64,000 bases of DNA, from the NCBI RefSeq assembly GCF_051903065.1, contig NZ_CP178439.1. One strand, given 5' to 3'. Both the position numbers and the translations under genes were made by a program. How positions within the stretch are numbered: position 1 is the first letter of the stretch; every line of letters starts with the position of its first letter. Source of the DNA: Escherichia coli (GTDB taxonomy: Bacteria > Pseudomonadota > Gammaproteobacteria > Enterobacterales > Enterobacteriaceae). A model generated the notes under the pieces. It ran no database searches, was not told where the DNA came from, and saw nothing but the letters and a program-made list of their open reading frames with translations. Below are positions 1 to 64,000 of this stretch, piece after piece.

Positions 1-876
1 ATGATTAAAAACAACGAGTTAATCCATCCTTTTGACGTAACCAGTAATGAATCAGGTAAGACTTATCAACTGACGCCTAACTCGTCCAAGTCGGTTCAGC
101 CCGTGGCCCTGTTGAGATTGAGTGTATTTACCCCTGTCGGCACAAAAGAAAACCGCGACCGAAACTTTGAAGTTGATGCCTCTGATGAGCTTTCGTGTAT
201 GGAAATTGCAAGATCGGAGGGTTATGACGACATCAAGATAACTGGTGTCAAACTATCTATGTCTACCGACTTTAAGTGCTGGCTCGGGATCATCATGGCT
301 TTCAGTAAATATGGTTTTACTTCCGAGAAGATTACCCTGACTTTTAACGAGTTTGCGAAGATGTGTGGTATCAGTTCAACAAACATCAACAAACGAACTC
401 GTGCGCGCTTTAAAGAGTCATTAATGAACCTTGCATCGGTAGTGCTTGCCTTCTCAGACTCTCGGAGTGGTCGGTTCACAGTAACGCATCTGGTGCAGAA
501 GGCTATGATTGATCCAAAAAGCGATACTGTTGAGTTGGTTGGGGATCCTTCTATGTGGGAACTGTATCGTTACGACCATAAGACATTGTTAAGCCTTCAG
601 GTTCTATACATTTTGGCTAAAAAAGAAGCTGCGCAATCTCTCTATATTTATTTTGAAGCAATGCCAGCTGGTACGTTGTTCGTTAATATGAAACGGTTGA
701 GGGAAAGGTTGCTTCTTACAACCCCTATTCGTACGCAAAACCAGATAATTCGTAAAGCAATGCGGGAACTTGAATCTATCGGATATCTCGATTATCAAGA
801 AGTTAAGAAAGGTCGCGACATACAATTTCAGATCTTCAAAAGAAGCCCTAAGCTGGCCCTCGCCAAACAAGGTTGA
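1..876 (+). CDS. repA: Plasmid replication initiator RepA (P1 RepA / RepFIB-like family)
   Basis: 291-aa ORF starting at window position 1; blocks VQPVALLRL, EGYDDIKITG, STDFKCWLG, KKEAAQSLY, IGYLD and KKGRD match P1-type RepA as I remember it; iteron-like repeats follow immediately downstream. Confidence 0.75.
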   Translation: MIKNNELIHPFDVTSNESGKTYQLTPNSSKSVQPVALLRLSVFTPVGTKENRDRNFEVDASDELSCMEIARSEGYDDIKITGVKLSMSTDFKCWLGIIMAFSKYGFTSEKITLTFNEFAKMCGISSTNINKRTRARFKESLMNLASVVLAFSDSRSGRFTVTHLVQKAMIDPKSDTVELVGDPSMWELYRYDHKTLLSLQVLYILAKKEAAQSLYIYFEAMPAGTLFVNMKRLRERLLLTTPIRTQNQIIRKAMRELESIGYLDYQEVKKGRDIQFQIFKRSPKLALAKQG

Positions 877-1104
877 AAGCTACCAGGTATGCACTGGTTA
901 TAACATGCTGAAAAATAAGTTATTTATCAGTGCTATGCTTAGTGCTTCTTTTACTACTGGTCTTACATCTCGGCTTAATGTGCAAAAAAGTAACTTTTCA
1001 AACGAACTCCTGACTATTCATCTGTATGCCTTTCTGACTCAAGCGTACATGCTAGCCCATTCATTAAATGCCGTGGAGCAAGATGGTTTCGTGCGCACTC
1101 TATT

Positions 1105-1605
1105 CACGTGAATGCCTTTTGTGGATTACGCCTCTTACATTCATACAAATGCTTTTGATGTCGGTATCCCAAAAAATCATTCATTGAAATGCTTTTGTTT
1201 GCCACTGTATCCCGAGCATAGCTATGCAGTGGTATAAAAAGGCATTTTGGTGAATGGCATTAGGTCGAATGACACACAGTACAGCTTTGTTAAGAGCGAG
1301 AATGGTCCAAGACATCTATGACATTGGGCATCAGAAGGACTATGTGTTTGATATGAGATCAAAAAAATATCAGAAGCATCACAACTCCAATGGCATTCAA
1401 AGAAATGCCTTTGTTTTGTTAGTACACCAAACAACCCAAAATTCATGCAGTTATATCAAAGACTCATTCGCAAAAGGACTCAGCCAGAAAGCATTTGCTT
1501 AAATAGCATTGGCCAAAAGCATTCGAATGAATGATGTTCATATGGACAAGACAAAGTCCCACTCACGCCCAGAGGTGTAAAAGGCATTTAGATGAATGAC
1601 GCACC
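1105..1605. repeat. Iteron-like short repeats downstream of repA (core AATGCCTTTTG / CAAAAGGCATT, both orientations, about 7 copies); incA-like copy-control candidate
   Basis: Copies read near 1108, 1145, 1184, 1246, 1389-1420, 1513 and 1577; the position after the rep gene parallels P1 incA. Confidence 0.45.
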
Positions 1606-2024
1606 GGCCGAGGATTGTATGTAGTTTCTCCAACTGATAGTTGCCGAACCAGGGAGCACAGTGATATGCGGCCTTCTCAGAATCAAGAGATAGATATTAA
1701 GGGAACAAAAAAGATTAGATATGAAGCTTAGTTACCTGCCCGATATCTAGTTAGAGCTTTTCAAACCATCAAAAGTGACTTTTATGCTTGAGGAGTCTCA
1801 TCAGCTTCAGGATTGAGCTTAACGTAATCTTACCCCCTCCCCTCTTTCAAACTTTTACTAAGCGTTCACTGGTACTTTTCAAAGATTATGCTTTAGGCCC
1901 CTTTGCTTAAAAATTCACCAATCGCTAAACGTTAAAAAAAGGGGGTTTATGCGAACGGAAGGATCGGAATAAAAAAGTATTATTCATTCGCGTTTACGTG
2001 AACTCAAATCTACACGGAGTAATT

Positions 2025-2378
2025 ATGGAACTTTCTTTAAATATTGGCCTTAGTGAAAAGAAATCTAACACGGCTGCACTTTTTAAAACAAAAAGCGCAA
2101 AAGTGATTTTGTTTGTTCTGCTGACCGTGCTTTTTTGCGGTCTGGCATATGCGGGTTCAGATGATGGGGCACTGGGAGATATTTGGTCATACATGAGTGA
2201 AAGTATGACTGGAGCTCCGGGCAAAATTCTGGCAGCCGCGATGTTGATCTCAAGCGTATATTTCTCTGTCCTTAAGCCTAACCCGGGCCTGGCACTGGTT
2301 TCATTATTCATGATGCTGGTAATGGCCAACGGCGAGAAAATTATCAGCACCTTTATGGATGCTGGCGTACCGCTGTAA
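2025..2378 (+). CDS. trhA: F-type conjugative propilin (TraA/TrhA-like)
   Basis: About 118 aa with a long leader ending AYA and a mature part with two hydrophobic segments; first gene of a traA-L-E-K-B-V-C-ordered operon; RBS GGAG before the ATG at 2025 (track ORF starts at 1998). Confidence 0.55.
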   Translation: MELSLNIGLSEKKSNTAALFKTKSAKVILFVLLTVLFCGLAYAGSDDGALGDIWSYMSESMTGAPGKILAAAMLISSVYFSVLKPNPGLALVSLFMMLVMANGEKIISTFMDAGVPL

Positions 2379-2428
2379 TTTATTGTTAATCATGCATGAG
2401 GGGGTTCATCCCCCTCTCTGGATTTTTA

Positions 2429-2746
2429 ATGAGTAAGCAGAACGACGTTCCTCAGCATACCTATAGATTCCCTTTCAGGATCAACATGCCTCTACTGATT
2501 TTGTTTTGGGATGCAAAAAAAATAGGGCTTGCATTCATTCTGGTTGCATTTGGGAATATCTTCGAATGCTTCGGGTTTTCTGTTGTAGCAGCGGTTGTAT
2601 ATTGGATTGCGTATAACAAAGCAGCTGAGTCAGGAATAAGAGGATTGCTAAAACACAGACTCTGGTGGCTCGGTTTTTTGCCAGGTAAAGCAGTTTTTAG
2701 TAGCCGTTATTTCAACGATCCATTTATCAGAGATTTGTATTCTTGA
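2429..2746 (+). CDS. trhL: TraL-like pilus assembly protein
   Basis: YRFPFRINMPLLILFWDA matches the TraL YRFP...FWD signature; small membrane protein; position after the pilin gene. Start taken at the internal Met (track ORF 2396). Confidence 0.6.
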   Translation: MSKQNDVPQHTYRFPFRINMPLLILFWDAKKIGLAFILVAFGNIFECFGFSVVAAVVYWIAYNKAAESGIRGLLKHRLWWLGFLPGKAVFSSRYFNDPFIRDLYS

Positions 2747-2757
2747 TGGAGCTATGA

Positions 2758-3546
2758 ATGAAAATGCTAAGTGGCATTAACATCCCTTTTTTCAAAAAAT
2801 CTAAAAAGGATGAAAACGGTGATCTTGAACAGTCATACGTAAAGAAAGATGAAAGTGCTAAGGGACGTTTTTTGGACATTAAAAAACGATTTAGCCCACA
2901 AGCTGAAGCGTCAGGTGCTGGAATTACATACAGCGCCCTGATTAATCGTGATACAAAACTTATCCGCATTAATACTGTTTCAATAGCCGTCATTGGGTTA
3001 TTGGTTGCAAAGATTCTTTTTTTCACTGACCCAGTGACGATTGTTACCCCTCCAAACATGAATGAAGAGATCACGGTTGTTGGTAACAAAGCATCGGAAT
3101 CTTATAAAACACAATGGGCTCTCTTTTTTAGTACCCTTTTAGGGAATATTAATCCAACTAATATTTCCTTTGTGACGGCCTATGTCCTCGATGCCCTTTC
3201 ACCTGAACTACAGGCTAAAACGAGTGAGTCTTTACAGGAGCAGATAAATATCATGCAGGCTCGTGGTGTTGAGCAGACCTTTAAGCCTAATGATATTTAC
3301 TTTGATCCAAAAAATGACATGGTCTATGTCTGGGGTACCAAAACGACTCGACTTGTAAATGTTCCGGACAAAACTGAATCATCGAAATGGACTTATGAAT
3401 GGGTTCTCGGGATGAAAAATGGTCGCCCAAGAATTGCATATGTAAATCAATATTCCGGAACACCGAATATTAAAAAAATTACGATAAACGGCAAAGAGCA
3501 ACTGGCAACGCTGGATAATCCGCCACCGTCTACAGGTAACAAGTGA
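2758..3546 (+). CDS. trhE: TraE-like (VirB8-like) mating-pair-formation protein
   Basis: 262 aa with an N-terminal transmembrane anchor (SIAVIGLLVAKILFF); operon position; GGAG RBS 6 nt upstream. Confidence 0.6.
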   Translation: MKMLSGINIPFFKKSKKDENGDLEQSYVKKDESAKGRFLDIKKRFSPQAEASGAGITYSALINRDTKLIRINTVSIAVIGLLVAKILFFTDPVTIVTPPNMNEEITVVGNKASESYKTQWALFFSTLLGNINPTNISFVTAYVLDALSPELQAKTSESLQEQINIMQARGVEQTFKPNDIYFDPKNDMVYVWGTKTTRLVNVPDKTESSKWTYEWVLGMKNGRPRIAYVNQYSGTPNIKKITINGKEQLATLDNPPPSTGNK

Positions 3547-4817
3547 TGATTAAAAAAAAGGGCTTAGGGTTCAACGCAATTACCGCATTGATCATGCTCA
3601 CGACTTCGAACTGCGTAATCGCTGAAGAATACCAATTGCCAGCAACAATTAATAACCCGGTTGTAATGCCAGTTGGTGCTGACGGATTTCAGAATGGAGC
3701 TGCAAAAGCCATTATTCCGGGTCAAGCTGGTTCTGAACAGTCAGGTGCACAAACAAACCTTAGTGAAGCCGGTAATGCGCAGGGACAAAAACCTACAACT
3801 GATCTCCCTACCGTGCAACTTTCCCCAGCCAGCAATGCTTCGCCTGCGGTAAGCGCTATTACTGGAGCATTATCAAATAATCCTAGTCTCCCCGGATTTG
3901 ACGCACAGACCCGCTCTGGTGCAATTGATAGCTATGGGAGACCAACAGGTACCTCTTCCCAGCAGAATGCAACCAATGCGACCGCCACGTCAAAAGCCGA
4001 TGAACTTTATGTCGAAGCTCGTAACCGATATAAAGAAGTTCAGCGTGTAAATGTGCCGCCTGGTGGGAATGTGGTACTGCCAGTTTCACGAGGACTTCAA
4101 AACAGAATATCGACCAGCTTCAAGAATGCTTCTGTCAGCACTTCTACCCCTGCTGAAGAGGCAAGCATATTTGTTAATGGTGGCGATGTCTTTATTTCAA
4201 CTAATACCGATAAACCAATCGGGATTATGTTGTCGGAAGATCAGGTACCTGAATCGACCTATAACCTGACCCTGGTACCGCTTGATGTTCCCGGTGCGAT
4301 GATTTCAGTTACTACATCTTTAAGCCCATCTATGCAAGCCAAACGTGAAACCTCATTGGATAAGCAAAACTATGAGGAAATGTTGGCCCGCTCCCAGTCA
4401 GAAGAACTGGCTCCATCGGATCCAAAACAAGACGATCATAAACAAAGAATCATTGATTTATTGACTCCTGTGGCTCTTGGTGAGGTCCCTTCAGGATTCA
4501 GTTTACAACAGGACCGACTTTCTCGTATTCCTGCGTCAGAGCAGTCCCCATGTAACTTTAATATGTATGCAAAGCTCGGTCAGAGACTGGTTGGCTCACG
4601 TGAACTTATTGATGTAATTCTTGTGAAAAACGATAAACCATACGGTCAAATCGTTGCTGATCAGCAGTGTATGGCAGAAGGCGTTATTGCAAGTGCTTTA
4701 TTTGATAAAGCATACCTGCAACCGGGAGAAGAAACAGAGCTTTACATAGTCCGGGATAAATTGTTCAAGGAACGCGAGGCCCGGGTTACAACCAGACCAA
4801 GTCTAATCAGAAAATAA
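3543..4817 (+). CDS. trhK: TraK-like secretin-type mating-pair-formation protein
   Basis: 424 aa with a signal peptide; operon position between traE-like and traB-like genes; start overlaps the trhE stop. Confidence 0.5.
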   Translation: MMIKKKGLGFNAITALIMLTTSNCVIAEEYQLPATINNPVVMPVGADGFQNGAAKAIIPGQAGSEQSGAQTNLSEAGNAQGQKPTTDLPTVQLSPASNASPAVSAITGALSNNPSLPGFDAQTRSGAIDSYGRPTGTSSQQNATNATATSKADELYVEARNRYKEVQRVNVPPGGNVVLPVSRGLQNRISTSFKNASVSTSTPAEEASIFVNGGDVFISTNTDKPIGIMLSEDQVPESTYNLTLVPLDVPGAMISVTTSLSPSMQAKRETSLDKQNYEEMLARSQSEELAPSDPKQDDHKQRIIDLLTPVALGEVPSGFSLQQDRLSRIPASEQSPCNFNMYAKLGQRLVGSRELIDVILVKNDKPYGQIVADQQCMAEGVIASALFDKAYLQPGEETELYIVRDKLFKEREARVTTRPSLIRK

Positions 4818-4938
4818 TATGGGAAAAGTTACTTTGCCTGCTCTGCTTGGGGCCACCGTGATTGGTTTTGTCGTATTTGCTTTAACCAGCTTTTACTACA
4901 GGTCAGAATATATACCAAAAAGGGGTAATGACTCCAAC

Positions 4939-5442
4939 TTATTGATAGTGTTTTATGTTCAGATAATGCCCGATGACTTTGTCATGCAGCTCCACCGATT
5001 TTGAGAACGACAGCGACTTCCGTCCCAGCCGTGCCAGGTGCTGCCTCAGATTCAGGTTATGCCGCTCAATTCGCTGCGTATATCGCTTGCTGATTACGTG
5101 CAGCTTTCCCTTCAGGCGGGATTCATACAGCGGCCAGCCATCCGTCATCCATATCACCACGTCAAAGGGTGACAGCAGGCTCATAAGACGCCCCAGCGTC
5201 GCCATAGTGCGTTCACCGAATACGTGCGCAACAACCGTCTTCCGGAGCCTGTCATACGCGTAAAACAGCCAGCGCTGGCGCGATTTAGCCCCGACATAGC
5301 CCCACTGTTCGTCCATTTCCGCGCAGACGATGACGTCACTGCCCGGCTGTATGCGCGAGGTTACCGACTGCGGCCTGAGTTTTTTAAGTGACGTAAAATC
5401 GTGTTGAGGCCAACGCCCATAATGCGGGCTGTTGCCCGGCAT
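4939..5442 (-). CDS. insB: IS1 InsB (normally made as an InsAB fusion by frameshifting)
   Basis: 167-aa [25 protein letters not shown] matches IS1 InsB as I remember it. Confidence 0.85.
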
Positions 5443-5636
5443 CCAACGCCATTCATGGCCATATCAATGATTTTCTGGTGCGTACCGGGTTGAGAAGCGG
5501 TGTAAGTGAACTGCAGTTGCCATGTTTTACGGCAGTGAGAGCAGAGATAGCGCTGATGTCCGGCGGTGCTTTTGCCGTTACGCACCACCCCGTCAGTAGC
5601 TGAACAGGAGGGACAGCTGATAGAAACAGAAGCCAC
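5361..5636 (-). CDS. insA: IS1 InsA
   Basis: 91-aa [42 protein letters not shown] matches IS1 InsA as I remember it. Confidence 0.9.
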
Positions 5637-6033
5637 TGGAGCACCTCAAAAACACCATCATACACTAAATCAGTAAGTTGGCAGCATCACCCAAAAAGGA
5701 GTGTATTAATCGTTCCGGACGCACCCATTAGTATCGAAGATGGCAGTAACGCTTTTCCCGTTCAGACAGTAATAATGAACGATCCAACTCTTATTGATAA
5801 ATTTGTAGGAGAGGACAATATTAATGAGGAGAATGCTTTTGACTATCACAAAAGTAACGTTTTGGAACCTAATTACAAACATGAAATATCTAGAACGAGC
5901 CAGATAGATAAAGCTGAAATGAATCATCCATCTGTTCGTGAAAACTGGGCCAGAGCAGGTGATCCCTATATCGTTCCTCAGATGTCTGACAGCGAACGAA
6001 ATCTAAAAATTAAACGATTCCAGAAACCTACAA

Positions 6034-7401
6034 GTGGAGCTAATCATGGACATTAAAAAGGCCTGGGAAAATAAGACCGTCAGACTTTCTGTTATTGGCG
6101 CTCTGCTGGTAGTGATTGTTTATATTATTAGCCAGTCTATTTTTTCCACACCAGTTAAGAAAGAAAAGAAAACACAGAAAAAAGACATGCAGACCAATTT
6201 GTTGTTAGATGATTCGCAAATGAACAAATTGAGTAATGAAGAAAGCCAGAAAGTATATAAGGAAATGGTTAAGCAAAACCGACTTGATCAAAATGCGGCG
6301 AAAGAGGACCGCGAAAAAGCAGAAAAAGCCCAACAGGAAACTAAAGCCCAAGTTGCAAGTTTAACTTCTCAACTTCAGCAGCTGTCTCAGCAAATTAATG
6401 ATATGCAGACTAATCGAAACGGCAATCGTAACTTGGATGCTGGTAGTTCGCGTAAAACGATTAATGAGCAGGCACCGGCAGCTCCTTATCAGCTTAATGC
6501 TAATGCGCCGATTAATGGCGTAAACCCTAATTACGCGTCTATCACACCTACGCGTAATAGCCCGATGAGAACAATCACACAAAGTTCCATTAAGACTAAT
6601 GGTACCGATGGTGTCATTCAGGTTATGCCCGTGTCTGAAAACAGAATCAAGGAAGGCAGAGAGGTCATTGCAGGAGATAAAGCGCCTACTCGGACTGTAC
6701 GAGGTGATGGTACTGCGCCAGTTGATAGCAAAGCGCGGCATGCTGCCCGAAAAGATGAAATGTTTCTTCCGGCAACATCTATTATCACTGGTGTTCTGAT
6801 TACCGGGCTTGAAGCGCCTACAAGCCTTTCTTCCAAATCAGAACCAATGCCAGTAACAATGCGTATTAAAAAAGATGTCATCATGCCCAATAATTTCACC
6901 ATGGATTTGCGTGACTGTAACCTTCTGGGTTCAGCTGTTGGTGATTTGGCGTCACAGCGTGCTTACATACGTGCCACTTCTATCTCTTGTGTTAATTCAA
7001 AAGGGAAAGCTTTTGACGTAAAACTGGAAGCATATGCTGTAAGTGAAAATGACGGAAAAAATGGGATCCGAGGCACGCTTATCAGCCGAAATGGTAACGC
7101 AATTGCAGGAGCTGCATTTGCCGGTGGACTTTCTTCACTTGCCGGTAGCTTAAGCCCCAGTAAGGTATCTTCACTTAACATCGACCCTAATTCACAGGCT
7201 CAGTATCAGTCCCCTAATTTTGGTGCACTTGGGGCATTAGCCGGGGCTGGTGCAGCTCAAGGTGGCCTTAATCGACTCGTCGATTACTACACCGCAATTG
7301 CAGAACAACAGTGGCCAATCGTAGAAATTAGCCCTGGCCGAGCTATTACATTTGTCGTTCAGACCGGAACTACAATTCCAACGAATCTGACCAGTCGCTG
7401 A
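6034..7401 (+). CDS. trhB: TraB-like (VirB10-like) mating-pair-formation protein
   Basis: 455 aa; N-terminal membrane anchor, coiled-coil Q-rich segment and Gly/Ala-rich C-terminal domain; operon position. Confidence 0.6.
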   Translation: MELIMDIKKAWENKTVRLSVIGALLVVIVYIISQSIFSTPVKKEKKTQKKDMQTNLLLDDSQMNKLSNEESQKVYKEMVKQNRLDQNAAKEDREKAEKAQQETKAQVASLTSQLQQLSQQINDMQTNRNGNRNLDAGSSRKTINEQAPAAPYQLNANAPINGVNPNYASITPTRNSPMRTITQSSIKTNGTDGVIQVMPVSENRIKEGREVIAGDKAPTRTVRGDGTAPVDSKARHAARKDEMFLPATSIITGVLITGLEAPTSLSSKSEPMPVTMRIKKDVIMPNNFTMDLRDCNLLGSAVGDLASQRAYIRATSISCVNSKGKAFDVKLEAYAVSENDGKNGIRGTLISRNGNAIAGAAFAGGLSSLAGSLSPSKVSSLNIDPNSQAQYQSPNFGALGALAGAGAAQGGLNRLVDYYTAIAEQQWPIVEISPGRAITFVVQTGTTIPTNLTSR

Positions 7402-7408
7402 GGTTTAA

Positions 7409-7891
7409 ATGGATAGTTTAGAAAAAAAAGAATCGACTGAATCAGCTGGACCTGAAATCACTAAAAAAATGGTGCGAGAAAGGACAACAAAAAAAATTAC
7501 CTTCGAAATTGATATTGAAAAAATATTGAAGTATTTATTTTTCTTCGCCTTTGCCGTTTTGGTCATTATTTATGGTTATAAAGGCTTTATGAATGTTTAC
7601 GATTACTTCAATAAACAATCACAGCCTTCGTACAAGATTGCAGTGCTTGACATGCCTGAATTACGTAAGGAATTTTTCAAGCATCACGAAGGCCGTACTG
7701 CTGACAATGATAGAACTCAATTCGAAGAATATTTCAGAACATTAATGAAGATCTACCGTGACCGTGGCTATTTAATTATTGATGCAACGCTTGCCGTTAC
7801 TGTACCGGATAGTGTTGAAATCGTCACTTATATGGAACTTGAAGATAGCTCTGAAGCGGTACAATCAAGTTCTTATAATGCAAAGAAGTAG
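7409..7891 (+). CDS. Hypothetical membrane protein inside the transfer operon
   Basis: 160-aa ORF with a transmembrane helix (LKYLFFFAFAVLVIIYGY), tightly spaced after trhB. Confidence 0.5.
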   Translation: MDSLEKKESTESAGPEITKKMVRERTTKKITFEIDIEKILKYLFFFAFAVLVIIYGYKGFMNVYDYFNKQSQPSYKIAVLDMPELRKEFFKHHEGRTADNDRTQFEEYFRTLMKIYRDRGYLIIDATLAVTVPDSVEIVTYMELEDSSEAVQSSSYNAKK

Positions 7892-7904
7892 AGGGCACCC
7901 AATA

Positions 7905-8762
7905 GTGAAAAAGTTACTTTTCCCTTTAATGGCGGCTTTCGCCATTATGGCGAATACGGTCACTTATGCTTCAGAGCAGGTCCTAACTAATAGTGATGCT
8001 GCTGCGTTAATGGCAAAGGCAAAGGAAGGCGGCGTTTCACCCAGTCAGATCTCGGGTGCGTTATCAAAAATGAAAGGATATAAACCTAAGGATGCCATAT
8101 ACATTCCTTCTGGTGGGCTATACCTCTTTCAGGACGAGCGTTCGCAGCTAATGGCAGTAACGACCGATGGCCGATACTCCCTTACTGGGGGAAGCCTTGT
8201 TGATGTAATTAAACGTAAACCTGTTCTGACTGTAGAAGAAATCAGAAATTCCTATTTTATTAGTCTTGATGAGGCCCCCTTCCCTCTGGAAACTGTAGCG
8301 TCCATTCATCTGGGAAATTCAAAGCTTAAGAGACAAGCAGCCATTTTCTTAACACTTGATTGTGACGGTTGCATGGAACTTGTTAAGAAATTTTATGCAG
8401 ATCGGGACAAGTATCGGATAGATATTGTTTTAGTTCCCTCACCCGGTGAGCCAAAAGAAGAGCTTAGAAGGCTCTGGTGTAGTAAAGAAAAAGGAAAAAT
8501 AAACAACCTCGATATTCTTCGTTGGCTAATGGGAAGCAAATCCGACATTGAAAAAAGATTGCTCTCTCAAAAAGAAGCAGAAGAATGTCCGGCGGAACCT
8601 TTGGTAGCGTCATTGATGCTCGCAGGAATTTATAAATTGCAGGGTGTACCTTCAGTTGTCAGACAGGATGGTTTGGCTGGTAATGGCATTCCAAAAGATT
8701 TCGACTACTGGTTGAACCAAAGCGTTGAACCTCTCTTAAAAAATCCATTTGAGACAAATTAA
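7905..8762 (+). CDS. Periplasmic thioredoxin-fold protein with CxxC (CDGC) motif, DsbC/TrbB-like
   Basis: GTG start after RBS GAGGG; signal peptide KKLLFPLMAAFAIMANTVTYA; CDGC motif; F-type systems carry DsbC-like TrbB proteins. Confidence 0.5.
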   Translation: MKKLLFPLMAAFAIMANTVTYASEQVLTNSDAAALMAKAKEGGVSPSQISGALSKMKGYKPKDAIYIPSGGLYLFQDERSQLMAVTTDGRYSLTGGSLVDVIKRKPVLTVEEIRNSYFISLDEAPFPLETVASIHLGNSKLKRQAAIFLTLDCDGCMELVKKFYADRDKYRIDIVLVPSPGEPKEELRRLWCSKEKGKINNLDILRWLMGSKSDIEKRLLSQKEAEECPAEPLVASLMLAGIYKLQGVPSVVRQDGLAGNGIPKDFDYWLNQSVEPLLKNPFETN

Positions 8763-8771
8763 GGCTAGTTT

Positions 8772-9722
8772 ATGAACATCAAAAGATTGGTACTCAGTGC
8801 TCTGGTTGTAGGTACATCCTCATATCTTACGGGGTGCTCCATCGGGAGTTCCGAATCCGAATGTCCAGGCATTGAAAAGGGCGTTATCTGTAAAGGTCCT
8901 CGCGAAGTTATGGAGTTAACTAATAATCGAGATGATCTGTCTGCACTTGCGGGGGAAGAGTCGGAATCGGGAAAGGAGAAATCGGCTGTCAATGACAGCC
9001 GTTATCCAACTGAAATTAGCCCTCCAGGGGAAGTCAAATATCCACAGTCTACAACCCTTAAAAATCAGCCTGTGGCTTATTCAAAAACCGAAATTAAGCC
9101 AGTTGGTCAGTTACCTGTCATGTACGATAAAACTTTAAAAATGGGTGCCCCTACTTCATCCATTGGACCACGGCCTATTTCTGGTGTACCGGTTAATTCA
9201 AACGTAAGGATGACTAGCAGTTATAGCACTGCCTCTTCAGCTGGTAACCCTTTCGTTCATCCGGCTGCGGAAGTCGTTAAACAAACAAGCTATCCGGTTT
9301 CTGCTGGAAATGCACCACGCTACGTTGCACCTAATTCTGATATCAGCCCTGGCAAGGATATGTACTCTCTTTACAATGGCCAGCCCGTTAACCCTACTCT
9401 CAACACTGGGCAGATCCAGCAATACCGTTCGCAAGGTTATAAACAAGCTGTAGTGGCTCCTGAACCACTTGCTGTTCTGCAACAGGGGAAAGTAATGAGA
9501 ATTACTTTTGCACCTTATACCGATGATAACGATGCGCTTAATCTTCCCGGCTACGTTTATGTCAACGTAAAACCGCAAACATGGATTGCTGGCAAGAATT
9601 CGACCTCAAACCCAGCTCGCATAGTTCCTTTAGAAGTACAGGATGCGGCCCGGGAAAATATGCAGCAGCAACAAAAAGCAACTAAAGCTGTCTCTTCGAA
9701 CGGCATTGTTAGACAACTGTAA
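8772..9722 (+). CDS. trhV: TraV-like outer-membrane lipoprotein
   Basis: Lipobox LTGC followed by a Cys-containing stretch; 316 aa; sits just before the traC-like gene. Confidence 0.55.
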   Translation: MNIKRLVLSALVVGTSSYLTGCSIGSSESECPGIEKGVICKGPREVMELTNNRDDLSALAGEESESGKEKSAVNDSRYPTEISPPGEVKYPQSTTLKNQPVAYSKTEIKPVGQLPVMYDKTLKMGAPTSSIGPRPISGVPVNSNVRMTSSYSTASSAGNPFVHPAAEVVKQTSYPVSAGNAPRYVAPNSDISPGKDMYSLYNGQPVNPTLNTGQIQQYRSQGYKQAVVAPEPLAVLQQGKVMRITFAPYTDDNDALNLPGYVYVNVKPQTWIAGKNSTSNPARIVPLEVQDAARENMQQQQKATKAVSSNGIVRQL

Positions 9723-9730
9723 GGTCAAAT

Positions 9731-12412
9731 ATGGAAGCTATCAATAATTACAATAGCGGTTTAAATCGCCATCAATTAGGTGGGTTTATCCCTGTTTACG
9801 ATCAATTAGCAGGGACTCACTATTTTTTGATTGATGGCAACAGATTAGGGTTTATGTTTATCTGTAATCCATCACCTGGAGTTTTTGATAATCAGCAAGA
9901 TGTTCTTGCTGAAATGTTCAAAATGGATTTTCCTACAGATACTGTCTGTCAAATATCTCTGACTGCATTGCCAGACTTGACTTTACAGCTTAGTGCTTGG
10001 TCAGCTGTGCGAGGTGGGCGTATGACTGGGAACGATAAGCTTAAAGCAGATCTGCTTAATGGTTATCAGTTGGACTACTACGACAGAAGTATGCATAAGC
10101 CTTTAAAACCTGATCATGATAACCTTATGTTGAGGGATTTTCAGGTATGGATCTCGCTATCGATTCCTTTACAGTCTGCCCTTCCTACCGAGCTGGAACA
10201 TTCGCGTATCGATTCACTTTACTCTGAACTTGTAAGTAAGTTAATTACGATTGGACTGCATCCGTTTAAGGTCGATGCAGAAAACTGGCTCTATTGTATA
10301 GATAAGGTCGTAAACCCCGGAAAGAACTCTCGGTGGGCTGAAGGTTTTATAGACGTTAACACTATGAAAAGGCTTAATGAACAAGTTAACGTTCCCGGCC
10401 GAAAGTATACAGTCACAGAAAATCATTTCTCATCAGTCACACAAAGTGACGACGAATCTGAGCATCGTTACTTCAAACAACTTTCCGTTGTAAAGTTTCC
10501 TGAATACGTCAATTTCGGTTGTATGTATGAGTTAGTAGTTAACTGGATGCATGGACGTAAGACAATTTTCAGCCCATTTATGATCACTCAGACTGTTCAG
10601 TTTGCCGATCCGCTCAAGTTGTCAAAAGAAAACGTCCGCTACAAAGCAATCACTAATAAACAGGCAAGTATACCTTCAGTTGTCACATTCTGCCCTCGCC
10701 TGCGGGATATGGATAATGACTACATGGCCGTAACTCGCGAGCTTGAGGATGGCGCAAAGCTTTTAAGAGGGTATCTTACTTTCACTGTTATGGGTAGTAA
10801 TGCCAATTCTGTGCAGACAGCAGCTAACGATCTCAAATCCTTTTACCTCGAAAGCCGGGTCAAAGTAGCAGATGATTCCTTTATCGTTTTCCCGTCATTT
10901 ATGTCATGTCTGCCAATGTGCAATGACCCAAAGACAATTTTCGACCTTGACCGTTCCGAAGTAGTGAGCAACACCGGAGCGGCTCATATGACGCCGATCT
11001 TTGGGCCCTGGAAAGGTAATACAGATAGACCAGTACTGAGTTTAGTTTCTCGTGAAGGTCAACTCATGGGACTTGATATTTTCAAGACTTCTGCAAGCTA
11101 TAACATGGTTATTGGTGCAACGTCAGGTGCAGGCAAGTCATTCTGGACAGCATATCTAATCAATAACTATCTTGGAGCTGGACCGCGATCTAATAACCTC
11201 GTTCATTATCGCTCAACATTTAAGCATTTTTTAGAAAACGAATACCCAGATGATGATCCTGATGGTGCTCAAGTTTTTGTAGTGGACGTGGGGCGTTCTT
11301 ACCAGGGGATTGCGGAACAATATACAAACAGTCAATTTATTGATTTCGGTAAAACCCCTGACTTCACCCTAAATCCCTTTGCCTTCCTAACTGACATCAC
11401 TGTTAACGACGATGTATTTAACGAAGCACCTGAATTTACCGGTGAATCAACTTCAAACGATGCAGAAAAAGACAAAGTTGCTCAGACCATAATGGTTCTG
11501 AATCAGCTAAAAATTATGGCTTCAGAGAAAGGCCTTATCGATGATTATCAACAATCAGTGATGCTTCAGCTTATTGCAGAAGAGTACCAGGAATCCAGAA
11601 AATCAGGTCGGACCGGTTCAATAACCGGCTTTGCTCTGCGTTGCAAGAAGCATGAAGACAAACGTATAAAGGATATTGGGGAGCAACTCGGAGCATGGTG
11701 CGAAGGTGGAATTTATGGGCACCGGTTTACCGATACGTTGCCTCCAATCAACTTCGACAGCAGATTTATTGTTTTGGAACTGGAGGAGCTAAAAGGCACC
11801 CCCCACCTTCAGACAGTTGTTTTAATGTCTATCATTCAGGCTGCTCAGCATGCAATGTTCATCAAAAAAGATGGGCGTCGTCGCTTGTTCATCCTAGATG
11901 AAGCTTGGGAGTACATTCGTCCTGATAATTCATCAGGTGCCGGAAATCAATCAAACCAATTCTTCTCTTCCTTCCTCGAAGCGGCATGGCGTAGGTTCAG
12001 GAAAACAAACTGCGCTGGCATCTGTATCACACAGTCGTTTGAAGATTATTTTACTTCTTCTGTTGGCCGGGCCCTGACTGCTAACTCGCCTTGGAAGATA
12101 ATCATGAAACAAGAAAAAGAAAGCATTGAAGCAATGAAGGCTAATAAATATTTTTCTACTTCAGATGCAGAATATGAACGAATGAAAAATATTCGTACAG
12201 TCAAAAAGGTGTTTTCAGAGATGTTAGTCAGGTTCGAAAACTTCCAAGAGATCTGTCGGTTATACGTAGACCGGAAAATGGAGCTTTGTTTTACTACGGA
12301 TAGTGCTGACAGGAGTAAATTATGGGAAATTCAAAGCCGCGAGAATTGTAGCTATGGCGAGGCAATAGAAATTCTCTATGCTCAAGAAGTAGCAGCGGGT
12401 TTGGCCGCGTAG
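9731..12412 (+). CDS. trhC: TraC-like (VirB4 family) conjugative ATPase
   Basis: 893 aa; Walker A GATSGAGKS; Walker B-like LFILDEAWE; size and position typical of F-type TraC. Confidence 0.85.
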   Translation: MEAINNYNSGLNRHQLGGFIPVYDQLAGTHYFLIDGNRLGFMFICNPSPGVFDNQQDVLAEMFKMDFPTDTVCQISLTALPDLTLQLSAWSAVRGGRMTGNDKLKADLLNGYQLDYYDRSMHKPLKPDHDNLMLRDFQVWISLSIPLQSALPTELEHSRIDSLYSELVSKLITIGLHPFKVDAENWLYCIDKVVNPGKNSRWAEGFIDVNTMKRLNEQVNVPGRKYTVTENHFSSVTQSDDESEHRYFKQLSVVKFPEYVNFGCMYELVVNWMHGRKTIFSPFMITQTVQFADPLKLSKENVRYKAITNKQASIPSVVTFCPRLRDMDNDYMAVTRELEDGAKLLRGYLTFTVMGSNANSVQTAANDLKSFYLESRVKVADDSFIVFPSFMSCLPMCNDPKTIFDLDRSEVVSNTGAAHMTPIFGPWKGNTDRPVLSLVSREGQLMGLDIFKTSASYNMVIGATSGAGKSFWTAYLINNYLGAGPRSNNLVHYRSTFKHFLENEYPDDDPDGAQVFVVDVGRSYQGIAEQYTNSQFIDFGKTPDFTLNPFAFLTDITVNDDVFNEAPEFTGESTSNDAEKDKVAQTIMVLNQLKIMASEKGLIDDYQQSVMLQLIAEEYQESRKSGRTGSITGFALRCKKHEDKRIKDIGEQLGAWCEGGIYGHRFTDTLPPINFDSRFIVLELEELKGTPHLQTVVLMSIIQAAQHAMFIKKDGRRRLFILDEAWEYIRPDNSSGAGNQSNQFFSSFLEAAWRRFRKTNCAGICITQSFEDYFTSSVGRALTANSPWKIIMKQEKESIEAMKANKYFSTSDAEYERMKNIRTVKKVFSEMLVRFENFQEICRLYVDRKMELCFTTDSADRSKLWEIQSRENCSYGEAIEILYAQEVAAGLAA

Positions 12413-12442
12413 AGTAAATATCTTCAAGCAAAAACAATTAAA

Positions 12443-12471
12443 CCAGATGTCTCATAAGAATCTGGTTTTTT
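12443..12471 (+). terminator. Hairpin plus T-run after trhC
   Basis: CCAGATgtctcataagaATCTGG followed by TTTTTT. Confidence 0.5.
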
Positions 12472-12829
12472 ATTGTATGCCTTAAGTAAACAAATGAGGT
12501 TATGACTTAATGAGTTCATCACTGTGCTGCAAATTTTGGTTTTATAATTAATATGGCTTAAAAACAGTGACATAATTACAAATCGCATTTAGGTTGTGTA
12601 CGCATTAAGTAAACAAAATTTATAACATCAATACTGACTTTATAAGATGAAATTCACGTAAATTACATTTTTGTTTACCAAAGGTAATCAAAGGAGCGCG
12701 GCATTATTAGTGAAAACAGATCACTGGTGTCATATTGCATACAAAACTTAATATCCTTTAATCATTCTTCTAAAAGTTTAATATTAACGCTTTGGTTTAT
12801 GAAAATTTATCCAATTTGCTCACCGAAGA

Positions 12830-15800
12830 CTTTTAACTTATTTAACCCCCTTTATCGCCAATCTGTGATTTTCTAATGTTAGCCTACAGTTCTAGGGCCC
12901 TTGCTCCCATGATGCGAATCCTTCCACCTAATAAAGATTAACGCCTCATTCCTGTATGCCGGTCTTACGACGCCAGTGCTCGGGCTATTTTCGGTCCTAA
13001 CAAGACCTGGCGAGAGATTTAATCAGGGCGTGGTGTGACTGAGCAGCAGCTGGGGCACTGTTATCCGCTTGCAGATTTAACCCCCTTAATCGCCAAACTG
13101 GGGTACTGTCCTGATGCTGGCCTTCAGTTCTGGGCTGGGTGGCTATCACTTCCTCCCATAATGCGAAATGTAACTGCTGATACAGATTAACGTCATATTC
13201 CTGCGTGCCGGTCTGCCAACACCAGTGCACGGGCTTTTTTCGGTCATCACATTACCGGGCAGGAGATTTTATCAGGGCGTGGTGTGACTGAGCAGAAGCT
13301 GGGGCACTGTCAGCAGCTTGCAGATTTAACCCCCTTAATCGCCACACTGGGATTCTGGTCTGATATTGACCTTCCGTTCTGGGCGGGGTTCGGTTTGCTA
13401 ACACTTACTCCCATGATACGAAATGTGCCTGCTGATACAGATTAAAATCACATTACTGCATACCGGTCTGCCGACACCGGTGCATGGGCGATTTCCGACG
13501 ATCTCAAGAACATATGGGAGATTATATCAGGGAGAGTAGTATGCCTGAGCAGCATCTGAAGGCACTGTCAGCCGCTGTCAGATTTAACCCCCTTAATCGC
13601 CAAACTGGTGTTCTGTCCTCATGCAGGCCTTCAGTTCTGAGCTGGGTTGCTATCACTTGCTCCCATAATGCGAAATGTACCTGCTGATACAAATTAACGT
13701 CGTATTCCTGTATGCCGGTCTGCCGACACCAGTGCTCGGGCTATTTTCGGTCCTAACAAGACCTGGCGAGAGATTTAATCAGGGCGTGGTGTGACTGAGC
13801 AGCAGCTGGGGCACTGTTATCCGCTTGCAGATTTAACCCCCTTAATCGCCAAACTGGGGTACTGTCCTGATGCTGGCCTTCAGTTCTGGGCTGGGTGGCT
13901 ATCACTTCCTCCCATAATGCGAAATGTAACTGCTGATACAGATTAACGTCATATTCCTGCGTGCCGGTCTGCCAACACCAGTGCACGGGCTTTTTTCGGT
14001 CATCACATTACCGGGCAGGAGATTTTATCAGGGCGTGGTGTGACTGAGCAGAAGCTGGGGCACTGTCAGCAGCTTGCAGATTTAACCCCCTTAATCGCCA
14101 CACTGGGATTCTGGTCTGATATTGACCTTCCGTTCTGGGCGGGGTTCGGTTTGCTAACACTTACTCCCATGATACGAAATGTGCCTGCTGATACAGATTA
14201 AAATCACATTACTGCATACCGGTCTGCCGACACCGGTGCATGGGCGATTTCCGACGATCTCAAGAACATATGGGAGATTATATCAGGGAGAGTAGTATGC
14301 CTGAGCAGCATCTGAAGGCACTGTCAGCCGCTGTCAGATTTAACCCCCTTAATCGCCAAACTGGTGTTCTGTCCTCATGCAGGCCTTCAGTTCTGAGCTG
14401 GGTTGCTATCACTTGCTCCCATAATGCGAAATGTACCTGCTGATACAAATTAACGTCGTATTCCTGTATGCCGGTCTGCCGACACCAGTGCTCGGGCTAT
14501 TTTCGGTCCTAACAAGACCTGGCGAGAGATTTAATCAGGGCGTGGTGTGACTGAGCAGCAGCTGGGGCACTGTTATCCGCTTGCAGATTTAACCCCCTTA
14601 ATCGCCACACTGGGGTTCAGTCCTGATAGTGTCCTTCCGTCCTGGGCTCGGTTGCTAACACTTGCTCCCATTGCGCCTGCTGATACAGATTAAAGTCACA
14701 TTACTGCATACCGATCTGCCGACTCCGGTGCATGGCTTTTTCCGATAATCACAAGGACGGACGGGTGATTTTATCTTTGCATAGTATGTCTGAGCAGCAT
14801 CAGAAGGCTCTGTCAGCCACTGGCAGATTTAACCCCCTTAATCTCCAAACTGGGATCAGTCCTGATAGTGTCCTTCCGTCCTGGGCAGGGTTGCTAACAC
14901 TTGCTCCCATGATACGAAATGCGCCAGCTGATACAGATTAACGTCTCATTACTCCATGCCGGTCTGCCGAAACTGGTGCATAGCTTTTTTCGATATTCGC
15001 ATGAACAGACGCTTGATTTTTTCAGGTTGTAATATACCTGAGCAGCATCTGAAGGCACTTTCAGTCTCTGTCAGATTTAACCCCCTTAATCGCCAATCTG
15101 GGATTTTCTGATGTTAACCTACAGTTCAAGGCCCTTGCTCCCATGATGCGAACCTTGCAACCTGATAAAGATTTAAGCCTCATTCCTGTATGCCGGTCTT
15201 ACGACTCTAGTGCACGGGGACTATTTTCGGTCATAATAAGACCTGGCGGGAGATTTAATCAGGCGTGGTGTGACTGAGCAGAAGCTGGGGCACTGTCAGC
15301 CGCTGGCAGATTAAAACCCTTTATTCGCCATCTCAAGACGTCATTATGGGTAGTCCTTTTAACTTTCTAAGGACCATTAAGCTTAAACTCCGTTTAGAGA
15401 ATGACGTAAGATTTAGGCTAAGCAGGTTAAGTGATCCCCGCTCCCGGGTTGAACACTTTATTCATCGTACGAGCGAAAGATTGTCCTTCGGGAAATATTT
15501 CTTATACACCGCTCGGGCACTTACAGCCACTGGCGGATTTAACCCCCTTAATCGCCAAACTGGGGTACTGTCCTGATGCTGGCCTTCAGTTCTGGGCTGG
15601 GTGGCTATCACTTGCTCCCCTAATGCGAAATGTGTCTGTTGATACAGATTAACGTCATTTTCCTGCGTGCCGGTCTGCCGACACCAGTGCACGGCCTTTT
15701 TTCGGTCATTACATTACCGGGCAGGAGATTTTATCAGGGCGTGGTGTTACTGAGCAGGAGCTGGGGCACTATCAGCAGCTTGCATATTTAACTCCCTTAA

Positions 15801-16410
15801 TCGCCAAACTGGTGTTCTGTCCTCATGCTGGCCTTCAGTTCTGGGCTGGGTTGCTATCTCTTGCTCCCATAATGCGAAATGTATCTGCTGATACAGATTA
15901 ACGTCATATTCCTGTATGCCGGTCTGCCGACACCAGTGCTTGGGCTATTTTCGGTCATAACAAGACCTGGCGAGAGATTTACTCAGGGCGTGGTGTGACT
16001 GAGCAGCAGCTGGGGCACTGTCATCCGCTTGCAAATTTAACCCCCTTAATCGCCAAACTTGGGTTTTGTCCTGATGCTGGCCTTCCGTTCTGGGCGGGGT
16101 TGCTATCACTTGCTCCCATCATGCGAAAAGTGCCTGCTGATACAGATTAACGTCATATTCCTTCATGCCGGTCTGCCGACACAAATGCACGGGCTTTTTT
16201 CGGTCCTTACAATACCGGGCAGGAGATTTAATCAGGGCGTGGTGTGACTGAGCAGCAGCTAGGACACTGTCAGCCGCTGGCAGATTTAACCCCCTTAATC
16301 GCCACACTGGGGTTGCCTCCTGAAGTTGGGTTTCAGTTCTGGGCTAGGTTGCTAACTCTGCTCCCATAATTCGTAGTGGGCCTACTCAAGAGATTAACAC
16401 CTCATATCTT
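12830..16410. repeat. Tandem array of about 15 units of about 249 bp, including a near-identical 756-bp (three-unit) duplication
   Basis: Anchor CAGATTTAACCCCCTTAATCGCCA recurs at about 12836, 13072, 13321, 13579, 13828, 14077, 14335, 14584, 14824, 15072, 15306, 15534, 15782, 16032 and 16281; track ORF pairs 12997..13230 / 13753..13986 and 13484..13687 / 14240..14443 are identical. Confidence 0.9.
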
Positions 16411-16711
16411 TAGACTGGACTGACGACAACGATTCACAGTTAGGAAACGTAAATCAGCACACCGGTGAGATAGATTTTAGGGTCTAAGCAAGAAATAGGG
16501 TAGGCGTGAAGATTCATTAATGGAGCTCATAACGTCAAAGCGTAGAGAAGTCGACAAGAATCGTGGTTTAAAAAGAATGAGCATTAGGTATGGACTAGAG
16601 AGTCTGAGCTCTCATCTGCAAGTTAAGCTCACAAAAAATCATAAAAAAGTAAACAAACATTAGCTTAGGATTGAAACAAAGGATAGAATTGTACGTATAA
16701 CAATGAAATGG

Positions 16712-16749
16712 ACGCATTATGCGTAAAGTTTACATATATGCGTAAAAGT
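16712..16749. promoter_or_regulatory. Palindrome ACGCATTATGCGT and nearby ATGCGTAAA half-site upstream of parA; candidate operator
   Basis: Perfect 13-bp palindrome about 55 bp before the parA start; type I ParA proteins with N-terminal extensions autoregulate at such sites. Confidence 0.3.
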
Positions 16750-16777
16750 CGGTTTTCAGTGCAAAAAGGTCATAACC

Positions 16778-18031
16778 ATGAATTTACTTGAAAAGATCGC
16801 CCTCGTTGGTCAGCGCATGAAAAGCGAGCAGATTTCTCTTAAGGAATCTCTGATGGCTTCATCAAGAGTATCTGTTTCTGATGATAGTGTTGATGGTGTT
16901 GATAGACTGATCTACAACCACTGTTTAAATAAAAAAAATCTCTCTGATTTTTTTGGGAAGTCACGAGTAACGTTCAATAAAATACTTTCGGACTTAGAAG
17001 AAAAAGAACTTGTTGGTGCACCTATTTATCAAAACAAAAATCATCTTTACACCCGCTGGGATGTTCAAAAAATAATGGATGCCCTGGGTTATCCCAAGTA
17101 CCGCGATCATTACTTTAGCAGAGCTATTGTTACTCAGAATCATAAAGGCGGTACAGGGAAAAGCACTACATCTGTAGCTTTAGCAGTAGCAGCTGCTTTA
17201 GATCTACAACTGAATGCACGTGTATTAATGATCGAATGGGACCCACAAGGTTCGATTGGAAGCAGCATGATTCAAAGTGTCTCAGAAGATGATGTCTTCC
17301 TTACAGCAATTGATGCAATCCTTGGAATTTATGAAGAAAATTCTGAGTATAAAAAATATTTAGATTCAGGATTCTCTGAAGAAGAAATCATCACTAATAT
17401 GCCTTTTTCAACGCATCTGCCAAACTTGGACGTGATAACGGCATTTCCGACAGATGCTCGTTTTAAAGATAAATACTGGCAATGTTCTAGAGAAGAACGA
17501 ACGTCTTTGTTACTACGTTTCAAGGAAGTTATCTTACCGGTACTGAAGCAGAACTATGATTTGATTATTATAGACACTCCACCTGAAGATTCACCTTTGA
17601 TCTGGGCTGCTGACGAAGCGGCCGATGGGATTCTTGTCGCAGTGTCACCACGTGAATATGATTACGCCTCTACTACAGACTTCATGCTTACAATAAGTGA
17701 AAGGTTTAAACAATCACCAAGTAAGGGCGATAATTTAAAATGGTTCAAAGTTCTTGCTGTCAATGTTGATGACAAAAGTCCATATGAAAGAATAGTTTTG
17801 GATAAATTAATCAGAACTGTTCAGGACCTTTTGATGTCCGCTAACATAAAAAATTCTGAAGCATTTAAGGCAGCTGCTTCCAAAGGGCGTACAGTGCTTG
17901 ATATCAAAAAATCAGAGGAACTTTGTTCCGCAAAGCAACTTGATGTCGCAGAAGAATCTGTATTACAGGTATATCAACAATTTATAAATGAAATAAAAAG
18001 TTTTTCAGCTAAGCAAGGAGTTAACGCATGA
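16778..18031 (+). CDS. parA: Partition ATPase ParA (type Ia, Walker type with N-terminal extension)
   Basis: 417 aa; deviant Walker A KGGTGKSTT; long N-terminal region typical of SopA/P1 ParA-type proteins. Confidence 0.85.
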   Translation: MNLLEKIALVGQRMKSEQISLKESLMASSRVSVSDDSVDGVDRLIYNHCLNKKNLSDFFGKSRVTFNKILSDLEEKELVGAPIYQNKNHLYTRWDVQKIMDALGYPKYRDHYFSRAIVTQNHKGGTGKSTTSVALAVAAALDLQLNARVLMIEWDPQGSIGSSMIQSVSEDDVFLTAIDAILGIYEENSEYKKYLDSGFSEEEIITNMPFSTHLPNLDVITAFPTDARFKDKYWQCSREERTSLLLRFKEVILPVLKQNYDLIIIDTPPEDSPLIWAADEAADGILVAVSPREYDYASTTDFMLTISERFKQSPSKGDNLKWFKVLAVNVDDKSPYERIVLDKLIRTVQDLLMSANIKNSEAFKAAASKGRTVLDIKKSEELCSAKQLDVAEESVLQVYQQFINEIKSFSAKQGVNA

Positions 18032-19032
18032 GCGATGAGCAACATATCGGGAATGATAAATCTCGATATTTAAACGCACCAAAGCGGACAGAAGTCGGTC
18101 ACCGTTCAGGTCTTGCGGGTTTGAAAACAGCACCTCGCATAAAAAAGTTATTCACTCTTCATAAGGGCCGAAGACTTGAAGCGGAACATGTGATTGTTCC
18201 AGCCCAGAGAGTGGAGAAGGAGACCTTAGTCCATCCAGCAAACCCACGAAATCAAGAAGCCCTTACAGATTATTCTGTTAGAGATATTCTTAAGCAGATT
18301 GAAGAAAGAGGGGTCGATACCGAAGGGATCGCTGTAAAAAGAGATGGGGTTTATTTATTAATAGAAGGAAGTCGCAGACGTTTCTGCTGTATAAAGGCAG
18401 AAAAGGATCTCCCCCTGTGGGTACTACCGGATGAACTAACCGAAGATGATATAAATTCAATTATATCCGCAGCACAAACATCTCGAAAATTTTCATATAG
18501 AGAAGTTGGGTTTCAATTTATCAAGAAAATGGAAGAAAAGGGATTTTCTACTAATGAAGAACTCGCAGCATATCTTGGGATTAGTCATGTATCGGTAGCC
18601 AAAAGAATCCAGGCGGCCCGTATTGACGAAACATTGATCTCTTTATTCCCGGATTATGAAGGAATACCGAACTCCTATTATAGTCGCTTGTCTCGTTTAC
18701 AGAAATATGTGCAAAAAAATCTATTTCCTTTAGATGAAGTAATAGATAATGTTAAAGAGGAAACAAAAGATTTAGACATTGGAGATCTCCAAGTTGCCCA
18801 AAAAGTTGTAATGGAGAAAATCACACAAGCTGTGGAAAGTGTTTGTGAAAAATCTTATTCCACAAAATGGGAAACAAGTGATCTTATTACTTTTGATAAC
18901 AAAGATAAGTATGCAAGAATCAGTAAAAACAATACTGGAAGAAAAATTCGCATTGAATTCAATAGGATAAGTGCGGGTTTTATTAAGGAGCTAGAGGAGT
19001 TCATAAAAGAAAAATTAAAAGTATCAGAATAA
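18028..19032 (+). CDS. parB: Partition protein ParB
   Basis: 334 aa, translationally coupled to parA (4-bp overlap); ParB-like GSRRRF box. Confidence 0.7.
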   Translation: MSDEQHIGNDKSRYLNAPKRTEVGHRSGLAGLKTAPRIKKLFTLHKGRRLEAEHVIVPAQRVEKETLVHPANPRNQEALTDYSVRDILKQIEERGVDTEGIAVKRDGVYLLIEGSRRRFCCIKAEKDLPLWVLPDELTEDDINSIISAAQTSRKFSYREVGFQFIKKMEEKGFSTNEELAAYLGISHVSVAKRIQAARIDETLISLFPDYEGIPNSYYSRLSRLQKYVQKNLFPLDEVIDNVKEETKDLDIGDLQVAQKVVMEKITQAVESVCEKSYSTKWETSDLITFDNKDKYARISKNNTGRKIRIEFNRISAGFIKELEEFIKEKLKVSE

Positions 19033-19037
19033 ATATT

Positions 19038-19062
19038 GAACTGCATCTTTATGATGCAGTTC
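19038..19062. terminator. Hairpin between the convergent parB and the minus-strand operon
   Basis: GAACTGCATCtttatGATGCAGTTC inverted repeat. Confidence 0.35.
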
Positions 19063-19093
19063 ATATGATTTATATTTTTAATTTCTTGTTATA

Positions 19094-19483
19094 TTAATAT
19101 GGGGTGTGCGCAGGTTCAGACATATAAGGTCTTAGTTCTATATGAACAGAAGCGCCATTCCCATCATTTACTACGTTTAAAGGTGCTTTGCCCGGCAATG
19201 ACATAGTTGCAACGTCAGGTCCAGAAACAGCAAAATTATTTTCTGCTGAAGGCATTACTGTAAAAATCTTTATAGCAACATTTTCATGTCTAAATAAAGA
19301 AATCCCAAAAGTAGAACCAGCTTCGGTATTGCTCACGTCCACAACCACAGGGGTTTTTCCTAGATATTCATTAGTTAGTATGTTTTTTACTAATGCCCCT
19401 TCCGGGACAGTATAGATACGGTATGGATATGCTAAAACTGAGTGACAAAAACATAATAAAATAACAATTAATGTTTTTTTCAT
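19094..19483 (-). CDS. Small exported protein, unknown function
   Basis: 129 aa with signal peptide MKKTLIVILLCFCHSVLA; last gene of a four-gene minus-strand operon. Confidence 0.55.
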   Translation of the reverse strand: MKKTLIVILLCFCHSVLAYPYRIYTVPEGALVKNILTNEYLGKTPVVVDVSNTEAGSTFGISLFRHENVAIKIFTVMPSAENNFAVSGPDVATMSLPGKAPLNVVNDGNGASVHIELRPYMSEPAHTPY

Positions 19484-20001
19484 AGATTATCCTCATTCAA
19501 AAATAAAAGATATAACTCTTGAAAATCGTGGTTATTAATTAGGTCCGCTTTTCCGGGAAAATCGTAACTAACAGAAAATAAAAGAGAAAGAGAATCTTTT
19601 CCTTTTGCTTTGGGAGAGATTCTGCTAAAAGCACGGTTAATAAACATAAGTTGATCTTCATTGTTGAAGCAAAGTCCAAGCATTCCAACCGTAGGAACTA
19701 CGAATGTGCTTACGCTGCCTGGGGGCAAAAGTTGCTTACTACGGGCATTGTAAGCACAACGACTACCACCTAGCGTTAGGCCTGAAAGCTCAATAAAACT
19801 TCTGGTTCCATTCTTGGCGACAAGCCAAACATCAGTTCCTGAACTTTCGACACGTAAAGTAACTTTTCCGTCAGTAAAGGCCTCACTTTTATTGTATAGA
19901 ATAGGGTCAAAACCAACTGTCGGGAGTTCTTCGATTTTACTTTCTACTGACTGACAACCAGTCAGTAATGCAAACAATAAAAGTGTGATAACTTTAATCA
20001 T
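19480..20001 (-). CDS. Lipoprotein, unknown function
   Basis: 173 aa; lipobox LTGC; 4-bp overlaps with both neighbours. Confidence 0.6.
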   Translation of the reverse strand: MIKVITLLLFALLTGCQSVESKIEELPTVGFDPILYNKSEAFTDGKVTLRVESSGTDVWLVAKNGTRSFIELSGLTLGGSRCAYNARSKQLLPPGSVSTFVVPTVGMLGLCFNNEDQLMFINRAFSRISPKAKGKDSLSLLFSVSYDFPGKADLINNHDFQELYLLFLNEDNL

Positions 20002-20830
20002 CCCGCTTCCTTAGATTGTTTTTGGCGCTGGTTATAAAAGATAATGATTCACCGGGGTAGAGAATTGTTTCTTTCGTCCAATAACCATAACCACCGAGGA
20101 TATCTTTTCTTTTCTCAATATAAACCGGTTCAGAAAATTCTAAATGTTGATATTTCGGAAGAGATAAGATTTTATATTTTACTTGTCCAACTAAGAGGTA
20201 ATTCTTCTCTTTAGGATTGATGGTTACTGAATTACCAACACTTTGAGGTATGTTAAGTTTTTTTATATTTAGATCAGAATCGTCAGGAACGGACACTTGA
20301 TCATTAGATGTCTTTCCGGGAAGAGTAAACCCTTTATCCTGATCCGGTCCAAAGATGGCAATTACATCTTTGTTGTTTCTTGTGATCGAAACGATAGCCT
20401 GAAGGGGCGTATTAGCAAGGTCATTTATAAACGATATAGTTATACTTGATTTAGGCTCGACCCAAACAATGCTTTTTCCGGATGTGCCTTCGCTTAATGC
20501 AATTTTTTCATTTAGTAAGATTTTATTTTTGGCAATGATATTATACTCAAGTTTCGGTATCACCATAAAAAGTGATTCTTTATTTGAAACATTCATGATT
20601 TCTAAGAAATTGGTTTTGGTCATGCTGGTCTTTAGAACAGGCCTATATTTACCATTTATAAACCACCTTCCGTTTATAAGCTCCGCTTTAGCAGATATAA
20701 GTGAATCACTTTTCTGAGCGGCAGAAGAAAAAGCATCTTTTCTTTGCTCTTTCTCTTGATGTGGTGCAGCTGCTGCGTGAAGATGCAAAAGTAATGTTGA
20801 AATTGAGATAATCTTCCATTTTATCTTCAT
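19994..20830 (-). CDS. Exported protein, unknown function
   Basis: 278 aa with an N-terminal signal peptide; coupled to neighbours. Confidence 0.55.
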   Translation of the reverse strand: MKIKWKIISISTLLLHLHAAAAPHQEKEQRKDAFSSAAQKSDSLISAKAELINGRWFINGKYRPVLKTSMTKTNFLEIMNVSNKESLFMVIPKLEYNIIAKNKILLNEKIALSEGTSGKSIVWVEPKSSITISFINDLANTPLQAIVSITRNNKDVIAIFGPDQDKGFTLPGKTSNDQVSVPDDSDLNIKKLNIPQSVGNSVTINPKEKNYLLVGQVKYKILSLPKYQHLEFSEPVYIEKRKDILGGYGYWTKETILYPGESLSFITSAKNNLRKRDD

Positions 20831-21774
20831 CTTGTTACCTCAATGTTGTTTTCAATCGAATCGAGTTCTAAAGGATAGGTTTTAAGTGAATAAAACTTGT
20901 TTGTTGTTTGTATTAGCTGATGACACAATAAAACTGGATTGTTCTTCATGATTATTTCTACTAATGTAAGTGCTGGTGAGTCAGTTGGCGGTATACCCGG
21001 AGCAACTATTACCTGGTCTTCTAATTTTGACATATAGAGTGATCCAGTATTTATATGTAAACAATTACCGATCAGTACTGGAAGATTGTTTTGAGTACGA
21101 CCATGGGCTTTTCGAATGCTGTTTACAGGATTCCTACCTAGGACCATAAGGTTGACGTCATTTATCATCATTGGTATTACGGCATGGTCCATACCGAATA
21201 GAAACTGGCTCTGAAAAATATTCACATTGGCATAGTTGAATGCTTGAAGCGCATTATAAGTATCAGTGAATGATGTGCGGATAGGGGCGTAATCAGAAGG
21301 GCAAACCCCAATTTTTATATCGCCTTTGAGTAAAATCTGCATCATCGTACCAAGCTGGGTATTAAGAAGTTTTTTTACCTCTTCCTCTAAATAGTAACGA
21401 TTTACAGCTTTATGCCACTTTCCGCCCATTACACACCATCTCTCATTGAGGTATGTGCTGGGGTAAAATGTTCTCCGGTCTTTGTTTAATGGTAACAATT
21501 TTTTTAACATTTCTTCTCCGGCTCCGGCAGCTGAGAAATGCCTCACAAAACGTCCATCGAAAAAGCCACTGTTTATCGCCTTCATCAACTCTATGGGTTC
21601 CGGCCCATAGTCAAACAAATTTCCAGTAGAGAAAATTACTATCTCTTCTTCTGGCTTTGTAACTGATTGAATCAAGTTGCACAGCGCAGAGTAATGTCCA
21701 TGAGGATCTGCCAGAAAGAAAATCCTTCCCGAGAAGTTTGTAAGGTCTATAGTTTGGACGTGCTCAGCTGCCAT
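20827..21774 (-). CDS. Calcineurin-like metallophosphoesterase
   Basis: 315 aa; LADPHGHY (D-x-H) and GNLFDYG (GD-x-x-D-x-G-like) metal-binding motifs; first gene of the minus-strand operon. Confidence 0.65.
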   Translation of the reverse strand: MAAEHVQTIDLTNFSGRIFFLADPHGHYSALCNLIQSVTKPEEEIVIFSTGNLFDYGPEPIELMKAINSGFFDGRFVRHFSAAGAGEEMLKKLLPLNKDRRTFYPSTYLNERWCVMGGKWHKAVNRYYLEEEVKKLLNTQLGTMMQILLKGDIKIGVCPSDYAPIRTSFTDTYNALQAFNYANVNIFQSQFLFGMDHAVIPMMINDVNLMVLGRNPVNSIRKAHGRTQNNLPVLIGNCLHINTGSLYMSKLEDQVIVAPGIPPTDSPALTLVEIIMKNNPVLLCHQLIQTTNKFYSLKTYPLELDSIENNIEVTR

Positions 21775-22795
21775 AAATTCCTCTACGTATGTTTACATCG
21801 ATGATACGGTATTTCGAGCTATGATTTTTTTACATAAAGGCGTCATTTTGGATTCTAAGCCTAAGGACCTTTGTTACTTACTGGTAAAGGCTCCAGTCCT
21901 GGCTCTCAAACAGTTCATACTTAGGATGCAAAGTAACTTTCTGATTATAATTGGCTCCTTTATAAACATGTTTACTTCATGAATACAGGATATTTAACGG
22001 TAATGTATTTAAAATGGAAGGATGCTGAAATAACATAGAGTTACGTATTTTTTTAATAGTGTTGATGTTGATAATAGGTCACCATTAATGTATAAAGTTA
22101 ATATCTAATATGGTCCTATTAATAAAAGAGAGTTTTTATGGCTGAACTATTAAAATCTGAAAGTCCTGTTTCACAATCATTGCAGGATATCACTGAAGCT
22201 TTAAAAATCGTTGTCGATGATGGAAGTAAAGCTGCAAAACTGGTTTGTCTTAATGAAAGAAACGAATTAGTTCCCTTGCTCACACAAAATAGTTTTGTTC
22301 CAGATTTCCGTGTTCGCCATGAGGGTCTCAATCCTTTTAACTATCTTATTGATGGGCTGGAAAGGTTTTCGCATCACAGCGAATCTAGTAACTCACTGGA
22401 ATCGACTGATGTATCTCACCAATACGATGAAATTAGCCGGTTAAATGTTCACCATGCACTTCATGCTTCTGGTTTAGTTCCTCAGGATGTTCACCTCTTT
22501 GTTACTTTACCTCTTAGCCAGTTCTATACTGCTTTAGGGGAAACGAATATTGAAAATATTCAGAGAAAAAAAGATAACCTGATGAAACCAGTTGAGCGTT
22601 ATCTTGACGGTAAACGCTATTCTTTCAACGTTTTGTCTGTGACTGTTTTCCCTGAATCTTTACCAGCTGTGACCCGGGCAGATGAAATTGAGGATATTGC
22701 TTCATTTGAATCAAGTTTGGTAATTGATCTTGGTGGTACTACTCTTGATGTTGCAAGTATTACTGGGCAATTAGAACAGATTTCGAAAGTAAAAG

Positions 22796-23992
<1,197 letters not shown>

Positions 23993-24198
23993 TAAGAATT
24001 ATCTTAATAAATCTGGTACTTAATTATTATTTTACTTATAAAGTCTCTGTGCTTTAATGGTTATGTAAGGATTTTTTGATACCCTTATACCCGATGGACC
24101 TAAGGTCACTGACAACGATGTTCATGTAGAATCTTCGTTTCTGTAATCCCTTTTGTCCTTGTCCCAAATGTTTGATTATTATAATAAAGGCTGATCGA

Positions 24199-24651
24199 AT
24201 GCTATCTCGCAACTCACTAATACATGGTTTACGCCGAGACCAGTTAATCGGAGTTCTGACTATTTCAGAGTTTCCGGTAGTTATGGTAGAAAGCCACTTC
24301 ATTCAGTCTGAGGTTATGGGAATAAAACCCGTAATTTTTAATATTGATGAGCTTCTTGTTTCTATATCCCCAATTTCCTCTCTTAAGTTCGATTGGGAGT
24401 GGGCCCCAGTTGATACAATACTCATTGAAGTTATCATTCCACCTGTAGAGTCAGACCTTGTAAGTGCAGAAAATGACTTCCTCCGTGATTCTGGTATCGG
24501 CCATATCCAGTGCGAGCCTGGCGGAGCATCAATACGACGTACAGTTACCTTCGTTGGTGGAATAACCGCTGATAACTTACTGTATCAGTTGAGGCTTATG
24601 TGCGTAAGTGCGTTAAAACTTTTAGGAGAGGAACTGGGGGATGAAGTCTAA
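24199..24651 (+). CDS. Hypothetical protein
   Basis: ORF of about 150 aa after IS5 (track start 24172); start choice uncertain. Confidence 0.4.
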   Translation: MLSRNSLIHGLRRDQLIGVLTISEFPVVMVESHFIQSEVMGIKPVIFNIDELLVSISPISSLKFDWEWAPVDTILIEVIIPPVESDLVSAENDFLRDSGIGHIQCEPGGASIRRTVTFVGGITADNLLYQLRLMCVSALKLLGEELGDEV

Positions 24652-25066
24652 GATTAGATATGTTTTATCTGGTTTTGTTGTGATATGTGCATTTGCTGGA
24701 GTTTATAAAATCCTAAACAATGTTCCGGTTAAACCTGACCTTTTGGACTTCACTGGAAACACATTTAAAAAGACATCACTCTTCCTGCCATGTGATAAAA
24801 GCTCGCCTTCTTTAAACATTAAAATTGCTGATAACGAGAAAATCGTGATCAACGGCATCGCTTCAAAAGTAACTTTTGTTGAAAAGGCTGACCCCGTCAA
24901 AAGCCCTGGTTTTTGTGATGATCTTGATCTAAACAATTCTCGCCTTGTACATACGGCATCTTACAGCATGGTGATTTCTGAAACCAAAACAGGATATACA
25001 CTCTCAAATTTCAAGCATCTTGCCGATGATGAATCATTAGGTGGTATGTGGTTTTATCAAAAGTGA
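24641..25066 (+). CDS. Small exported protein, unknown function
   Basis: 141 aa with signal peptide/anchor YVLSGFVVICAFAGV; overlaps neighbours. Confidence 0.5.
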   Translation: MKSKIRYVLSGFVVICAFAGVYKILNNVPVKPDLLDFTGNTFKKTSLFLPCDKSSPSLNIKIADNEKIVINGIASKVTFVEKADPVKSPGFCDDLDLNNSRLVHTASYSMVISETKTGYTLSNFKHLADDESLGGMWFYQK

Positions 25067-25074
25067 CTTTTTAT

Positions 25075-25629
25075 ATGGCAACTTCAGACTTCTCTCTTAA
25101 AAACCATAATGTAAAAGCTTTTGGTCAGGATGCAGCACTTGTCATTGAGATGAACAATGAAGATGTTAGCTCATCAAAACCTTCACCTTTTTCAAATGAG
25201 ATTGATAATTATTATCTTACATTGCACGCCGCTCCGAGGAACGCCAAAAAAGATTATGACTGGGGCTCAAACCGTTCTGTACTTCTAAAATTGTCGACGA
25301 ATGAAGTTATGCAGATGGCATCTGTATTTCTTAGAATCATGCATACTTTAAAAATTGATAAGAGGAAAACCTCACATCATGGCCACGTCGTATACAAAAA
25401 TATAAGCGTTACCCCAAACGAGAGGGGCGGTTTGTTGTTATCAGCAGGGATAGTTCCAGTCGATAAAGACGGCTTAAAACCCTTCATGCACATGGTCCCC
25501 GTCTCACAAATGGACTGCGTTAAAATTGGCCTCTACATACTTGGATATCTTGCTCAAAAAACGCCTTGGGTAAGCTCCGAGTCTATAATTACCGCGCTTC
25601 GCTTATCTGAAGCCAAGAATTCAAAATAG
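25075..25629 (+). CDS. Hypothetical protein
   Basis: ORF of about 184 aa (track start 25048); no recognisable motif. Confidence 0.45.
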   Translation: MATSDFSLKNHNVKAFGQDAALVIEMNNEDVSSSKPSPFSNEIDNYYLTLHAAPRNAKKDYDWGSNRSVLLKLSTNEVMQMASVFLRIMHTLKIDKRKTSHHGHVVYKNISVTPNERGGLLLSAGIVPVDKDGLKPFMHMVPVSQMDCVKIGLYILGYLAQKTPWVSSESIITALRLSEAKNSK

Positions 25630-25748
25630 CGTATTAACATACGGAATACATGGAAAAATACAGGTTTTTTTAAATGTTATACGAACGGATATTTCTGTTT
25701 TTCATCGTAAAGTGAGTTTAATTTTGCTCAGAAAAACAGGTATTCGTC

Positions 25749-28700
25749 ATGAGAAAATCAGGTTTAGGTTTAGCCCTGTTGTTTTCTTTAATTGCTCCGA
25801 TTAAAGCGGTCTATGCCGAAGCGATTATGATTTCAGGAAAGCTACAGGCTGATTTGCCAGCCGTATCCTTTGACCCGGGGCCGGGCGACTTTGTTGCATA
25901 CGTTAATTCTAACACTATCACTGCCTCAGGTGCAGGCACAGCCTGTAATGTAACGGTTGATGATCGAGCGACTTCCTCTGTTGATAACCTCGTTTGTTTT
26001 TTTGAGTGGTTACCCAATACCTTGGGATTTACTTCTAACGGTTTCACTCTTTCAGGCGTTCCCAACACCACCGGTGATTTAAAACTACCTTACAAGATTT
26101 CTTACTTCTCTGGTTCTGAACGGAAAAAAGTTGAAATAGTAAAAGGTGAATATTCAATCAAAAGTGTGGCACCGGTAAAACCTACTATCACCGGTCTTAA
26201 ATCATCCCTGAACGGATTAGTCTATGACGGCTTTTCTTTCAAATCGTATTTAAAGGATGAAGCGATCAAAGATATCGCTGTTTCTGTTGAGCCCCGCAAT
26301 TATATTCAATACATCTCAATAGGTTCAGGCTCCGCCTGTGAAGTTCCTATTGGCGGAACTTCCTGTACCATTGAAGTTGGAAGCATTAAGGCCAGTGATA
26401 CAGATGAACTTTTGGGTTCACGTGATATCACAATTACAGCAAACTCTAAGAATAATTATTTCGCACCTCCTGAATCCAAAAAGCTTGTTGTTAACTGGGA
26501 TTATCGGCCTCCTGTAGTAGACCATACACTTTGGAATTTTACCGATGAGGCTAAAACAATCAAAGTAGGTGGCCAGGACATCTATACCGGAGCCAAAACC
26601 GTTGCTGTGGCCGTTAAGGTACCCCAGCAAGAAACAGAAGGTGAATGGTGGCTCCCAACAGCTATGTCGCTCACTATGACTCCGGATGGCGTGTTTAAAC
26701 CGACGACTAAAGTGACTTTAGATGATGGCACTGAGATTGATTTCAAACAGTCCTGGGCAACCCCTTTACGTAGAACTTTACAGCCGGTAAGTGGACCTCA
26801 AAAAGTCGGTGATGAGTACCTCTATATCTTCGACTTAACGGATCTTATAAACGGGTCCTACGCAGCGACTTTTACAGTAGAAAATACGAGCAAAAACTCT
26901 TCTACGTACACTGAGCCTGAAAGCAAACTGATGCTGTCTGATAACCCAACGCTTATGGTTCTCAAAGATGGGCAGGTATTAACTAAACGAGCACCCGTAT
27001 ACTTCCTGAACGAGATTATCGTTGCAGCTTTCCAGGGGCAGGCTGGGGTTGCTGACATAAAATCAGTAACAATAGACAACAAAGTAGTTTCGTTAACACC
27101 TACAAATTATAGAGGTATTTACTACCTGCCGGTTGGAGACGATTTAGCAGTTAATTCGGATCACGAGATTACTGTGGTGGCTGAAAACCTTTATGGAAAA
27201 AACGTTAATTTCAGTACCGTTTTCACTTATCAACCTACTGGATTCACTCTCAAGAATCTGGAAAAAAACGTAACTCTTTACTCGCGTGTACGTCAGTATA
27301 CGGACCTGCTTAGTCAAACAGCTGGTGATAAATGCACTCTGTTTACCACAGAGGAAAATGCGAATGCTTACCTCGCCTGGTATGGGGAAAAATCAGATGT
27401 TACAGCATGCTACCCTCAGTGGAACAATGTCCCTGATGGGTTGGAGTTCTATTTTAAAGGACGTACCCCGGGTCTAACTGGATTCTTTAATAAAACAGGT
27501 GAGAATCTGCTCGACTATCAAGTCTATATGATTAACGGGAAGGGCTCTAAAGCGGTATCCGCAAGGAATCGCCGTACTCTGACCACACAATTACCATACA
27601 ACCCGATCATCTCTTACAAAAAGAATAAAGTCATAGCTGGCATCAATCCGAACACTGCTCTGGCTTATACGACCGGGGGGGAGGCCGCTCGAATATTAGC
27701 GAAGGTGGTACCAGCTGACGTTACGATGATCGTCTCTCAAAACGGCTCTGAGGCTGTCAAAACGTCATTTAAAAATCGTTCCTCAAACAACGATGCAACG
27801 ACCTTTGTACAAAGGGTTAAGGTTGCTGCTGCACCATTGTGGACAAAGAACGTCTTTGACATAGCTGTAGAATACTCAAAGGATCCAGAATTAAGAACTA
27901 CAGACACACTCAACGTATATACGGTGCCTGATTTCAATATTCGAGCATCGATGGAAGTGGATGACAGAAAAACAGCCACATCTCTTGAAGTGCCCTTAAA
28001 GGTAACAGTGGGGCGTTATAACAACTCCACACGTAAAAGTGCATTTGACCGTAAAACAATGGGAGAATGGGACGTCACGATATACTCGCAAAAAAGTGTA
28101 TACGGCAAAGATCCAGAAACAGGCCGTTATAAAACTACATACGAAAGAACTGCGCTGACTGAAGCATTGCCGGTCAATGATGCGGGCATTGTCGAAACCA
28201 AGATTAAAATTGAAAATATGGATCTGGGTAATATGCGTCTGGTTGGTGTGGCTAAGGTCAGATCGCCATTCTCTGATTTTGAAATGAAACGTGAGACCAG
28301 TGCTGTAGGCATTCGAATCTATAAAGGTGAGGAACTGGAGGGTAACCTGTCGAAAAGCCTTATTATCGGAAGGATCCCACTTAGTACTCTGGTAAGCTTC
28401 AAATCTGCCAGTACTGCTAACTCTGACGCACTTGCCCCCACCGAATGGCAGCAGTCCTCTGATAATGGTCAAACCTGGAATATGCTTTCCGACATGACCG
28501 GAAAGAGAAGTGTAAGTATCAAAAAGACAGAAGTAGGAAAGTGGCTTTATAGGGCAAAAATGACCAATAAATTCACATCTAAGGTTTCCTACACAGATGC
28601 CTTAACGGTAGTTACCTACAAGCAGCCTAAGCTCAGTATAGATGTGACAGACATTCTTCAGGGCTCAGATGTACCTGTAACCCTGCTTGATAACGATGAG

Positions 28701-30053
28701 CCTATACCAGCAGGCACCGCTGAGGTTCTCTGGTCAGAGGATAAAGTCAACTGGGTGCAGGGAGATACAACTTACACTGTGGCTTCAGCTGATACCCTAC
28801 CGTCTACGATTTATGCCCGGATGCGTTACCTTGATTCCGATGAACTGGCAGAGGAGTCTTCATGGAAGGAAACGTCTGCTCGGTTGGCAGCCGCAAAACC
28901 CAAGCGCCTTTCTGTCTCGGTAACGGGGGTTTCTAAGGTAGAGGTTGGTCAAAAAGTTACTTTGGAAGGTAAGTTCACGAACCCTAACAGTAAGTACCAG
29001 AATGGTAATAACGTAGTTGAAGAATGGAAAACACCGGATGGCCAGACATTTAAAGGCTCTACACTGTCTGTTACCCTTACTGAGCAAATGTTGGATAAAC
29101 AGGGATATGCTGCTTTTGAATACAGTGCATGGTTAGCGGACAATAAGGAGAATACGGTTTCTACCCGTAGAGTTTCTGTCAAATCGTGGGTTTATAAATT
29201 CCCCGAAATGAAAATAAGCTCCAAACTTAAATACGACATGGCACCGACCACCCTACGCGTTGCGTTGAGCGGTATTAAGGATGGAGACTATCCTGGTGTT
29301 ACTTATTCCCGAGAATGGATTTACGACAAAGAGAATCTGGTAATCACTAAAGATGAAGGTGACACCAAAGAATTTACAATTGAAAATCCTGGCAAATATA
29401 CATTGATGGTTGTTTTCAAAGATAACCGCAACAATGAACAGCGTATCGAAAATACCTTTGTTGTCGATGAACAAACGCCAATGAACGTTGAGATGACACC
29501 CAAGTTCTCTAACAAATATATGAGAGCTCCACTCGATGTAACCTTAAGGTCAAACATCAAGCTATCTCATTCGGCGGACTCGATAGATACGGTCACATAC
29601 AAGGTGAACGGTGAGGTAATACCCAGCGGCAAAAATTATTGGGCTCAACTGATTTCGGGTTTAAAAGAAAAGAAATACGAGATCACAATTGATGTTGTTA
29701 GTAAACTTGGACAGAGAGGTTCAGCATCTGTTGAGTTTGATGTCGTTAAAAACGCAGTGCCTAATTGTACATTGAGCTACACGGAAACCAACCTAAGCTG
29801 GAGCTTTACCAATAAATGTGATGATACTGATGGAAAAATGGTTAGATATGAATGGTTCATCAACGGCGAATTAAGGAACGTTTTCGGTAGTACGGCTACA
29901 CTTTCTAAAAACCTTAACCGTGGTAAGCAGGACATAAAAGTAATTGCTTATGATGATAGTGGAGACTTTGCAACGCAGCACGTGACAGTTTTCGGACCGG
30001 CTGAAGAGGCAAGTAAGTCTGAATACACTGTATCAATACCAAGCAGTGAGTAA
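25749..30053 (+). CDS. Very large secreted protein, probably repeated Ig-like beta domains; resembles the large Big-domain proteins reported on IncHI plasmids
   Basis: 1434 aa; signal peptide MRKSGLGLALLFSLIAPIKAVYA; Thr/Ser/Val-rich beta-strand-like composition; sits between the small ORFs and the traF-like gene. Confidence 0.6.
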   Translation: MRKSGLGLALLFSLIAPIKAVYAEAIMISGKLQADLPAVSFDPGPGDFVAYVNSNTITASGAGTACNVTVDDRATSSVDNLVCFFEWLPNTLGFTSNGFTLSGVPNTTGDLKLPYKISYFSGSERKKVEIVKGEYSIKSVAPVKPTITGLKSSLNGLVYDGFSFKSYLKDEAIKDIAVSVEPRNYIQYISIGSGSACEVPIGGTSCTIEVGSIKASDTDELLGSRDITITANSKNNYFAPPESKKLVVNWDYRPPVVDHTLWNFTDEAKTIKVGGQDIYTGAKTVAVAVKVPQQETEGEWWLPTAMSLTMTPDGVFKPTTKVTLDDGTEIDFKQSWATPLRRTLQPVSGPQKVGDEYLYIFDLTDLINGSYAATFTVENTSKNSSTYTEPESKLMLSDNPTLMVLKDGQVLTKRAPVYFLNEIIVAAFQGQAGVADIKSVTIDNKVVSLTPTNYRGIYYLPVGDDLAVNSDHEITVVAENLYGKNVNFSTVFTYQPTGFTLKNLEKNVTLYSRVRQYTDLLSQTAGDKCTLFTTEENANAYLAWYGEKSDVTACYPQWNNVPDGLEFYFKGRTPGLTGFFNKTGENLLDYQVYMINGKGSKAVSARNRRTLTTQLPYNPIISYKKNKVIAGINPNTALAYTTGGEAARILAKVVPADVTMIVSQNGSEAVKTSFKNRSSNNDATTFVQRVKVAAAPLWTKNVFDIAVEYSKDPELRTTDTLNVYTVPDFNIRASMEVDDRKTATSLEVPLKVTVGRYNNSTRKSAFDRKTMGEWDVTIYSQKSVYGKDPETGRYKTTYERTALTEALPVNDAGIVETKIKIENMDLGNMRLVGVAKVRSPFSDFEMKRETSAVGIRIYKGEELEGNLSKSLIIGRIPLSTLVSFKSASTANSDALAPTEWQQSSDNGQTWNMLSDMTGKRSVSIKKTEVGKWLYRAKMTNKFTSKVSYTDALTVVTYKQPKLSIDVTDILQGSDVPVTLLDNDEPIPAGTAEVLWSEDKVNWVQGDTTYTVASADTLPSTIYARMRYLDSDELAEESSWKETSARLAAAKPKRLSVSVTGVSKVEVGQKVTLEGKFTNPNSKYQNGNNVVEEWKTPDGQTFKGSTLSVTLTEQMLDKQGYAAFEYSAWLADNKENTVSTRRVSVKSWVYKFPEMKISSKLKYDMAPTTLRVALSGIKDGDYPGVTYSREWIYDKENLVITKDEGDTKEFTIENPGKYTLMVVFKDNRNNEQRIENTFVVDEQTPMNVEMTPKFSNKYMRAPLDVTLRSNIKLSHSADSIDTVTYKVNGEVIPSGKNYWAQLISGLKEKKYEITIDVVSKLGQRGSASVEFDVVKNAVPNCTLSYTETNLSWSFTNKCDDTDGKMVRYEWFINGELRNVFGSTATLSKNLNRGKQDIKVIAYDDSGDFATQHVTVFGPAEEASKSEYTVSIPSSE

Positions 30054-30069
30054 TAAATTTTTAAATATA

Positions 30070-30100
30070 AAGCCGGGACATTTTGTCCCGGCTTTTTTAT
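30070..30100 (+). terminator. Rho-independent terminator after the large secreted-protein gene
   Basis: AGCCGGGACAttttTGTCCCGGCT followed by TTTTTT. Confidence 0.7.
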
Positions 30101-30330
30101 GCCCAACAATTGGACCTTTGAAAAATTAATACCGGAAAGTAACTTTGCTACAAAGGTATCTTTCATGGCCGCTAACAAGGCTGCGTCTACATGCTGAGAA
30201 ATTAACATCCTTATAGGTGAATATTAGGTTAGTTTGCAGACTTCCGAGCGTTGAAAAACATGGATAATAGTTACTTGGATAGAGGTGTATCTACTTAGTA
30301 AAAATATTCTTCAGTGCCAGTGAGAAAAAT

Positions 30331-30843
30331 ATGAGCGACTACATACCTAAAAAGAGAGGGCTGCTTATACTGGATTGGTATGTCCCCATTAATATTTTAT
30401 TGCTGATTCTCGTTATGTGTGTCTTTTTCACCCGTTATACATTTGGATACGGTTTATTGAATGGGTGCCTGCCTGCTGATTTTTATATGATTGATCATTC
30501 GGATAAAACTATTAAAACTGGTGAACTCATAGCTTTCAACATGCCGAAATCGGTTCGTTTTATCCCAGAAAATGAACGAGTCATAAAAATTGTTGCCGGT
30601 GTGGGCGGTGACAAACTCAAAGTAACAATGGATGGGGTTTATAACGGGGACAAATTTTTTGAAGCTAATGCACGTCGTATTTCAAAGAAATACAGTATTC
30701 CGTCCATTTTGATTGAAAAAGAATTGATAATTCCTGAAGGCGAAGTTTTCCTAATTGGGCAAACCGATCACTCATGGGATTCCCGTTTTTGGGGAACAGT
30801 AAAGCTGAATTCAGTAATTGGGAAAACATATGCGATCTTTTAA
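30331..30843 (+). CDS. trhP: TraF-like signal-peptidase-family protein
   Basis: 170 aa; N-terminal membrane anchor plus peptidase-S26-like core (VIKIVAGVGGDKL ... GEVFLIGQTDHSWDSRFWG). Confidence 0.6.
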   Translation: MSDYIPKKRGLLILDWYVPINILLLILVMCVFFTRYTFGYGLLNGCLPADFYMIDHSDKTIKTGELIAFNMPKSVRFIPENERVIKIVAGVGGDKLKVTMDGVYNGDKFFEANARRISKKYSIPSILIEKELIIPEGEVFLIGQTDHSWDSRFWGTVKLNSVIGKTYAIF

Positions 30844-32341
30844 TGTAAATAAAAAATATTTACCAATACTTCCTGGACTTGCGTTATGTGCAGTTTTAAG
30901 TAATACAAATGCAAGCACTGAGTATCAACATGATGCTGACCTAATCGCTCAGCAAGCAAAAGGGCTTGGCGCTCAGGCTAAAGGTGCACAGCAGCCAGAT
31001 GGGGCTCTTAGCCTTGATGCTACGCTAAATTCACCAGATGTGCAGAAGTACATTGCGCAAGCTGAAGCACTCAAAAAAAACCAGGACCTGAGCAGGCAAA
31101 CAAACCGTGGTTACGTGCCCGGTATGAATGCGGATAGTGTTCAAGCAGTTATAGACCATACCCAGGCTATAAGGGCCCAAAGTAATAACTCTGATGCTGT
31201 CAACGATATAATTAGAAGACGTGATGAAATTCAGGAAAACGCCAGCCTTAATGAAGCGGCTCTGAAAGCTGTGGAAAATAAGCCGGAAGTCATGCGAGGA
31301 CAATCTAAAAATATCGAAAAATTGTTTGGTTCCTCGGGCATCACAGCTGCTGACTTCGAAAGAAAAATGGATAGCACACGTGAAGAAGCACTATCAACTG
31401 AAAATGGTATAACGATCTTTGCTTCATTTAGCTTACCGGATTATGTACTGGAAGACCTTTTACGTACGGCCTCAGAGCATAAAGCTCGTGTAGTTTTCAA
31501 TGGTCTAAAGAAAGGAACTACTCGGCTACCAGAGACACAGGCAGCAATAAACCAAATGATTGTCAAAGGAAAATTTGAATCTCCTTTGATTACAATTGAT
31601 CCTGATAGCTTCAGTCAGTATCAAGTAACTCAAGTACCGACAATTATTTCTCGGGAGCAAGCTCGTTTTGCAAAAATGGTAGGGTCCTTCAACGTTGAGT
31701 TTTTTCAGCGAGAACTTGCTAAAAAACCCGATCAGGACATTTTTCCTGTTGCTGGTACGATTTATCCCGTTGAAGAAAAGAGCATCATTAAAGAACTGGA
31801 AGAACGCGCACAAAAATATGACTGGGAAGGTGCAAAAAAAAGGGCCGTTGCGGACACCTGGAAAAATCAATGGATGGTCGATCTCCCTCCTGCCCAGGAA
31901 CACAAAGAATTTTTAATTGACCCTACAGTGAGGGTCACTCAGGACGTAAAAGATAAGCAGGGCCGTGTAATAGCTTCCGCCGGTGAGTTGATTAATCCAC
32001 TTTCGAGATTTCCTCAAAACCTGACGATGATAATTTTCGATCCACTCAATCCGGGCCAGCTGGTATGGGCTGAGCAGCAGTATCGACAACGTCTGGGTAG
32101 TGGAAAAGTAATGCCAATGTTTACCCGTATCCAAAAAGATAATGGATGGGATCACCTAAATGATTTACGTGAAAAATTTAACGGTAAGGTGTTTAAAGTA
32201 AACGAACAGATTATCTCACGCTTTCAGATTAAAAATACACCTGCGCTTATAACTACTGACCAAGATAAATTCCGGATCACCCTGTTTAGCGAGGCAGAAG
32301 TCCGTGGAATCGGAGCCCCAAATCTTTCAGAGGAAAAATAA
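30818..32341 (+). CDS. trhW: TraW-like pilus assembly protein (extended form)
   Basis: 507 aa with a signal peptide; assignment rests mainly on operon position (traF-like, traW-like, traU, traN order). Confidence 0.45.
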   Translation: MGKHMRSFNVNKKYLPILPGLALCAVLSNTNASTEYQHDADLIAQQAKGLGAQAKGAQQPDGALSLDATLNSPDVQKYIAQAEALKKNQDLSRQTNRGYVPGMNADSVQAVIDHTQAIRAQSNNSDAVNDIIRRRDEIQENASLNEAALKAVENKPEVMRGQSKNIEKLFGSSGITAADFERKMDSTREEALSTENGITIFASFSLPDYVLEDLLRTASEHKARVVFNGLKKGTTRLPETQAAINQMIVKGKFESPLITIDPDSFSQYQVTQVPTIISREQARFAKMVGSFNVEFFQRELAKKPDQDIFPVAGTIYPVEEKSIIKELEERAQKYDWEGAKKRAVADTWKNQWMVDLPPAQEHKEFLIDPTVRVTQDVKDKQGRVIASAGELINPLSRFPQNLTMIIFDPLNPGQLVWAEQQYRQRLGSGKVMPMFTRIQKDNGWDHLNDLREKFNGKVFKVNEQIISRFQIKNTPALITTDQDKFRITLFSEAEVRGIGAPNLSEEK

Positions 32342-32479
32342 TATGAAACTCGGATTTATTATAGGCGCTCTCTTTGCAACATGGCTGACGCTAAATTATC
32401 CGGACCAGATGAGAAGTTATTTTACCAAAGCCGTCGACTATATCGAAAGTGTTGCAACATTTATTACATCCAAGTGAGC

Positions 32480-33541
32480 ATGATGGTGAAAAAATTCAAA
32501 AAGTTACTTTTAGAGTTCATTGTAGCAGTTATGCTTTCGCTTTCTATACCTGGTATGGCTATGGCAGCAGATGCTGGAGTCCCTGGGGCTATGTGTCAGT
32601 CAGCTGGAGTGTGGCAGGGCTTGATTAAGAATATCTGTTGGAGCTGCATTTTTCCCATGAGGATAATGGGCATAGGGGCTGCTCCAGAAGGCGCTGCACC
32701 TTCACGTCCGGGTTGCTACTGCACAGATCAGAACGGCGTACCGGAAATAGGTTGGCAATTGAGCTTCTTTCAGCCGGTGAAGATTGTAGAAGTTGTAAAG
32801 AGCCCCTGGTGCAGCCCCTTTCTTGAAGGCACGATGCTTCAAAAATCGCAGTTTGATATTGGTAAAAGCAACACTAATCAGCCAATGACAGCAACTGAAG
32901 CCGGATTTTACGATGTTCATCTTTGGGAGTTCCCAATCATGACAATGCTCAAATTACTGATTATTGGCGAGTGCACTGCTGAACCCTATATAGATGCCAG
33001 CCTGACCTATATAAGCGAAGTGGACCCTATGTGGGAAAGTGATCTGCTTACACTCGTCCTGAATCCCGAGGCAGTAGTTTTTGCAAACCCAATTGCCTCA
33101 ATGGTGTGCGCTGCTGACTGTGTAGCAGTAACAGCAGGAAAGGATAATCTCGCTGCATACTTTTGTGCCGGATGCGATGGCAACCTTTACCCATTAACCG
33201 GCCACATTTACGCAAATGATGACGCTGTAAGGACGAGTTCACTGATTACCCAGCGTCTTCTGACAAAACTACATCGCCAAGGCATGCTGATGCGAACGAT
33301 GGGAGCAGACGCAATGTGTGAGAAAACGTGGGAATACTTTACACCACGTTCCCAGTATCGGCTTTCAATGCTTTTCCCTACTCCTGAGGCGAAGGGACCG
33401 GATTGCTGTCATCGTCTTGGTGATTCGGTACACGACTGGTCAACCCTTAAAGGTGGGCGCAAAAAAATAGGCAACGATAATTATGTCTATATGTTGTGGC
33501 GTTACAATGACTGTTGTGTTCGCTACGTTCCGGGCGTTTGA
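32480..33541 (+). CDS. trhU: TraU-like pilus assembly protein
   Basis: Signal peptide MMVKKFKKLLLEFIVAVMLSLSIPGMAMA; Cys-rich periplasmic protein of about 350 aa as in F TraU (track start 32381). Confidence 0.6.
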   Translation: MMVKKFKKLLLEFIVAVMLSLSIPGMAMAADAGVPGAMCQSAGVWQGLIKNICWSCIFPMRIMGIGAAPEGAAPSRPGCYCTDQNGVPEIGWQLSFFQPVKIVEVVKSPWCSPFLEGTMLQKSQFDIGKSNTNQPMTATEAGFYDVHLWEFPIMTMLKLLIIGECTAEPYIDASLTYISEVDPMWESDLLTLVLNPEAVVFANPIASMVCAADCVAVTAGKDNLAAYFCAGCDGNLYPLTGHIYANDDAVRTSSLITQRLLTKLHRQGMLMRTMGADAMCEKTWEYFTPRSQYRLSMLFPTPEAKGPDCCHRLGDSVHDWSTLKGGRKKIGNDNYVYMLWRYNDCCVRYVPGV

Positions 33542-33559
33542 TTTCTAAGGAGAAAATAA

Positions 33560-36500
33560 GTGAAACTTAGAAAAACAATCACCTCAGCGATTATTGCATC
33601 AATGGTTGCCAATACTATGAGTTGGGCTTTTTATGTCACACTCATAAACATGGTAATGACACCACGTGTTTACGCTGCTGACGCTATATTTGACCAGCTC
33701 GAAAATAATTTTAACCTTGCAAATCCTAACGCAAATCGCAATGCAACCACCAGTGCTCAGGACATTGTGGAGAAATACAAGAACGCGGATTCAGGCGAGA
33801 ATGTCAGTGGGAAGATCACCGAGAAATACGTGGGTAAAGCCGAATCCGCTAATCTTAATCTCGGGAAGTATGGGGCAGGGAACTCTAATGAAAGTGTCAT
33901 GAAAAATGCCGCATCCGATGGAAAGTCTATTGGTAGCGCCGTACAACTGCCGAGTATGTCTGGAGGGACAATCAATTCAAACTACACCAAGGAAGGGGCA
34001 AAGCTGCTCTCTCGTGATGCTAATGGCAACATTGGTATAAGCAGTAATCCCAATACTACTCCTGGAACCAAAACAAATACGGGAGAGATTTTCAGCTCAG
34101 AGCAAAAGCACAGCGATATAAAGTTCAACGCCGCAGATCGTTATGGGGATGAGGATGGCTTTGTTAACGATATAAAGAATCGGAAAAGCCAGTTATTTGA
34201 TGCTCAAAGTTATGATGGCGTTGCCTACCGCACCCTCGTAAATGCTAACAAGGACAACCCGGCATCGTCTGTAAAGCCTAACGATCCCATGTTTACTGCG
34301 GGGAGAAATGAGATAACCAATGCTGTTGCTGGTACTGGAAACTGGCTTCAGAACTGTAATGTTGAGACCTCCAAAAAAACAGTAACCACACACTATCCTG
34401 ATTACAAAGAGTTCTACTGTAACTCGCCTAAGCAAGATAACTTCAGCAGCTGCACGATAACTCGTGACTTCTCTGTTCCTGTATACATTTCAGGCGGAAA
34501 CGGAGACATGTCGATGTGCGGCGATAATTGTGTGCGTATATGGTTTGGTCGCCGTGATGACAACTACTGGAGTGACGGGGTATTTAATAACGAACTGACA
34601 TTAAAATTCCATCCGGATGCAAAATTGGCCTCAGCAAAGATTGTTAACGCGGAGTGGGATGACCACATGCGGGTAACACTTGATGGCACGCAGATTTTTG
34701 CTCACATAGATGGTGCATATCGAGAAAGTGACTATCCGGCTCCAAAGGGATCTTGGGAGTTAAAAAAATCGTGGAAACTCGACAAAGTATACGATGTAAC
34801 TGAAAAGGTCAGAAAATCAGTTTATGAAGAACCTGATCGTGAAGTGACAATGGCATCCAGAGTCTGGGTTGGTGGGGGAGGTGAAGGGTACTTTGAGGTT
34901 GAGCTGACGTTTGAAAATATGAAGCTCGAAGATAAGCACGTCCAGGAACCAGCTGGTTGTTACGATGCTGTACAAACACCAAATACATTCTGCCGTTTCG
35001 ATCGGTTTAAAGATATGGATGTTGGCACGAAGCGGCTTCCGGAAAGCGTGCTTTCTATGGCAAAGCCGCTGTATGAAGGCGATAAAGGCTTTCTTACCTG
35101 GAAGACTAACCTTGAAGGCTATTTTTGTGATCCATTGGCTAAAGACAAGATTTGCTCTTATGACGCTAGTGGGAAAATTATGAAAGACGCTAATGGAAAG
35201 GACCTCTGTTACAACTACGAAGAAATTAAGAGTATGCCTGATGCATGTAGTTCTTATAAAAATGATGCAGCATGTGTACTCGATAAACAAACATGTGCAG
35301 AGGGTTGGTTCGATGAGGGCACTAACAGCTGCTACATGTATGAACAGAAATACACCTGTGACAGAGGTAAGGATGTAGTTCGTGAGGTTGAATCTTCTAC
35401 AAATGCCTGTGTTGGCATGATCCCATGTTCTGGAGGAACATGCGAAACTGGGCCAAAGGAAGAGAACAACGATTTTGGAAAAGTTGCGGCTTATTCAAAC
35501 ATGGTTCAGTACATGCAGGGCGAAGCCAAATGCGAAGACCCTAACGATGCCAATTCCTGTTCTGTCTTTGAAGGAAAACCTGAATGGTGTGGTCGTTCAG
35601 TAGGCTTTGTAAATGGCCTGGCAAAGACGGACTGCTGCGAAGCACCGCAGGGAACCGCAGGAGCACTTGAAGGTATCATGCTTGCCGGATCTATGATCAG
35701 AAACACTAACTGGACCAGAGTTAATGCTCAGCTAATAAAATGGACCGGCGGTGATACAGGTACATGGGCTTCTATGTCCAATGCGGTCGGTGAGTGGACT
35801 GCATCAGCTGGTAAAACAGTAGGGCAAATGTGGAACAATGTCACGAGCTCCTTAACGAGCGTATATGAAAACGTCGCTGGTAATCTAAGCAGGGCAGTTG
35901 GGTCTTCCGCAACTTCTGGAGGGGCAGGAGGTGCTGGCCAGTTGGCACAGGAAACAATGTCCAGCTTCGGTATAGGTCAGCTTAAGCAGATGGCAATGAA
36001 GAAAGCCTACGAATTGCTACCAGATACAGTTCGAGACTTTGTCTTTAAGAACGTTGCTACTACCGGAGGAGAGGTTGTCTTCTCGGCTGCGGTTCAAAAC
36101 TTTATGCTTGCATTAAACGTGATCGGTTGGATTTATACAGCCTATCAGGTCACTAAAATGCTTTTAGAAATGTTGGTAGCATGCGACCAGAAAGAGATGG
36201 AAGCTTCTATTCATAAGAATCAAAAATCCTGTTTTACATTAGATACGGAACGATGCGTCAAATATCTGAATGTTGGTTTCACAAAGAAATGCGTTAAAAA
36301 AGCAACAGACATGTGCTGTTATAATTCCATGTTGTCACGCGTTATTATGCAACAAGCTTATCCGCAATTAGGAATAGACCCTGTCGCCTCTAATTGCGTG
36401 GGGCTATCAATAAAGCAAATACAGCAACTGGATTTCGATAAAATTGATCTGACGGAGTGGATTAATGATGCAGTTCAGGTAGGAGAAGTTCCTGATCAAT

Positions 36501-36748
36501 ATTCAAAATTCTCCGAAGAATCAATTGTGGAAAACTTACCATTCCAGAATGAGAACTATCAACTTCCATCAGAACGTACCAAGGAAGCAATGGGCGGTGA
36601 AGAAAATATGATAAAGGCCAGACAAGAAAATGCTCAGGCTATAAAAGAGGAAAATGTAGATTGTAGCTATTTACCTCGACCGGCCATATGTGAGGTAGGT
36701 TCAACTACGCTGGATCCGGTTACGGGCAAGCAGTTGCCGAAATATTGA
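33560..36748 (+). CDS. trhN: TraN-like Cys-rich outer-membrane mating-pair-stabilisation protein
   Basis: 1062 aa; signal peptide; many Cys concentrated centrally and C-terminally, as in F TraN; GTG start after AAGGAG. Confidence 0.6.
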   Translation: MKLRKTITSAIIASMVANTMSWAFYVTLINMVMTPRVYAADAIFDQLENNFNLANPNANRNATTSAQDIVEKYKNADSGENVSGKITEKYVGKAESANLNLGKYGAGNSNESVMKNAASDGKSIGSAVQLPSMSGGTINSNYTKEGAKLLSRDANGNIGISSNPNTTPGTKTNTGEIFSSEQKHSDIKFNAADRYGDEDGFVNDIKNRKSQLFDAQSYDGVAYRTLVNANKDNPASSVKPNDPMFTAGRNEITNAVAGTGNWLQNCNVETSKKTVTTHYPDYKEFYCNSPKQDNFSSCTITRDFSVPVYISGGNGDMSMCGDNCVRIWFGRRDDNYWSDGVFNNELTLKFHPDAKLASAKIVNAEWDDHMRVTLDGTQIFAHIDGAYRESDYPAPKGSWELKKSWKLDKVYDVTEKVRKSVYEEPDREVTMASRVWVGGGGEGYFEVELTFENMKLEDKHVQEPAGCYDAVQTPNTFCRFDRFKDMDVGTKRLPESVLSMAKPLYEGDKGFLTWKTNLEGYFCDPLAKDKICSYDASGKIMKDANGKDLCYNYEEIKSMPDACSSYKNDAACVLDKQTCAEGWFDEGTNSCYMYEQKYTCDRGKDVVREVESSTNACVGMIPCSGGTCETGPKEENNDFGKVAAYSNMVQYMQGEAKCEDPNDANSCSVFEGKPEWCGRSVGFVNGLAKTDCCEAPQGTAGALEGIMLAGSMIRNTNWTRVNAQLIKWTGGDTGTWASMSNAVGEWTASAGKTVGQMWNNVTSSLTSVYENVAGNLSRAVGSSATSGGAGGAGQLAQETMSSFGIGQLKQMAMKKAYELLPDTVRDFVFKNVATTGGEVVFSAAVQNFMLALNVIGWIYTAYQVTKMLLEMLVACDQKEMEASIHKNQKSCFTLDTERCVKYLNVGFTKKCVKKATDMCCYNSMLSRVIMQQAYPQLGIDPVASNCVGLSIKQIQQLDFDKIDLTEWINDAVQVGEVPDQYSKFSEESIVENLPFQNENYQLPSERTKEAMGGEENMIKARQENAQAIKEENVDCSYLPRPAICEVGSTTLDPVTGKQLPKY

Positions 36749-36750
36749 AG

Positions 36751-36776
36751 AAGGGGCCGTTAGGCCCCTTTTTTAA
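36751..36776. terminator. Bidirectional terminator between convergent trhN and the lipoprotein gene
   Basis: AGGGGCCgttaGGCCCCT followed by TTTTTT. Confidence 0.65.
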
Positions 36777-37649
36777 TTACTTGGCTTTCAATGTTTTTTC
36801 TGGGAAGCCTTTTTTACCGTATTCACCGGTAAAGAGGTAATAATCTTTTCCGTTGATGGAGGCTGCAACACCCCCTGGAGTTGTTGTATTTGGGCTATCA
36901 GAACGGAAAATGATACCCGAAAAATCAGCGCTTGTTTCGTTTCCTTTAAATGGGATGAACACATAACGAATTACAGCGTAATCACCAGCGGGAAGGTTTA
37001 GCTGAGGAATTTCGGTTCCTGTTGCGGGGCGAATCGCCTGAAAGCTGTACATTGAATCTGTAGGGAAAACATCAGCATCAGGCTTAGAGGGCAGATCACA
37101 GGTACTCCATTTATTGACGACTGCCATATCAATTTTACATGTGGCCAGAGCTGCTTTCTGTTTTTCAGGGTTGTATCCAAATGAGGCCTGAGTTGCTTTT
37201 GTATGCTCAAAAACATACTTAGCTCCTTCACGTACCAAACTTTCATCATTGTAAGGCAATTTTTTTGGATTGGGGACGAACACTAGGTATTGATTGACCT
37301 GGATGTATTCGGCGTCAGAAGAACTGTACAAAGAGCCGAGGCTCATGATCCCAAAACCTTTTAGACCGCCTGTTACGTAGCCCATCGAACTATTGATGAG
37401 ATACTTAGAAAGAAAGTTGTCGGCATCCCCTCCAGGAGTAACCTCTTGCTCCTTAAAATTAACGTCGAAACCAGCAAACGAATAGGCATTCTTGGCGACA
37501 GAATCATTTGCTTTAGCATGCCAGTACTGGCCGTGACTGTACGCATTCAGAGCGGTGCCTGGCGTAGTGCCGGTGTCACCGGCACAACCCGATAGGGAAA
37601 AACCAATGACGACAGAAGAGACCAGAGATACTAAACGTAAAAGTTTCAT
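36777..37649 (-). CDS. Lipoprotein, unknown function
   Basis: 290 aa; lipobox LSGC after a signal peptide. Confidence 0.65.
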   Translation of the reverse strand: MKLLRLVSLVSSVVIGFSLSGCAGDTGTTPGTALNAYSHGQYWHAKANDSVAKNAYSFAGFDVNFKEQEVTPGGDADNFLSKYLINSSMGYVTGGLKGFGIMSLGSLYSSSDAEYIQVNQYLVFVPNPKKLPYNDESLVREGAKYVFEHTKATQASFGYNPEKQKAALATCKIDMAVVNKWSTCDLPSKPDADVFPTDSMYSFQAIRPATGTEIPQLNLPAGDYAVIRYVFIPFKGNETSADFSGIIFRSDSPNTTTPGGVAASINGKDYYLFTGEYGKKGFPEKTLKAK

Positions 37650-37828
37650 TTAAAGCCCTTTTTGTAATGTCTTTTGGAGATGGAACCATTATTCCATAGT
37701 CACGCGTTTCACAAACAACCTGATTGCATAAAAAAGGAAAAAAAGTGATTTCCAGTAGAACCAGCAGTACACAAGAAAAGCGCTTTTATAAAAATGTATA
37801 ATTATTAAAACGAAGTAATGAGGTTGAA

Positions 37829-39613
37829 ATGGGTAAGCCAACAGAAGAGCAAAGACCTGTTATCGAGAATGCTAGCGCAAACAATATGGTGATAGCAGCG
37901 CCTGGATCAGGCAAATCATTCACCATGATAGAAGCGGTTATATCGATTCTCAAAAAGTATCCATATGCAAGAATCGGGATGGTGACCTTTACTCGCGCTG
38001 CAACAAACGCACTTGCAGCAAAGTTACAAAAGCGATTGAGCAAGAAGGATCTTGACCGGGTGCTGGTGGATACTTTTCACGGACTCGTTAAGAAGCAACT
38101 GGACATGATTCGCTGGCCGGGAAAGATGTTGATAGGGCCAGCACAGAGATCTGTCATTCACCGGGCTTTGAAAGAATCCGGTGTAACGATGAAGTTTGCT
38201 GAAGCTGAATTCGTTATTGATGCTATCGGCAGAGAAATGGATACGGATGTGATTTCAGTTCGGCATAACAGACAACAGATCCATTTATTTAATACCTATC
38301 AGGCGTTATGCCAGAAAGACCATGTGGCGGACCTCAATGCTCTTTCAAAATTTGTTGTCGGTCAAATGCATTCGGGAAAAATGCGCACGTTAGATTTGAC
38401 ACATTTGATAGTAGACGAAGTTCAGGATACTGACTCTATACAATTCTCATGGATAGCATTGCATACAAGAGCTGGAGTCTATACGAGTATAGTTGGAGAC
38501 GATGATCAGGCCATCTACTCCTTCAGATCCTCAGGAGGAGTCAAAATATTTCAACAGTTTGAAAAACACTTCAGACCTAACATATTTTACTTAAACACAT
38601 GCTTTAGGTGTGAACCTGAAATTTTAGAGGTGGCCGGAGCACTGATAGGAAAGAATGTTTACCGTTATGCCAAAGAGTTACGCTCGGCAAAAAAGGGAGG
38701 AGGAAAGGTCACTTTTCGTTCATATGTAGATATGGAGGAACAGATACAGGGTATTTTAAGCCTTATAAATCAGGATCCACATGGATGGGCAATTCTAAGC
38801 CGCAATAATGCTCACTTGGATGAGCTAGAAAGTTTGATCGAACAGCCAGTAATTCGTTACGGAGGTAAATCATTCTGGGATGAAAAAGAAACAAGCGATG
38901 TGTTAAGCCTTATGGCCTTTTTCCGACAATCAAATGATCCTCGCTTAATGAAGAGAGTATTGGCATTGTTTGGAGAACAGGAATCAGTTTTGGATGAAGT
39001 GGCATTGAGTATGAGAGGAAGAAAAGTTACTTTTGGCGACCTTGCCATCCCGGAGGACAGTTCTCTCGAAACAAAAACATTACATTCAAACTTCGTGCGC
39101 TTTACCCAGGAAAGTACTGATAAAGTTGAGATAGCAAAACGTTTCGCCAACCTTACGAAATGGATGGAATCGTCGTCAATCAAGATGAGGAGTAATAAAG
39201 GTACAGCAACCTTAACAAAAATTGCTTTAGACACTTGTAAACAGTGGGCAGAAAAGACTGGTTGGATGAATATGATCAATCGTGCTGCTGCAATGTCATT
39301 AGGCCCTAGGAAGAAGGACGAGGAATACAGCCCAGAGAAAGTAGTCCTATCAACCTTGCATGGTTCAAAGGGTCTTGAGTGGAATAAAGTAATAATAATG
39401 AGTTGTAATGCGGATCAGATACCAAGTAAAAGATCAGTTGGGGAGGAGGCAATAGAAGAAGAAAGACGTTTGCTTTATGTTGGATTTACGCGTGCAGAAA
39501 AGCAACTTTTTGTAATGTGGTATGGTGACCCTTCTTTCTTTTTAAGAGAATGCAGTGAAGAAAAGATAAAAGAAGCAGCTAATATTCGAATTTCTCCAGT
39601 TTATACAGAATAA
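37829..39613 (+). CDS. UvrD/Rep-like superfamily 1 DNA helicase
   Basis: 594 aa; motif I AAPGSGKSFT, motif II LIVDEVQDT, motif VI VGFTRAEKQL. Confidence 0.8.
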   Translation: MGKPTEEQRPVIENASANNMVIAAPGSGKSFTMIEAVISILKKYPYARIGMVTFTRAATNALAAKLQKRLSKKDLDRVLVDTFHGLVKKQLDMIRWPGKMLIGPAQRSVIHRALKESGVTMKFAEAEFVIDAIGREMDTDVISVRHNRQQIHLFNTYQALCQKDHVADLNALSKFVVGQMHSGKMRTLDLTHLIVDEVQDTDSIQFSWIALHTRAGVYTSIVGDDDQAIYSFRSSGGVKIFQQFEKHFRPNIFYLNTCFRCEPEILEVAGALIGKNVYRYAKELRSAKKGGGKVTFRSYVDMEEQIQGILSLINQDPHGWAILSRNNAHLDELESLIEQPVIRYGGKSFWDEKETSDVLSLMAFFRQSNDPRLMKRVLALFGEQESVLDEVALSMRGRKVTFGDLAIPEDSSLETKTLHSNFVRFTQESTDKVEIAKRFANLTKWMESSSIKMRSNKGTATLTKIALDTCKQWAEKTGWMNMINRAAAMSLGPRKKDEEYSPEKVVLSTLHGSKGLEWNKVIIMSCNADQIPSKRSVGEEAIEEERRLLYVGFTRAEKQLFVMWYGDPSFFLRECSEEKIKEAANIRISPVYTE

Positions 39614-39854
39614 TTCGATATGGGCATTTACTTATGCTTAAAGCTATAGTATAAAAACAATGAGCTTAAATATCAGCTCCCAAATTTGAGTAACTTTGCT
39701 TAAAGTTACTTTCGCGTTAAGCGTTGATTTAGCCGTGAAAAGCGGCCAGCTTAAACAAGCTGTAAGACACCACCGGCAAAATGTCACCTTTGTCGCTGGT
39801 GCACTTCCCATGCCTGAAAAAGGCAATCTGAATTTACCAAACCGTAACTAATTT

Positions 39855-39877
39855 AGCTCCTCCTGGAGCTATTTTTG
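39855..39877 (+). terminator. Hairpin plus T-run downstream of the helicase gene
   Basis: AGCTCCtcctGGAGCT followed by ATTTTT. Confidence 0.45.
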
Positions 39878-40007
39878 TTGCGTACTTCTAATGCCAGATA
39901 GTATAAATCAGGCGGTTCATAGCTTACGGGAGATGAATGACAGGCTTTGCCTTCGTGTTGAAACAAAAAATTGTTTCTTCCTTCTTACTATATATAGGTG
40001 ACCCCAA

Positions 40008-40880
40008 ATGTCTAAAAATAAAGCTCGCAGTAAAGCCCTTCATCAAACCTTTAGTGAAATTATTCCAGAGATGGATAAGGCGCTAAACAAACAGCTCTTA
40101 GAAGTTCTGATGAAATATACAGAACGTGATAATGAACTGATTGTTATTTTGAATGAGGACGGCCCAAATATCATTGAACTTAAGTCTCTTAAGCCTGTGT
40201 CTTTGTTGGCCGAAAAGCTTTCTGCTTATTCAAGCTATTATCATGTGGATGTTGTGGAGCTCGTGGTCAAGAAAATTGATTTCGAAGGAGCTTATAAGCT
40301 TCTTAAAGCTTCCCCAGATGTACCACTTTTTAAAAGCTTAACTGAACTGGATAAATATCTTGTTGAGGAGTTTGAAAAATACGGATTAAATTCATTTCTT
40401 GACGTGGATAATCTGGATTACTCACTTGAAAAAGCCAGTGAACTCAAAAATGAGCAGTTAATAAATTGGGTTTCGGACATCATTTGCAAACGTGAAAAAT
40501 TAACTTTACGTAAGCGTTTTGATGTCGCAGTAAAGGCCCACTACGAAAATGTAGAAAAAATGTATGATACCATTCGTCCGTTAATGAAAAAACTGGGTTT
40601 CCCAGAAGATCTCATGACGCACACCTTTAGTGAGTTAAGCGTTTTTGAAACTAAAGGATGGGACCATGCAATAAAATCGAAAATTGAGACTCTCGCTAAG
40701 CGTGAAACTCAATATTTAGATGATGCGGCTAAAGCAGAGAATCGACGTCTTGTAACAGAGAAGTTGGAGAACTCTTTAGCGATTGCACCAACTAAACCAA
40801 CAAGAAATTGGTTACATATTGCCGGAATTGCCTGTTTGGTAGTCTGCACGTTCATGTATGTAACTAATAAATTTATTTAA
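40008..40880 (+). CDS. Hypothetical protein with C-terminal membrane anchor
   Basis: 290 aa; C-terminal hydrophobic helix WLHIAGIACLVVCTFMYV. Confidence 0.55.
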   Translation: MSKNKARSKALHQTFSEIIPEMDKALNKQLLEVLMKYTERDNELIVILNEDGPNIIELKSLKPVSLLAEKLSAYSSYYHVDVVELVVKKIDFEGAYKLLKASPDVPLFKSLTELDKYLVEEFEKYGLNSFLDVDNLDYSLEKASELKNEQLINWVSDIICKREKLTLRKRFDVAVKAHYENVEKMYDTIRPLMKKLGFPEDLMTHTFSELSVFETKGWDHAIKSKIETLAKRETQYLDDAAKAENRRLVTEKLENSLAIAPTKPTRNWLHIAGIACLVVCTFMYVTNKFI

Positions 40881-40937
40881 TCCTGTTAAGGGGGAACCCT
40901 AACGGGGCTTCTCTTTGAACAAATCGAGGAGCGGAAA

Positions 40938-41315
40938 ATGTCATATCTTGAATATATCAATGAAGTAAAAGTGTCCGGGATAGTTATCAGTGCTGTGGAG
41001 AAAAAAATGACTGACCAGAGTATAGGTTTGTTAATAAAGCTCAAAAATAGGATGAAGACAGAAGTTGATGGTGAAATCACTGAGAGAGAATTTTCAGTTC
41101 AAATCAAGGTGTCGCCTGAAATGTATTCAACCTGTTTCACTGGTATAAATCAGGGTGATGAGTTGATGGTCTCCGGTTATATTGTTGTCGATACTATTAT
41201 GATTGAAGGGAGAGAACATCCTCTTGACTACATGAGAGTGGTAGCAACAAGTAAGTTGGCTCACATACCTAAACCTCTAAAAGGTTTTGGACAAAGTAGC
41301 TTTAATCAGATCTGA
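40938..41315 (+). CDS. Hypothetical small protein
   Basis: 125-aa ORF with an RBS-like GAGGAG upstream. Confidence 0.5.
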   Translation: MSYLEYINEVKVSGIVISAVEKKMTDQSIGLLIKLKNRMKTEVDGEITEREFSVQIKVSPEMYSTCFTGINQGDELMVSGYIVVDTIMIEGREHPLDYMRVVATSKLAHIPKPLKGFGQSSFNQI

Positions 41316-41375
41316 CATTAAACCCACCCTAAAGGGGAGAAATCCCTTCATGGGATTTCTCCTTTTGGAGTCCCC

Positions 41376-42353
41376 ATGAAACAAAAATTTAGGGCTACTG
41401 CAATAAGTAGTAATCAACTTAGTTTTTTTTCTATACTCGATATAGATGAAGATGAAATAACGCAAATAGTTGATTCACCCAAAGAGCATTTAAATGATGC
41501 TTACACGTCCGGATTAAACTTTAAATCAGAAGAAAGTAACATTTCTGAGATAAATTATGATTCTGAAAGGCGTGAAAATCACCTTTATGAAAAATCCAAA
41601 TTACTTAAAAATCAGATTTTGCATACAATTAATTTTGCAACAGAAACAGATTATCTATATACGGTTGAAGAATATAACCCAGATTTGGGTGGTCTGGTAA
41701 TAGAATGGACCCCTGAGGATGTGTATGTTGTTTTTCTATCCGCTATGGAAGAGTCTTTGGAAATCATTAAAGAACTAGTGTTGAGGAGAAAGTTATTCTT
41801 CAAAGATGACAATGGTAATATCACAGTGAATCCACTTTTAGAAGCTGAAACACGGTGGTATATGTCAAAATCATTTGAATACACTTGTTTATCTCATGGA
41901 CTTGATGCATGTGAATTTAGAGCGGAATTAAAATCATGGCTCTATTATCATTCGCATCGTTCGATTAGTGAAAACACGAAATTAGCTGAATGCAGGAATG
42001 ATGATGAAATCATTTTGCATGATTGCAATGACGATATGGGCTGGGACATCTTCTTTGATCAGGATTATTTAATGTCAGAAAAAAAACTGGCTGTTAAATG
42101 GACTGACAGGGAAATTATGGATGTTTACATAAAAGCTTTTAAATCCTCATTAGAGTTGTTTGACGAGCTTGTTTCATGTGATCTGTTAACTAAACGAAAC
42201 GCTTTTGGCAAGTTAGAAATCAATCCAATATTCGAAAATCATTTTGAATGGATCATGTCTGAAGCTTTTGAAATAGTGGGAAATCATCTTGGTTATAATG
42301 TGCCTCAAATCAGGAAACTGATGGCAACTATTTGCCAAATGAATCTCAAATAA
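41376..42353 (+). CDS. Hypothetical acidic protein
   Basis: 325-aa ORF preceded by a hairpin and RBS GGAG. Confidence 0.55.
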   Translation: MKQKFRATAISSNQLSFFSILDIDEDEITQIVDSPKEHLNDAYTSGLNFKSEESNISEINYDSERRENHLYEKSKLLKNQILHTINFATETDYLYTVEEYNPDLGGLVIEWTPEDVYVVFLSAMEESLEIIKELVLRRKLFFKDDNGNITVNPLLEAETRWYMSKSFEYTCLSHGLDACEFRAELKSWLYYHSHRSISENTKLAECRNDDEIILHDCNDDMGWDIFFDQDYLMSEKKLAVKWTDREIMDVYIKAFKSSLELFDELVSCDLLTKRNAFGKLEINPIFENHFEWIMSEAFEIVGNHLGYNVPQIRKLMATICQMNLK

Positions 42354-42410
42354 AATGCCACTGGCAAACATCTGCCAGAGGGCGGTGTTTGCATTTTACC
42401 GGAGTTAAAA

Positions 42411-43469
42411 ATGTCTAATGCCGCTATGAAGTTAAATGAAACATCTTCTGATGCTTATGAAAAATTAGAAGCTCTTCTTTCCCCGGATGTTATAAAGTTA
42501 AAACATTATGTGGATAAAGGTGAGTATCTTTTAGTTCTAGCAAAGGACCTTTTTGGTATTCCAGAAATGGATCCAAAGATGGCTGTGCCTGTTTTCAAAA
42601 CTAAAACCTCGTATCGAGCTCCGCTGAACAAAGACTACATACCAAATCCCCGAATACTTGAACAAGTGGTTAAACTGCTTATCAGTCCGGATATAGATTT
42701 AAGTGTGTGTCTTAAAGGTGAGTCCGGTTCTGGCAAGACTGAAATGGTAATGTACATTAGCCACATGATGAATTGGCCGCTGACAATTAAGCAGATCAAC
42801 AGCAATATTCGAGTTGATGAGCTTGAAGGTGAGCGCAGTCTTAATGGTGGTAATACAGGTTTTGTACACAGCGATTTGGTAACGGGATTTCGTAATGGTC
42901 ACCTCATTCTTCTGGATGAAGTGGACAAAATCGATCCTGATACGGCAGCAAAACTTCACATGCCCATTGAACGTAAGCCCTGGTCACTCAGTGCTAATGG
43001 TGGTGAGGTTATAACTGCTAATGGCTACACGCGATTTATTGGTACTGCAAACACAAACATGAGTGGAGGCGCTCGCCGGTTCGTTTCTTCTCAACGTCAA
43101 GATGCAGCTTTTATAAAGCGGTTCTTGATAGTTGAAATGGAGAAGCCCGACAAAGTTGCTTTAACCAATGTGCTTACTAAACGATATAGCTCTTTGCCTT
43201 TTCAGGTCATTGAGAAGTTCGTAAGAGTAGCGATTGCAGTAAATGACTCTGGTACAGAAGACAGTGTGATGGATATTCGTCAATTAGTAGCTTGGGTTGG
43301 CACGTCGATGACGTTAAAAACCTTTAGTCTTCTTGACACTTTCAAAATAGCTTTTGCTTCTGCTTTACCTTTACATGTGGTCGATCTTGTTCTTCAAGCT
43401 ATAGATCTTTCTCTTGGCGAAGACAAGGATAAATCGCTGGAGTATTTCACAGCAAAAAAGTCGAGTTAG
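42411..43469 (+). CDS. AAA+ ATPase, MoxR/CbbQ/CobS-like (AAA_5 type)
   Basis: 352 aa; Walker A GESGSGKT; Walker B ILLDEVDK; sensor-like TANT. Confidence 0.8.
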   Translation: MSNAAMKLNETSSDAYEKLEALLSPDVIKLKHYVDKGEYLLVLAKDLFGIPEMDPKMAVPVFKTKTSYRAPLNKDYIPNPRILEQVVKLLISPDIDLSVCLKGESGSGKTEMVMYISHMMNWPLTIKQINSNIRVDELEGERSLNGGNTGFVHSDLVTGFRNGHLILLDEVDKIDPDTAAKLHMPIERKPWSLSANGGEVITANGYTRFIGTANTNMSGGARRFVSSQRQDAAFIKRFLIVEMEKPDKVALTNVLTKRYSSLPFQVIEKFVRVAIAVNDSGTEDSVMDIRQLVAWVGTSMTLKTFSLLDTFKIAFASALPLHVVDLVLQAIDLSLGEDKDKSLEYFTAKKSS

Positions 43470-43837
43470 ATGGGATTTGTTATGAAACCTCTGATATTTG
43501 TATCTCAGAGTTATCCCATCTTGAATTTAGTGCGTTTTTAAGTACGGATGGTGCTGCTACCATTGCTATAGCAAAAAACGGAACTAATTTTACTGGACTT
43601 ATGCAACTGAATAACGACTATTCTTTATTGTTTTATCATGATGGTAAAATAAATATGGAAGGTCTGATTAAACAAATGGAATTAAAAGGTTATATGTATC
43701 AGGGAGCAATGGGCAATGATGATGTTGTTGCTGAGTTTCCCGGTATTCTTTTAATTTCACCAGAGTAGCTTTAATATCAACCCTATCGGGAAATCTTTCC
43801 CGTTGGGGAGGGTTTCCCCTTTTTTTTGGAGAAACCC

Positions 43838-44965
43838 ATGACTTTAAATACTTCAATGCTTAACAAAGTATCTGCAAAACAAATCTCTGAGAATTTTGCA
43901 AAATCATATCCAGATTTACTGGAAGGTGCAGTTATAACAAAAATTGAAATAAGTGGCTGTCAAGGATCGCGTCGAACCGATAAAATCGATTTGTCTTATG
44001 ATGGAGATGATATTACGGATCAAAAAAGCGTATCTAAAAGCGAAGTACGCTGGATTGACATAAAAGCCCTTAGCTTCAAAAGTACGATTACCAGCAGAAT
44101 ATCAACTCTTTGCTCACGCTTGTGCATCCGCTATAGCAATATGTGGATTTTACCAGTATCCAGTATGGAAGAGTTTCTGGAAGGGGCCCAAGAGATTGAA
44201 CGAGAGTTTCAGGCAGGTATTCAAAACGTTGTAGACAATTATGAGATGCATATTGAGGCTGAAAAAAATAGAAGCCCAAGAATGTCTTCTTTGATTGATC
44301 AGTTGAAATTAACTAAAGATGATTTCATAAAATCCTTTAGATTTAATATTGCTCACTTTATTCCTTTTACGCCTATTAGCGTTGAAGGTGATGAAACCCA
44401 GGACTACTATCAGGAACAATTGATAACAGATCTGGCAGAAGAAGCAATGAAGGTTTATGAAAAAATTAGCAAAAATAACAATTTGCGCTCAAGTACTATT
44501 GACCGACTGAAGCAAATGCAAAATAAGATCATTAGCTTCATGTTTATACATAAAGAGGCGGCAGTACTTGCAGAAGCTATAAAACACATAATGAATAATT
44601 TACCTAAAGGTGCCATTTCTGAACCTCGCGACGTTGCGGTGTTACAGCAGTGGTTTTATTTCATGAGTGATGCTTCAATGTTAAAGCGTATTATTTCAGG
44701 AGAGCAAAAGGTTACTGACTGGTTGGAATCTATTACCAGATCATTTAATCAAAGCTCACAAACAGAACCGAACGCGCTACAGAACACAGGTATTGAAGCT
44801 ATTTTAGATTCAACAAATGTGTTCCAGGTTGAACCTGTCGTAGAGAACGATATAAATAACAGCACGTTTTCAAACACTGATCCTGTAGCTGAACCTGAGA
44901 AATCAGTTTCGCAACAGGAAGACAATGTTGAAAATGGTTTTGATATCGAGCTCAAAGGCTGGTAA
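43838..44965 (+). CDS. Hypothetical protein between the AAA+ ATPase and the vWA protein
   Basis: About 375 aa; ATG at 43838 after RBS GGAG (track start 43826 is a TTG). Confidence 0.55.
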   Translation: MTLNTSMLNKVSAKQISENFAKSYPDLLEGAVITKIEISGCQGSRRTDKIDLSYDGDDITDQKSVSKSEVRWIDIKALSFKSTITSRISTLCSRLCIRYSNMWILPVSSMEEFLEGAQEIEREFQAGIQNVVDNYEMHIEAEKNRSPRMSSLIDQLKLTKDDFIKSFRFNIAHFIPFTPISVEGDETQDYYQEQLITDLAEEAMKVYEKISKNNNLRSSTIDRLKQMQNKIISFMFIHKEAAVLAEAIKHIMNNLPKGAISEPRDVAVLQQWFYFMSDASMLKRIISGEQKVTDWLESITRSFNQSSQTEPNALQNTGIEAILDSTNVFQVEPVVENDINNSTFSNTDPVAEPEKSVSQQEDNVENGFDIELKGW

Positions 44966-45042
44966 CTGTTTGCTTTATTAAAAACCCCAGATGGGTACTT
45001 CACCATCTGGGTGAGTACCCCTTTTTTATAAAGAGGTATTCT

Positions 45043-47055
45043 ATGAAATTAGATCTTAAATCATCACCGCGCCATATTAAGCGTTTACAGAATATAGCAA
45101 AAGTCATTAGCGGCTTAGGCGATGTAAGAGTTGTAATAGACGACAATACCAAAGGACCGTATTTTGATCCTGTAAATAAAGTTTGTGTTTTACCAAACGG
45201 CGATTATAGCGATGATGACTTTGTCAGTCTGATTGAAGGTTTTACCTGTCATGAAGCTGGTCATGGTCGCTATACCGACAGCGAGGTTTACAGTGACGCC
45301 TTTAATAGTGTTCTCAAGTCATCTGAAGGGTTTACACGCTTCGATGACGGAATGAATGCAGAGTTTGAGAGCCTCGCTGAGAAACGTAAAGCTTATAGCA
45401 GGGCAAAACGTCTTACCGGGCTTATAAATCTGTTCGATGATGTACAGATGGAAGAGAAGGTTGGTAACGATTATCCGGATGCAAAGCGGCGGCTTGCAGC
45501 CACTTACGCACTGATGGTTAAAGCCGGAAGGATGACTCCTGATATATCTTCTCGTCCGGAAAATCCTGTCCTATTTATTGAGTGGTATCTGCTTAACTCA
45601 TTGCGAGTAAAAGTCCTTCAGCAGGCAGGTCACAAAGAAACACTCGATCCGTTTTTTGACTATGCCCAAAAGATACTTTCTCCAGTAATTTCTGATGTTG
45701 AGGAAATTTTTCATGATGCTCTTGGTTGTGAAAATACTCAGGGCTGTGAATCCCTTGCTCGTAAGACCCTGGCTCTTTTAGAGAGACTGCGGGATGAGGC
45801 AAGGGAACAACAGCAGCAGACAGAGCAGGAGGAGCAGGAGGCATATGATGAATCCGAGACCGAGACCGAGACCGATACCGAATCAGAAGATAAATCGCTT
45901 GAGTCGACTGATAGTCGTGAGGATGATTCTGAGGACGATAGTGAAGGTCAGGCAGATACTTCCGATAACTCTGATCTTGCTCAAGAGGGATGTTCTGAGC
46001 CTTCAGAACTTGCTGAAGATAACGAGGGAAATAATGAACCCACCGGTGGCAATCCCACAGGTGATAACATTATTGAAGACGATACTGATGCGATTAACCC
46101 TTCCGAGAGTGAATCAGATGAAGCCAGTTCGACTAACGTTGAAGATGAAAGTAACTTTTCATCGGCTCAATGGGAGATACTGGCAGATTTGTTGGATGCC
46201 TTTCTTGGCAGTGATGAGGATAGCGAAGATTATCACGATGCTTTGGCTAAAGAGATTGAAGGTATTGCATCAAAAGTATCCGATGACGTGAAAGCCGAAT
46301 TCGGTGCTTCTGAATGGGATATCCCTGATCTCCTTATCGATTTGAATGTTTACAATGAGGCTTTGTCTCTGAGTCATTCAATCGGTAGCGACTTGTCTGT
46401 TTTACAGCAGGTTAAAATGCGTGGCCGAAACAAAACTCATGAGCGTGGAATTACCTTCGATGGAAATCGATTAATTCTGTCACCAATGGGAGTTCGTGAT
46501 GTCTTCAGAGCTCAAAGCGAATCTAAAAATAGAGGGCATGTTGGCCTCGTATTAGTTCGTGATATTTCAGCGTCAATGGCTAATGATGAAAGATATATTC
46601 ATGCCATTAAGTCAGATCTTGCTTTATCGATGGCCGCTGAAAGTTTGTCAAAAATGCATGTCTCCAATATAGTCTTTCCCTTCAAGGAAAGTGAATTTGA
46701 GATTATCAAAACGTTTGATCAAAGCGTTGAGGAATCTCTATCGAAATTCACTCTTGGATGTAAGGGTTATTATACCCCTACGGGATCGGCTTTAATGGCA
46801 GCTGTTGATCTGTTACTTGACAGCCAATTCGATAGGAAAATAATTTTTCTTATAACTGATGGTTATCCGAATAAATCGGAATTTACTATCGGCGAAGTTA
46901 TGGAAAAGGCTAAATGTAATGGAATAGAAATCGTTGGTGTTGGTATTAAGACTGATGAAATAATTGGTTTTGAAACGGACACTTTCGTAACAGTTGATGA
47001 TACTTCTTTATTGTCTATTGAAGTCAGTAAGCTAGTTCATCAAATACTTTCTTAA
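45043..47055 (+). CDS. von Willebrand factor A (MIDAS) domain protein with N-terminal HExxH and an acidic linker
   Basis: 670 aa; HEAGH near residue 70; long D/E/S/T-rich linker; C-terminal vWA with D-x-S-x-S (DISAS), Thr (YTPTGS) and Asp (ITDGYP). Confidence 0.8.
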   Translation: MKLDLKSSPRHIKRLQNIAKVISGLGDVRVVIDDNTKGPYFDPVNKVCVLPNGDYSDDDFVSLIEGFTCHEAGHGRYTDSEVYSDAFNSVLKSSEGFTRFDDGMNAEFESLAEKRKAYSRAKRLTGLINLFDDVQMEEKVGNDYPDAKRRLAATYALMVKAGRMTPDISSRPENPVLFIEWYLLNSLRVKVLQQAGHKETLDPFFDYAQKILSPVISDVEEIFHDALGCENTQGCESLARKTLALLERLRDEAREQQQQTEQEEQEAYDESETETETDTESEDKSLESTDSREDDSEDDSEGQADTSDNSDLAQEGCSEPSELAEDNEGNNEPTGGNPTGDNIIEDDTDAINPSESESDEASSTNVEDESNFSSAQWEILADLLDAFLGSDEDSEDYHDALAKEIEGIASKVSDDVKAEFGASEWDIPDLLIDLNVYNEALSLSHSIGSDLSVLQQVKMRGRNKTHERGITFDGNRLILSPMGVRDVFRAQSESKNRGHVGLVLVRDISASMANDERYIHAIKSDLALSMAAESLSKMHVSNIVFPFKESEFEIIKTFDQSVEESLSKFTLGCKGYYTPTGSALMAAVDLLLDSQFDRKIIFLITDGYPNKSEFTIGEVMEKAKCNGIEIVGVGIKTDEIIGFETDTFVTVDDTSLLSIEVSKLVHQILS

Positions 47056-47126
47056 TAAACTCTACCCAATCGGGGCAAAAGGCCCCGGTGGGTCTTTTTG
47101 CTCCATGAAGGAATAAGGAGCAAAAT

Positions 47127-47348
47127 ATGACTCAGATAAAAACTTACCGTGTAGAACATGAAAAAGTCGGTGCGATGCATAAAGTCCGTATTTTCGGACG
47201 TGTTGGTGAAGTTATAAGCAATGATAGCCCTCAGGAAAGAATCTTCCGCGAAGTCACTATAGCGGAGGGTAATAGCCAGCAGGCTGCGTTACTTGTAGAT
47301 AACTACATACAGCGTCTTGAGAATAATGGCTTCACGACTGAAGCATAA
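47127..47348 (+). CDS. Hypothetical small protein
   Basis: 73-aa ORF with RBS AAGGAG upstream, between two hairpins. Confidence 0.45.
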   Translation: MTQIKTYRVEHEKVGAMHKVRIFGRVGEVISNDSPQERIFREVTIAEGNSQQAALLVDNYIQRLENNGFTTEA

Positions 47349-47461
47349 ATGTTGAGGGCCCCCGGGCCCTCTTTCTTAAATTCTGCGTTGTGGGTTTCTC
47401 CCTGTCTTCTGCACCGCAGAAGGCATTGAGAAACTCACAATGCCAGATAAGAGAGATCATC

Positions 47462-48694
47462 ATGACTTATGCATCCCCGGCTCTTCGTCGTAATCCACAG
47501 GAAGTATCTGAACACTTTATTAAACTCGTTCATGCTCGAATTGCTGAAGTGTCTGGCTGGAAGTATATATTCGAAAGAATACCTGCTTTCAAAGACGCTT
47601 GTGCAAAAGCCCCGAGCCAGGTTCCTTGCCCGTTTACTGGCGCAGGGAAATCGAAGTTTCGTTTCCGACAAAAAGACCTTTATACCGGATGTGCGATCCA
47701 TAATGACTTTCCGGTAAATGAGTTTTGCGACGGAATTGATGTTCTGGCGAAATATTATGAATTAAGTAAAACGCAGACTTGCAAAAAGATTCTCTCAGAT
47801 TTTTTCGGGATGGATCTGCATGCTCCGTTAACTGACGCCGACATTGAAAATGAACGACGCTATAAATCAGCAGTTCGTGCCACAGAAACTCTTGACCGAG
47901 AGGAAGTGGCAAAGCGAATGCGAAAACTTGATGTGATGTATCACTATACCGGTGAAATCAAGCCTAATACTCCTGTTGCTTTGTACCTCCGTAATCGTGG
48001 GATCTCCCGCTTACTGAGTCACTTACCAAAGGATTTAGGCTTTAATAACCGGATCTACTATTGGGATAAAGATAAGCAGAAATCGATTATCTATCCGGGA
48101 ATGATTGCGATCTATCGTGACACCCGAGGTCGGCCTCTGACTATTCATAGAACATACGTAGACAAAAATGGTGATAAGGCACCTGTAGAAAATCCAAAGC
48201 TGATGATGAAGCCTCCTGCCGATATGACAGGTGGCTCAATTCAGTTGTTTGACCCTCACTATGATTCAGGTAGTTCGACCTGGACACTGGGAGTGGCTGA
48301 AGGGATCGAGAACGCGCTTTCTGTTGTAGAAGCGACTTCAACACCATGCTGGGCAGCCAGCTCCGCATGGTGCCTTGAAAACGTTACTGTTCCTGATTTT
48401 TTACTGCCTCCGCCGGATGTAAAATCTATAAACTTTTATATCTGGGCGGATAAGGATATTGCTAACTCACAAGGCACTCGTGCCGGTATTGAAGCTGCTC
48501 AGCGACTTCAAAGCCGCATGGTTGAGTTTTTGGCTAAACGATATCCCGCATCAAAGCTGACAATTGAAGTCTTCGAACCAGCACAAGATATTCCTGATGG
48601 GAAAAAGGGTATCGACTGGAACGATGTTCTCCAGTTAACAGGGCAGGATGGATTCCCGATTCACTGGGCTCCTGAATGTCTTAATCAGCTGTAA
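47462..48694 (+). CDS. TOPRIM-domain primase-like protein with N-terminal Cys-rich zinc-ribbon-like region
   Basis: CPFTGAGKSKFRF...GCAIHND Cys cluster; TOPRIM-like EGIENALSV (Glu) and IWADKD (DxD). Confidence 0.55.
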   Translation: MTYASPALRRNPQEVSEHFIKLVHARIAEVSGWKYIFERIPAFKDACAKAPSQVPCPFTGAGKSKFRFRQKDLYTGCAIHNDFPVNEFCDGIDVLAKYYELSKTQTCKKILSDFFGMDLHAPLTDADIENERRYKSAVRATETLDREEVAKRMRKLDVMYHYTGEIKPNTPVALYLRNRGISRLLSHLPKDLGFNNRIYYWDKDKQKSIIYPGMIAIYRDTRGRPLTIHRTYVDKNGDKAPVENPKLMMKPPADMTGGSIQLFDPHYDSGSSTWTLGVAEGIENALSVVEATSTPCWAASSAWCLENVTVPDFLLPPPDVKSINFYIWADKDIANSQGTRAGIEAAQRLQSRMVEFLAKRYPASKLTIEVFEPAQDIPDGKKGIDWNDVLQLTGQDGFPIHWAPECLNQL

Positions 48695-48964
48695 CAACGA
48701 TAACTCCCCCGCTTTTTGCGGGGGGGGTTATCTTATCAATATTATATTTTAAAATTGTATTGATAAGATAACCGCTTTCCTTCGTGATAATTACCTGCCT
48801 TTAAGGTCTTTTCACGGCTGAGATGCTTGCTCAGTTAAATAAATGTGCGGTACTACTGGCTATGGTCGGTTGTATGACATGGTTATTCCATAAACTATTA
48901 AAACCCATAACGGGAGTATTACCGTTATGGTGATGCTCGTCGTTTTACATCGGAGAGCATTTTA

Positions 48965-49486
48965 ATGAATTTTCAAATTAACGAAGTTTTTAATAAATTT
49001 GCTGCTGTTATAAAATCGCGCATCGTCAATGAACCATCGTCATGCTATTTGCTGCATGATAATGAGATAGATATAACGATTTTGAAACATAGCATATTAG
49101 AAAATGACAGAAACCTGTTGTACGTAGTTCGTCCTTCAGGAACGTGTTTGTTGCGTTGTGACAAATATTTCTATCCGAAATATTATCTTCGTTGCCGTGG
49201 AGATTATAAGTCATTCATATATGTCCATCTTGATCTACATAGTGGTGAAGCTAAAGAAATCACATGGGAGCAAGCAGACGATATGCTGTCTAGTCCAGGA
49301 AAACCCCCATTAAAAGGGAATCTTGGACGATTTGAGTATATAAAAGTTGTGGTTGAGGACCTTCGTATTCGAGGTTACGCTGATTATCTTCCTGCGTATA
49401 ATCTTGATGACCTTCGCCGTTTTGCCTTACAGGACGACCGCCCATCCCTTGTCAGATACATTGACAATGTCATGGCAACGGTCTGA
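48965..49486 (+). CDS. Hypothetical protein
   Basis: 173-aa ORF; no recognisable motif. Confidence 0.5.
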   Translation: MNFQINEVFNKFAAVIKSRIVNEPSSCYLLHDNEIDITILKHSILENDRNLLYVVRPSGTCLLRCDKYFYPKYYLRCRGDYKSFIYVHLDLHSGEAKEITWEQADDMLSSPGKPPLKGNLGRFEYIKVVVEDLRIRGYADYLPAYNLDDLRRFALQDDRPSLVRYIDNVMATV

Positions 49487-49564
49487 TTGATTGCTAATTG
49501 ATTTACATATTTTCCCTGATGGCCAACCTGCATCAGGGAGGCCTCAATAACGAATGGAGGCTGT

Positions 49565-50443
49565 ATGAAGTTAGCTACGGACCTGGTAAAAGCTATTTTG
49601 ATTAGAAATGGCGTTGAACCAGTAAATATAAGCGAATCATCTAAGTTATCTTTGAAACAACCACTGACAGAACTTAAATTCAGTTTATATTTGCGAACTG
49701 AGCATTTATCTCACTTCCTACCCGGTTATGTTTATTCTATAAAAGAATGTCCACTGTCATATGACATCGGGATCGAAATTCAGAAAATCTTCGAAAGTTT
49801 ACATTTGTTAAACGAAGAATTTGAATCCCTCGGTTTTGTTTCTGTATGGATAGAAATGCATCAAAGCATTTTTGAACAAAGTCGGTTTAAGAAAAGTAAC
49901 TTTACTTTTCGGGAGGAAGAGGTCGAGCTTGCTAAAGGGCTTGTTTGTTCTCACAATTCACAAATAAGTAATGCGGCTTATTTCTGGCTTCAGCACTTTG
50001 AGGAGTTTATGATTTATGTTCGTAATAAGCTTATCGACCTCTTTCGAGAGGCCTATGACCTGATCCTTGGAATGCAGCAAGTATTTTTCATTCGGGAAAA
50101 GGAAGAGCTGTTGAAAACTATAAGTTATGGCGATGAGCTGTATGAGGTGAAATTCATGGCGGCTGAGCTTTACTCTATCGAACAGAACTTAAAGTGTTCT
50201 GAATCGATAAGTACAAAATCTCAAGCTTCGGCATATATTAACCGCATCCGTGAGTTTGTGCGTTCGGGGTGGAGGCAGGGCTATATAGTCTGCCATCATA
50301 AGCGAAGTAATCAAATTTCATCATTGTCATTACCGATGTACTTGAAAGATACGTCAGGCCGAAGTGCTCGAAAGCGAGTAAAACGTCTTATATCTTCTAC
50401 AGTTTGTGGTAGAAATAAAGATTTAGGTCTTACAGATTTTTAA
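49565..50443 (+). CDS. Hypothetical protein, possible distant member of the tandem paralogue family
   Basis: 292 aa; N-terminal pattern LVKAILIRNGV resembles the other members; hairpins on both sides. Confidence 0.5.
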   Translation: MKLATDLVKAILIRNGVEPVNISESSKLSLKQPLTELKFSLYLRTEHLSHFLPGYVYSIKECPLSYDIGIEIQKIFESLHLLNEEFESLGFVSVWIEMHQSIFEQSRFKKSNFTFREEEVELAKGLVCSHNSQISNAAYFWLQHFEEFMIYVRNKLIDLFREAYDLILGMQQVFFIREKEELLKTISYGDELYEVKFMAAELYSIEQNLKCSESISTKSQASAYINRIREFVRSGWRQGYIVCHHKRSNQISSLSLPMYLKDTSGRSARKRVKRLISSTVCGRNKDLGLTDF

Positions 50444-50513
50444 TTAAATTATACCCATGTGGGGATCACACCCCATATGGGAGTGATCCCTTTTTTTATT
50501 GAGAGAGGATCAC

Positions 50514-51269
50514 ATGAAAATTATCGAAAAAATCATTAATGCCTTTTTGGTTGTTCAACATAAAAAAATACAGGTTAAAAACATTACATTTTTAGACAAT
50601 GGGCAGGGCATGTTCTCTGGTATGTCTTTTGATGCTGATGTTTCACTGGAGTTTATGTATGAATCAGCAAAAGCATATAGTTCTTGTTTCTGTGATATTC
50701 CCTTTCCAGGTTTTGAAGATGCAAATCTGGAGGAAATTACGAAATTTCAATTAGATGCTCTGAAGCAAAGAAAGAATCATTCTTTCTTTGTTAACCATTT
50801 GAGGTTTCCTATAGTTTTAAGGGAAGGGTGCAAAATCGAAAGAGGAGAAGTCTATTCAATTTCGAATTGCACTTATAATAAAGAAAGATTGCAGTATCTT
50901 TTTTCTCAGGATATTTACGGTAAGTTGTATAATTCCTTAGAGAAAGAATTAAGCTCGTTTTTCTCATTTATCAATGTTGAGGTGCACGAGTTGTTAAAAG
51001 ATGCTGTATGCTTTGCATTAAAAATCCTGAATAAGATATCTTTGGATACACCTGAAAGACTTATTAAAGCTTTTAATTATCGTGACTGGTATTGTAGTTA
51101 CGATGTTGAGCTTTTTAGGAAAGGCTTACCTGGTCATATTCTGGAAGAGCTCATTGCTCCAGATATCTTACTTTCAGACCTTAACGGTTGTAGAAAAATA
51201 CTTAGAAATGCAAAACGATTTCTAAATGGACATACACAAACCAATTGTGTTTATATTAAATATGAATGA
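50514..51269 (+). CDS. Hypothetical protein, possible distant member of the tandem paralogue family
   Basis: About 251 aa; ATG at 50514 after RBS GAGAGG; N-terminal IEKIINAFLVV pattern. Confidence 0.5.
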   Translation: MKIIEKIINAFLVVQHKKIQVKNITFLDNGQGMFSGMSFDADVSLEFMYESAKAYSSCFCDIPFPGFEDANLEEITKFQLDALKQRKNHSFFVNHLRFPIVLREGCKIERGEVYSISNCTYNKERLQYLFSQDIYGKLYNSLEKELSSFFSFINVEVHELLKDAVCFALKILNKISLDTPERLIKAFNYRDWYCSYDVELFRKGLPGHILEELIAPDILLSDLNGCRKILRNAKRFLNGHTQTNCVYIKYE

Positions 51270-51517
51270 TGGTTGGGGCCTGTTGATACCTCACACTCAG
51301 CTAAGTTGATGTCTGACAAAGAAATTAATAACCGAAGTGACTTGAAGAATTTTTCAAAGGTCTTTTTCAAAGAGTGTTTAAGTTCTGGTAAGTCGGAATA
51401 TGAAAACCATCTTAGTGAAAAAGAACATGCGCTTCGCTATAATTATTAATTAAAATTATTTTCTCCCATAGGGATTTCTCCCTATGGGAGAAATCCCTCT
51501 ATTAAGAGGGTATTGAA

Positions 51518-52438
51518 ATGAATGCTATACAAAAGTTAGTTGAATCTATTCTTGTTAAAATGGGTTTTGTTGGCGCTGTAGTGGAAAATATATATTTGGA
51601 TTCAAAACCATTTCGGCATATTCGATTTGTGGCTGATATTCCAGTAATATCTTTTCTACCTCATTTGGTGAAATATCTTAAGGGTGCAGACCATCTTTAC
51701 AGTGGTAACGATGATTTGCATCCTCTTTTCATTTATTTTTCCGAAGCGGCTACATTAAAAGCAGGTCCTGTAAATCTCGCGAACTTTCGTTTTGAAGTTT
51801 CTATAGCTTCAACTCATTTACGACTGGTCTCAGAGCAGCCTGATTTGCTTTTCAAAGGATTTAACCGGGATAATCTAGAATACGTTTATTACCGCTCAGA
51901 TTTGGCCTCTAAGGATCTTATACTAGGCCTTGTTGAACACGGTTCTCCTTTCATAAAACATCTACATGGACTTATACAAAAGCGAATTTTAAACGAGTTC
52001 TCTCTGATTTTTTCTGTTCTTGAAAAGATTTTAGAAAGCGCGAAGCCACAAATTCTTGCTTGCTTCCATAGTGTTGATTATGAAATGAACGTAAAAATAA
52101 TAGCCGAAGCTATACCTGAAACTGTATCTAATCAGATAGTCACATCTGATTATATAGTTAATTCTATATCAGATGCGGACAAGTTTATAAATCATGTTCG
52201 TCGCTATTTAGCAGGCAGGGTAATGAAGAGGCGGATATACGCTGAATTAGATGTTTGTGAAGAAACATCAAGTATTTCACTAGTGAACTTAGGATGCTTT
52301 ACGTCTCCTCTGCTCGTTACGGAATATCAAATGTTTAAGCCACACTCTTCAGGGTTATATCGAAAAGCTATAAACAACTCCTTAAAACAGTTCAAACCAG
52401 AAATGCATGTACCTTCTGAAGAACTCTTTTATAATTAA
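51518..52438 (+). CDS. Hypothetical protein, possible distant member of the tandem paralogue family
   Basis: 306 aa; N-terminal QKLVESILVKMGF pattern; hairpins on both sides. Confidence 0.5.
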   Translation: MNAIQKLVESILVKMGFVGAVVENIYLDSKPFRHIRFVADIPVISFLPHLVKYLKGADHLYSGNDDLHPLFIYFSEAATLKAGPVNLANFRFEVSIASTHLRLVSEQPDLLFKGFNRDNLEYVYYRSDLASKDLILGLVEHGSPFIKHLHGLIQKRILNEFSLIFSVLEKILESAKPQILACFHSVDYEMNVKIIAEAIPETVSNQIVTSDYIVNSISDADKFINHVRRYLAGRVMKRRIYAELDVCEETSSISLVNLGCFTSPLLVTEYQMFKPHSSGLYRKAINNSLKQFKPEMHVPSEELFYN

Positions 52439-53357
52439 TCTAACCCATCCGGGAACCTGCTTCCCGGTGGGAAGCACTTCCTTTTTAGTCATGAGGTAGT
52501 GTAAATGTTTAAAGAATCTGACCACGTGGAATTTGTTAGTGCCTTTCTTTATCAAAATTTAGGCCTTAATGTTTCCGCTGACGATATAACCGTTCAATTA
52601 TCTGATACTTCGTTCGACAAAGTAACCTTTGATTACGATGTAGATATCGATAATTTAAATTGTATGTTGGATCTCTACATATCTGAGCTAATAAAGCACA
52701 ACGCATCTTACTCCGATTCTATTCTTTTGAAACAAAAAATAATTTATTTTCTTGGAGTATTTAAGAATTTCGGATTTTTTACGTTTGATATTCGCGGATA
52801 TAGTAATACTTTAAGCCCAGTTAAAGTTATTGATATTGTTTCAATGATTATTAATGACTGTGAAGAGTTATCTAAAGCTAATTCTTCTACTGATGCTATA
52901 AGAAATCTTTATCTCGATAAAATGAAGGTGGATGGGAAAGTGTTAGTTGCGAAATTTGCACTTAAACAGTTTTTTCATTCCGACTTTGGTGACTTTATCT
53001 CATTTGTCGAGAAAAGAATTACAGATTGTCTTAATGAAACTTTAAGGATTATCAAAGCTGTTGAACATGGCTTTGTACGTGTAGGGCAGCATAAGATTAA
53101 TCGCCGTATTAATGATGACTTAAAGTTATGCATTGATTTCAATACTGATGATTATCCGGCAAATATGCCAGATATATATATTAAGTTTAACGATACATTT
53201 GATGGGAACGGGGCGTTATATTGTGACAATGATGCCCTCATATCCCTCTATACCGATGTTGCTTCAATTATCAATGTGCCGGTGATGATGGAAGTAAGAT
53301 TGATCAATAAAAGAGGGCGTGTTGTCTGTGATTCTTCGCATTCAACTTACGTATCTC

Positions 53358-54414
53358 GGCTTTGTTGAATAAATCGAACTTTTGCTGAGTTGAAGGATCA
53401 GATCACGTATCTTCCCGACAACGCAGACCGTTCCGTGGCAAAGCAAAAGTTCAAAATCACCAACTGGCCCACCTACAATAAAGCCCTCATCAACCGTGGC
53501 TCCATAACTTTCTGGCTGGATGATGAAGCTATTCAGGCCTGGTATGAGTCAGCAACACCTTCTTCACGAGGCAGACCTCAGCGCTATTCTGACCTTGCCA
53601 TCACGACTGTGCTGGTCATTAAACGCGTATTCAGGCTGACCCTGCGCGCTGCGCAGGGCTTTATTGATTCCATTTTTTCTCTGATGAACGTTCCGCTACG
53701 CTGCCCGGATTACAGCTGTGTCAGCAGGCGGGCAAAGTCGGTTAATGTCAGTTTCAAAACGCCCACCCGGGGTGAAATCGCACACCTGGTAATTGATTCC
53801 ACCGGGCTGAAGGTCTTCGGTGAAGGCGAGTGGAAAGTCAAAAAGCATGGCCAGGAACGCCGCCGTATCTGGCGTAAGCTGCATCTCGCCGTTGACAGTA
53901 AAACACATGAAATCATCTGCGCTGACCTGTCGCTGAACAACGTTACGGACTCAGAGGCCTTCCCCGGGTTAATCCGGCAAACCCACCGGAAAATCAGGTC
54001 AGCCGCCGCCGATGGCGCTTACGATACCCGGCTATGTCACGATGAACTGCGGCGTAAGAAAATCAGCGCGCTTATCCCTCCCCGAAAAGGTGCGGGTTAC
54101 TGGCCCGGTGAATATGCAGACCGTAACCGTGCAGTGGCTAATCAGCGAATGACCGGGAGTAATGCGCGGTGGAAATGGACAACAGATTACAACCGTCGCT
54201 CGATAGCGGAAACGGCGATGTACCGGGTAAAACAGCTGTTCGGGGGTTCACTGACACTGCGTGACTACGATGGTCAGGTTGCAGAGGCTATGGCCCTGGT
54301 ACGAGCGCTGAACAAAATGACGAAAGCAGGTATGCCTGAAAGCGTGCGTATTGCCTGAAAACACAACCCGCTACGGGGGAGACTTACCCGAAATCTGATT
54401 TATTCAACAAAGCC
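53358..54414 (+). mobile_element. IS903-like insertion sequence (IS5 family), complete, 1057 bp
   Basis: 18-bp inverted repeats GGCTTTGTTGAATAAATC at 53358 and GATTTATTCAACAAAGCC ending 54414; perfect 9-bp direct repeat ACGTATCTC at 53349-53357 and 54415-54423. Confidence 0.9.
53435..54358 (+). CDS. tnpA: IS903 transposase
   Basis: VAKQKFKITNWPTYNKALINRGSITFWLDDEAIQAWY matches the IS903/IS102 transposase as I remember it; GTG start gives 307 aa. Confidence 0.85.
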   Translation: MAKQKFKITNWPTYNKALINRGSITFWLDDEAIQAWYESATPSSRGRPQRYSDLAITTVLVIKRVFRLTLRAAQGFIDSIFSLMNVPLRCPDYSCVSRRAKSVNVSFKTPTRGEIAHLVIDSTGLKVFGEGEWKVKKHGQERRRIWRKLHLAVDSKTHEIICADLSLNNVTDSEAFPGLIRQTHRKIRSAAADGAYDTRLCHDELRRKKISALIPPRKGAGYWPGEYADRNRAVANQRMTGSNARWKWTTDYNRRSIAETAMYRVKQLFGGSLTLRDYDGQVAEAMALVRALNKMTKAGMPESVRIA

Positions 54415-54680
54415 ACGTATCTCTCGAAAGTAATGACCGATACAGAGTAACTGATCGCACATTACTAATAACTGAAGCTTTTGACGATTTTCGTAACGCG
54501 TCTCAATGATCCTTTTGCTTCAGTCCAAAAAAGTAACTTTGGTTGGCTGAAGACACTTGTCTATGACAATGTAAAATCTGTCGCTGGCATCTTCTTTTAG
54601 CTTAACCAAATTTTTATCTAACCCAGTGGGGAAGTCGCTTCCCTTCTGGGGCACTTCCTCTCAAATTCGAGGTAGTGTAT

Positions 54681-55637
54681 ATGACACATTCATCTGATGA
54701 TAAAAACTATGTCCGAGCAGTTCTGAGTTATCTTGGCATAGATTTTGATGAGGCGGATATAGTATTAAGTGTTTGCCATTGTCAAAGTGACGAGCTTTCT
54801 TTTACCTGTAATATCAAAGCTATTGAACTCAAGAATGCTGTTGATTTATATGTCGATAGTATCTCTGAGAATGAAATAGAAGCTTTAAACAGAGAATCTT
54901 TAAAATCGCGACTCTGTTACTTTCTTGAGGTGTTTGACGCAGTCTCTGGTCAGTACCTTGAAATTTCAGGAAAACACTTTGCAACTAGTCGTTTTGAATA
55001 TGATGATGTTTGTAGTGAAGTTCTTAGCATGTCTAATGATGTTTCTCAGTCGAAAGGTTATGACCGGGATGAATATAACAGACTGATGCAGGTTGATGGT
55101 CAGGTTATGATTGCCCGTTTTGCTTTGCAACAGTTCTGGGATACTCATTTTATTGGACTAATAACATTTGTATCTGAGTCTATAACATCGAGCCTCTATA
55201 AAGCTTATGAAACTTTTAGTGATATTAGTTTGGCTTGCTATAAACTGAGTGAATATTCTTATTCACGCTCTATCAACAGTGAATTGACCCTTAATATTTC
55301 ACTTAAAGAAAATGACTTCTGTGAGGACCTATCTGATTGCTATATGGAAGATGAGGCTTTACCTTCTGGTAGGGTAATTTCTCGACGCAACAATGACTCC
55401 ATAATAAGTATTTATGAGAGCTATGCTGCGGCTTCTTATATTCCGATGATTGCATCTTTGGAAGTCGTTGATGAATACGGCGAAGTGGTTACTGACCTCT
55501 GCCATACCGTTTATGTTTCAGAGTTAACCGGTGGGCGGATTAAAATCCACGACCGTAATGACTTAGTATCTGAAGTTTTCGATAACCTAAGAAATTTAAA
55601 TCTTGCAGTTGGAGATTCAGTTTCACAAGCTGCTTGA
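54681..55637 (+). CDS. Hypothetical protein, intact paralogue of the IS903-disrupted gene
   Basis: About 318 aa; aligns along its length with the 52505 product; same upstream context GAGGTAGTGTA(A/T)ATG. Confidence 0.6.
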   Translation: MTHSSDDKNYVRAVLSYLGIDFDEADIVLSVCHCQSDELSFTCNIKAIELKNAVDLYVDSISENEIEALNRESLKSRLCYFLEVFDAVSGQYLEISGKHFATSRFEYDDVCSEVLSMSNDVSQSKGYDRDEYNRLMQVDGQVMIARFALQQFWDTHFIGLITFVSESITSSLYKAYETFSDISLACYKLSEYSYSRSINSELTLNISLKENDFCEDLSDCYMEDEALPSGRVISRRNNDSIISIYESYAAASYIPMIASLEVVDEYGEVVTDLCHTVYVSELTGGRIKIHDRNDLVSEVFDNLRNLNLAVGDSVSQAA

Positions 55638-55900
55638 TTCTTTCCCTGATTTTGATTTTTTCTCACATACTCTTATGGCACGGTTTCCGTGCCTTTTTTT
55701 TGCCTCGCTTACAAGCGTCTACTCCTCTTCTACCTATCCCACCTTACATCACCACTTAAAATCTATCTTTCTAATTCCATTATCCTTTTCGTAGCCTCTA
55801 ATGCTCTGGTATGAACATACTCTTTAAACTCAAAAAAGTGCTATTAACGAAAAAAAATCCCTAAAGAGATTTGTATACTGTTCTCAACCAAGGAGAGCTC

Positions 55901-56176
55901 ATGAATGAACTAAAATCCAAAAACGAGAACAGTACCAAAAGCAACTTTCCCCCGGTTGATAATCAGTTTTGCTTTTACCATGTTGATTTCAGCATAGAAC
56001 GACTACTTTCTACGGCCGAGGATCTCCAGCTTGAGTACATCTTCCAGAAACCTGGAAGTGAAGTAAGAAAGGATTTGGTTGAGCGATTCGAACGTGGAGA
56101 GCGCTTTGTTACAGCTTCACACTGTGACAATTTCTGTGAAATCCTTGGTTGTCAAGGCCATCAGGAAAATGCATAA
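55901..56176 (+). CDS. Hypothetical small protein
   Basis: About 91 aa from the ATG after RBS AAGGAGAG (track ORF 55871). Confidence 0.45.
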   Translation: MNELKSKNENSTKSNFPPVDNQFCFYHVDFSIERLLSTAEDLQLEYIFQKPGSEVRKDLVERFERGERFVTASHCDNFCEILGCQGHQENA

Positions 56177-56220
56177 ACCCATAAACCTACATTTCCACTT
56201 TTAAGGATGTTCACTAAAGA

Positions 56221-56811
56221 ATGATTGGAGAAAGTATTTTTGACTGGGTAATTTACGGAATATCCATTTTGATATTTGCCTCAGCACTAATTGAAGGAAA
56301 GACAACTCGCTACCCAGCACTTTTTTTCTATGGGAGTTTAATTTTAATGTTAATCCTGATAGTTGCTGGAGGCCTTAACTGGTGGTTCTACAGGTCAAAA
56401 TATGGCGCAGTAATCGTTATCTTCACAGTGGTTTCTTTACTGATGACTCGATTCCGCCTGGTCATATATAAATTAAGATTAAGAAAGTTAGTTTCAGAGA
56501 TCAGATTTCGTATAAAAACGGGTTTTCGTATAATTCTTGTTTTGTCGGATAATGAGGATGAGCGTAATGTTCTGCTGTCTATGCTTAGCAACGTATTGCC
56601 AGAGCAAACGCTTATTCACACGCGTGATGCTCTCGGACCTCATTCAGGGCCTATCCTAAAAGCTCTTGAGCTACATCATCAACAGGGAACAGGTTACATA
56701 CTCGTCTGTGAACAACAAATCTCAGCGCGTACGTGGTTGAGTATCGTAGAAAATGGGAAACCTGATACATCTATAGCTGTTAATTTTCATTCGATCCCAG
56801 AAATGGAGTGA
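56221..56811 (+). CDS. Hypothetical membrane protein (three predicted N-terminal helices plus soluble domain)
   Basis: 196 aa; hydrophobic segments at residues 10-25, 35-55 and 62-80. Confidence 0.5.
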   Translation: MIGESIFDWVIYGISILIFASALIEGKTTRYPALFFYGSLILMLILIVAGGLNWWFYRSKYGAVIVIFTVVSLLMTRFRLVIYKLRLRKLVSEIRFRIKTGFRIILVLSDNEDERNVLLSMLSNVLPEQTLIHTRDALGPHSGPILKALELHHQQGTGYILVCEQQISARTWLSIVENGKPDTSIAVNFHSIPEME

Positions 56812-56818
56812 TTTTTCA

Positions 56819-57076
56819 ATGAGTAGAACCGTTTCACAAAGTGTCACAGAAGATTGTCTTTTTGATACCCGCACACAAGTCAGATTACAACTAAGTCGAA
56901 GCGTTCATAAAACGCTGGCATCTGCTAAAGAAATTTTACAGGGAAGGGGGGTTGATTCGGTCTCTATTGAAGATCTTGTGCGAGCCTGTCTTGAAGAGAA
57001 CCAGCCAATTGATCTCGCCTCACTTTACCTTGAAAATCTCTTAAAACAGAAAGGTACCAGCATTTGCGATTTTTAG
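56819..57076 (+). CDS. Hypothetical small protein
   Basis: 85-aa ORF 8 bp after the preceding stop. Confidence 0.4.
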   Translation: MSRTVSQSVTEDCLFDTRTQVRLQLSRSVHKTLASAKEILQGRGVDSVSIEDLVRACLEENQPIDLASLYLENLLKQKGTSICDF

Positions 57077-57149
57077 TGTTTTCAAACCTATTAGATAAAA
57101 TGCCGGTTGTGTTTATATAACATCAATAATTTCATGCAACAGGTAAAAC

Positions 57150-57686
57150 ATGAGTACTCAAAAGCAACTTTCCAGAACAACCGGCACTGAACGTATGTTT
57201 AAGGAAGAGCTGGCGTTATCCTTAATTTGTTGGGTTTTCACCAGTCCATTTACCAACTGGACCGATAAAGTCTTCAGTGGTATTGAAGTTCCGTCTGAAG
57301 GACCGTCAACATTACTGGGTGAGGCTGAAAAATTCTTTCGTTTTGTCGTTAATGAAGAAGGCTACGACGCAGGAAGGGCTGCTCTTGGTCTTGACCTATG
57401 TTGTTTTTCACTTCCGTCGTGTTTGTTCCCGGACGCTGCCCTGTCTGAGGAAGAGGTTATGAGTAAGTTAACCGGAGAAGTTATCCATGGGATTCTTCTT
57501 TCCTTACCTGAATTTATTGATATGCCAGAAGTGCTCGCTTACCAGGTCAGGGATGAAATTCTTGCTTTTAACACTCGCTGTGGAGACGGGATCTTTCATG
57601 GTTGGAACACGGCTTCAGAATTGTGGAAGTTTGAAATCTTTCCCCGCACCACCATCATGATGCAGCATACTTCGGCAATACATTAA
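57150..57686 (+). CDS. Hypothetical protein
   Basis: 178-aa ORF. Confidence 0.45.
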   Translation: MSTQKQLSRTTGTERMFKEELALSLICWVFTSPFTNWTDKVFSGIEVPSEGPSTLLGEAEKFFRFVVNEEGYDAGRAALGLDLCCFSLPSCLFPDAALSEEEVMSKLTGEVIHGILLSLPEFIDMPEVLAYQVRDEILAFNTRCGDGIFHGWNTASELWKFEIFPRTTIMMQHTSAIH

Positions 57687-57702
57687 AATTAGGCGGGGCA
57701 GA

Positions 57703-58149
57703 ATGCATAAAAAACTTTTTCTTCTCGAATGGAAACCCTGTCAGAGCCGCGTATGGGCCGGTTGGATGGCCCTGTGGTTGACTATCAGTTTTCTGATGTT
57801 ATCTGCCTTGCTTATGACAGATCATCTCCTGAACAAAGTCATCCTGCCGCCAACATGGTTGTTGATCTGGTTTTCGCCAATGCTGGGGTTTTTGATAAAA
57901 GTTCGCGTCGTCGAAACTCAACATTTCCTGGAGCATGACCTCTGTGTTGCAGGTTTCTCTTTTTACCGCTGGAAGAGGTTAGTTTCTCCCGGGCTTTGGT
58001 CAGTTGACTGTATAAATGGTCGTTTTCGCCTCAATCGGATCACCCAGGTGGGTAAGACTATCCACTATCCATGGCGTCTCCATTATCATCCTTTGTTCAT
58101 GAGCCCTATCGAACATAAATCGCATGCTGTGAAAGCTGTTTCAAAATGA
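57703..58149 (+). CDS. Hypothetical membrane protein
   Basis: 148 aa with two hydrophobic helices. Confidence 0.45.
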   Translation: MHKKLFLLEWKPCQSRVWAGWMALWLTISFLMLSALLMTDHLLNKVILPPTWLLIWFSPMLGFLIKVRVVETQHFLEHDLCVAGFSFYRWKRLVSPGLWSVDCINGRFRLNRITQVGKTIHYPWRLHYHPLFMSPIEHKSHAVKAVSK

Positions 58150-58221
58150 CTTCTTTAGAGGTTTACATGACATTTATGTTCTGCAAGGTCAGCCAGGGCA
58201 GCAAAATTGATTTGAAATAAC

Positions 58222-59202
58222 ATGAGCCTGGAGAAACGTATGAGTTATGACGATTTGCCCTATTTTCGTGACCAGATTCTGGAACGTATCGACTCGCTTA
58301 AGTGTTTTCTTTCGAACACCCCCCCGCTGATGGCAAACCTGATGACTGTCTCCACCGTATCTCGAACAGAAGAGCGACTGAAGCAGGTTAAACCCATCAG
58401 GGTTAGTGTTAAAGACGATGCTTCGGTTGAGGAAATTATTCAGGCACTTACTGACATCTGTGTGGATGACATAGAGTCATTAAGTCATGATTCCACCAAA
58501 GTGACCACTAAATACCCGGGTCTTATCATTGTCCCAGAAAGAGCAGATCTTCTCGAAAGCTTGATCACATCTATAAATGAAGCAAAAAATGATTTTGCTG
58601 CGGCAATGAGGCGTATCGATAATAAAAAGAATGTCCGTTTTGATAAAGTGCACAAGAAGCTCCCGGGCCTTGTCGCTATGCACTCAACAAGAAATGTCCT
58701 TTTCATCAAGTCCCAGCTTAAAAAAGTTACTTTTTCATGGCGGCTAAACCGAAACCAGGAAGTTAAAACAGCAGAGCAACTTGTGAGTTTGTTGGAGCGC
58801 AGGAGAGCCTCAGAAGTAAAAAATGTAGCAACTACCAATTTGAATGTCGTGTCTAATATCGATAAGGCTTTACACCGTCTTGAATTTCACCCACTGAAGC
58901 AGGGCGAATCTTATCGCCTTTGTCGAACTAACTCTTTCCCTGTTCCGATTGCTCACATTTTTGCATTTAGGCCTGAAGGGCAGGAACGAAACGGGAATAA
59001 ATATGCTGAGACTGATTATTCAGTAGTAAAAGCATCCTTGCCCATTTTCGCAGCAGGCAACATACCTCAATTAAAAACGCTCTCTGACTGGGCTCCTGAA
59101 AACAGCCAGGGCCCGTCCAACCAACGGAAGCTGAGCCTGAAATATACAGAACTCGTGCCGGGGGCTGAGCTGGGCATTTTCATTGTCAGCCCCGAAAATT
59201 AA
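58222..59202 (+). CDS. tus: Tus-like replication-terminus-binding protein
   Basis: RFDKVHKKLPGLVAMHSTRNVL aligns with the E. coli Tus segment [21 protein letters not shown] as I remember it; 326 aa against about 309 for Tus. Confidence 0.55.
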   Translation: MSLEKRMSYDDLPYFRDQILERIDSLKCFLSNTPPLMANLMTVSTVSRTEERLKQVKPIRVSVKDDASVEEIIQALTDICVDDIESLSHDSTKVTTKYPGLIIVPERADLLESLITSINEAKNDFAAAMRRIDNKKNVRFDKVHKKLPGLVAMHSTRNVLFIKSQLKKVTFSWRLNRNQEVKTAEQLVSLLERRRASEVKNVATTNLNVVSNIDKALHRLEFHPLKQGESYRLCRTNSFPVPIAHIFAFRPEGQERNGNKYAETDYSVVKASLPIFAAGNIPQLKTLSDWAPENSQGPSNQRKLSLKYTELVPGAELGIFIVSPEN

Positions 59203-59211
59203 GGAACAACA

Positions 59212-60117
59212 ATGCAATGGATTTCCACAGCCAGCCAGAAAATCGATGAGCGTCTCTATCGTGTCTGTGTCTGGGTAAAAAAATATCACGCTGATGCGAT
59301 TAACCGCGTTGTGCTTACCGTTGATCTAAGTAAAGCCCGACATGACCCTGACGAGGACCAGGTAAGAGCAGAGCTGCTGTGCGGCCATTATTTTTTGCTT
59401 CGTAAGGAAAACGCTTCGAACTCTGCGCCTGACGATCAAAAGTTTGCTTTCCTGCCTGACGGGCGCAATCTGTGTTGGCAGACCGCAACCCCGGTGCTTC
59501 AGCATCTCCTGCTCAATAAAAACGTTCCTGAGTCGCTGAGGTTGCTTACGGACTACATACATATGCGTCTGGCCAGGCTGACAATGGTACCAATGTCCGG
59601 AACCATCATGAACGAGGCTCTGCTGGACAGCATCAGCTGGGTTAAGGTGGATTTGACCTACTTCTGGCAGTACGAACAGCTCAGCTCTCATCTGGGACCC
59701 ATCCAGATAACCCACAAGGCACTAGTACGCTTCGGGCATCTGGCAAAGAATGATGAAAACTCCAGTGCCATAAGAATCCTGCGTCAGCGTCTGTCTTCAG
59801 AATTCTTACAAGAATTTCAGATGGCTGAGGATGAGCTAAAGCGCAAACAGTCGTTGATGGGCACCATGGACGTGAAAATGCTGTTTCATGCTCATTACCC
59901 CAGCCAGAAGATGCTGGTGGCTCGATATAAAAATGGTTGGGTAATGGTGGATTGTTTTCTGTTTCATCATACCAAACCTAAGAAAAAAGCAAAAAACAAA
60001 ACTACTGTGGCTAAGCCTCAACTTAAAGAGACTAAAAGAGAAGGGAGTGAAAATGGAACTGGGCATTATGGTGTGCATCGTGTTGTTACTCTCCGTGGCG
60101 GCGGCGTGGATCAGTAA
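59212..60117 (+). CDS. Hypothetical protein
   Basis: 301-aa ORF 10 bp after the tus-like stop; Lys-rich C-terminus. Confidence 0.5.
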   Translation: MQWISTASQKIDERLYRVCVWVKKYHADAINRVVLTVDLSKARHDPDEDQVRAELLCGHYFLLRKENASNSAPDDQKFAFLPDGRNLCWQTATPVLQHLLLNKNVPESLRLLTDYIHMRLARLTMVPMSGTIMNEALLDSISWVKVDLTYFWQYEQLSSHLGPIQITHKALVRFGHLAKNDENSSAIRILRQRLSSEFLQEFQMAEDELKRKQSLMGTMDVKMLFHAHYPSQKMLVARYKNGWVMVDCFLFHHTKPKKKAKNKTTVAKPQLKETKREGSENGTGHYGVHRVVTLRGGGVDQ

Positions 60118-60397
60118 TAAGACAGTTGATTTGCTCGAAAGATTCTATTTCAAGCGTCCGCTGAGCATGGAGTACGCGGCATGGCTACGTGTAATGTGTG
60201 CAGGCTTGTTATTGGTTTTTATTCAGGTTGCTCCACAATTTACACTTCTGTATACCCTTAAACTTGTCACGCTTATTAATCTTGGAATCCAGACAATGAA
60301 ATTAAATGGCGTGTACAAATATAAAAGAACGGGAATTTTGCCTCCGGGAGGGGCACTCTCTAATCTCACCAGACTTAACCCGTTCAAGAAAAAATAA
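60053..60397 (+). CDS. Hypothetical small membrane protein
   Basis: About 114 aa; ATG at 60053 after RBS AAGGGAG; two hydrophobic helices; overlaps the end of the upstream ORF. Confidence 0.4.
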   Translation: MELGIMVCIVLLLSVAAAWISNKTVDLLERFYFKRPLSMEYAAWLRVMCAGLLLVFIQVAPQFTLLYTLKLVTLINLGIQTMKLNGVYKYKRTGILPPGGALSNLTRLNPFKKK

Positions 60398-60400
60398 AGT

Positions 60401-60420
60401 TATGCGCCCGTGAGGGCGCT
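60401..60420. terminator. Hairpin between convergent genes
   Basis: GCGCCCgtgaGGGCGC inverted repeat. Confidence 0.4.
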
Positions 60421-61603
60421 ATTCATCAAAGGCATTTCGCATAAGCTTGATCATTGCTTTTTTACCAGCTTCAATATTACGAATGTAGCGCATAACCATT
60501 TCTTCATTCGACCAGTTCCCCATTTCCATAATCTGTGGTAGCGAGTAACCTTCAATATTTAGCTGTATCGCTCCGCCTACACGAACGCTGTGCCCTGTCC
60601 AGTAACGAGTTTTAGTCTCATTTGGATAAAGCTCATTCCACATCTCTTTAAATGCTCGTAAAAGGGAATTTTTGCTGAGCATACCGGCATCGTCCACAGT
60701 GTCTTCTTCATCTTCATCGTTCAGAAGACTTTGCTTAGCACGATAGGGTAGGTTATGCCTTTTAAGAAGTTCAGATAGCTCATTCCCCTTACTCCGAAGC
60801 TTCCAGCCGGGTGGCATATAGCCTGTATCATGGAAATTTACGGCCTGGAAAAGGAATTCATCCGGATGACTGTGCTGATCCATTTTCACGAGGTTCATCA
60901 ATCTCAAGAGGCAGTTAGTTAACTGACGTGTCAGCCGGTAGGTAAGAAGTGTACTAATGTTCGTTTTTGTACGGTATACCGTCAGGTTAAATTCACCGGT
61001 CATACTATCCAGAGACAGATCTTTCAGACGTATACGTCGAATTTCGGATGAACGGAGCAGTGTTTCAAAGCCTGTCCAGATCAGGCACAGGTCACGAAGT
61101 TTACGAACTGAGTTTGTAGTACTGCGTAACTTTATCAGAGCCTTGAGATCGCCAATAAGAAAGGGAGTTGCCTGTTTAGTCGTCTTTCGCTTCCGGGCTT
61201 CCGATTGTTTTAAGGCTTCCAGCATGTACCATGCTTCAGACGTAATAATCCCGGGCAGGTTAAGCCCTTTTTTATGGATACTATTTAAGGCCTGAAGACA
61301 GCTGTTTATGCTGCTTCGTGACAATTTGCCTTCAAGATGCCCCATAAACGCAAGCAGAGCGTCCTCAGACACGGGGAGCGAACTTACTGGCCAGTCTGTA
61401 TGCAACCGGGCATTCGCCAGATACCATTCGTTCCATACTCGTAGCCAGTGCAGATAGGTTTTAGCAGTGTTGTATCTCAGATGGGAAAAGTAACGGATCA
61501 AGCGTGAAAGCTGTTTATCATGGTTGCCGAACGTTTCCAGCTGCTGATGCAATTCGCTTTCCGAAAACTGTCTGATCACTGATTGATTCTTCATCCTGCT
61601 CAC
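60419..61603 (-). CDS. Tyrosine site-specific recombinase (phage-integrase / Xer-like family)
   Basis: 394 aa; C-terminal catalytic signature LLRSSEIRR (Arg), HSVRVGGA (His-x-x-Arg) and MRYIRN (Tyr). Confidence 0.8.
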   Translation of the reverse strand: MSRMKNQSVIRQFSESELHQQLETFGNHDKQLSRLIRYFSHLRYNTAKTYLHWLRVWNEWYLANARLHTDWPVSSLPVSEDALLAFMGHLEGKLSRSSINSCLQALNSIHKKGLNLPGIITSEAWYMLEALKQSEARKRKTTKQATPFLIGDLKALIKLRSTTNSVRKLRDLCLIWTGFETLLRSSEIRRIRLKDLSLDSMTGEFNLTVYRTKTNISTLLTYRLTRQLTNCLLRLMNLVKMDQHSHPDEFLFQAVNFHDTGYMPPGWKLRSKGNELSELLKRHNLPYRAKQSLLNDEDEEDTVDDAGMLSKNSLLRAFKEMWNELYPNETKTRYWTGHSVRVGGAIQLNIEGYSLPQIMEMGNWSNEEMVMRYIRNIEAGKKAMIKLMRNAFDE

Positions 61604-61764
61604 CGGGATACACTGGTTTTAATTACAGGTCATTTTAGCACTCATGTACCTGGTTATGAACAGGGTGGAAACAACGAAAAAGGTTGTGAAATCGTTAGGC
61701 TTAAGTGAAAAATGATATTAAGATTATCCCTGGCCAGTTGAGGCCTGTCTAAAGAAGGTTGATT

Positions 61765-61977
61765 ATGTCTGACACAAAGCAGTCTTATTTAATGAAATTC
61801 CGTAAGTGTAGTTCGTTCGAAACGCTCGAAAAAGTATTTGAAAGGTTATGTGAAAAAAACTCGGGTGTCGCCTCTCTTGAAATTTCTGGTGCTTATGATC
61901 ATCGTAAAGCCGAACTGACAATGAAAAAGTTATATGACAAAGTTCCTGCGAGTGTGTGGACCTTTGTTCGCGAGTAA
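61765..61977 (+). CDS. hha: Hha/YmoA-family nucleoid-associated modulator
   Basis: KQSYLMKFRKCSSFETLEKVFE...AYDHRKAELTMKKLYDKVPASVW aligns with Hha/YmoA as I remember them; ATG at 61765 after RBS AAGAAGG. Confidence 0.75.
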   Translation: MSDTKQSYLMKFRKCSSFETLEKVFERLCEKNSGVASLEISGAYDHRKAELTMKKLYDKVPASVWTFVRE

Positions 61978-62184
61978 TTATTAATATTGGCACAACAAAA
62001 AGACTGTGCCTGGATTTGAAAATAGTTTATGCCCCTTTCGGGGCTAAAGGCATTGTAATAGCCTGTCTTTTAAAGTTGTTTATTAAGTTCGGAGAAAAAC
62101 TTTAATCATAAGCCAAGCCCACTGCTAAATACATCCGATATTCTCCTTCATTTTATTAGAAGTGATAAAAGTTACTTTACCTAA

Positions 62185-64000
<1,816 letters not shown>

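Follow-up and report, generated by a model that had tools for sequence, protein, structure and literature searches.

The window, as we call the whole 64,000-nucleotide stretch of DNA that was analysed, is IncHI2 plasmid backbone with 100% identity to pAPEC-O1-R, and it recurs at an identity of at least 99% in 1,113 plasmid records. Plasmid typing returned IncHI2A, MOBH and MPF_F, congruent with the plasmid location proposed by a first-pass annotation made from the sequence alone. Positions 42411-47055 code for three proteins: a 352-aa AAA_5 (MoxR/CobS-like) ATPase, a 375-aa DUF3150 protein and a 670-aa HEAGH/VWA protein. The three open reading frames called by that annotation are all present and, like every feature described below, they lie on the plus strand. 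They come shortly after the Tra2-region genes trhU/trhN/trhI.

The first gene (42411..43469) encodes an ATPase recognized by Pfam AAA_5 (E 9.2e-28), and its Walker A (GESGSGKT, residues 103-110, nt 42717-42740) and Walker B (LILLDE, residues 165-170, nt 42903-42920) motifs are intact, as annotated before. Among PDB sequences it matched the Midasin AAA region (7e-21), NorQ (2e-9) and CobS (2e-8, over residues 43-300), and among the PHROGs number 249, labelled 'porphyrin biosynthesis' (E 2.5e-30). The CobS and cobaltochelatase models gave weak matches (1.3e-08 and 1.6e-08), the NCBIfam CobS model scoring 34.4 bits against a cut-off of 558.55 and the second model 33.5 against 779.45. Matches to PADLOC models were also weak (E 2e-4 or worse) and confined to short stretches round the nucleotide-binding core.

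Between the ATPase and DUF3150 genes lies a 368-nt spacer (43470..43837). It carries a RefSeq-annotated 55-aa open reading frame (43601-43768), for which the other loci have no relative at this place, and a terminator scan located a terminator-like hairpin followed by T8 at 43788-43818, just 5' of the DUF3150 ribosome-binding site. The DUF3150 gene (PF11348, Pfam E 3.8e-23; 43838..44965) encodes 375 aa when read from the ATG or 379 aa from a TTG at 43826. Its product comprises a folded core of approximately residues 1-305 and an acidic disordered tail (residues 306-375, nt 44753-44962) with the C-terminal end ...ELKGW. We found no structural or sequence relative of DUF3150 pointing to an activity, and tblastn, the PHROGs and an IMG/VR scan yielded no DUF3150 in phages. 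No PADLOC defence model matched either DUF3150 or the VWA protein which, with the weak ATPase matches, agrees with the earlier failure to recognize a named system here.

The third gene (45043-47055) encodes a CobT-like/VWA protein, the adaptor of the unit, in which the HEAGH motif, acidic linker and complete MIDAS described by the first-pass annotation could all be located. Its N-terminal metallopeptidase-like domain (residues 1-260, 45043..45822) carries the HEAGH motif (residues 70-74, nt 45250-45264); downstream of HEAGH lies an N-x3-D-x3-E motif that includes E137, and all 21 homologues compared (21-91% identity) keep H70, E71, H74, N129, D133 and E137 unchanged. Of 12 family members inspected, 11 have the HExxH signature and one has HAxxH, which suggests that the family may do without catalysis at the peptidase-like site. 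Profile searches of PDB sequences with the N-domain gave no match. The linker that follows (residues 261-372, 112 residues, 45823..46158) contains 44 D/E and only 2 K/R (pI 4.05); in the AlphaFold model the pLDDT is below 50 at residues 274-369, between two ordered halves, and the length and sequence of the linker differ from homologue to homologue. The remainder (residues 373-670, 46159..47055) is a helical extension plus a VWA domain (Pfam VWA, E 7.8e-07) whose MIDAS residues D507-x-S509-x-S511, T578 and D606 are invariant in the 21 homologues (DISAS at nt 46561-46575, TDG at nt 46855-46863). In Foldseek, the PDB structures that this half matched best were the NorD VWA domain, as solved with NorQ in the NorQ-NorD complex (4e-9), and the MIDAS domain of MDN1/Rea1. 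Distant family members are recognized by Pfam CobT (PF06213) at up to 9.7e-11, but the 670-aa protein itself is not; CobT_C also matches family members, and the score of the 670-aa protein is far under the CobS/CobT family thresholds. The protein shares its domain plan with cobaltochelatase CobT, namely a peptidase-like N-domain, a disordered linker and a VWA domain, and the pairing of a MoxR-clade ATPase with a metallopeptidase-like and VWA fusion protein holds. This combination of HExxH, acidic linker and VWA is not unusual, being common to CobT (bioRxiv 10.64898/2026.07.21.739949) and to phage 'CobT' proteins (PMC7824862, PMC8651126).

The UvrD-like helicase and TOPRIM neighbours noted earlier were both found. 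Upstream, a UvrD-type helicase named TrhI in RefSeq (37829..39613) matches NCBIfam Rep/UvrD models at ~1e-52, below those models' cut-offs, and TrhI homologues lie upstream of the unit in three other loci (L002, L003 and L010). Downstream there is a small 73-aa gene (47127..47348); genes of 72-120 aa occupy its position in several other loci, same-position small genes being present in L010, L012 and L013, and only L002 contains a sequence relative. It is followed by a primase-like gene (47390..48694, RefSeq start ~47462) whose product matches Pfam DUF7146 (4.3e-19) and Toprim_3 (7.5e-12) and PHROG 510 'DNA primase' (1.7e-27). Homologues of this protein adjoin the unit in L002, L003, L007, L010, L012 and L013.

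We then compared independent loci. In each of the 11, at identities down to ~15-20%, the gene immediately 5' of the CobT-like VWA gene encodes DUF3150, and an AAA_5 ATPase is found upstream wherever a locus has upstream DNA to inspect. The middle gene, which had been taken as unknown and inserted, is a constant member, and no other part of the unit is as specific or as constantly linked as DUF3150. Synteny of the unit extends over IncHI, IncC, IncT and related elements, and the typed plasmids that carry it are MOBH (5/5) and mostly MPF_F (4/5). In 7 loci a Toprim_3 gene is next to the unit, ssb/bet/exo or UvrD-type helicase genes are often near, the unit shares its surroundings with ssb, bet/exo, radC and primase genes, and in L006 the unit adjoins traF/traH/traG. 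In IncC plasmids four genes part the ATPase from DUF3150-VWA; in Rts1 an IS2 interrupts the adaptor gene and the plasmid is still conjugative. The ATPase, DUF3150 and the adaptor make up a real three-gene unit, part of the conserved backbone shared by IncHI2 resistance plasmids and their conjugative relatives.

Homologues of these genes have already been noticed and deleted by others, with weak effects on transfer. Conservation of the cluster in R478 (the IncHI2 prototype), Rts1, SXT and R391 was noted in 2009, together with a much stronger transcription of its pCAR1 operon in the transconjugant host than in the original host (PMC2642839). In SXT the annotated s067 'CobS' ATPase and s070 'cobT?' both lie downstream of ssb-bet-exo, genes of a large operon that starts at s089 and is activated by the transfer activator SetCD (PMC4344509); this gene order suggests that the SetCD-driven transcript runs through s067-s070. 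Deletions of s067, s068 and s070 lowered SXT transfer 10-fold at most (PMC2791158), and Rts1 lacking orf227-234 transferred at 0.21 of the wild type (PMC10838148 supplement). The first-pass annotation had considered that its reading would fall with CobS/CobT-type homology, no conserved linkage to the middle gene and a deletion without phenotype; the homology is there and the deletion phenotype is weak, but the linkage of the middle gene is strongly conserved.

With a probability of about 0.5, we propose that the unit is a CobS/CobT-type (MoxR-VWA) motor-adaptor-effector AAA+ machine, with DUF3150 as its third and dedicated component, whose role in conjugative DNA processing or in establishment is accessory. 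The machine would have been co-opted by MOBH / MPF_F elements (IncHI, IncC and IncT, to which published annotations add IncP-7 and SXT/R391). If it works like CobS6-CobT-CobN, NorQ-NorD-NorB and CbbQ-CbbO-Rubisco, the ATPase would form a hexameric ring into which the adaptor segment preceding the VWA domain inserts, the adaptor would grip a client with its N-domain on one side and its MIDAS face on the other, and ATP hydrolysis would remodel the client or load or unload a metal. Because of its constant linkage, DUF3150 was placed as the counterpart of CobN, and it could be the effector itself or the selector of the client; its conserved acidic tail with an aromatic end is a candidate docking peptide. 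The genomic context and the published mutants point to an accessory, non-essential factor that would be neither a cobalamin enzyme nor a defence system.

Several of the same observations would fit an establishment or anti-defence factor acting in the recipient, a possibility that we hold only tentatively. The mating channel would deliver DUF3150, perhaps along with the primase-like protein, or they would be expressed early. The target of the machine would be a host protein, such as a restriction complex, a nucleoid protein or a replication factor, and its remodelling or cleavage would let the single strand entering the cell be converted and maintained. The co-located ssb, bet/exo, radC and primase genes, the far higher transcription of the pCAR1 operon in the transconjugant and the conserved HExxH site are consistent with it, the DUF3150 tail would then be a candidate docking or export signal, and such a factor would be expected to show weak phenotypes when tested in matings of permissive laboratory E. 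coli. That the unit acts as a chaperone in assembling the conjugative pilus or type IV secretion apparatus seems unlikely. Such a role would have parallels in the MoxR-VWA pair that the Acidianus two-tailed virus requires to grow its tails and in the virion assembly proposed for jumbo-phage MoxR and peptidase-vWA proteins (PMC7824862), and the position after trhU/trhN/trhI, the adjoining traF/traH/traG genes and the mild transfer drop on homologue deletion speak for it. However, we saw no obvious signal peptide in any of the three translations as judged by eye, the recurrent neighbours are DNA enzymes and not pilus proteins, and apparatus assembly factors usually cause strong transfer defects, of which none was seen.

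The reading as an anti-phage or other conflict module of MoxR-VWA type, carried as plasmid cargo, was suggested by the first-pass annotation, and we judge it improbable. MoxR-vWA ternary conflict systems exist (PMC7159879), and the protease-like domain could serve as effector. Against this, the PADLOC results are as given above, no toxic effector domain was found, the unit is fixed and syntenic backbone and does not lie in variable hotspots, and the SXT counterpart follows ssb-bet-exo in an operon under the transfer activator, whose reach we infer from gene order.

To our knowledge, the aerobic CobN route is not used in the E. coli, Salmonella, Klebsiella and Enterobacter hosts, which counts against a cobaltochelatase. 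A genuine CobS/CobT pair that uses host CobN and boosts B12 synthesis, as proposed for viral cobST (PMC8651126) in the usual auxiliary-metabolic-gene reading, is very improbable, for the CobS alignment, the CobT-identical domain plan, the weak model matches and the PHROG labels 'porphyrin biosynthesis' and 'CobT' that favour it are set against scores far under the cut-offs, no gene of CobN size matching any NCBIfam model within the window, DUF3150 as constant partner and primase, SSB, recombinase and helicase genes as constant neighbours.

The proposed CobS/CobT-type machine can be compared with four sets of known systems. Orthologous clusters in related conjugative elements are pCAR1 ORF100-103, SXT s067-s070, Rts1 orf227-234 and the IncC cluster, which share protein families and order (by our HMM searches for Rts1 and IncC, by the papers' annotations for SXT and pCAR1) but only ~15-40% protein identity, with extra genes intervening in SXT (s088 and s069) and IncC (ssb-bet-exo). 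The phage 'CobS/CobT' pairs of Vibrio phage ICP2 (gp42/gp41), cyanophages and jumbo phages also join a MoxR ATPase and a metallopeptidase-vWA protein. The ICP2 adaptor carries HECYH and DSSGS (HExxH and MIDAS), matches the family profile at 1e-17 and has its ATPase adjacent, and the pair lies just upstream of primase, helicase and DNA polymerase genes. These pairs differ in their reversed order (cobT then cobS) and in that the phage searches named above found no DUF3150; B12 supply (PMC8651126) or virion assembly and proteolytic processing (PMC7824862) are proposals only. NorQ-NorD, CbbQ-CbbO, RavA-ViaA and Rea1/MDN1 also combine an AAA_5 ring with a MIDAS-bearing VWA domain, and they include the nearest solved structures to the VWA half and close ATPase sequence matches, but their adaptors have neither the HExxH N-domain nor a DUF3150 partner, and their known clients are NorB, Rubisco and pre-ribosomes. 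CobS-CobT-CobN has three components as well, with an AAA_5-type motor of ~330-350 aa (CobS aligns over most of the ATPase) and an adaptor of ~640-670 aa in which a disordered linker of ~90-110 residues joins a peptidase-like N-domain to a C-terminal extended VWA with MIDAS. Here, in contrast, family HMM scores are far under the cut-offs, the third part is DUF3150, unlike CobN in size and fold, and the genes lie among those for conjugative DNA processing and not among cob genes. In the cryo-EM structure of CobT, an M48C-peptidase-like N-domain is joined by a ~90-residue linker to the VWA domain, and CobN is gripped between both domains (bioRxiv 10.64898/2026.07.21.739949).

The window is IncHI2 plasmid backbone, and the three open reading frames that the first-pass annotation had placed in it were all found at exactly the same positions. 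They encode a 352-aa AAA_5 ATPase (42411-43469; Pfam AAA_5, E = 9.2e-28), a 375-aa DUF3150 protein (43838-44965) and a 670-aa CobT-like VWA protein (45043-47055; Pfam VWA, E = 7.8e-07). Upstream lie trhU, trhN and the gene for TrhI, a UvrD-type helicase, and downstream a 73-aa gene followed by a primase-like gene with DUF7146 and Toprim_3 domains. The 4,645 bp from 42411 to 47055 match E. coli pAPEC-O1-R (IncHI2A, MOBH, MPF_F) with 100% identity, and among 72,556 plasmid records 1,113 carry them with an identity of 99% or more. The order ATPase, DUF3150, VWA in a MOBH/MPF_F element is that of the conserved MOBH cluster of the pCAR1 ORF100-103 type.

Gene context was sampled locus by locus in 11 independent loci, of which six are on metagenomic or genomic contigs (L004/5, L006/7 and L010-L013) and the others are IncHI2, an IncHI-like plasmid of Klebsiella (L002), a MOBH plasmid of Aeromonas (L003), IncC pKAZ3 (L008) and IncT Rts1 (L014). 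The DUF3150 profile found homologues in every related locus, with identity to the window protein down to ~15-20% over the 11 loci, and the CobT-like VWA gene lies directly downstream of DUF3150 in all of them. Wherever the upstream DNA was available, an AAA_5 ATPase gene precedes DUF3150, either adjoining it or standing one variable gene away; in IncC a hypothetical gene and ssb-bet-exo stand between the two. The middle gene, first taken for an unknown insert, is a member of a known Pfam family and the constant partner of the VWA gene. The surroundings are rich in DNA enzymes, with a DUF7146/Toprim_3 gene no more than two genes from the unit in seven loci and UvrD-type helicase or SSB genes recurring upstream. 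All typed plasmids carrying the unit are MOBH, and among the plasmids sampled it is restricted to MOBH-type conjugative elements. The first-pass annotation had proposed to look for the three-gene linkage across plasmids and phages; it is conserved across plasmids, whereas no DUF3150 was found in phages by tblastn, an IMG/VR pattern scan or PHROG. In Vibrio phage ICP2 (L009, 5969-8842) the genes for primase, helicase and DNA polymerase come just after a cobT-cobS pair, an arrangement that repeats the association of the plasmid units with DNA replication genes. Two hypothetical proteins flanking the module, of 290 aa (40008-40880) and 173 aa (48965-49486), have one domain in common (jackhmmer, 7e-44), and their kin occur near the module in L002, L010, L012 and the IncC plasmid.

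Within the unit, the spacer between the ATPase and DUF3150 genes is unusually long (368 nt, 43470-43837) and holds a 55-aa RefSeq ORF (43601-43768) inside a 98-codon open frame without an earlier start codon. Other elements carry extra genes at this place; these are unrelated to the spacer ORF, and a kinship with it was rejected. Terminator-like GC-rich hairpins occupy nearly all the intergenic spacers of the co-directional row between 37600 and 49600, where 22 were counted, compared with 8.1 ± 3.0 in shuffled sequence (for example at 39854-39871, 43788-43818, 44986-45011, 47069-47089, 47354-47371 and 48704-48726). They may act as attenuators, stabilise mRNA or represent copies of an intergenic repeat.

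Further downstream, four co-directional hypothetical genes of ~256-306 aa stand in a row (49565-53368), of which at least two are weak paralogues (50499-51269 and 51518-52438; E = 2e-7). The match to pAPEC-O1-R ends at ~53370, and a 322-aa ORF at 53390-54358 is, as judged by eye from its translation, a putative transposase of the IS5/IS903 type; the ORF preceding it has 287 aa in the window vs 312 aa in pAPEC-O1-R.

The ATPase has intact Walker A (GESGSGKT) and Walker B (LILLDE) motifs, as had been read from the sequence at the outset. An AAA_5 protein with both motifs, encoded together with a MIDAS-bearing VWA protein, has the make-up of a MoxR-clade AAA+/VWA motor-adaptor pair. Residues 43-300 of the ATPase align with CobS (E = 2e-8) and align better with the AAA core of Midasin (7e-21). 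The least tenable reading of the pair, that of a B12 enzyme, draws on this likeness to CobS and CobT and was rejected on the HMM cut-offs, the lack of a CobN in the window and the gene context. The ATPase scored 34.4 bits (E = 1.3e-08) on the CobS equivalog TIGR01650, for which the cut-off is 558.55 bits, and the VWA part alone of the 670-aa protein gave 33.5 bits on TIGR02442 (putative cobaltochelatase), for which it is 779.45 bits. Among the six ORFs of the window that reach 500 aa, NCBIfam models identified no CobN-like gene, and the sole ORF of CobN size, with 1434 aa, matches no NCBIfam model. The two proteins would therefore work in the manner of CobS and CobT and are not cobaltochelatase subunits. 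The 1434-aa ORF (25749-30053) sits in the Tra2 region and may be the large Ig-like protein required for IncHI conjugation. Pfam CobT (PF06213) has no match on the IncHI2 670-aa protein, and it matches two of 21 aligned distant homologues (9.7e-11) as well as further relatives; judged by sequence, the 670-aa protein shares a superfamily with CobT and belongs to a different family.

All three features first noted in the 670-aa protein are present: the HEAGH motif (residues 70-74), a very acidic linker (44 acidic and 2 basic among 112 residues) and a VWA domain with a complete MIDAS (D507-x-S509-x-S511, T578, D606). The catalytic-type residues H70, E71, H74, N129, D133 and E137 and all MIDAS residues are invariant in 21 homologues of 21-91% identity, and HExxH is kept in 11 of the 12 members of a wider family set that includes IncC, Rts1 and Vibrio phage ICP2. 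In the exception (L013, 6345-8210) HAAFH takes its place, so that the catalytic glutamate is lost and both histidines are kept. The invariant H70, E71, H74 and E137 may mark a gluzincin-like zinc metallopeptidase, with E137 as a candidate third metal ligand. An AlphaFold2 model (pLDDT 75) divides the protein into an ordered N-domain (8-273), a disordered stretch (274-369), a helical extension (374-456) and the VWA domain (500-669). A peptidase-like N-domain, a disordered linker and an extended VWA with MIDAS are the architecture of a CobT-type adaptor. A 2026 cryo-EM study found in true CobT an M48C-peptidase-like N-domain, a ~90-residue disordered linker and an extended VWA, with a 'shaft' segment that goes into the CobS ring and two CobT domains that hold CobN between them (bioRxiv 10.64898/2026.07.21.739949). 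The putative M48C likeness of the plasmid N-domain draws on that study and on the Pfam CobT matches in distant relatives; no peptidase family was matched in Pfam or among PDB sequences, and no sequence link from the N-domain to a solved CobT_N or to any peptidase was found. The Foldseek search used the full-length model and VWA matches dominated it, the solved structures closest to the C-terminal half being NorD (NorQ-NorD complex, E = 4e-9) and the MIDAS domain of MDN1/Rea1. In the IncT prototype Rts1 (19030-22192) the CobT-like gene is interrupted by IS2, with HExxH on the N-terminal fragment and the VWA domain on the other, and Rts1 is conjugative despite this.

The third protein matches DUF3150 (PF11348; E = 3.8e-23) over model positions 1-241 of 257. 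The family is small: among 1.84 billion representative proteins its profile found 267 at E ≤ 0.001. The structure of the plasmid protein was modelled confidently (pLDDT 85), and Pfam and structure searches gave no match outside the family, AFDB50 returning DUF3150 proteins alone. Among the AFDB50 matches several UniProt entries are named 'Cobalamine biosynthesis protein', apparently owing solely to the neighbouring cobS/cobT-like genes. A feature shared by the family is a disordered, acidic tail that closes with an aromatic residue: of 130 representatives, 107 have F, W or Y in the last position against a background of 6.9% aromatic residues (binomial p = 2e-100), often as [FW]-G-x-[FW], and the net charge of the 25 residues before the end averages -4.4. 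In SSB and in the replisome proteins of phage T7, aromatic-ended acidic tails act as docking peptides, and by this likeness the DUF3150 tail may be a docking peptide, which we regard as a lead only.

The first-pass annotation had also raised the possibility of a conflict module. Its ground was the pairing of a MoxR-type ATPase with a VWA protein, and no test that we ran identified a defence system. PADLOC-DB v2 gave no match for the DUF3150 or VWA proteins, and the matches of the ATPase were weak and limited to short stretches round the nucleotide-binding core (best E = 2.2e-04); a reading as a named anti-phage defence system was rejected for want of PADLOC support. The MoxR-vWA-VMAP ternary conflict systems (PMC7159879) have as third protein one of VMAP type with effector domains, and in our searches DUF3150 matched nothing beyond its own family.

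Homologues of the unit have been noticed and deleted before. Miyakoshi et al. 2009 (PMC2642839) reported that R478 (the IncHI2 prototype), Rts1, SXT and R391 share ORF100-103 of pCAR1, with a MoxR-like ATPase as ORF101 and a VWA protein as ORF103, and that transcription of the ORF100-109 operon is far stronger in a transconjugant host than in the original one. In SXT the revised order after exo is s067 ('CobS', the ATPase), s088, s068, s069, s070 ('cobT?'), radC, s092 and s072 ('primase?') (PMC10838148 supplement). The ssb-bet-exo genes of SXT are part of a large operon with its start at s089, which is under the activating control of SetCD, the master regulator of transfer (PMC4344509); from the gene order, we infer that this transcript runs on through s067-s070. 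Deletion of s067, s068 or s070 lowered SXT transfer by up to 10-fold (Wozniak et al. 2009, PMC2791158), and Rts1 without orf227-234 (166400-172722), a segment that spans the ATPase, DUF3150 and the adaptor gene already split by IS2, transferred at 0.21 of wild type. We also considered SXT s063, whose deletion causes a 100-fold transfer defect, and rejected it as the ATPase homologue, which is s067; neither s063 nor its Rts1 homologue has a recognised domain. Our literature search found no paper that says what the plasmid unit or DUF3150 does, and none on the mechanism of CobST-like pairs in plasmids or phages. The sequence is the annotated backbone of a very common plasmid type, with cluster conservation published in 2009 and homologues already deleted, and ours is a correct description of a previously noticed cluster, not of a new system; seen in the light of the CobT plan, the sequence itself offers no surprise.

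Taken with the gene context, the deletion mutants are consistent with an accessory role in the processing or establishment of conjugative DNA, to which we give no more than even odds. An assembly chaperone for the transfer apparatus is one alternative; for the MoxR and metallopeptidase-vWA pairs of jumbo phages a role in virion assembly has been proposed (Iyer et al. 2021, PMC7824862). Another is a recipient-side establishment or anti-defence factor, beside which stands the strong transcription of the pCAR1 operon in the transconjugant host. A more specific form of the accessory role, which we consider rather unlikely, is that DUF3150 and the CobS/CobT-like pair form a protein-remodelling (perhaps proteolytic) machine dedicated to conjugative DNA metabolism and common to all MOBH resistance plasmids and ICEs. 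In it DUF3150 would dock through its acidic, aromatic-ended tail on replisome or relaxosome proteins, for example the neighbouring primase-like protein, or be exported with them, and the machine would promote establishment of the incoming strand in hostile or distant recipients. Such a role would explain why the effects are of merely ~5- to 10-fold in permissive laboratory matings.

IncHI2, IncHI1, IncC and SXT/R391 elements are major vehicles for resistance to multiple drugs, to colistin and to carbapenems, and all keep this predicted ATP-driven machine, yet its known phenotypes are weak. Its client, once known, would reveal limits on plasmid establishment in natural recipients and give a first role to DUF3150, and likewise to the widespread phage 'CobS/CobT' genes that are labelled as vitamin B12 genes without evidence.

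With high confidence we assign the architecture to a variant of the MoxR-VWA/CobST motor-adaptor plan in which a family-specific third protein replaces CobN. By analogy with CobSTN, NorQD-NorB and CbbQO-Rubisco, the motor would be a hexameric AAA_5 ring, a single adaptor would be anchored by the stretch just ahead of its VWA domain, and the client would be clamped with the peptidase-like domain of the adaptor on one side and its MIDAS face on the other. The gene linkage suggests that DUF3150 may take the position of CobN, as effector or client selector. NorD and the MIDAS domain of MDN1/Rea1 are likewise VWA domains that work with AAA_5 rings.

What the first reader, a model, noticed from the sequence alone, without database searches (positions are those of the whole stretch)
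47462..48694. TOPRIM primase-like protein with a Cys-rich zinc-ribbon-like N-terminus
EGIENAL and IWADKD match TOPRIM acidic motifs, and CPFTGAGKSKFRF...GCAIHND resembles primase zinc-binding regions. Conjugative plasmids often carry primases for priming in the recipient; this one sits among unknown genes far from the transfer genes seen here.
Basis: partly seen in the sequence, partly recalled or inferred. Interest (0 to 1): 0.4.

Follow-up and report, generated by a model that had tools for sequence, protein, structure and literature searches.

The report
IncHI plasmid DnaG-type primase gene
This gene on a widespread IncHI2 resistance plasmid very probably encodes a small DNA primase of the phage P4 alpha / plasmid TraC type; that is an ordinary thing for a conjugative plasmid to carry, except that its zinc-finger-like domain has lost most of its zinc-binding residues.

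Summary
It is identical to the RefSeq "toprim domain-containing protein" found on more than 1,100 IncHI2 plasmids.

All computational tests point to a DnaG-superfamily primase of the mobile-element type:
- Pfam finds DUF7146 plus Toprim_3, and PHROGs finds "DNA primase".
- A profile alignment to the phage P4 alpha primase domain gives 99.7% probability.
- An AlphaFold model (pLDDT 91) has DnaG, T7 gp4, T4 gp61 and Twinkle primases as its top structural matches.
- The catalytic acids E280, E283, D330, D332, D385 and D388 and the clade-specific D-W-N-D motif are conserved.
- No OLD-type or defence-system profile matches.

First, the N-terminus is homologous to the primase zinc ribbon but is not Cys-rich. 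The four zinc-ligand positions read C-T-H-V instead of C-[C/H]-C-C, yet this is the most constrained part of the protein. Second, the gene is not isolated. It lies 7.8 kb downstream of the transfer helicase gene trhI, at the end of a gene order (AAA ATPase, DUF3150, VWA, small ORF, Toprim) that recurs across distant conjugative elements.

Enzyme activity is untested. This is a new member of a known kind, of modest interest.

The parts
47462..48694 (+). CDS of the 410-aa Toprim primase-like protein (identical to WP_000220381.1)
   Evidence: ORF list. 100% identity to over 1,100 IncHI2 plasmid records annotated 'toprim domain-containing protein'. dN/dS about 0.10 against the IncHI1 orthologue.
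47621..47737 (+). Zinc-ribbon-like segment (aa 54-92) with degenerate ligands: C56, T59, H80, V85 in place of C-[C/H]-C-C
47918..48220 (+). DUF7146 (aa 153-253). I infer that it corresponds to the N-terminal subdomain of the primase RNA-polymerase domain. It contains the conserved HRTY and G-x-K-A...PK segments.
48287..48649 (+). Toprim_3 domain (aa 276-396)
   Evidence: Pfam E=2e-12. Fold matches.
48299..48319 (+). EGIENAL motif, with the Toprim catalytic Glu E280 and also E283. Counterpart of EGYATA in P4 alpha and TraC.
   Evidence: E280, G281 and E283 are invariant in alignment A1. Aligned to EGYATA of P4 alpha and R751 TraC.
48440..48457 (+). IWADKD, holding the Toprim D-x-D metal-binding motif (D330, D332)
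   Evidence: D330 invariant and D332 at least 90% conserved. Kept in all but a few of the 212 sampled family members.
48614..48625 (+). D385-W-N-D388, the 'DaN-' motif typical of mobile-element DnaG-like primases
   Evidence: D385 and W386 invariant; N387 and D388 at least 90% conserved. The motif is described as a shared derived character of Toprim_2/3/4 primases in PMC5512222.
48704..48726 (+). G+C-rich terminator-like hairpin just after the stop codon
   Evidence: Pattern scan: 9 pairs, 8 of them G-C. A consensus match only.
47127..47348 (+). 73-aa ORF of unknown function. An ORF of 61-97 aa occupies the same place in IncHI1, IncHI1B, Vibrio and Marinobacter relatives, but sequence similarity between the distant ones is weak.
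   Evidence: Annotated in the reference and in relatives. HMM hits only in close IncHI-like relatives. No Pfam, PHROG or PADLOC hit.
45043..47055 (+). 670-aa VWA-domain protein (CobT-like), the upstream neighbour in the conserved gene order
   Evidence: Pfam VWA, TIGR02442, PHROG CobT-like, synteny.
43838..44965 (+). DUF3150 protein, part of the conserved gene order
   Evidence: Pfam E=2.3e-23. Synteny. The fold search was uninformative.
42411..43469 (+). AAA_5 (MoxR / CobS-like) ATPase, first gene of the conserved order
   Evidence: Pfam AAA_5 E=5e-28. PHROG 249, CobS-like. Synteny.
37829..39613 (+). trhI, a UvrD-like conjugal transfer helicase; the nearest named transfer gene, co-directional with the Toprim gene
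   Evidence: RefSeq annotation. Pfam UvrD-helicase and UvrD_C.

Best explanation
The gene encodes a stand-alone DnaG-superfamily primase of the mobile-element type, the same kind as phage P4 alpha, IncP TraC and IncI Sog.

Architecture. An N-terminal ribbon-plus-helices module descends from the primase zinc-binding domain. A helical linker joins it to a two-part RNA-polymerase domain made of DUF7146 and Toprim.

Inferred mechanism. The Toprim acids E280/E283, D330/D332 and D385/D388 hold Mg2+ and catalyse the joining of ribonucleotides. Basic residues in DUF7146 (the HRTY and G-x-K-A...PK segments) bind template and NTP. The ribbon module positions single-stranded template for primer initiation.

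Inferred role. The enzyme makes RNA primers on single-stranded plasmid DNA, so that the host polymerase can build the complementary strand. This would happen after conjugative transfer, during plasmid replication, or both, and would reduce dependence on the host's own primosome.

Shown here: family membership, fold, conservation of catalytic residues, and purifying selection. Inferred only: primer synthesis itself, its template preference, and where and when it acts.
For: - Families: Pfam DUF7146 plus Toprim_3. PHROG 510 'DNA primase', E=1.4e-27 over aa 54-395.
- P4 alpha: hhalign to residues 4-303, probability 99.7%, E=1.3e-26, with ribbon, EGYATA and D-x-D in register.
- TraC: the R751 TraC catalytic core aligns at E=6.8e-5 with EGYATA in register.
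- Model: pLDDT 91.4.
- Active site: the catalytic acids are invariant or nearly so in alignment A1, and are kept in all but a few of 212 sampled family members.
- Clade marker: the DaN- motif of mobile-element primases (PMC5512222) is present as D385-W-N-D388.
- Selection: dN/dS is about 0.10.
- Distribution: the nearer relatives that retain a canonical ribbon are named primase by their sources. Phage relatives are annotated as primase, and in the Stx-type phages the gene lies next to a helicase gene. Most plasmid relatives are on conjugative plasmids (2,862 of 3,370 records).
- Precedent: no zinc-ribbon domain is detected by Pfam in R751 TraC, the homologue of the classical RP4 primase. A canonical zinc ribbon may therefore not be needed in this clade.
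Against: - No biochemical or genetic data for this protein or any IncH orthologue turned up in the searchable literature.
- Three of the four zinc-ligand positions carry a non-canonical residue (C-T-H-V). They vary among orthologues: IncHI1B has C-T-H-H and P0019 has none. In DnaG and T7 gp4 the zinc domain is needed for template-directed initiation (from my own knowledge, not tested here).
- The gene lies about 111 kb from mobI and the relaxase gene, so it is not delivered early.
- In SXT, deleting neighbouring module genes (s067, s068, s070) reduced transfer by 10-fold or less (PMC2791158). I did not establish which SXT gene, if any, is the Toprim orthologue.
- NCBIfam has no model that names the protein.
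Confidence: 0.7

Rival explanations
1. The protein is a working primase, but its real job is inside the conserved AAA (CobS/MoxR-like), DUF3150, VWA (CobT-like), small ORF, Toprim gene set. That set would be a DNA-processing unit of MOBH elements acting in replication restart or recombination-dependent replication. This would fit the ssb, recT and exo genes that precede it in some relatives. On this reading it does not prime the transferred strand in recipients. The ATPase-VWA pair would assemble, load or regulate the primase.
For: - The same gene order on the same strand occurs in IncHI2, IncHI1, IncHI1B, V. cholerae pW7G (29% identity), a Marinobacter plasmid (24%) and the P0019 contig.
- DUF3150 and VWA genes lie upstream on the same strand in 23 of 80 loci from different species, and an AAA ATPase gene was also detected in 9 of those.
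- In Marinobacter the set directly follows ssb, recT and lambda-exo.
- A Shewanella locus with a gene order resembling what I recall of SXT/R391 elements has DUF3150, VWA, RadC, Toprim.
- The gene is far from oriT.
Against: - Most loci with a full upstream flank lack the module: about 31 of 46. The IncC plasmid pMR0211 and a Pseudomonas plasmid carry the Toprim gene without it nearby. The link is therefore frequent but not obligatory.
- There is no evidence of physical or functional interaction.
- DUF3150 gave only generic helical-bundle fold matches.
- Synteny within related conjugative backbones may reflect shared descent and not joint function.
Confidence: 0.2
2. The protein is a primase descendant that can no longer start primers by itself, because its zinc-binding domain has lost zinc. 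It would then act as an ssDNA-binding or primer-extending accessory factor, or would need a partner to supply template recognition.
For: - The ligand columns are C-T-H-V in this protein, and are not conserved among orthologues.
- About 35 of 212 sampled relatives share the C-[T/S]-H-x state, so it is a stable lineage trait.
Against: - The ribbon segment is the most constrained part of the protein. Its dN is 0.061 against 0.10-0.17 elsewhere, and it is 51-85% identical among IncHI orthologues.
- All catalytic residues are kept.
- No zinc-ribbon domain is detected by Pfam in R751 TraC, the homologue of a proven primase.
- C77 or H77, and C89 or H85, lie near the ribbon in some orthologues and might replace the lost ligands. 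This could not be tested here.
Confidence: 0.1
3. The protein is a Toprim enzyme that is not a primase: an OLD, Gabija or PARIS-like nuclease, an RNase M5-like enzyme, or an anti-defence factor.
For: Toprim domains occur in nucleases and topoisomerases as well as primases. The RefSeq name is only the generic 'toprim domain-containing protein'.
Against: - PADLOC gives no significant hit. The only entry is a marginal match (E=0.0038) to a DnaG-like model.
- No ATPase domain is present.
- The primase-clade DaN- motif is present.
Confidence: 0.04

Closest known systems
Phage P4 alpha protein, N-terminal primase domain (residues about 1-300)
   Same: The order is the same: G-W-x-x-I helix, ribbon, helices, pre-Toprim subdomain, then Toprim_3. 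The profile alignment gives 99.7% probability with the EG..A, D-x-D and DWND-equivalent motifs in register.
   Different: P4 alpha has a full C-C-C-C zinc ribbon (PF08273, E=1.9e-18) and is fused to a D5_N / SF3 helicase and an origin-binding region, 777 aa in all. The IncHI2 protein is a 410-aa stand-alone enzyme with C-T-H-V at the ligand positions, a longer helical linker, and EGIENA in place of EGYATA.
IncP TraC primase (R751 TraC; the RP4 TraC1 type) and, by literature, IncI Sog
   Same: Both are encoded on conjugative plasmids. Both have a Toprim_3 catalytic core with the EG..A motif, aligned at E=6.8e-5. Both lack a Pfam-detectable canonical zinc ribbon. PMC5512222 groups these enzymes with stand-alone Toprim primases of conjugative elements.
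   Different: TraC is a 1,448-aa polyvalent protein carrying ArdC-N and a metallopeptidase domain. It is known to be transferred to recipients (PMC5512222). The IncHI2 protein has none of these extra domains, and its transfer is untested.
Stand-alone Zn-ribbon + DUF7146 + Toprim_3 proteins of IncC plasmids, a Shewanella locus resembling an SXT/R391-type ICE, and other MOBH elements
   Same: The DUF7146 + Toprim_3 core is shared at 27-35% identity. Many sit downstream of the same DUF3150 and VWA genes.
   Different: These relatives keep C-H-C-C or C-C-C-C ligands and hit PF08273. The IncC protein is 575 aa with a roughly 250-aa insert after the ribbon.
Bacterial DnaG, and the T7 gp4 and T4 gp61 primases
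   Different: There is no detectable sequence similarity outside the ribbon. There is no DnaB-binding C-terminal domain and no fused helicase.

Membership tests
Mobile-element DnaG-like Toprim primases (Pfam Toprim_3 clade: P4 alpha / TraC / Sog) | Toprim fold with a catalytic Glu and a D-x-D metal site | tested here: met
   E280 and D330 are invariant and D332 is at least 90% conserved. They are kept in all but a few of 212 relatives. Toprim_3 E=2e-12. Fold confirmed.
Mobile-element DnaG-like Toprim primases (Pfam Toprim_3 clade: P4 alpha / TraC / Sog) | E-G-x-x-x-A motif (EGYATA in the classical members) | tested here: met
   EGIENA aligns column for column with EGYATA of P4 alpha and R751 TraC. 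It is a variant, with Glu at +3.
Mobile-element DnaG-like Toprim primases (Pfam Toprim_3 clade: P4 alpha / TraC / Sog) | The 'DaN-' motif before Toprim strand 4 (PMC5512222) | tested here: met
   D385-W386-N387-D388. D385 and W386 are invariant in A1. The criterion is quoted.
Mobile-element DnaG-like Toprim primases (Pfam Toprim_3 clade: P4 alpha / TraC / Sog) | Primase-type subdomain directly before the Toprim domain, the two together forming the RNA-polymerase domain | tested here: met
Mobile-element DnaG-like Toprim primases (Pfam Toprim_3 clade: P4 alpha / TraC / Sog) | Template-dependent oligoribonucleotide synthesis | not testable with these tools
   This needs an enzyme assay or dnaG(ts) complementation. 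No published data were found.
Primase-helicase zinc-ribbon subgroup (PF08273: P4 alpha, T7 gp4, IncC and SXT-like stand-alone primases) | Four Cys/His zinc ligands in two knuckles (C-x2-[C/H] ... C-x2-C) | tested here: not met
   The segment is homologous and aligns, but the ligand columns read C56-T59-H80-V85. There is no PF08273 hit. Whether C77 and C89 compensate could not be tested.
Bacterial chromosomal DnaG | CHC2 zinc finger (PF01807) and a C-terminal DnaB-binding domain | tested here: not met
   Neither domain is found. There is no PDB sequence match to DnaG. Only the fold is shared.
OLD-family and defence-system Toprim nucleases (OLD, GajA, AriB, JetD) | Toprim joined to an ABC/AAA ATPase or other defence module, with a match to the defence profiles | tested here: not met
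   No ATPase domain in the protein. No PADLOC hit apart from a marginal DnaG-like one. No such structures appear among the listed fold matches.
Conjugatively transferred primases (TraC1, Sog) | Protein is exported to the recipient through the type IV secretion system | not testable with these tools
   No recognisable signal can be scored here. The gene is about 111 kb from mobI and the relaxase gene, so early action in the recipient would require such transfer.

The most novel reading that the evidence does not exclude
IncHI plasmids and a wider uncultured clade carry a primase subfamily whose template-recognition domain has given up the canonical four-ligand zinc site (C-[T/S]-H-x) yet is the most constrained part of the protein. 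This primase would work as the output of a conserved CobS/MoxR-like ATPase, DUF3150, CobT-like VWA, small-protein module found across MOBH conjugative elements. An AAA+/VWA chaperone pair would then load, activate or metallate a plasmid primase, which would be an undescribed accessory DNA-processing system of conjugation.
Probability: 0.1. Interest if true: 0.6.

Novelty: new member of a known kind. Interest (0 to 1): 0.3.

Why it matters
IncHI2 plasmids are major carriers of mcr-1 and other multidrug resistance genes. The reference record matched here carries mcr-1.1.

If the protein is an active primase, IncHI plasmids join IncP, IncI and IncC among plasmids that bring their own priming enzyme. 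This bears on host range and on how the plasmid establishes itself after transfer.

The ligand-poor but highly constrained ribbon offers a natural test of how far a DnaG-type primase depends on zinc.

The recurrent link to a CobS/CobT-like ATPase-VWA pair and DUF3150 gives a concrete handle on genes that have stayed unexplained in SXT, IncC and IncHI backbones.

No member of this Toprim_3 primase family was found among solved structures by sequence or profile search.

Tried and rejected
- PDB searches with the sequence and with a profile found no related solved structure.
- NCBIfam gave no naming model.
- hhalign against T7 gp4 recovered only the ribbon. The relation to T7 and DnaG therefore rests on fold alone.
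- Literature searches for DUF7146 returned 0 papers, and for DUF3150 one irrelevant preprint.
- Searches combining IncHI2 or R27 with primase found nothing on this gene.
- The Rts1 deletion study does not mention a primase.
- The R27 Tra2 paper (PMC145343) is not held.
- RP4 (BN000925) and R64 (AP005147) are not in the plasmid collection, so R751 TraC was used and Sog was not tested.
- The idea that the module is an anti-phage defence system found no PADLOC support.
- The idea that the downstream ~300-aa hypothetical genes form a paralogous array got only one weak pair by BLAST.
- The leading-region explanation was rejected because of the distance to mobI and the relaxase gene.
- I recall from the classical plasmid-primase surveys of the 1980s that IncH plasmids were not among the primase-positive groups. 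I could not verify this, so I do not rely on it.

Full report
**Where the window comes from.** A 1.5-kb stretch around the finding is 100% identical to IncHI2 plasmids of Escherichia, Salmonella and Enterobacter. There are 1,122 matching records, and 1,117 of them are at least 99% identical. In the reference record NZ_CP022165.1 (IncHI2A, MOBH relaxase, MPF_F, 233 kb) the ORF is WP_000220381.1, "toprim domain-containing protein".

**Observation.** The ORF runs from 47462 to 48694 on the + strand and encodes 410 aa. All four quoted motifs are present:
- CPFTGAGKSKFRF at aa 56-68
- GCAIHND at aa 76-82
- EGIENAL at aa 280-286
- IWADKD at aa 327-332

An upstream GTG at 47390 would extend the frame, but the ATG at 47462 is the better start. 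RefSeq uses it. Orthologues begin with the same residues. A purine-rich AAGAGAG lies just upstream. A terminator-like hairpin at 47354-47371 lies just upstream of the GTG. The gene is real and constrained: dN/dS against the 78%-identical IncHI1 orthologue is about 0.10.

**What family it belongs to.**
- Pfam finds DUF7146 (aa 153-253, E=2.2e-19) and Toprim_3 (aa 276-396, E=2e-12). PHROGs places aa 54-395 in phrog_510 "DNA primase" (E=1.4e-27). NCBIfam has no model for it.
- Homologue searches return IncHI-type orthologues at 40-100% identity. More distant relatives carry PF08273 (primase-helicase zinc ribbon) plus DUF7146 plus Toprim_3, and many are named primase by their sources. The exhaustive search counts 3,623 cluster representatives at E<=0.001.
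- A profile of 26 members (A1) aligns to residues 4-303 of phage P4 alpha, the classical primase domain, with probability 99.7% and E=1.3e-26. Ribbon aligns to ribbon, EGYATA to EGIENA, and D-x-D to D-x-D.
- The same profile aligns to the C-terminal catalytic core of IncP plasmid R751 TraC (residues 1159-1326, E=6.8e-5), again with EGYATA in register.
- Iyer et al. (PMC5512222) state that Pfam Toprim_2/3/4 are the active Toprim domains of DnaG-like primases of mobile elements, united by a D-aromatic-N-acidic motif. They also state that stand-alone versions occur in conjugative elements. Here that motif is D385-W-N-D388, invariant or nearly so.

**Structure.**
- An AlphaFold2 model built on A1 is confident: mean pLDDT 91.4, pTM 0.79.
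- In Foldseek against the PDB, the 17 matches with E<=0.001 are all DnaG, T4 gp61 or T7 gp4 primases. Further T7 gp4 chains and then Twinkle follow.
- The whole chain, not just the Toprim part, is therefore primase-shaped.
- The result named as a refutation, a match to an OLD-type family, did not occur. PADLOC returned only a marginal hit (E=0.0038) to a DnaG-like model.

**The ribbon is remodelled.**
- In relatives the two zinc knuckles read CP-x-[C/H]-G ... C-N-x-C.
- In the IncHI2 protein the same columns hold C56, T59, H80 and V85.
- Among 212 sampled family members the ligand columns are C-H-C-C in 76, C-C-C-C in 17, C-P-C-C (an insertion variant) in 12, and C-[T/S]-H-x in about 35. This sample is biased towards relatives of the query.
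- Within IncHI-type orthologues the extra nearby Cys/His residues are not stable. Position 77 is C, H or S. Position 89 is C, V, I or S. P0019 has no Cys or His in the segment at all. A conserved four-ligand site therefore cannot be claimed.
- The segment is not decaying. It is the best-conserved part among orthologues (51-85% identity, against 16-82% for the linker and the N-terminus). It also has the lowest dN (0.061, against 0.10-0.17).
- No zinc-ribbon domain is detected by Pfam in R751 TraC. That TraC is a homologue of the experimentally established RP4 primase (established status from PMC5512222).
- I read this as a functional, remodelled template-handling domain. Its metal content is unknown.

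**Context.**
The gene lies 7.8 kb downstream of trhI, a UvrD-like transfer helicase gene and the last named gene of the Tra2 block.
- It sits in one co-directional string: three hypothetical genes, an AAA_5 ATPase (CobS/MoxR-like), a 57-aa ORF, DUF3150, a VWA protein (CobT-like), a 73-aa ORF, and then Toprim.
- The order ATPase, DUF3150, VWA, small ORF, Toprim recurs in IncHI1, IncHI1B Klebsiella plasmids (45% identity), V. cholerae pW7G (29%), and the metagenomic P0019 contig (41%). It also recurs in a Marinobacter MOBH plasmid (24%), where it follows ssb, recT and lambda-exo.
- I scanned 80 loci from different species with HMMs built from these examples. DUF3150 and VWA lie upstream on the same strand in 23 loci, including Chromatiaceae, Burkholderiales and several MAGs. 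Among loci with at least 6 kb of upstream flank the count is about 15 of 46.
- A Shewanella locus has DUF3150, VWA, RadC and Toprim followed by cargo genes. That order resembles what I recall of SXT/R391 elements.
- The link is not obligatory. IncC pMR0211 and a Pseudomonas plasmid carry the Toprim gene without the module next to it. In the Pseudomonas plasmid it sits between traU and traF.
- In SXT, deletions of s067, s068 and s070 in the corresponding region cost 10-fold or less in transfer (PMC2791158). I did not establish which SXT ORF is the Toprim orthologue.

**Position relative to oriT.** In the reference plasmid, mobI and the MobH relaxase gene lie at about 158-163 kb. The literature places these genes next to oriT in SXT and R27 (PMC10838148). 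The Toprim gene is at 46.7 kb, about 111 kb away on a 233-kb circle. It is thus not a leading-region gene. If the enzyme primes the incoming strand early, the protein itself would have to be transferred, as TraC1 and Sog are. Otherwise it acts later or in vegetative replication. None of this can be decided here.

**Mechanism proposed.** The protein is a stand-alone DnaG-type primase.
- Shown: homology, fold, an intact active-site constellation (E280/E283, D330/D332, D385/D388), and purifying selection.
- Inferred: Mg2+-dependent ribonucleotide polymerisation on single-stranded plasmid DNA; template and NTP contacts by the conserved HRTY and G-x-K-A...PK segments of DUF7146; and template positioning by the ribbon module.
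- I put 0.7 on "active primase acting on plasmid ssDNA".
- The alternatives, which are not all exclusive, are a role inside the ATPase-VWA-DUF3150 set (0.2), a primase that has lost self-sufficient initiation (0.1), and a non-primase Toprim enzyme (0.04).

**Comparison and novelty.** The closest characterised relative is the P4 alpha primase domain. Functionally the nearest are the plasmid primases TraC and Sog. Stand-alone Toprim primases of conjugative elements have already been described as a class, and the gene is annotated in over a thousand records. This is therefore a new member of a known kind. The points that go beyond the annotation are the specific assignment to the primase clade, the ligand-poor but constrained ribbon, and the recurrent neighbourhood. 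No solved structure of this family was detectable by sequence or profile.

**Dead ends.** The DUF3150 model (pLDDT 74) gave only helical-bundle matches. Literature searches on DUF7146, DUF3150 and IncH primases found nothing relevant. RP4 and R64 records were unavailable.

Noticed in passing
window 42411-48694: A co-directional gene order, CobS/MoxR-like AAA ATPase, DUF3150, CobT-like VWA protein, small ORF, Toprim primase. It recurs from IncHI plasmids to Vibrio and Marinobacter plasmids, and in 23 of 80 genome loci from different species. Its function is unknown. DUF3150 has no informative fold match.
   Followed up: partly
window 12413-16777: A 4.3-kb stretch between the trhC-like traC gene and parA has no ORF of 100 aa or more on either strand. 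It is filled by 249-bp tandem repeats: 12900-15330 (9.8 copies, 76% matches) and 15511-16370 (3.5 copies, 86%).
   Followed up: no
window 50499-51449: The gene here is split by a stop codon into ORFs of 256 aa and 58 aa. The matching CDS in NZ_CP022165.1 is a single 311-aa protein. This may be a pseudogene or a strain variant.
   Followed up: no
window 43000-50000: Terminator-like G+C-rich hairpins are over-represented: 17 found against 4.8 +/- 2.2 expected. They sit in nearly every intergenic gap of this gene string, for example at 43788-43818, 47069-47089, 47354-47371 and 48704-48726. No sigma-70-like promoter was detected directly upstream of the Toprim gene.
   Followed up: no
window 58222-59202: [quoted passage not shown] It is conserved at the same relative place in IncHI1B and in the P0019 contig (PF05472 Ter).
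   Followed up: no
window 52505-53368 and 54681-55637: Two hypothetical genes downstream of the primase gene encode distant paralogues (26% identity over 286 aa, E=8e-31). The other ~300-aa neighbours showed no BLAST-level similarity to one another.
   Followed up: partly
L003 7951-9675 (IncC plasmid pMR0211): The IncC homologue is a 575-aa protein with a canonical zinc ribbon (aa 36-74). A roughly 250-aa region with no Pfam match separates the ribbon from DUF7146 + Toprim_3.
   Followed up: no

Follow-up and report, generated by a model that had tools for sequence, protein, structure and literature searches.

Five tandem genes in the backbone of an IncHI2 resistance plasmid are ancient paralogues of one orphan family. 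They lie on the + strand, start at positions 49565, 50514, 51518, 52505 and 54681 of the window (the whole 64-kb stretch of DNA analysed, all of it IncHI2 backbone), and are called g1 to g5 here. Their reading frames coincide with those called by PGAP in IncHI2 plasmids that are nearly identical to this one. Multidrug resistance in typhoid Salmonella travels on IncHI1 and IncHI2 plasmids, which also spread mcr and ESBL genes, and about half of the backbone of these plasmids has no annotation. Five "hypothetical proteins" now become one defined family with two clades, a fixed slot and a lineage-specific copy number, and the family is tied to a block of about 15 kb through a common predicted RNA element that hides ribosome-binding sites. 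With low confidence, at a probability of roughly one in three, we take the array proteins to be non-enzymatic host-interaction or binding/adaptor proteins. If they manipulate host defences or physiology, both the family and its fold would be new; otherwise, what has been gained is a common plasmid backbone with a clean annotation. The array is an orphan family of moderate interest rather than a demonstrated system.

One family with two clades

The sequence-only reading of this stretch had proposed that five divergent paralogues stand here in tandem, with g4 and g5 as clear relatives and g1 to g3 as tentative members. Profile-profile probabilities of 95-97%, with controls at background, uphold the array and make g1 to g3 real members. 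Full-length alignment of the g4 and g5 proteins gives 27% identity (blastp E 3e-36; hhalign 99.9%). Comparison by hhalign links g2 with g3 at 95%, g1 with a g2+g3 profile at 97% (score 79), and g1+g2+g3 with g4+g5 at 95.5% (score 66, 285 columns). Block-shuffled controls scored 15.7 +/- 2.5 with a maximum of 23, against the observed 66-79, and four unrelated neighbour proteins scored 10-17 against the family. The two clades are A (g1-g3) and B (g4-g5), and their members are arranged as follows.

49565..50443, + strand: g1, clade A, 292 aa, intact; IncHI1 orthologues 51% identical
50514..51269, + strand: g2, clade A, 251 aa left after TGG>TGA (W252*) at 51267-51269
51270..51449, + strand: g2 3' remnant, in frame, 59 codons and stop; its translation is the C-terminus of intact g2
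51518..52438, + strand: g3, clade A, 306 aa, intact
52505..53357, + strand: g4 5' part, clade B, 284 native codons as far as IS903
54424..54509, + strand: g4 3' remnant, last 28 codons and stop; the reconstruction equals WP_000472043
54681..55637, + strand: g5, clade B, 318 aa, intact, C-terminal -AA

Clade A proteins are near-neutral to basic and clade B proteins are acidic. Conservation across all members is limited to hydrophobic residues, and no conserved polar or catalytic residues were found family-wide. No transmembrane segment or signal-like N-terminus was detected in the family proteins, in keeping with the earlier remark that none of the five has a signal peptide. The near-identical upstream context that had been noted for g4 and g5 is GAGGTAGTGTA(A/T)ATG in both genes.

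AlphaFold models of g3 (pLDDT 84, pTM 0.81) and g5 (pLDDT 74, pTM 0.65) predict soluble alpha/beta proteins of about 300 aa in three parts: an alpha/beta domain at the N-terminus, a long helical segment in the centre and a beta-rich domain at the C-terminus. Among AFDB models, that of a g1-type protein of 292 aa matches the g3 model with a TM of 0.65. Foldseek groups g1, g2 and g3 (TM 0.56-0.66) and, separately, g4 and g5 (TM 0.8). On the earlier question of whether the five folds might prove unrelated, the models answer in two ways. The order of secondary structure in g3 and g5 is 75% concordant along an alignment made from sequence only, versus 27-53% when the alignment is shifted, but Foldseek never paired a clade A model with a clade B model directly and linked them via shared weak third-party matches only.

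The earlier statement that nothing ties the array to a known family also stands. Pfam gave no match among 14 + 41 family members, and NCBIfam, PADLOC and the PDB gave none for the family. PHROG returned nothing significant; its marginal matches (E of at least 0.004) were to unrelated families, none of them anti-restriction. The ArdA, KlcA-ArdB and ArdC profiles of Pfam and PHROG did not match the family, and a fold search gave no convincing match. Foldseek found a weak match to a 708-aa DUF1738-containing protein (E 2e-4, TMq 0.37). Weak co-linear matches to phrog_10163 involve g4 residues 9-64 and P0066 residues 226-298. Both models also match uncharacterised enterobacterial proteins of about 300 aa at TM 0.4-0.6. 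Those from Dickeya (A0A5B8HP55), Photorhabdus (A0A6L9JU38) and Salmonella (A0A603NEL0), and an "NgrC" (A0A4R8FL14), are similar in length to the array proteins. These enterobacterial AFDB relatives and phrog_10163 are only 9-17% identical to the array proteins.

A fixed slot with variable copy number

The array occupies one fixed position in IncHI-type backbones, between a conserved gene of 173-185 aa (g0) on one side and several small genes in a row on the other. Upstream of the slot lies a block encoding a CobS-like AAA+ protein, DUF3150, a CobT-like VWA protein and a primase. The array genes are co-oriented with the surrounding block of about 15 kb, and the array adjoins Tra2 (trhN/trhI). 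Two features mark the borders in this plasmid.

48965..49486, + strand: g0, 173 aa, conserved, always precedes the slot, outside the array family
55677..55701, + strand: intrinsic terminator after g5, GGCACGG-TTT-CCGTGCC then T8

The g0 gene was found at all loci compared, including an array-less plasmid, and its hhalign scores against the array family are at background only. Depending on the lineage, the slot holds 0, 1+1, 2+2 or 3+2 copies (A+B). Both clades are represented in every array, and the A members invariably come first. The lineage with zero copies is a Klebsiella IncHI3-like one that keeps all the neighbours and is still typed as conjugative. The dN/dS of g1-g5 (0.13-0.24) indicates purifying selection, similar to that on clearly functional neighbours, and gives no sign of pervasive positive selection. 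The array had been described as fast-diverging, and the dN of g1-g5 does exceed that of neighbouring genes, though under this purifying regime. IncHI1 and IncHI2 show stable 1:1 orthology, and full-length frames are retained even where identity between lineages is only 25-50%.

A double-hairpin RNA element

A conserved pair of predicted RNA hairpins lies upstream of each array gene and of most genes in the block of about 15 kb, and the second hairpin buries the Shine-Dalgarno (SD) sequence. The copies at the array are listed below; CM denotes the covariance model.

48905..48961, + strand: two-hairpin module before g0; HP1 48905-48930, HP2 48932-48961 over the Shine-Dalgarno; consensus in 7 lineages
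49513..49562, + strand: two-hairpin module before g1; RNA fold
50454..50513, + strand: two-hairpin module before g2; fold z -6.9, compensatory changes, CM match
51460..51510, + strand: two-hairpin module before g3; fold z -5.9, CM match
52444..52502, + strand: two-hairpin module before g4; fold, CM match
54622..54678, + strand: two-hairpin module before g5; fold, CM match

In each of three junction groups, RNAalifold recovered the hairpin structure with 2-4 compensatory pairs. The median pairing probability at positions -14..-5 is 0.74, versus 0.54 for other genes (P 1e-5), and at all loci the covariance model locates copies whose ends coincide exactly with start codons. An Rfam scan of 47000-58500 yielded no family match and only three sub-threshold, unrelated matches. 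The module also precedes the DUF3150 gene, the VWA gene and a 73-aa gene, for a total of at least 10 cistrons. Since these three genes and the array share it, we mark them as one co-regulated block. An alternative helix is conserved as well (92-98% of cells paired versus 47-69% when slid), and it could free the predicted buried Shine-Dalgarno.

Hairpins in mRNA that sequester the ribosome-binding site, as in translational coupling and in ROSE/fourU thermometers, share with this element the pairing of the SD a few nucleotides ahead of the start. Unlike ROSE/fourU-type elements, the element here is a double hairpin that is repeated over at least 10 cistrons, and its distance from the upstream stop codon varies among junctions. 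Ribosome-driven coupling is not a general rule, because the upstream stop lies 100-200 nt from the hairpins at the toprim>g0 and g4>g5 junctions.

An integron cassette array was considered and rejected. No attC core sites (RYYYAAC...GTTRRRY) are visible, and the intergenic hairpins carry an SD and end at the next start. The sole integrase, of the tyrosine recombinase type, is encoded about 7 kb off on the opposite strand and is kept in the array-less plasmid too.

Candidate roles

As host-interaction or binding/adaptor proteins, the array products would be made jointly with the block next to them, subject to translational gating, and would lie outside the core replication and transfer machinery. 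They may act on host factors during plasmid establishment or maintenance, in a host-interaction or anti-defence-like role. The paralogues may have diversified in target specificity, with A-type and B-type proteins possibly working in pairs.

The strict co-occurrence of A and B members and the coupling-like hairpins fit a stoichiometric complex equally well. In this unlikely alternative, A and B proteins would form a hetero-oligomeric accessory complex with the CobS-like AAA+ protein, DUF3150, the CobT-like VWA protein and the primase, and the complex would serve plasmid DNA metabolism. The SD-burying hairpins would then hold the subunits in fixed proportion. The constant order of A before B, the complementary charges of the clades, the module shared with DUF3150, VWA and the 73-aa gene, and the resemblance of the neighbours to CobS, CobT and primase phage families are all consistent with it. 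Blocks of this type occur in phages and conjugative elements, and the array is attached to this one both physically and by shared hairpins. However, the block occurs without the array, as in the Klebsiella IncHI3-like backbone that retains all neighbours, and the array proteins are dissimilar to the block components. Natural plasmids also occur in which single members are missing or shortened, and the stop-to-hairpin gaps of 100-200 nt at two junctions likewise argue against the complex.

The sequence-only reading had pointed to anti-restriction or anti-defence families, and our analysis leaves this as a suggestion. Like ArdA, KlcA/ArdB, ArdC and Acr clusters, the array is a set of tandem paralogues on a conjugative plasmid with variable copy number (0/2/4/5, here in a fixed slot). 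Like anti-restriction proteins, its products are small-to-medium, soluble, free of catalytic signatures, acidic in one clade and dispensable to the plasmid. The elevated dN would also suit such a role. Unlike anti-restriction proteins, they are about 300 aa long with three predicted structural parts and are no compact DNA mimic, and they match no anti-restriction or other characterised family. Anti-defence islands are known from plasmid leading regions (Samuel et al., 2024; PMC11541004). The proposed check, whether the array lies near oriT or in a leading region (the first few tens of genes beside oriT), came out negative. In pG17-1 (a 264-kb circle), the array is at 48.8-53.8 kb beside Tra2, whereas mobI and the MobH relaxase, the expected oriT site, are at 190.9-195.2 kb, a separation of about 122-140 kb. 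The position of oriT upstream of mobI is taken from other MOBH elements. The positional argument for anti-defence fails because the array is more than 120 kb from this site. Its purifying selection and stable orthology also set it apart from anti-restriction and anti-defence families, and its turnover is below that typical of arms-race genes.

A bolder version of the host-interaction reading, which we consider improbable, is a two-component A+B host-targeting or anti-defence family with a previously unseen fold. Lineage-specific expansion would tune IncHI plasmids to their hosts, and expression would depend on a new, repeated RNA switch. The double hairpin, through a relay of pseudo-SD, anti-SD and SD, would switch on the array together with the AAA+/VWA/primase block, and it could be one reason why IncHI plasmids behave in a temperature-dependent way.

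Most improbable is a set of immunity-, antitoxin- or exclusion-type proteins directed against a toxin or the entry of related plasmids. A tandem set of diversified paralogues that lack catalytic residues is what immunity arrays typically look like. However, no toxin, Rhs, CDI or bacteriocin gene occurs in the conserved neighbourhood (8 lineages), and immunity proteins are usually about half as large as the array proteins. As a rule, exclusion proteins sit in the membrane or are lipoproteins, and the array proteins have no membrane segment.

Two damaged copies

The sequence-only reading had seen one split member and had missed that g2 is broken too. The g2 gene is not a 251-aa gene but a 311-aa gene interrupted by W252*, judged by the pTB601 allele and IncHI1. 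With g4 cut by IS903, the number of damaged members thus rises from one to two. The insertion itself and its perfect 9-bp duplication had been read correctly.

53349..53357, strand not applicable: left 9-bp target duplication, ACGTATCTC
53358..54414, + strand: IS903 (IS5 family), 1057 bp, 18-bp terminal inverted repeats, transposase ORF 53390-54358
54415..54423, strand not applicable: right 9-bp target duplication, ACGTATCTC

The element begins and ends with GGCTTTGTTGAATAAATC and GATTTATTCAACAAAGCC. Its length, inverted repeats, single transposase ORF and 9-bp target duplication are all those of IS903, and related records annotate the homologous element as IS903B. Excision of IS903 and one repeat in silico restores exactly the 312-aa g4 protein of intact plasmids. 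The insertion is private to this plasmid and costs g4 its last 28 codons, which include R286, D291, R292, E298 and R304, all invariant in the g4/g5 alignment.

The array genes are individually dispensable in natural plasmids, because the TGA allele of g2 (W252*) occurs in 67 of 1116 IncHI2-type plasmids, IS insertions and a deletion in pTB601 are found, and a Klebsiella lineage lacks the array altogether. Such losses could also mean that the array consists of functionless, slowly decaying remnants of old duplications, and two of five copies are broken in this plasmid. We regard decay as very improbable. All five genes show a dN/dS like that of functional neighbours, whole reading frames persist across the divergent lineages, g2 is intact in 94% of IncHI2 plasmids, and the hairpins over the ribosome-binding sites have been conserved, with compensatory changes in their pairs. 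Among the individual lesions elsewhere, IS903B sits at the end of g1 in another plasmid, and the pTB601 deletion fuses g4 to a Tus-like gene.

The array and its lesions

Five genes (g1 to g5) follow one another on the + strand of this IncHI2 plasmid backbone. This region is shared, with 99-100% identity, by more than 1,000 IncHI2 plasmids (IncHI2A replicon, MOBH relaxase, MPF_F). The native length of all five genes is 292-318 aa, and each is annotated as a hypothetical protein in the near-identical plasmid pG17-1.

Features of the array
49565-50443, + strand: g1, open reading frame
50514-51269, + strand: g2, open reading frame
51270-51449: in-frame remainder of g2, 59 codons, after a nonsense codon
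51518-52438, + strand: g3, open reading frame
52505-53368, + strand: g4 as an open reading frame
53349-53357 and 54415-54423: 9-bp direct repeats ACGTATCTC flanking IS903
53358-54414: IS903, 1057 bp, terminal inverted repeats visible in the sequence
54681-55637, + strand: g5, open reading frame
55677-55693 plus T8: canonical terminator after g5

A sequence-only reading had described a tandem array of five paralogous genes with IS903 and its 9-bp duplication near the stop of one member. The insertion was as described, and profile comparisons confirmed and extended the array. In-silico excision of IS903 with one repeat copy yields the exact 312-aa g4 protein of intact plasmids, and hence IS903 removes the last 28 codons of g4. 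Five of the charged residues that are invariant between aligned g4 and g5 lie in the lost tail, so the truncated protein is probably inactive. The g4::IS903 junction is spanned by none of the 5,000 best PLSDB matches, an output swamped by IS903 copies; the insertion is recent and private to this plasmid.

The earlier reading was right that g4 is split and overlooked a second lesion in g2, where a single TGG>TGA change at 51267-51269 (W252*) creates an early stop. Intact g2 encodes 311 aa in IncHI1 and some IncHI2 plasmids. A 61-nt probe centred on the W252* site matched 67 of 1116 plasmids perfectly and 1048 with one mismatch, so about 6% of IncHI2 plasmids carry the nonsense allele and the intact 311-aa gene is the majority form. 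An independent lesion is found in pF217 (L019:1263-2231), where IS903B is inserted at the end of g1. In pTB601 (L004:9001-10536) a deletion has removed g5 and five small genes and left ~185 codons from the start of g4 fused to a Tus-like gene; the annotation of that plasmid calls the fusion a single 'terminus site-binding protein'. Natural damage to the array, comprising the two lesions in the window and those of pF217 and pTB601, is tolerated.

One family in two clades

By plain blastp, g4 and g5 are the only clear pair (27% identity over full length, E 3e-36), accompanied by a weak match between g2 and g3. Addition of IncHI1 and IncHI1B orthologues raised the hhalign probability to 99.9% for g4 with g5 and to 92-95% for g2 with g3, and left g1 co-linear with the others at weak scores. 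The profiles were then enriched with further divergent arrays from public assemblies. With these, g1 aligns to g2 and g3 at 97% (score 79), and clade A (g1, g2, g3) aligns to clade B (g4, g5) at 95.5% (score 66, 285 aligned columns). Controls stayed at background: block-shuffled target alignments scored 15.7 +/- 2.5 with a maximum of 23, reversed alignments 12-22, and four unrelated neighbours of similar size 10-17. Single-profile HMM cross-hits join g1 to g2, g3, g4, and g5 at 10-16 bits, and the best of ~275 unrelated comparisons reached 4.7 bits. The pairing of g4 with g5 proposed from sequence alone thus holds, and the membership of g1, g2, and g3, offered there as tentative, is now borne out. 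The other ~300-aa neighbours h1, h3, and d6, together with g0 (the conserved 173-aa gene at 48965-49486, + strand, before the array), gave background hhalign scores and were rejected as members. The array genes form one ancient two-clade family of soluble, probably non-enzymatic proteins with variable copy number.

As the first reading had held, the family matches nothing known. PHROGs, NCBIfam, and PADLOC searches with all members returned nothing significant, and there was no match in Pfam (55 members), in a PDB sequence profile search, or by tblastn against 50,697 phage records. A full HMMER search of 1.84 billion representative proteins with the g4/g5 profile gave only 41 hits, nearly all of them family members or fragments. 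The one clear outlier, P0090, is a 2078-aa Gram-positive LPXTG adhesin whose E-value of 6.5e-7 accumulated over nine repeats; each repeat is only weakly similar, and the hit was judged spurious. Database entries for the genes, as hypothetical proteins, date back to the sequencing of R27 and R478. Searches of the searchable literature gave no characterisation of them and no account of the family, the two clades, the slot or the hairpin module.

Protein properties and structure models

The residues kept in at least 70% of 65 sequences from both clades are only A, L, G, L, Y, F, and L. There is no polar residue among them, which argues against an enzyme. Neither a membrane segment nor a signal peptide was found in the family proteins, the latter as first reported. 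An immunity or exclusion role, in which the array would protect its carrier or keep others out, is highly improbable, since there is no toxin partner and no membrane anchor. Clade A proteins have a pI of 6.1-8.5 and clade B proteins of 4.3-5.6. All eight g5-type sequences end in -AA (QAA, DAA, VAA, RAA, EAA, IAA, KAA) after a non-conserved tail, at 55626-55637 in the window, at L002:12946-12957, and also in loci L010, L014, L015, and L017. This ending, absent from g4-type proteins, may recall ssrA-like C-terminal ClpXP degrons.

The AlphaFold2 model of g5 is usable (pLDDT 74, pTM 0.65), and that of g3, built from an alignment without clade B, is good (pLDDT 84, pTM 0.81). In both, an H-E-E-H-H-E-(E)-H unit at the N-terminus is followed by a helical segment of ~60 residues and a beta-rich domain at the C-terminus. 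When their DSSP strings are compared along the hhalign alignment, which was made from sequence only, 75% of the 285 positions agree; shifting the alignment lowers this to 27-53%. In Foldseek searches of AFDB50, the g3 model pairs with g1-type (292 aa, TM 0.65) and g2-type models and the g5 model with g4-type models (TM 0.8). Both clades reach the same weak third-party matches, namely uncharacterised Dickeya, Photorhabdus, and Salmonella proteins of ~300 aa. The first reading had named unrelated folds as the outcome that would speak against it: the order of secondary structure agrees between the clades, but AFDB50 gave no direct match of clade A to clade B. A common fold is well supported by the models, though not proven. 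The g5 model also has weak matches to A0A5Y2S904 (Salmonella houtenae, 708 aa), a fusion with DUF1738 of the ArdC N-terminal type, and to A0A4R8FL14 (Modicisalibacter), a protein named NgrC; literature searches on that name gave nothing useful.

A two-hairpin module before each gene

Before g0 and before each of the array genes, the RNA forms a pair of neighbouring hairpins (z-scores -2 to -7). The first (HP1) has a CCC...GGG stem of 9-15 bp. The second (HP2) holds the Shine-Dalgarno (SD) sequence inside its 3' arm, which ends 3-10 nt before the start codon. This architecture is present in all but one of 34 folded junctions from seven lineages, despite their differing sequences. The sole exception, the g3-g4 junction of L017, has a wrongly called gene start: that of the g4-type protein P0060 (L017:5173-6138) lies 11 codons too early, and the hairpin model, ending at 5208, puts the start codon at 5206. 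A MAFFT alignment of all 28 junctions gave no consensus fold, but within each of three groups of orthologous junctions RNAalifold recovered the structure, with 2-4 compensatory pairs per group. Median pairing in the SD window is 0.74, against 0.54 in other genes of the same loci (P 1e-5).

A covariance model built from nine junctions found more copies in the window, each ending right at a start codon, namely that of h2, h3, the DUF3150 gene, the VWA gene, or a 73-aa gene. In every other locus the equivalent positions were matched, and the rest of the 64 kb gave almost nothing.

Double-hairpin modules beyond the array
40876-40940
41322-41378
43776-43840
44980-45045
47060-47129

The module recurs in every IncHI-like locus examined and is a hallmark of the whole ~15-kb + strand block (~40.9-55.7 kb), where it precedes most genes and so ties the array to that block. 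A second terminator follows the primase gene. IncHI backbones carry the family in an accessory slot, where it is probably regulated together with the CobS/CobT-like/primase block. Rfam holds no family that matches the module. The hairpins were rejected as integron cassettes, as they have no attC cores and hold the SD.

The distal 5' arm and loop of HP1 (e.g., GGGGAUCAC or GGGGAAGU) are complementary to the 5' (anti-SD) arm of HP2; the segments at 50468-50490 and 54637-54657 (alignments A7 and A8) are examples. Across lineages 92-98% of cells keep this alternative helix, with a few compensatory changes; sliding it lowers the share to 47-69%. A switch that would free the SD through the alternative helix is plausible. 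The distance from the upstream stop codon to the module varies from 6 to >200 nt, so ribosome-driven coupling cannot be the sole trigger; as a general mechanism it is weakened by two junctions that lie 100-200 nt from the upstream stop. At the g1-g2 junction a terminator-like U7 run follows the alternative hairpin. An inverted repeat with 23-nt arms (GGTTATCTTATCAATATTATATT / AAAATTGTATTGATAAGATAACC; 48726-48773) closely follows the primase terminator, ahead of g0; it is not conserved in IncHI1 and could be an operator or promoter region.

A fixed slot with variable content

One gene order is kept in IncHI2, IncHI1, IncHI1B, and four more distant lineages. It runs from trhI through three hypothetical genes, a CobS-like AAA+ gene, DUF3150, a CobT-like VWA gene, a 72-aa gene, primase, g0, the array, and small genes to a Tus-like gene, further genes, an integrase, and Hha. 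The array is its variable part. There are three A and two B members in IncHI1, IncHI2, and L017, and two of each in L010 (g1, g3 / g4, g5) and L014 (g2, g3 / two B-type). L008 has one of each; its A member bridges g1 and g3, and its B member is as far from g4 as from g5. In every array the A members come first. This strict co-occurrence and order would suit the main rival reading, a complex of A and B subunits in fixed proportion working for the adjacent block, which we consider rather unlikely and which is weakened by a backbone without the array: the IncHI3-like pNDM-TJ11 (Klebsiella oxytoca, L023:17603-18505) has no array genes, its small genes follow g0 directly, and the whole neighbourhood including g0 is retained. 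Plasmid matches number 1981 for DUF3150 and 1406 for g5, which suggests several hundred plasmids without the array, one of which was inspected, and the array-less state may be common.

Between IncHI1 and IncHI2 the five array proteins are 41-64% identical (dN 0.26-0.48) and the upstream neighbours 63-80% (dN 0.13-0.28). Between IncHI1 and IncHI1B, dN/dS is close in the two sets (0.13-0.24 in array genes, 0.07-0.21 in neighbours). The array genes evolve faster than their neighbours but under constraint. Decay of the array, which conflicts with such purifying selection, is accordingly given little credence.

The accessory slot, copy-number variation, faster divergence, dispensability, and lack of catalytic residues lead us to favour binding proteins that would act on host factors, at a probability of roughly one in three. 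The remaining probability, beyond the alternatives named, goes to something else. The analysis yields an orphan family that is well defined and a regulatory feature that is tidy, both on plasmids of clinical importance; it does not demonstrate a new system.

The array lies just beyond Tra2 (trhN, trhI). In pG17-1 (264 kb) it occupies 48.8-53.8 kb, and mobI, the MobH relaxase, and traD lie at 190.9-197.3 kb. In other MOBH elements oriT is upstream of mobI; with oriT so placed here, the array would be ~122-140 kb away, almost opposite. On this position the array was rejected as a set of leading-region genes. A long run of small co-oriented genes beside Tra1, outside the window (201-237 kb of pG17-1; L022:35284-48501, L021:1-23110), encodes two DNA methyltransferases, a PAPS-reductase-like protein, HNH nucleases, and Hok and RelE toxins, and it looks far more like an IncHI2 leading-region or anti-defence island than the array does. 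The positional argument for anti-defence, the role suggested in the sequence-only reading, therefore fails, and such a role of the array is only a possibility.

What the first reader, a model, noticed from the sequence alone, without database searches (positions are those of the whole stretch)
55901..60397. Block of small and membrane proteins of unknown function around the Tus-like gene
Seven compact co-oriented ORFs (91, 196, 85, 178, 148, 301 and 114 aa), three with transmembrane helices, none with a motif I recognise. Their position between the paralogue array and the recombinase makes them candidates for small regulators, toxin-antitoxin-like pairs or exclusion functions.
Basis: inference. 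Interest (0 to 1): 0.35.

Follow-up and report, generated by a model that had tools for sequence, protein, structure and literature searches.

The report
Conserved IncHI plasmid operon, unknown function
The seven small genes are real, conserved and expressed backbone genes of IncHI multidrug-resistance plasmids that form one operon with a Tus-like gene, but their job is still unknown and published deletions of the R27 counterparts did not affect plasmid stability.

Summary
The window is IncHI2 plasmid backbone, 100% identical to pAPEC-O1-R. The seven ORFs (91, 196, 85, 178, 148, 301 and 114 aa) match the RefSeq gene calls, and three have TM helices.

They are not spurious:
- The whole block, including the Tus-like gene and a convergent Cre-family recombinase, keeps its order and gene lengths in more than ten IncHI-like lineages, down to about 30% identity.
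- dN/dS is 0.2 or below wherever it can be computed.
- IncHI1 homologues were detected by mass spectrometry.
- The block has its own conserved -10 promoter element and follows the upstream gene's terminator.

All seven families are restricted to IncHI-like elements and match no Pfam, NCBIfam, PHROG or PADLOC model and no PDB sequence.

The toxin-antitoxin and exclusion readings are not supported. R27 deletions of these genes left stability unchanged, and eexB maps elsewhere.

My best but weak hypothesis is an accessory DNA-handling module for replication termination and dimer resolution. These are known, uncharacterised backbone genes of moderate to low interest.

The parts
55677..55701 (+). 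Intrinsic terminator of the preceding paralogue gene (GGCACGG-loop-CCGTGCC followed by T8). It marks the upstream boundary of the block's transcription unit.
   Evidence: Terminator scan. The hairpin and T-run are invariant in 8 lineages while the surrounding DNA cannot be aligned.
55870..55882 (+). Invariant 13-nt motif TTTGTATACTGTT containing a near-consensus -10 hexamer TATACT (55874-55879), about 10 nt upstream of the SD of the first gene. Inferred to be the operon promoter; a superimposed operator cannot be excluded.
   Evidence: Alignment A12. The motif occurs once per locus and only at this position. The distant lineages L015-L017 carry TATAAT at the equivalent place.
55901..56176 (+). 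o91: small acidic soluble protein with invariant H27, C75, C84 and H87 (C-x8-C-x2-H near the C-terminus). A metal (zinc) site is inferred.
   Evidence: motif invariant in 11 lineages. Strong SD AAGGAG. No family hits.
56221..56811 (+). o196: three N-terminal TM helices, a basic amphipathic linker, and a ~100-aa cytoplasmic beta-alpha (Rossmann/flavodoxin-like) domain without a P-loop.
56819..57076 (+). o85: small, mainly helical protein (three predicted helices). A weak HTH hint only.
   Evidence: Low-confidence model. TetR_N E 0.076, below threshold.
57150..57686 (+). o178: acidic soluble alpha/beta protein (net charge about -12), restricted to IncHI-like elements.
   Evidence: (34 clusters). 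Model pLDDT 65-84. No PDB sequence or fold match. The IncHI1 homologue was detected by MS in four plasmids.
57703..58149 (+). o148: conserved N-terminal LLEWK motif, two TM helices, and a ~80-aa beta-rich C-terminal domain with a WSVD..NGRYRLNRI motif.
58240..59202 (+). [quoted passage not shown] In other lineages a DUF2913 gene precedes it; that gene is missing here.
   Evidence: Pfam Ter E 4.6e-19, 69 bits against a cut-off of 22. Below the NCBIfam equivalog cut-offs. DUF2913 gene present in L002, L007, L008, L009, L015 and L017.
59212..60117 (+). o301: two-domain protein. The N-terminal domain has an RNase H-like fold (about residues 1-142) lacking conserved catalytic carboxylates. A second alpha/beta domain spans about 144-250. 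The tail is disordered and Lys-rich. The gene starts 9 nt after tus.
60053..60397 (+). o114: small basic membrane protein with 2-3 TM helices. It overlaps the end of o301 by 65 nt, so translational coupling is likely.
   Evidence: Only sub-threshold hits to the conjugation membrane families TcpE (E 0.045) and TraG_N (E 0.016 for the L015 homologue).
60419..61594 (-). Cre-family tyrosine recombinase, convergent with the operon and co-conserved with it. It lies outside the finding's coordinates but belongs to the conserved neighbourhood.
   Evidence: phmmer E 1.8e-23 to P1 Cre. Pfam Phage_integrase. Synteny.
61765..61977 (+). hha (Hha/YmoA family nucleoid-associated modulator), the conserved neighbour divergent from the recombinase.
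   Evidence: Annotation. Pfam HHA in the related loci.

Best explanation
SHOWN (about 0.9 confidence): the seven ORFs plus the Tus-like gene are co-oriented and tightly packed, with a conserved -10 element upstream. This is consistent with a single backbone operon of IncHI-type conjugative plasmids. The R27 counterparts are R0184-R0186 and the neighbouring small ORFs R0187 onward. The operon follows the terminator of the preceding gene and runs into a convergent Cre-family recombinase gene. Its proteins are under purifying selection and several are expressed. They are restricted to IncHI-like elements of Enterobacterales.

INFERRED (about 0.25 confidence): the operon is an accessory plasmid DNA-handling module that acts at replication termination and multimer resolution. 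The Tus-like protein would arrest forks. The 301-aa protein is translated 9 nt downstream of tus. It has a catalytically degenerate RNase H-like fold and a Lys-rich tail, so it would act as a nucleic-acid-binding partner rather than a nuclease. The Cre-like recombinase would resolve dimers, as Cre does for the P1 plasmid. The three small membrane proteins and the small soluble proteins (a His/Cys metal-binding 91-aa protein, a helical 85-aa protein and an acidic 178-aa protein) would organise or regulate this at the membrane. The module would be redundant under laboratory conditions, because IncHI plasmids carry several replicons and two partition systems.
For: Identity and conservation.

Synteny of the whole block with Tus and the recombinase in more than ten lineages, down to about 30% identity.

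Purifying selection.

Operon signals: upstream terminator, no strong internal terminator, short gaps, and an invariant -10 motif unique to this position.

Expression: peptides of the IncHI1 recombinase, 302-aa protein, Tus and 178-aa protein in four plasmids.

DNA-related context:
- Tus family hit.
- Cre family hit.
- Neighbours are Toprim/primase-like, CoiA-like nuclease and Hha.

The tus-o301 gap of 9 nt, and o301 sitting next to or overlapping o114, are conserved.

The Photorhabdus plasmid keeps the block without the paralogue array, so the block is an independent unit.
Against: - No protein in the block other than Tus has a demonstrated or family-level link to termination or resolution.
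- R27 single deletions of the recombinase, the 114-aa gene, the 302-aa gene and Tus, and a deletion of the small ORFs, did not lower stability in E. coli.
- No E. coli-type Ter site occurs above chance, and no lox-like inverted repeat was found nearby.
- One lineage (L016, probably Photorhabdus) keeps the five small genes and the o301 homologue but lacks Tus, o114 and the recombinase. Their function therefore cannot depend strictly on Tus or Cre.
- Membrane proteins are not a known part of Tus or Cre systems.
- The models of the small proteins are only of moderate confidence and gave no specific fold matches.
Confidence: 0.3

Rival explanations
1. Recipient-establishment or host-interaction genes. 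The small acidic soluble proteins (o91, o178) and o85 would inhibit or modulate host factors, such as defence, SOS or nucleoid proteins, after transfer. The membrane proteins would alter envelope physiology. Linkage to Tus and Cre would be merely historical.
For: The proteins are small, lineage-restricted and unrecognisable, and o91 and o178 are acidic. This is typical of plasmid anti-defence or host-modulating genes (general knowledge; the theme of PMC11541004 listed). The block evolves faster than o301 and o114. L016 keeps the small genes without Tus or Cre. The neighbourhood holds other 'accessory DNA' genes: Toprim, AAA ATPase/VWA and CoiA-like.
Against: No match to any known family, although no dedicated anti-defence library was available. 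From my own knowledge, not verified here, oriT of R27 lies in Tra1, so this block would not be in the leading region. The rigid gene order with Tus across deep divergence argues for functional coupling. Three of the products are membrane proteins.
Confidence: 0.2
2. Accessory conjugation or mating-related envelope components, expressed together with the neighbouring Tra2 genes at low temperature.
For: The block lies about 15 kb downstream of the Tra2 genes trhN and trhI. There are three membrane proteins. o114 and its L015 homologue give weak hits to the conjugation membrane families TcpE (E 0.045) and TraG_N (E 0.016). Peptides were detected in cultures grown at 24 C, the transfer-permissive temperature.
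Against: The family hits are well below the curated cut-offs. The block has its own promoter and is separated from the tra genes by about 12 kb of unrelated genes. From my own knowledge, not verified here, classical transposon mapping of transfer-deficient R27 and R478 mutants identified only Tra1 and Tra2. Tus, the RNase H-like protein and Cre are not conjugation components.
Confidence: 0.15
3. One reading: toxin-antitoxin-like pairs or entry or phage exclusion functions.
Confidence: 0.08
4. Spurious ORFs or decaying pseudogenes.
For: There are no recognisable domains, the region has low G+C, and two products (the 196-aa and 91-aa homologues) were never seen by MS.
Against: Intact frames of conserved length persist in more than ten lineages with saturated synonymous divergence and dN/dS of 0.2 or below. 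Residue motifs are invariant. SD sequences are present. Peptides were detected for several homologues. The structure models for o301 and the o196 C-domain are confident.
Confidence: 0.01

Closest known systems
Counterpart ORFs of the IncHI1 prototype plasmid R27 (R0184, R0185, R0186 = Tus, and the small ORFs R0187 onward) and the same genes in IncHI2 plasmids such as pAPEC-O1-R
   Same: Same genes, same order and nearly the same lengths. Identity to IncHI1 is 46-80% at the amino-acid level, and 100% to many IncHI2 plasmids.
   Different: IncHI2 lacks the DUF2913 gene that sits between the 148-aa gene and tus in other lineages; R27 keeps a 92-aa remnant. None of the genes has an assigned function in any record.
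Chromosomal Tus-Ter fork trap together with dif/XerCD dimer resolution in the E. coli terminus region (an analogy for the proposed mechanism)
   Same: A Tus-family protein sits next to a tyrosine recombinase, both conserved together.
   Different: The Tus is highly divergent: it falls below the equivalog cut-offs and gives no phmmer hit to the solved Tus. No E. coli-type Ter site was found. The recombinase is Cre-like rather than Xer-like. The seven accessory proteins have no chromosomal counterpart.
Phage and plasmid P1 Cre/loxP
   Same: The recombinase matches Cre at E about 2e-23. Cre resolves dimers of the low-copy P1 plasmid (established knowledge).
   Different: No lox-like 13-bp inverted repeat with a short spacer was found within 55600-62350. 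In R27, deleting the recombinase gene did not reduce stability.
RNase H-like fold superfamily (RNase H1, RuvC-like domains, retroviral integrase cores, the Prp8 RH domain)
   Different: No conserved acidic residue lies on strand 1 or strand 4; only E48, D49 and E54 on helix 1 are conserved. It therefore resembles non-catalytic members such as the Prp8 RH domain more than a nuclease. It also has an extra C-terminal domain and a Lys-rich tail.

Membership tests
Tus / Ter-binding protein (Pfam PF05472), for the gene at 58240-59202 | Match to the family HMM above the curated gathering score | tested here: met
   69 bits against a cut-off of 22, E 4.6e-19, covering profile positions 10-208 of 296
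Tus / Ter-binding protein | Equivalog-level similarity to chromosomal Tus | tested here: not met
   NCBIfam NF002810 gives 53 bits against a cut-off of 323, and TIGR02648 gives 21 against 178. There is no phmmer hit to the solved Tus at E<=0.01.
Tus / Ter-binding protein | Presence of a cognate Ter site (E. coli-type ATGTTGTAACTA core) | tested here: inconclusive
   7 matches with 2 or fewer mismatches against 6.6 expected by chance. A divergent Tus may recognise a different sequence.
RNase H-like fold superfamily (o301, N-terminal domain) | Three-layer fold with a five-stranded mixed sheet in the order b1-b2-b3-a1-b4-a2-b5 | tested here: met
RNase H-like nucleases | Conserved catalytic carboxylates (DEDD/DDE) on strand 1, helix 1 and strand 4 | tested here: not met
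   In the 14-sequence alignment A9, strand 1 (residues 2-12) has invariant I4, S5 and T6 and no conserved Asp or Glu. Strand 4 (87-91) has W89 only. Only E48, D49 and E54 on helix 1 are conserved. Residues were mapped by secondary structure, not by inspecting a superposition.
Type II toxin-antitoxin systems | Sequence match of either partner to a known toxin or antitoxin family | tested here: not met
   No hits in Pfam, NCBIfam or PADLOC. Profile searches against PDB sequences gave only E>1 hits to antitoxins.
Type II toxin-antitoxin systems | Toxin fold (RelE/ParE-like) | tested here: inconclusive
Type II toxin-antitoxin systems | Post-segregational killing or plasmid stabilisation phenotype | not testable with these tools
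   Published R27 deletions of R0183-R0186 (singly) and Del17 (R0187-R0198) showed no significant loss of stability (PMC4853401).
IncHI entry/surface exclusion (EexA/EexB) | Identity with the mapped exclusion genes | tested here: not met
   Exclusion in R27 is attributed to EexA/EexB. eexB is listed among the Tra2 genes between parA and parM, about 35 kb upstream of this block. The exact position of eexA was not verified.
Cre-family tyrosine recombinases (gene at 60419-61594, minus strand) | Sequence match to Cre and to the Phage_integrase catalytic domain | tested here: met
   phmmer E 1.8e-23 to Cre. Pfam PF00589 E 1.8e-13, 51 bits against a cut-off of 27.1.
Cre-family tyrosine recombinases | A lox-like target (about 13-bp inverted arms with a 6-8-bp spacer) next to the gene | tested here: not met
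   No such repeat in 55600-62350. The site could lie elsewhere on the plasmid.
Known anti-phage defence systems | Match to any PADLOC model | tested here: not met
   0 families for all nine proteins

The most novel reading that the evidence does not exclude
The operon encodes a so far unrecognised, membrane-associated plasmid 'terminus machine'. A divergent Tus would work with a catalytically dead RNase H-fold DNA-binding partner, a Cre-like resolvase and a set of small membrane and metal-binding proteins. Together they would couple replication termination and dimer resolution of very large low-copy plasmids to the envelope. This would be a plasmid-borne functional analogue of the chromosomal Tus/Ter plus dif/XerCD/FtsK arrangement, built from unrelated proteins.
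Probability: 0.12. Interest if true: 0.6.

Novelty: already known. Interest (0 to 1): 0.3.

Why it matters
IncHI1 and IncHI2 plasmids are major carriers of multidrug resistance, including typhoid MDR, mcr-1, mcr-9 and tet(X4). About two thirds of their backbone genes have no known function. This block is among the most rigidly conserved parts of that dark matter: nine genes keep their order down to about 30% identity, always beside a plasmid Tus and a Cre-like recombinase. If it does handle replication termination or dimer resolution, or alternatively establishment in new hosts, it would be a backbone-specific target for destabilising these plasmids. It would also give a function to plasmid-encoded Tus proteins. 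As it stands, it is a well-delimited set of known unknowns with a few new structural leads, not a surprise.

Tried and rejected
1. Family libraries. Pfam, NCBIfam, PHROGs and PADLOC gave nothing for the seven proteins. Pfam also gave nothing for the distant homologues, apart from DUF2913 for the extra gene.
2. Profile searches of A1-A4, A6 and A8 against PDB sequences gave only E>0.05 noise.
3. Broad homology searches for o301, o178 and o196 and the exhaustive HMM search for o301 found only IncHI-like relatives with no annotation.
5. hhalign between the o301, o178 and upstream paralogue families showed no relationship.
6. An E. coli-type Ter motif search gave chance-level results. Searches for lox-like inverted repeats and other repeats found nothing convincing.
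7. An Rfam scan gave one sub-threshold hit, Ocean-VII at 20.9 bits against a cut-off of 53.5, which I take as chance.
8. I tested whether the invariant upstream motif marks a regulon. It occurs only once per plasmid region, so that idea is rejected.
9. Literature searches by R27 ORF names, TraDIS, leading region or anti-defence, and multimer resolution found nothing specific.


Full report
WHAT THE WINDOW IS. The region 55600-61700 is 100% identical to many IncHI2 plasmids such as pAPEC-O1-R (NC_009838.1). It matches 1,418 PLSDB records, mostly conjugative MOBH/MPF_F plasmids of Escherichia, Salmonella, Enterobacter and Klebsiella. The window runs from the RepHI2 initiator through the Tra2 transfer genes (trhA-like to trhN, trhI). 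It continues through an AAA ATPase/DUF3150/VWA/Toprim cluster and an array of about 300-aa paralogues to the block in question. It ends with a tyrosine recombinase, hha and a CoiA-like gene.

CHECK OF THE OBSERVATION. The seven ORFs are exactly as described and coincide with the RefSeq CDS calls. They are co-oriented and tightly packed: gaps are 7-90 nt, o301 and o114 overlap by 65 nt, and o114 ends 21 nt from the convergent recombinase gene. Hydropathy analysis gives three TM helices in o196, two in o148 and two to three in o114, and none in the other four. No Pfam, NCBIfam, PHROG or PADLOC model matches any of the seven. The eighth gene is a divergent Tus (Pfam Ter, E 4.6e-19).

ARE THE ORFS REAL GENES? 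Yes.
- IncHI1-type plasmids (L002-L004, L012) carry the same genes in the same order with almost identical lengths, at 46-80% amino-acid identity.
- Further lineages recovered through homologues of o301 and o178 keep the same order. These are L007, L008/L011/L013, L009 (a Photorhabdus tasmaniensis contig), L010 and L014.
- Three very distant lineages (L015, L016, L017; 29-49% identity) and a frameshift-ridden assembly (L006) still have recognisable homologues of all five small upstream genes in order.
- Synonymous divergence between lineages is saturated while frames stay open and lengths are conserved. Where dS is computable, dN/dS is 0.08-0.21.
- Each family has invariant residues. o91 has H27...C75-x8-C84-x2-H87. 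o148 has WSVD...NGRYRLNRI. o196 has NWW and AVNFH.IP motifs.
- Most genes have SD sequences.
- A proteomic study of four IncHI1 plasmids in S. Typhimurium lists the genes in the same order as here. It detected the recombinase, the 302-aa protein, Tus and the 178-aa protein in all four plasmids. The 114-aa, 151-aa and 85-aa products were seen sporadically, and the 196-aa membrane protein never (PMC5390554 Table S3). I assigned table rows to genes from gene order, so that mapping is an inference.

OPERON STRUCTURE. A strong intrinsic terminator (55677-55693 plus a T-run) follows the last paralogue gene. In an alignment of the 260-420-nt upstream regions of eight lineages almost nothing aligns except two invariant elements. 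One is that terminator. The other is a 13-nt motif, TTTGTATACTGTT (55870-55882), about 10 nt upstream of the SD of the first gene. The motif contains TATACT. It occurs exactly once per locus and nowhere else in the window beyond chance. The three most distant lineages have TATAAT at the equivalent position. I read it as the -10 element of the block's own promoter; this is an inference with no transcript data. No convincing -35 element is conserved, so activator dependence or H-NS/Hha control is possible but untested. No strong terminator lies inside the block.

WHAT THE PROTEINS LOOK LIKE. All families are narrow. o301 has 13 clusters among 5.8 billion proteins and 19 representatives in the exhaustive HMM search. 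o178 has 34 clusters and o196 has 27. All come from IncHI-like contexts and none carries a Pfam domain. Profile searches against PDB sequences found nothing.

I modelled the soluble parts of the five small proteins as a linker-joined chimera with a paired 11-lineage alignment.
- The o196 C-domain is a b-a-b-a-b-a-b-a-b sandwich (pLDDT 75-84) with no P-loop.
- o178 is alpha/beta (pLDDT 65-84).
- o91 has a helical core with a poorly modelled Cys/His end.
- o85 has three low-confidence helices.
- The o148 C-domain is a beta-meander (pLDDT about 60-66).

The block's families are unrelated to each other and to the upstream paralogues by hhalign. The recombinase is a Cre-family enzyme (E 1.8e-23 to Cre).

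WHAT IS KNOWN EXPERIMENTALLY. In R27 the recombinase, the 114-aa gene, the 302-aa gene and Tus are R0183-R0186, and the small ORFs begin at R0187. Tassinari et al. deleted R0183-R0186 singly and in combinations. They also deleted 163,001-168,600 (Del17, R0187-R0198). None of these reduced stability in E. coli MG1655. The instability of their Del16 mapped to the incC repeats of the adjacent RepFIA replicon. In an evolution experiment with the IncHI2 plasmid pJXP9, the 'hypothetical protein region B3 between terY2 and trhI', which contains this block, was retained while MDR and Tra1 regions were deleted. Exclusion in IncHI1 is attributed to EexA/EexB, and eexB is listed among the Tra2 genes between parA and parM. 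I found no paper that assigns a function to any gene of the block.

HOW IT MOST LIKELY WORKS. What is shown: this is a conserved, separately promoted, expressed operon of lineage-restricted proteins that includes a Tus homologue and always faces a Cre-like recombinase.

What is inferred: the recognisable neighbours are all DNA-transaction proteins (Tus, Cre-like, Toprim/primase-like, CoiA-like nuclease, Hha). In addition, the best-conserved unknown (o301, 78% identity between IncHI1 and IncHI2 against about 60% for Tus) has a nucleic-acid-enzyme fold with a basic tail and is translated immediately after Tus. The most economical hypothesis is therefore an accessory module for replication termination and dimer resolution of these very large low-copy plasmids, with the membrane and small soluble proteins as organisers or regulators. 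I put this at about 0.25.

It is weakened in three ways. The published R27 deletions showed no stability phenotype, although redundancy with three replicons and two partition systems, and only about 100 generations in rich medium, limit that test. No Ter or lox site could be identified. And L016 keeps the small genes and o301 without Tus, o114 or the recombinase.

The rivals are a recipient-establishment or host-modulation role (0.2), accessory conjugation components (0.15), TA or exclusion (0.08) and spurious ORFs (0.01). The remainder covers functions I cannot name.

COMPARISON WITH KNOWN SYSTEMS AND NOVELTY. The block is the IncHI2 copy of known, annotated but uncharacterised backbone genes, so as an object it is already known. 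Membership holds at family level for Tus and for the Cre family. o301 joins the RNase H-like fold class structurally but fails the catalytic-residue test. TA, defence and exclusion memberships are not met.

New from this analysis:
- the delimitation of the unit, including promoter, terminator and the ancestral gene set with DUF2913;
- its depth of conservation;
- the RNase H-like fold of the R0185-type protein;
- the putative metal site of o91;
- the domain architectures of o196 and o148.

VERDICT. This is a real and well-conserved, but ordinary, known-unknown plasmid backbone operon. Interest is about 0.3.

Noticed in passing
window 58150-58239 (between o148 and the Tus-like gene): IncHI2 (this window and L014) lacks a ~205-aa DUF2913 gene. 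In L002, L007, L008, L009, L011, L015 and L017 that gene sits here and overlaps the start of tus. R27-type plasmids keep only a 92-aa C-terminal remnant. The ancestral block was therefore nine genes plus the recombinase.
   Followed up: partly
window 52505-54358: An IS5-like element (transposase at 53390-54358; pAPEC-O1-R carries an ISKpn26-family IS5 copy at a different site) has inserted into the paralogue array. The paralogue at 52505-53368 matches the 312-aa reference protein over only its first 284 residues (99.6% identity), so it is truncated in this plasmid.
   Followed up: yes
window 62308-63929: The CoiA_N-like gene downstream of hha is cut after residue 161 of 360 (100% identical up to there) by an IS21-family insertion (istA at 62907-63929).
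   Followed up: yes
window ~50200-55637 and L001 7032-12038: The upstream array of five to six ~300-aa paralogues is extremely divergent internally (12-18% identity between copies), yet each copy is conserved between IncHI1 and IncHI2. The array is absent from the Photorhabdus plasmid contig L009, which still has the block. It is unrelated to o301 and o178 by hhalign.
   Followed up: partly
window 59990-60117 (o301/o114 overlap): The C-terminal ~25 residues of o301 (GTGHYGVHRVVTL...) are conserved only in lineages where o301 overlaps o114. They are missing in L008, L015 and L017, where o301 stops earlier. This tail therefore looks like a by-product of reading the o114 start region in another frame rather than a functional part of o301.
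   Followed up: partly
window 55876-55885 and 55925-55934: A perfect 10-nt inverted repeat (TACTGTTCTC / GAGAACAGTA) brackets the SD and start codon of o91. In the mRNA it could form a hairpin that occludes translation initiation. Its left arm overlaps the invariant promoter motif. I did not check whether the right arm is conserved.
   Followed up: no
R27 168,601-175,050 (equivalent to the Toprim/paralogue region upstream of the block, roughly window 47000-52000): In the published R27 deletion series, deletion 18 (R0199-R0205), immediately upstream of the block, could not be obtained despite repeated attempts. This hints at an essential or toxic-when-unbalanced function there (PMC4853401).
   Followed up: no
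L016 7600-10786 (GCA_001280945.1 contig LJCS01000011.1): This distant relative keeps the five small genes and the o301 homologue next to TraN and Toprim genes. It has no Tus, DUF2913, o114 or recombinase within 10 kb and is followed by TonB-receptor and NRPS/PKS genes. It may be a decayed or rearranged element. It is useful as a natural 'deletion' for working out which genes depend on each other.
   Followed up: partly
window 56488-56519: A sub-threshold Rfam hit to the Ocean-VII sRNA (20.9 bits against a gathering score of 53.5, E 0.013) lies inside the o196 coding sequence. It is most likely chance.
   Followed up: no
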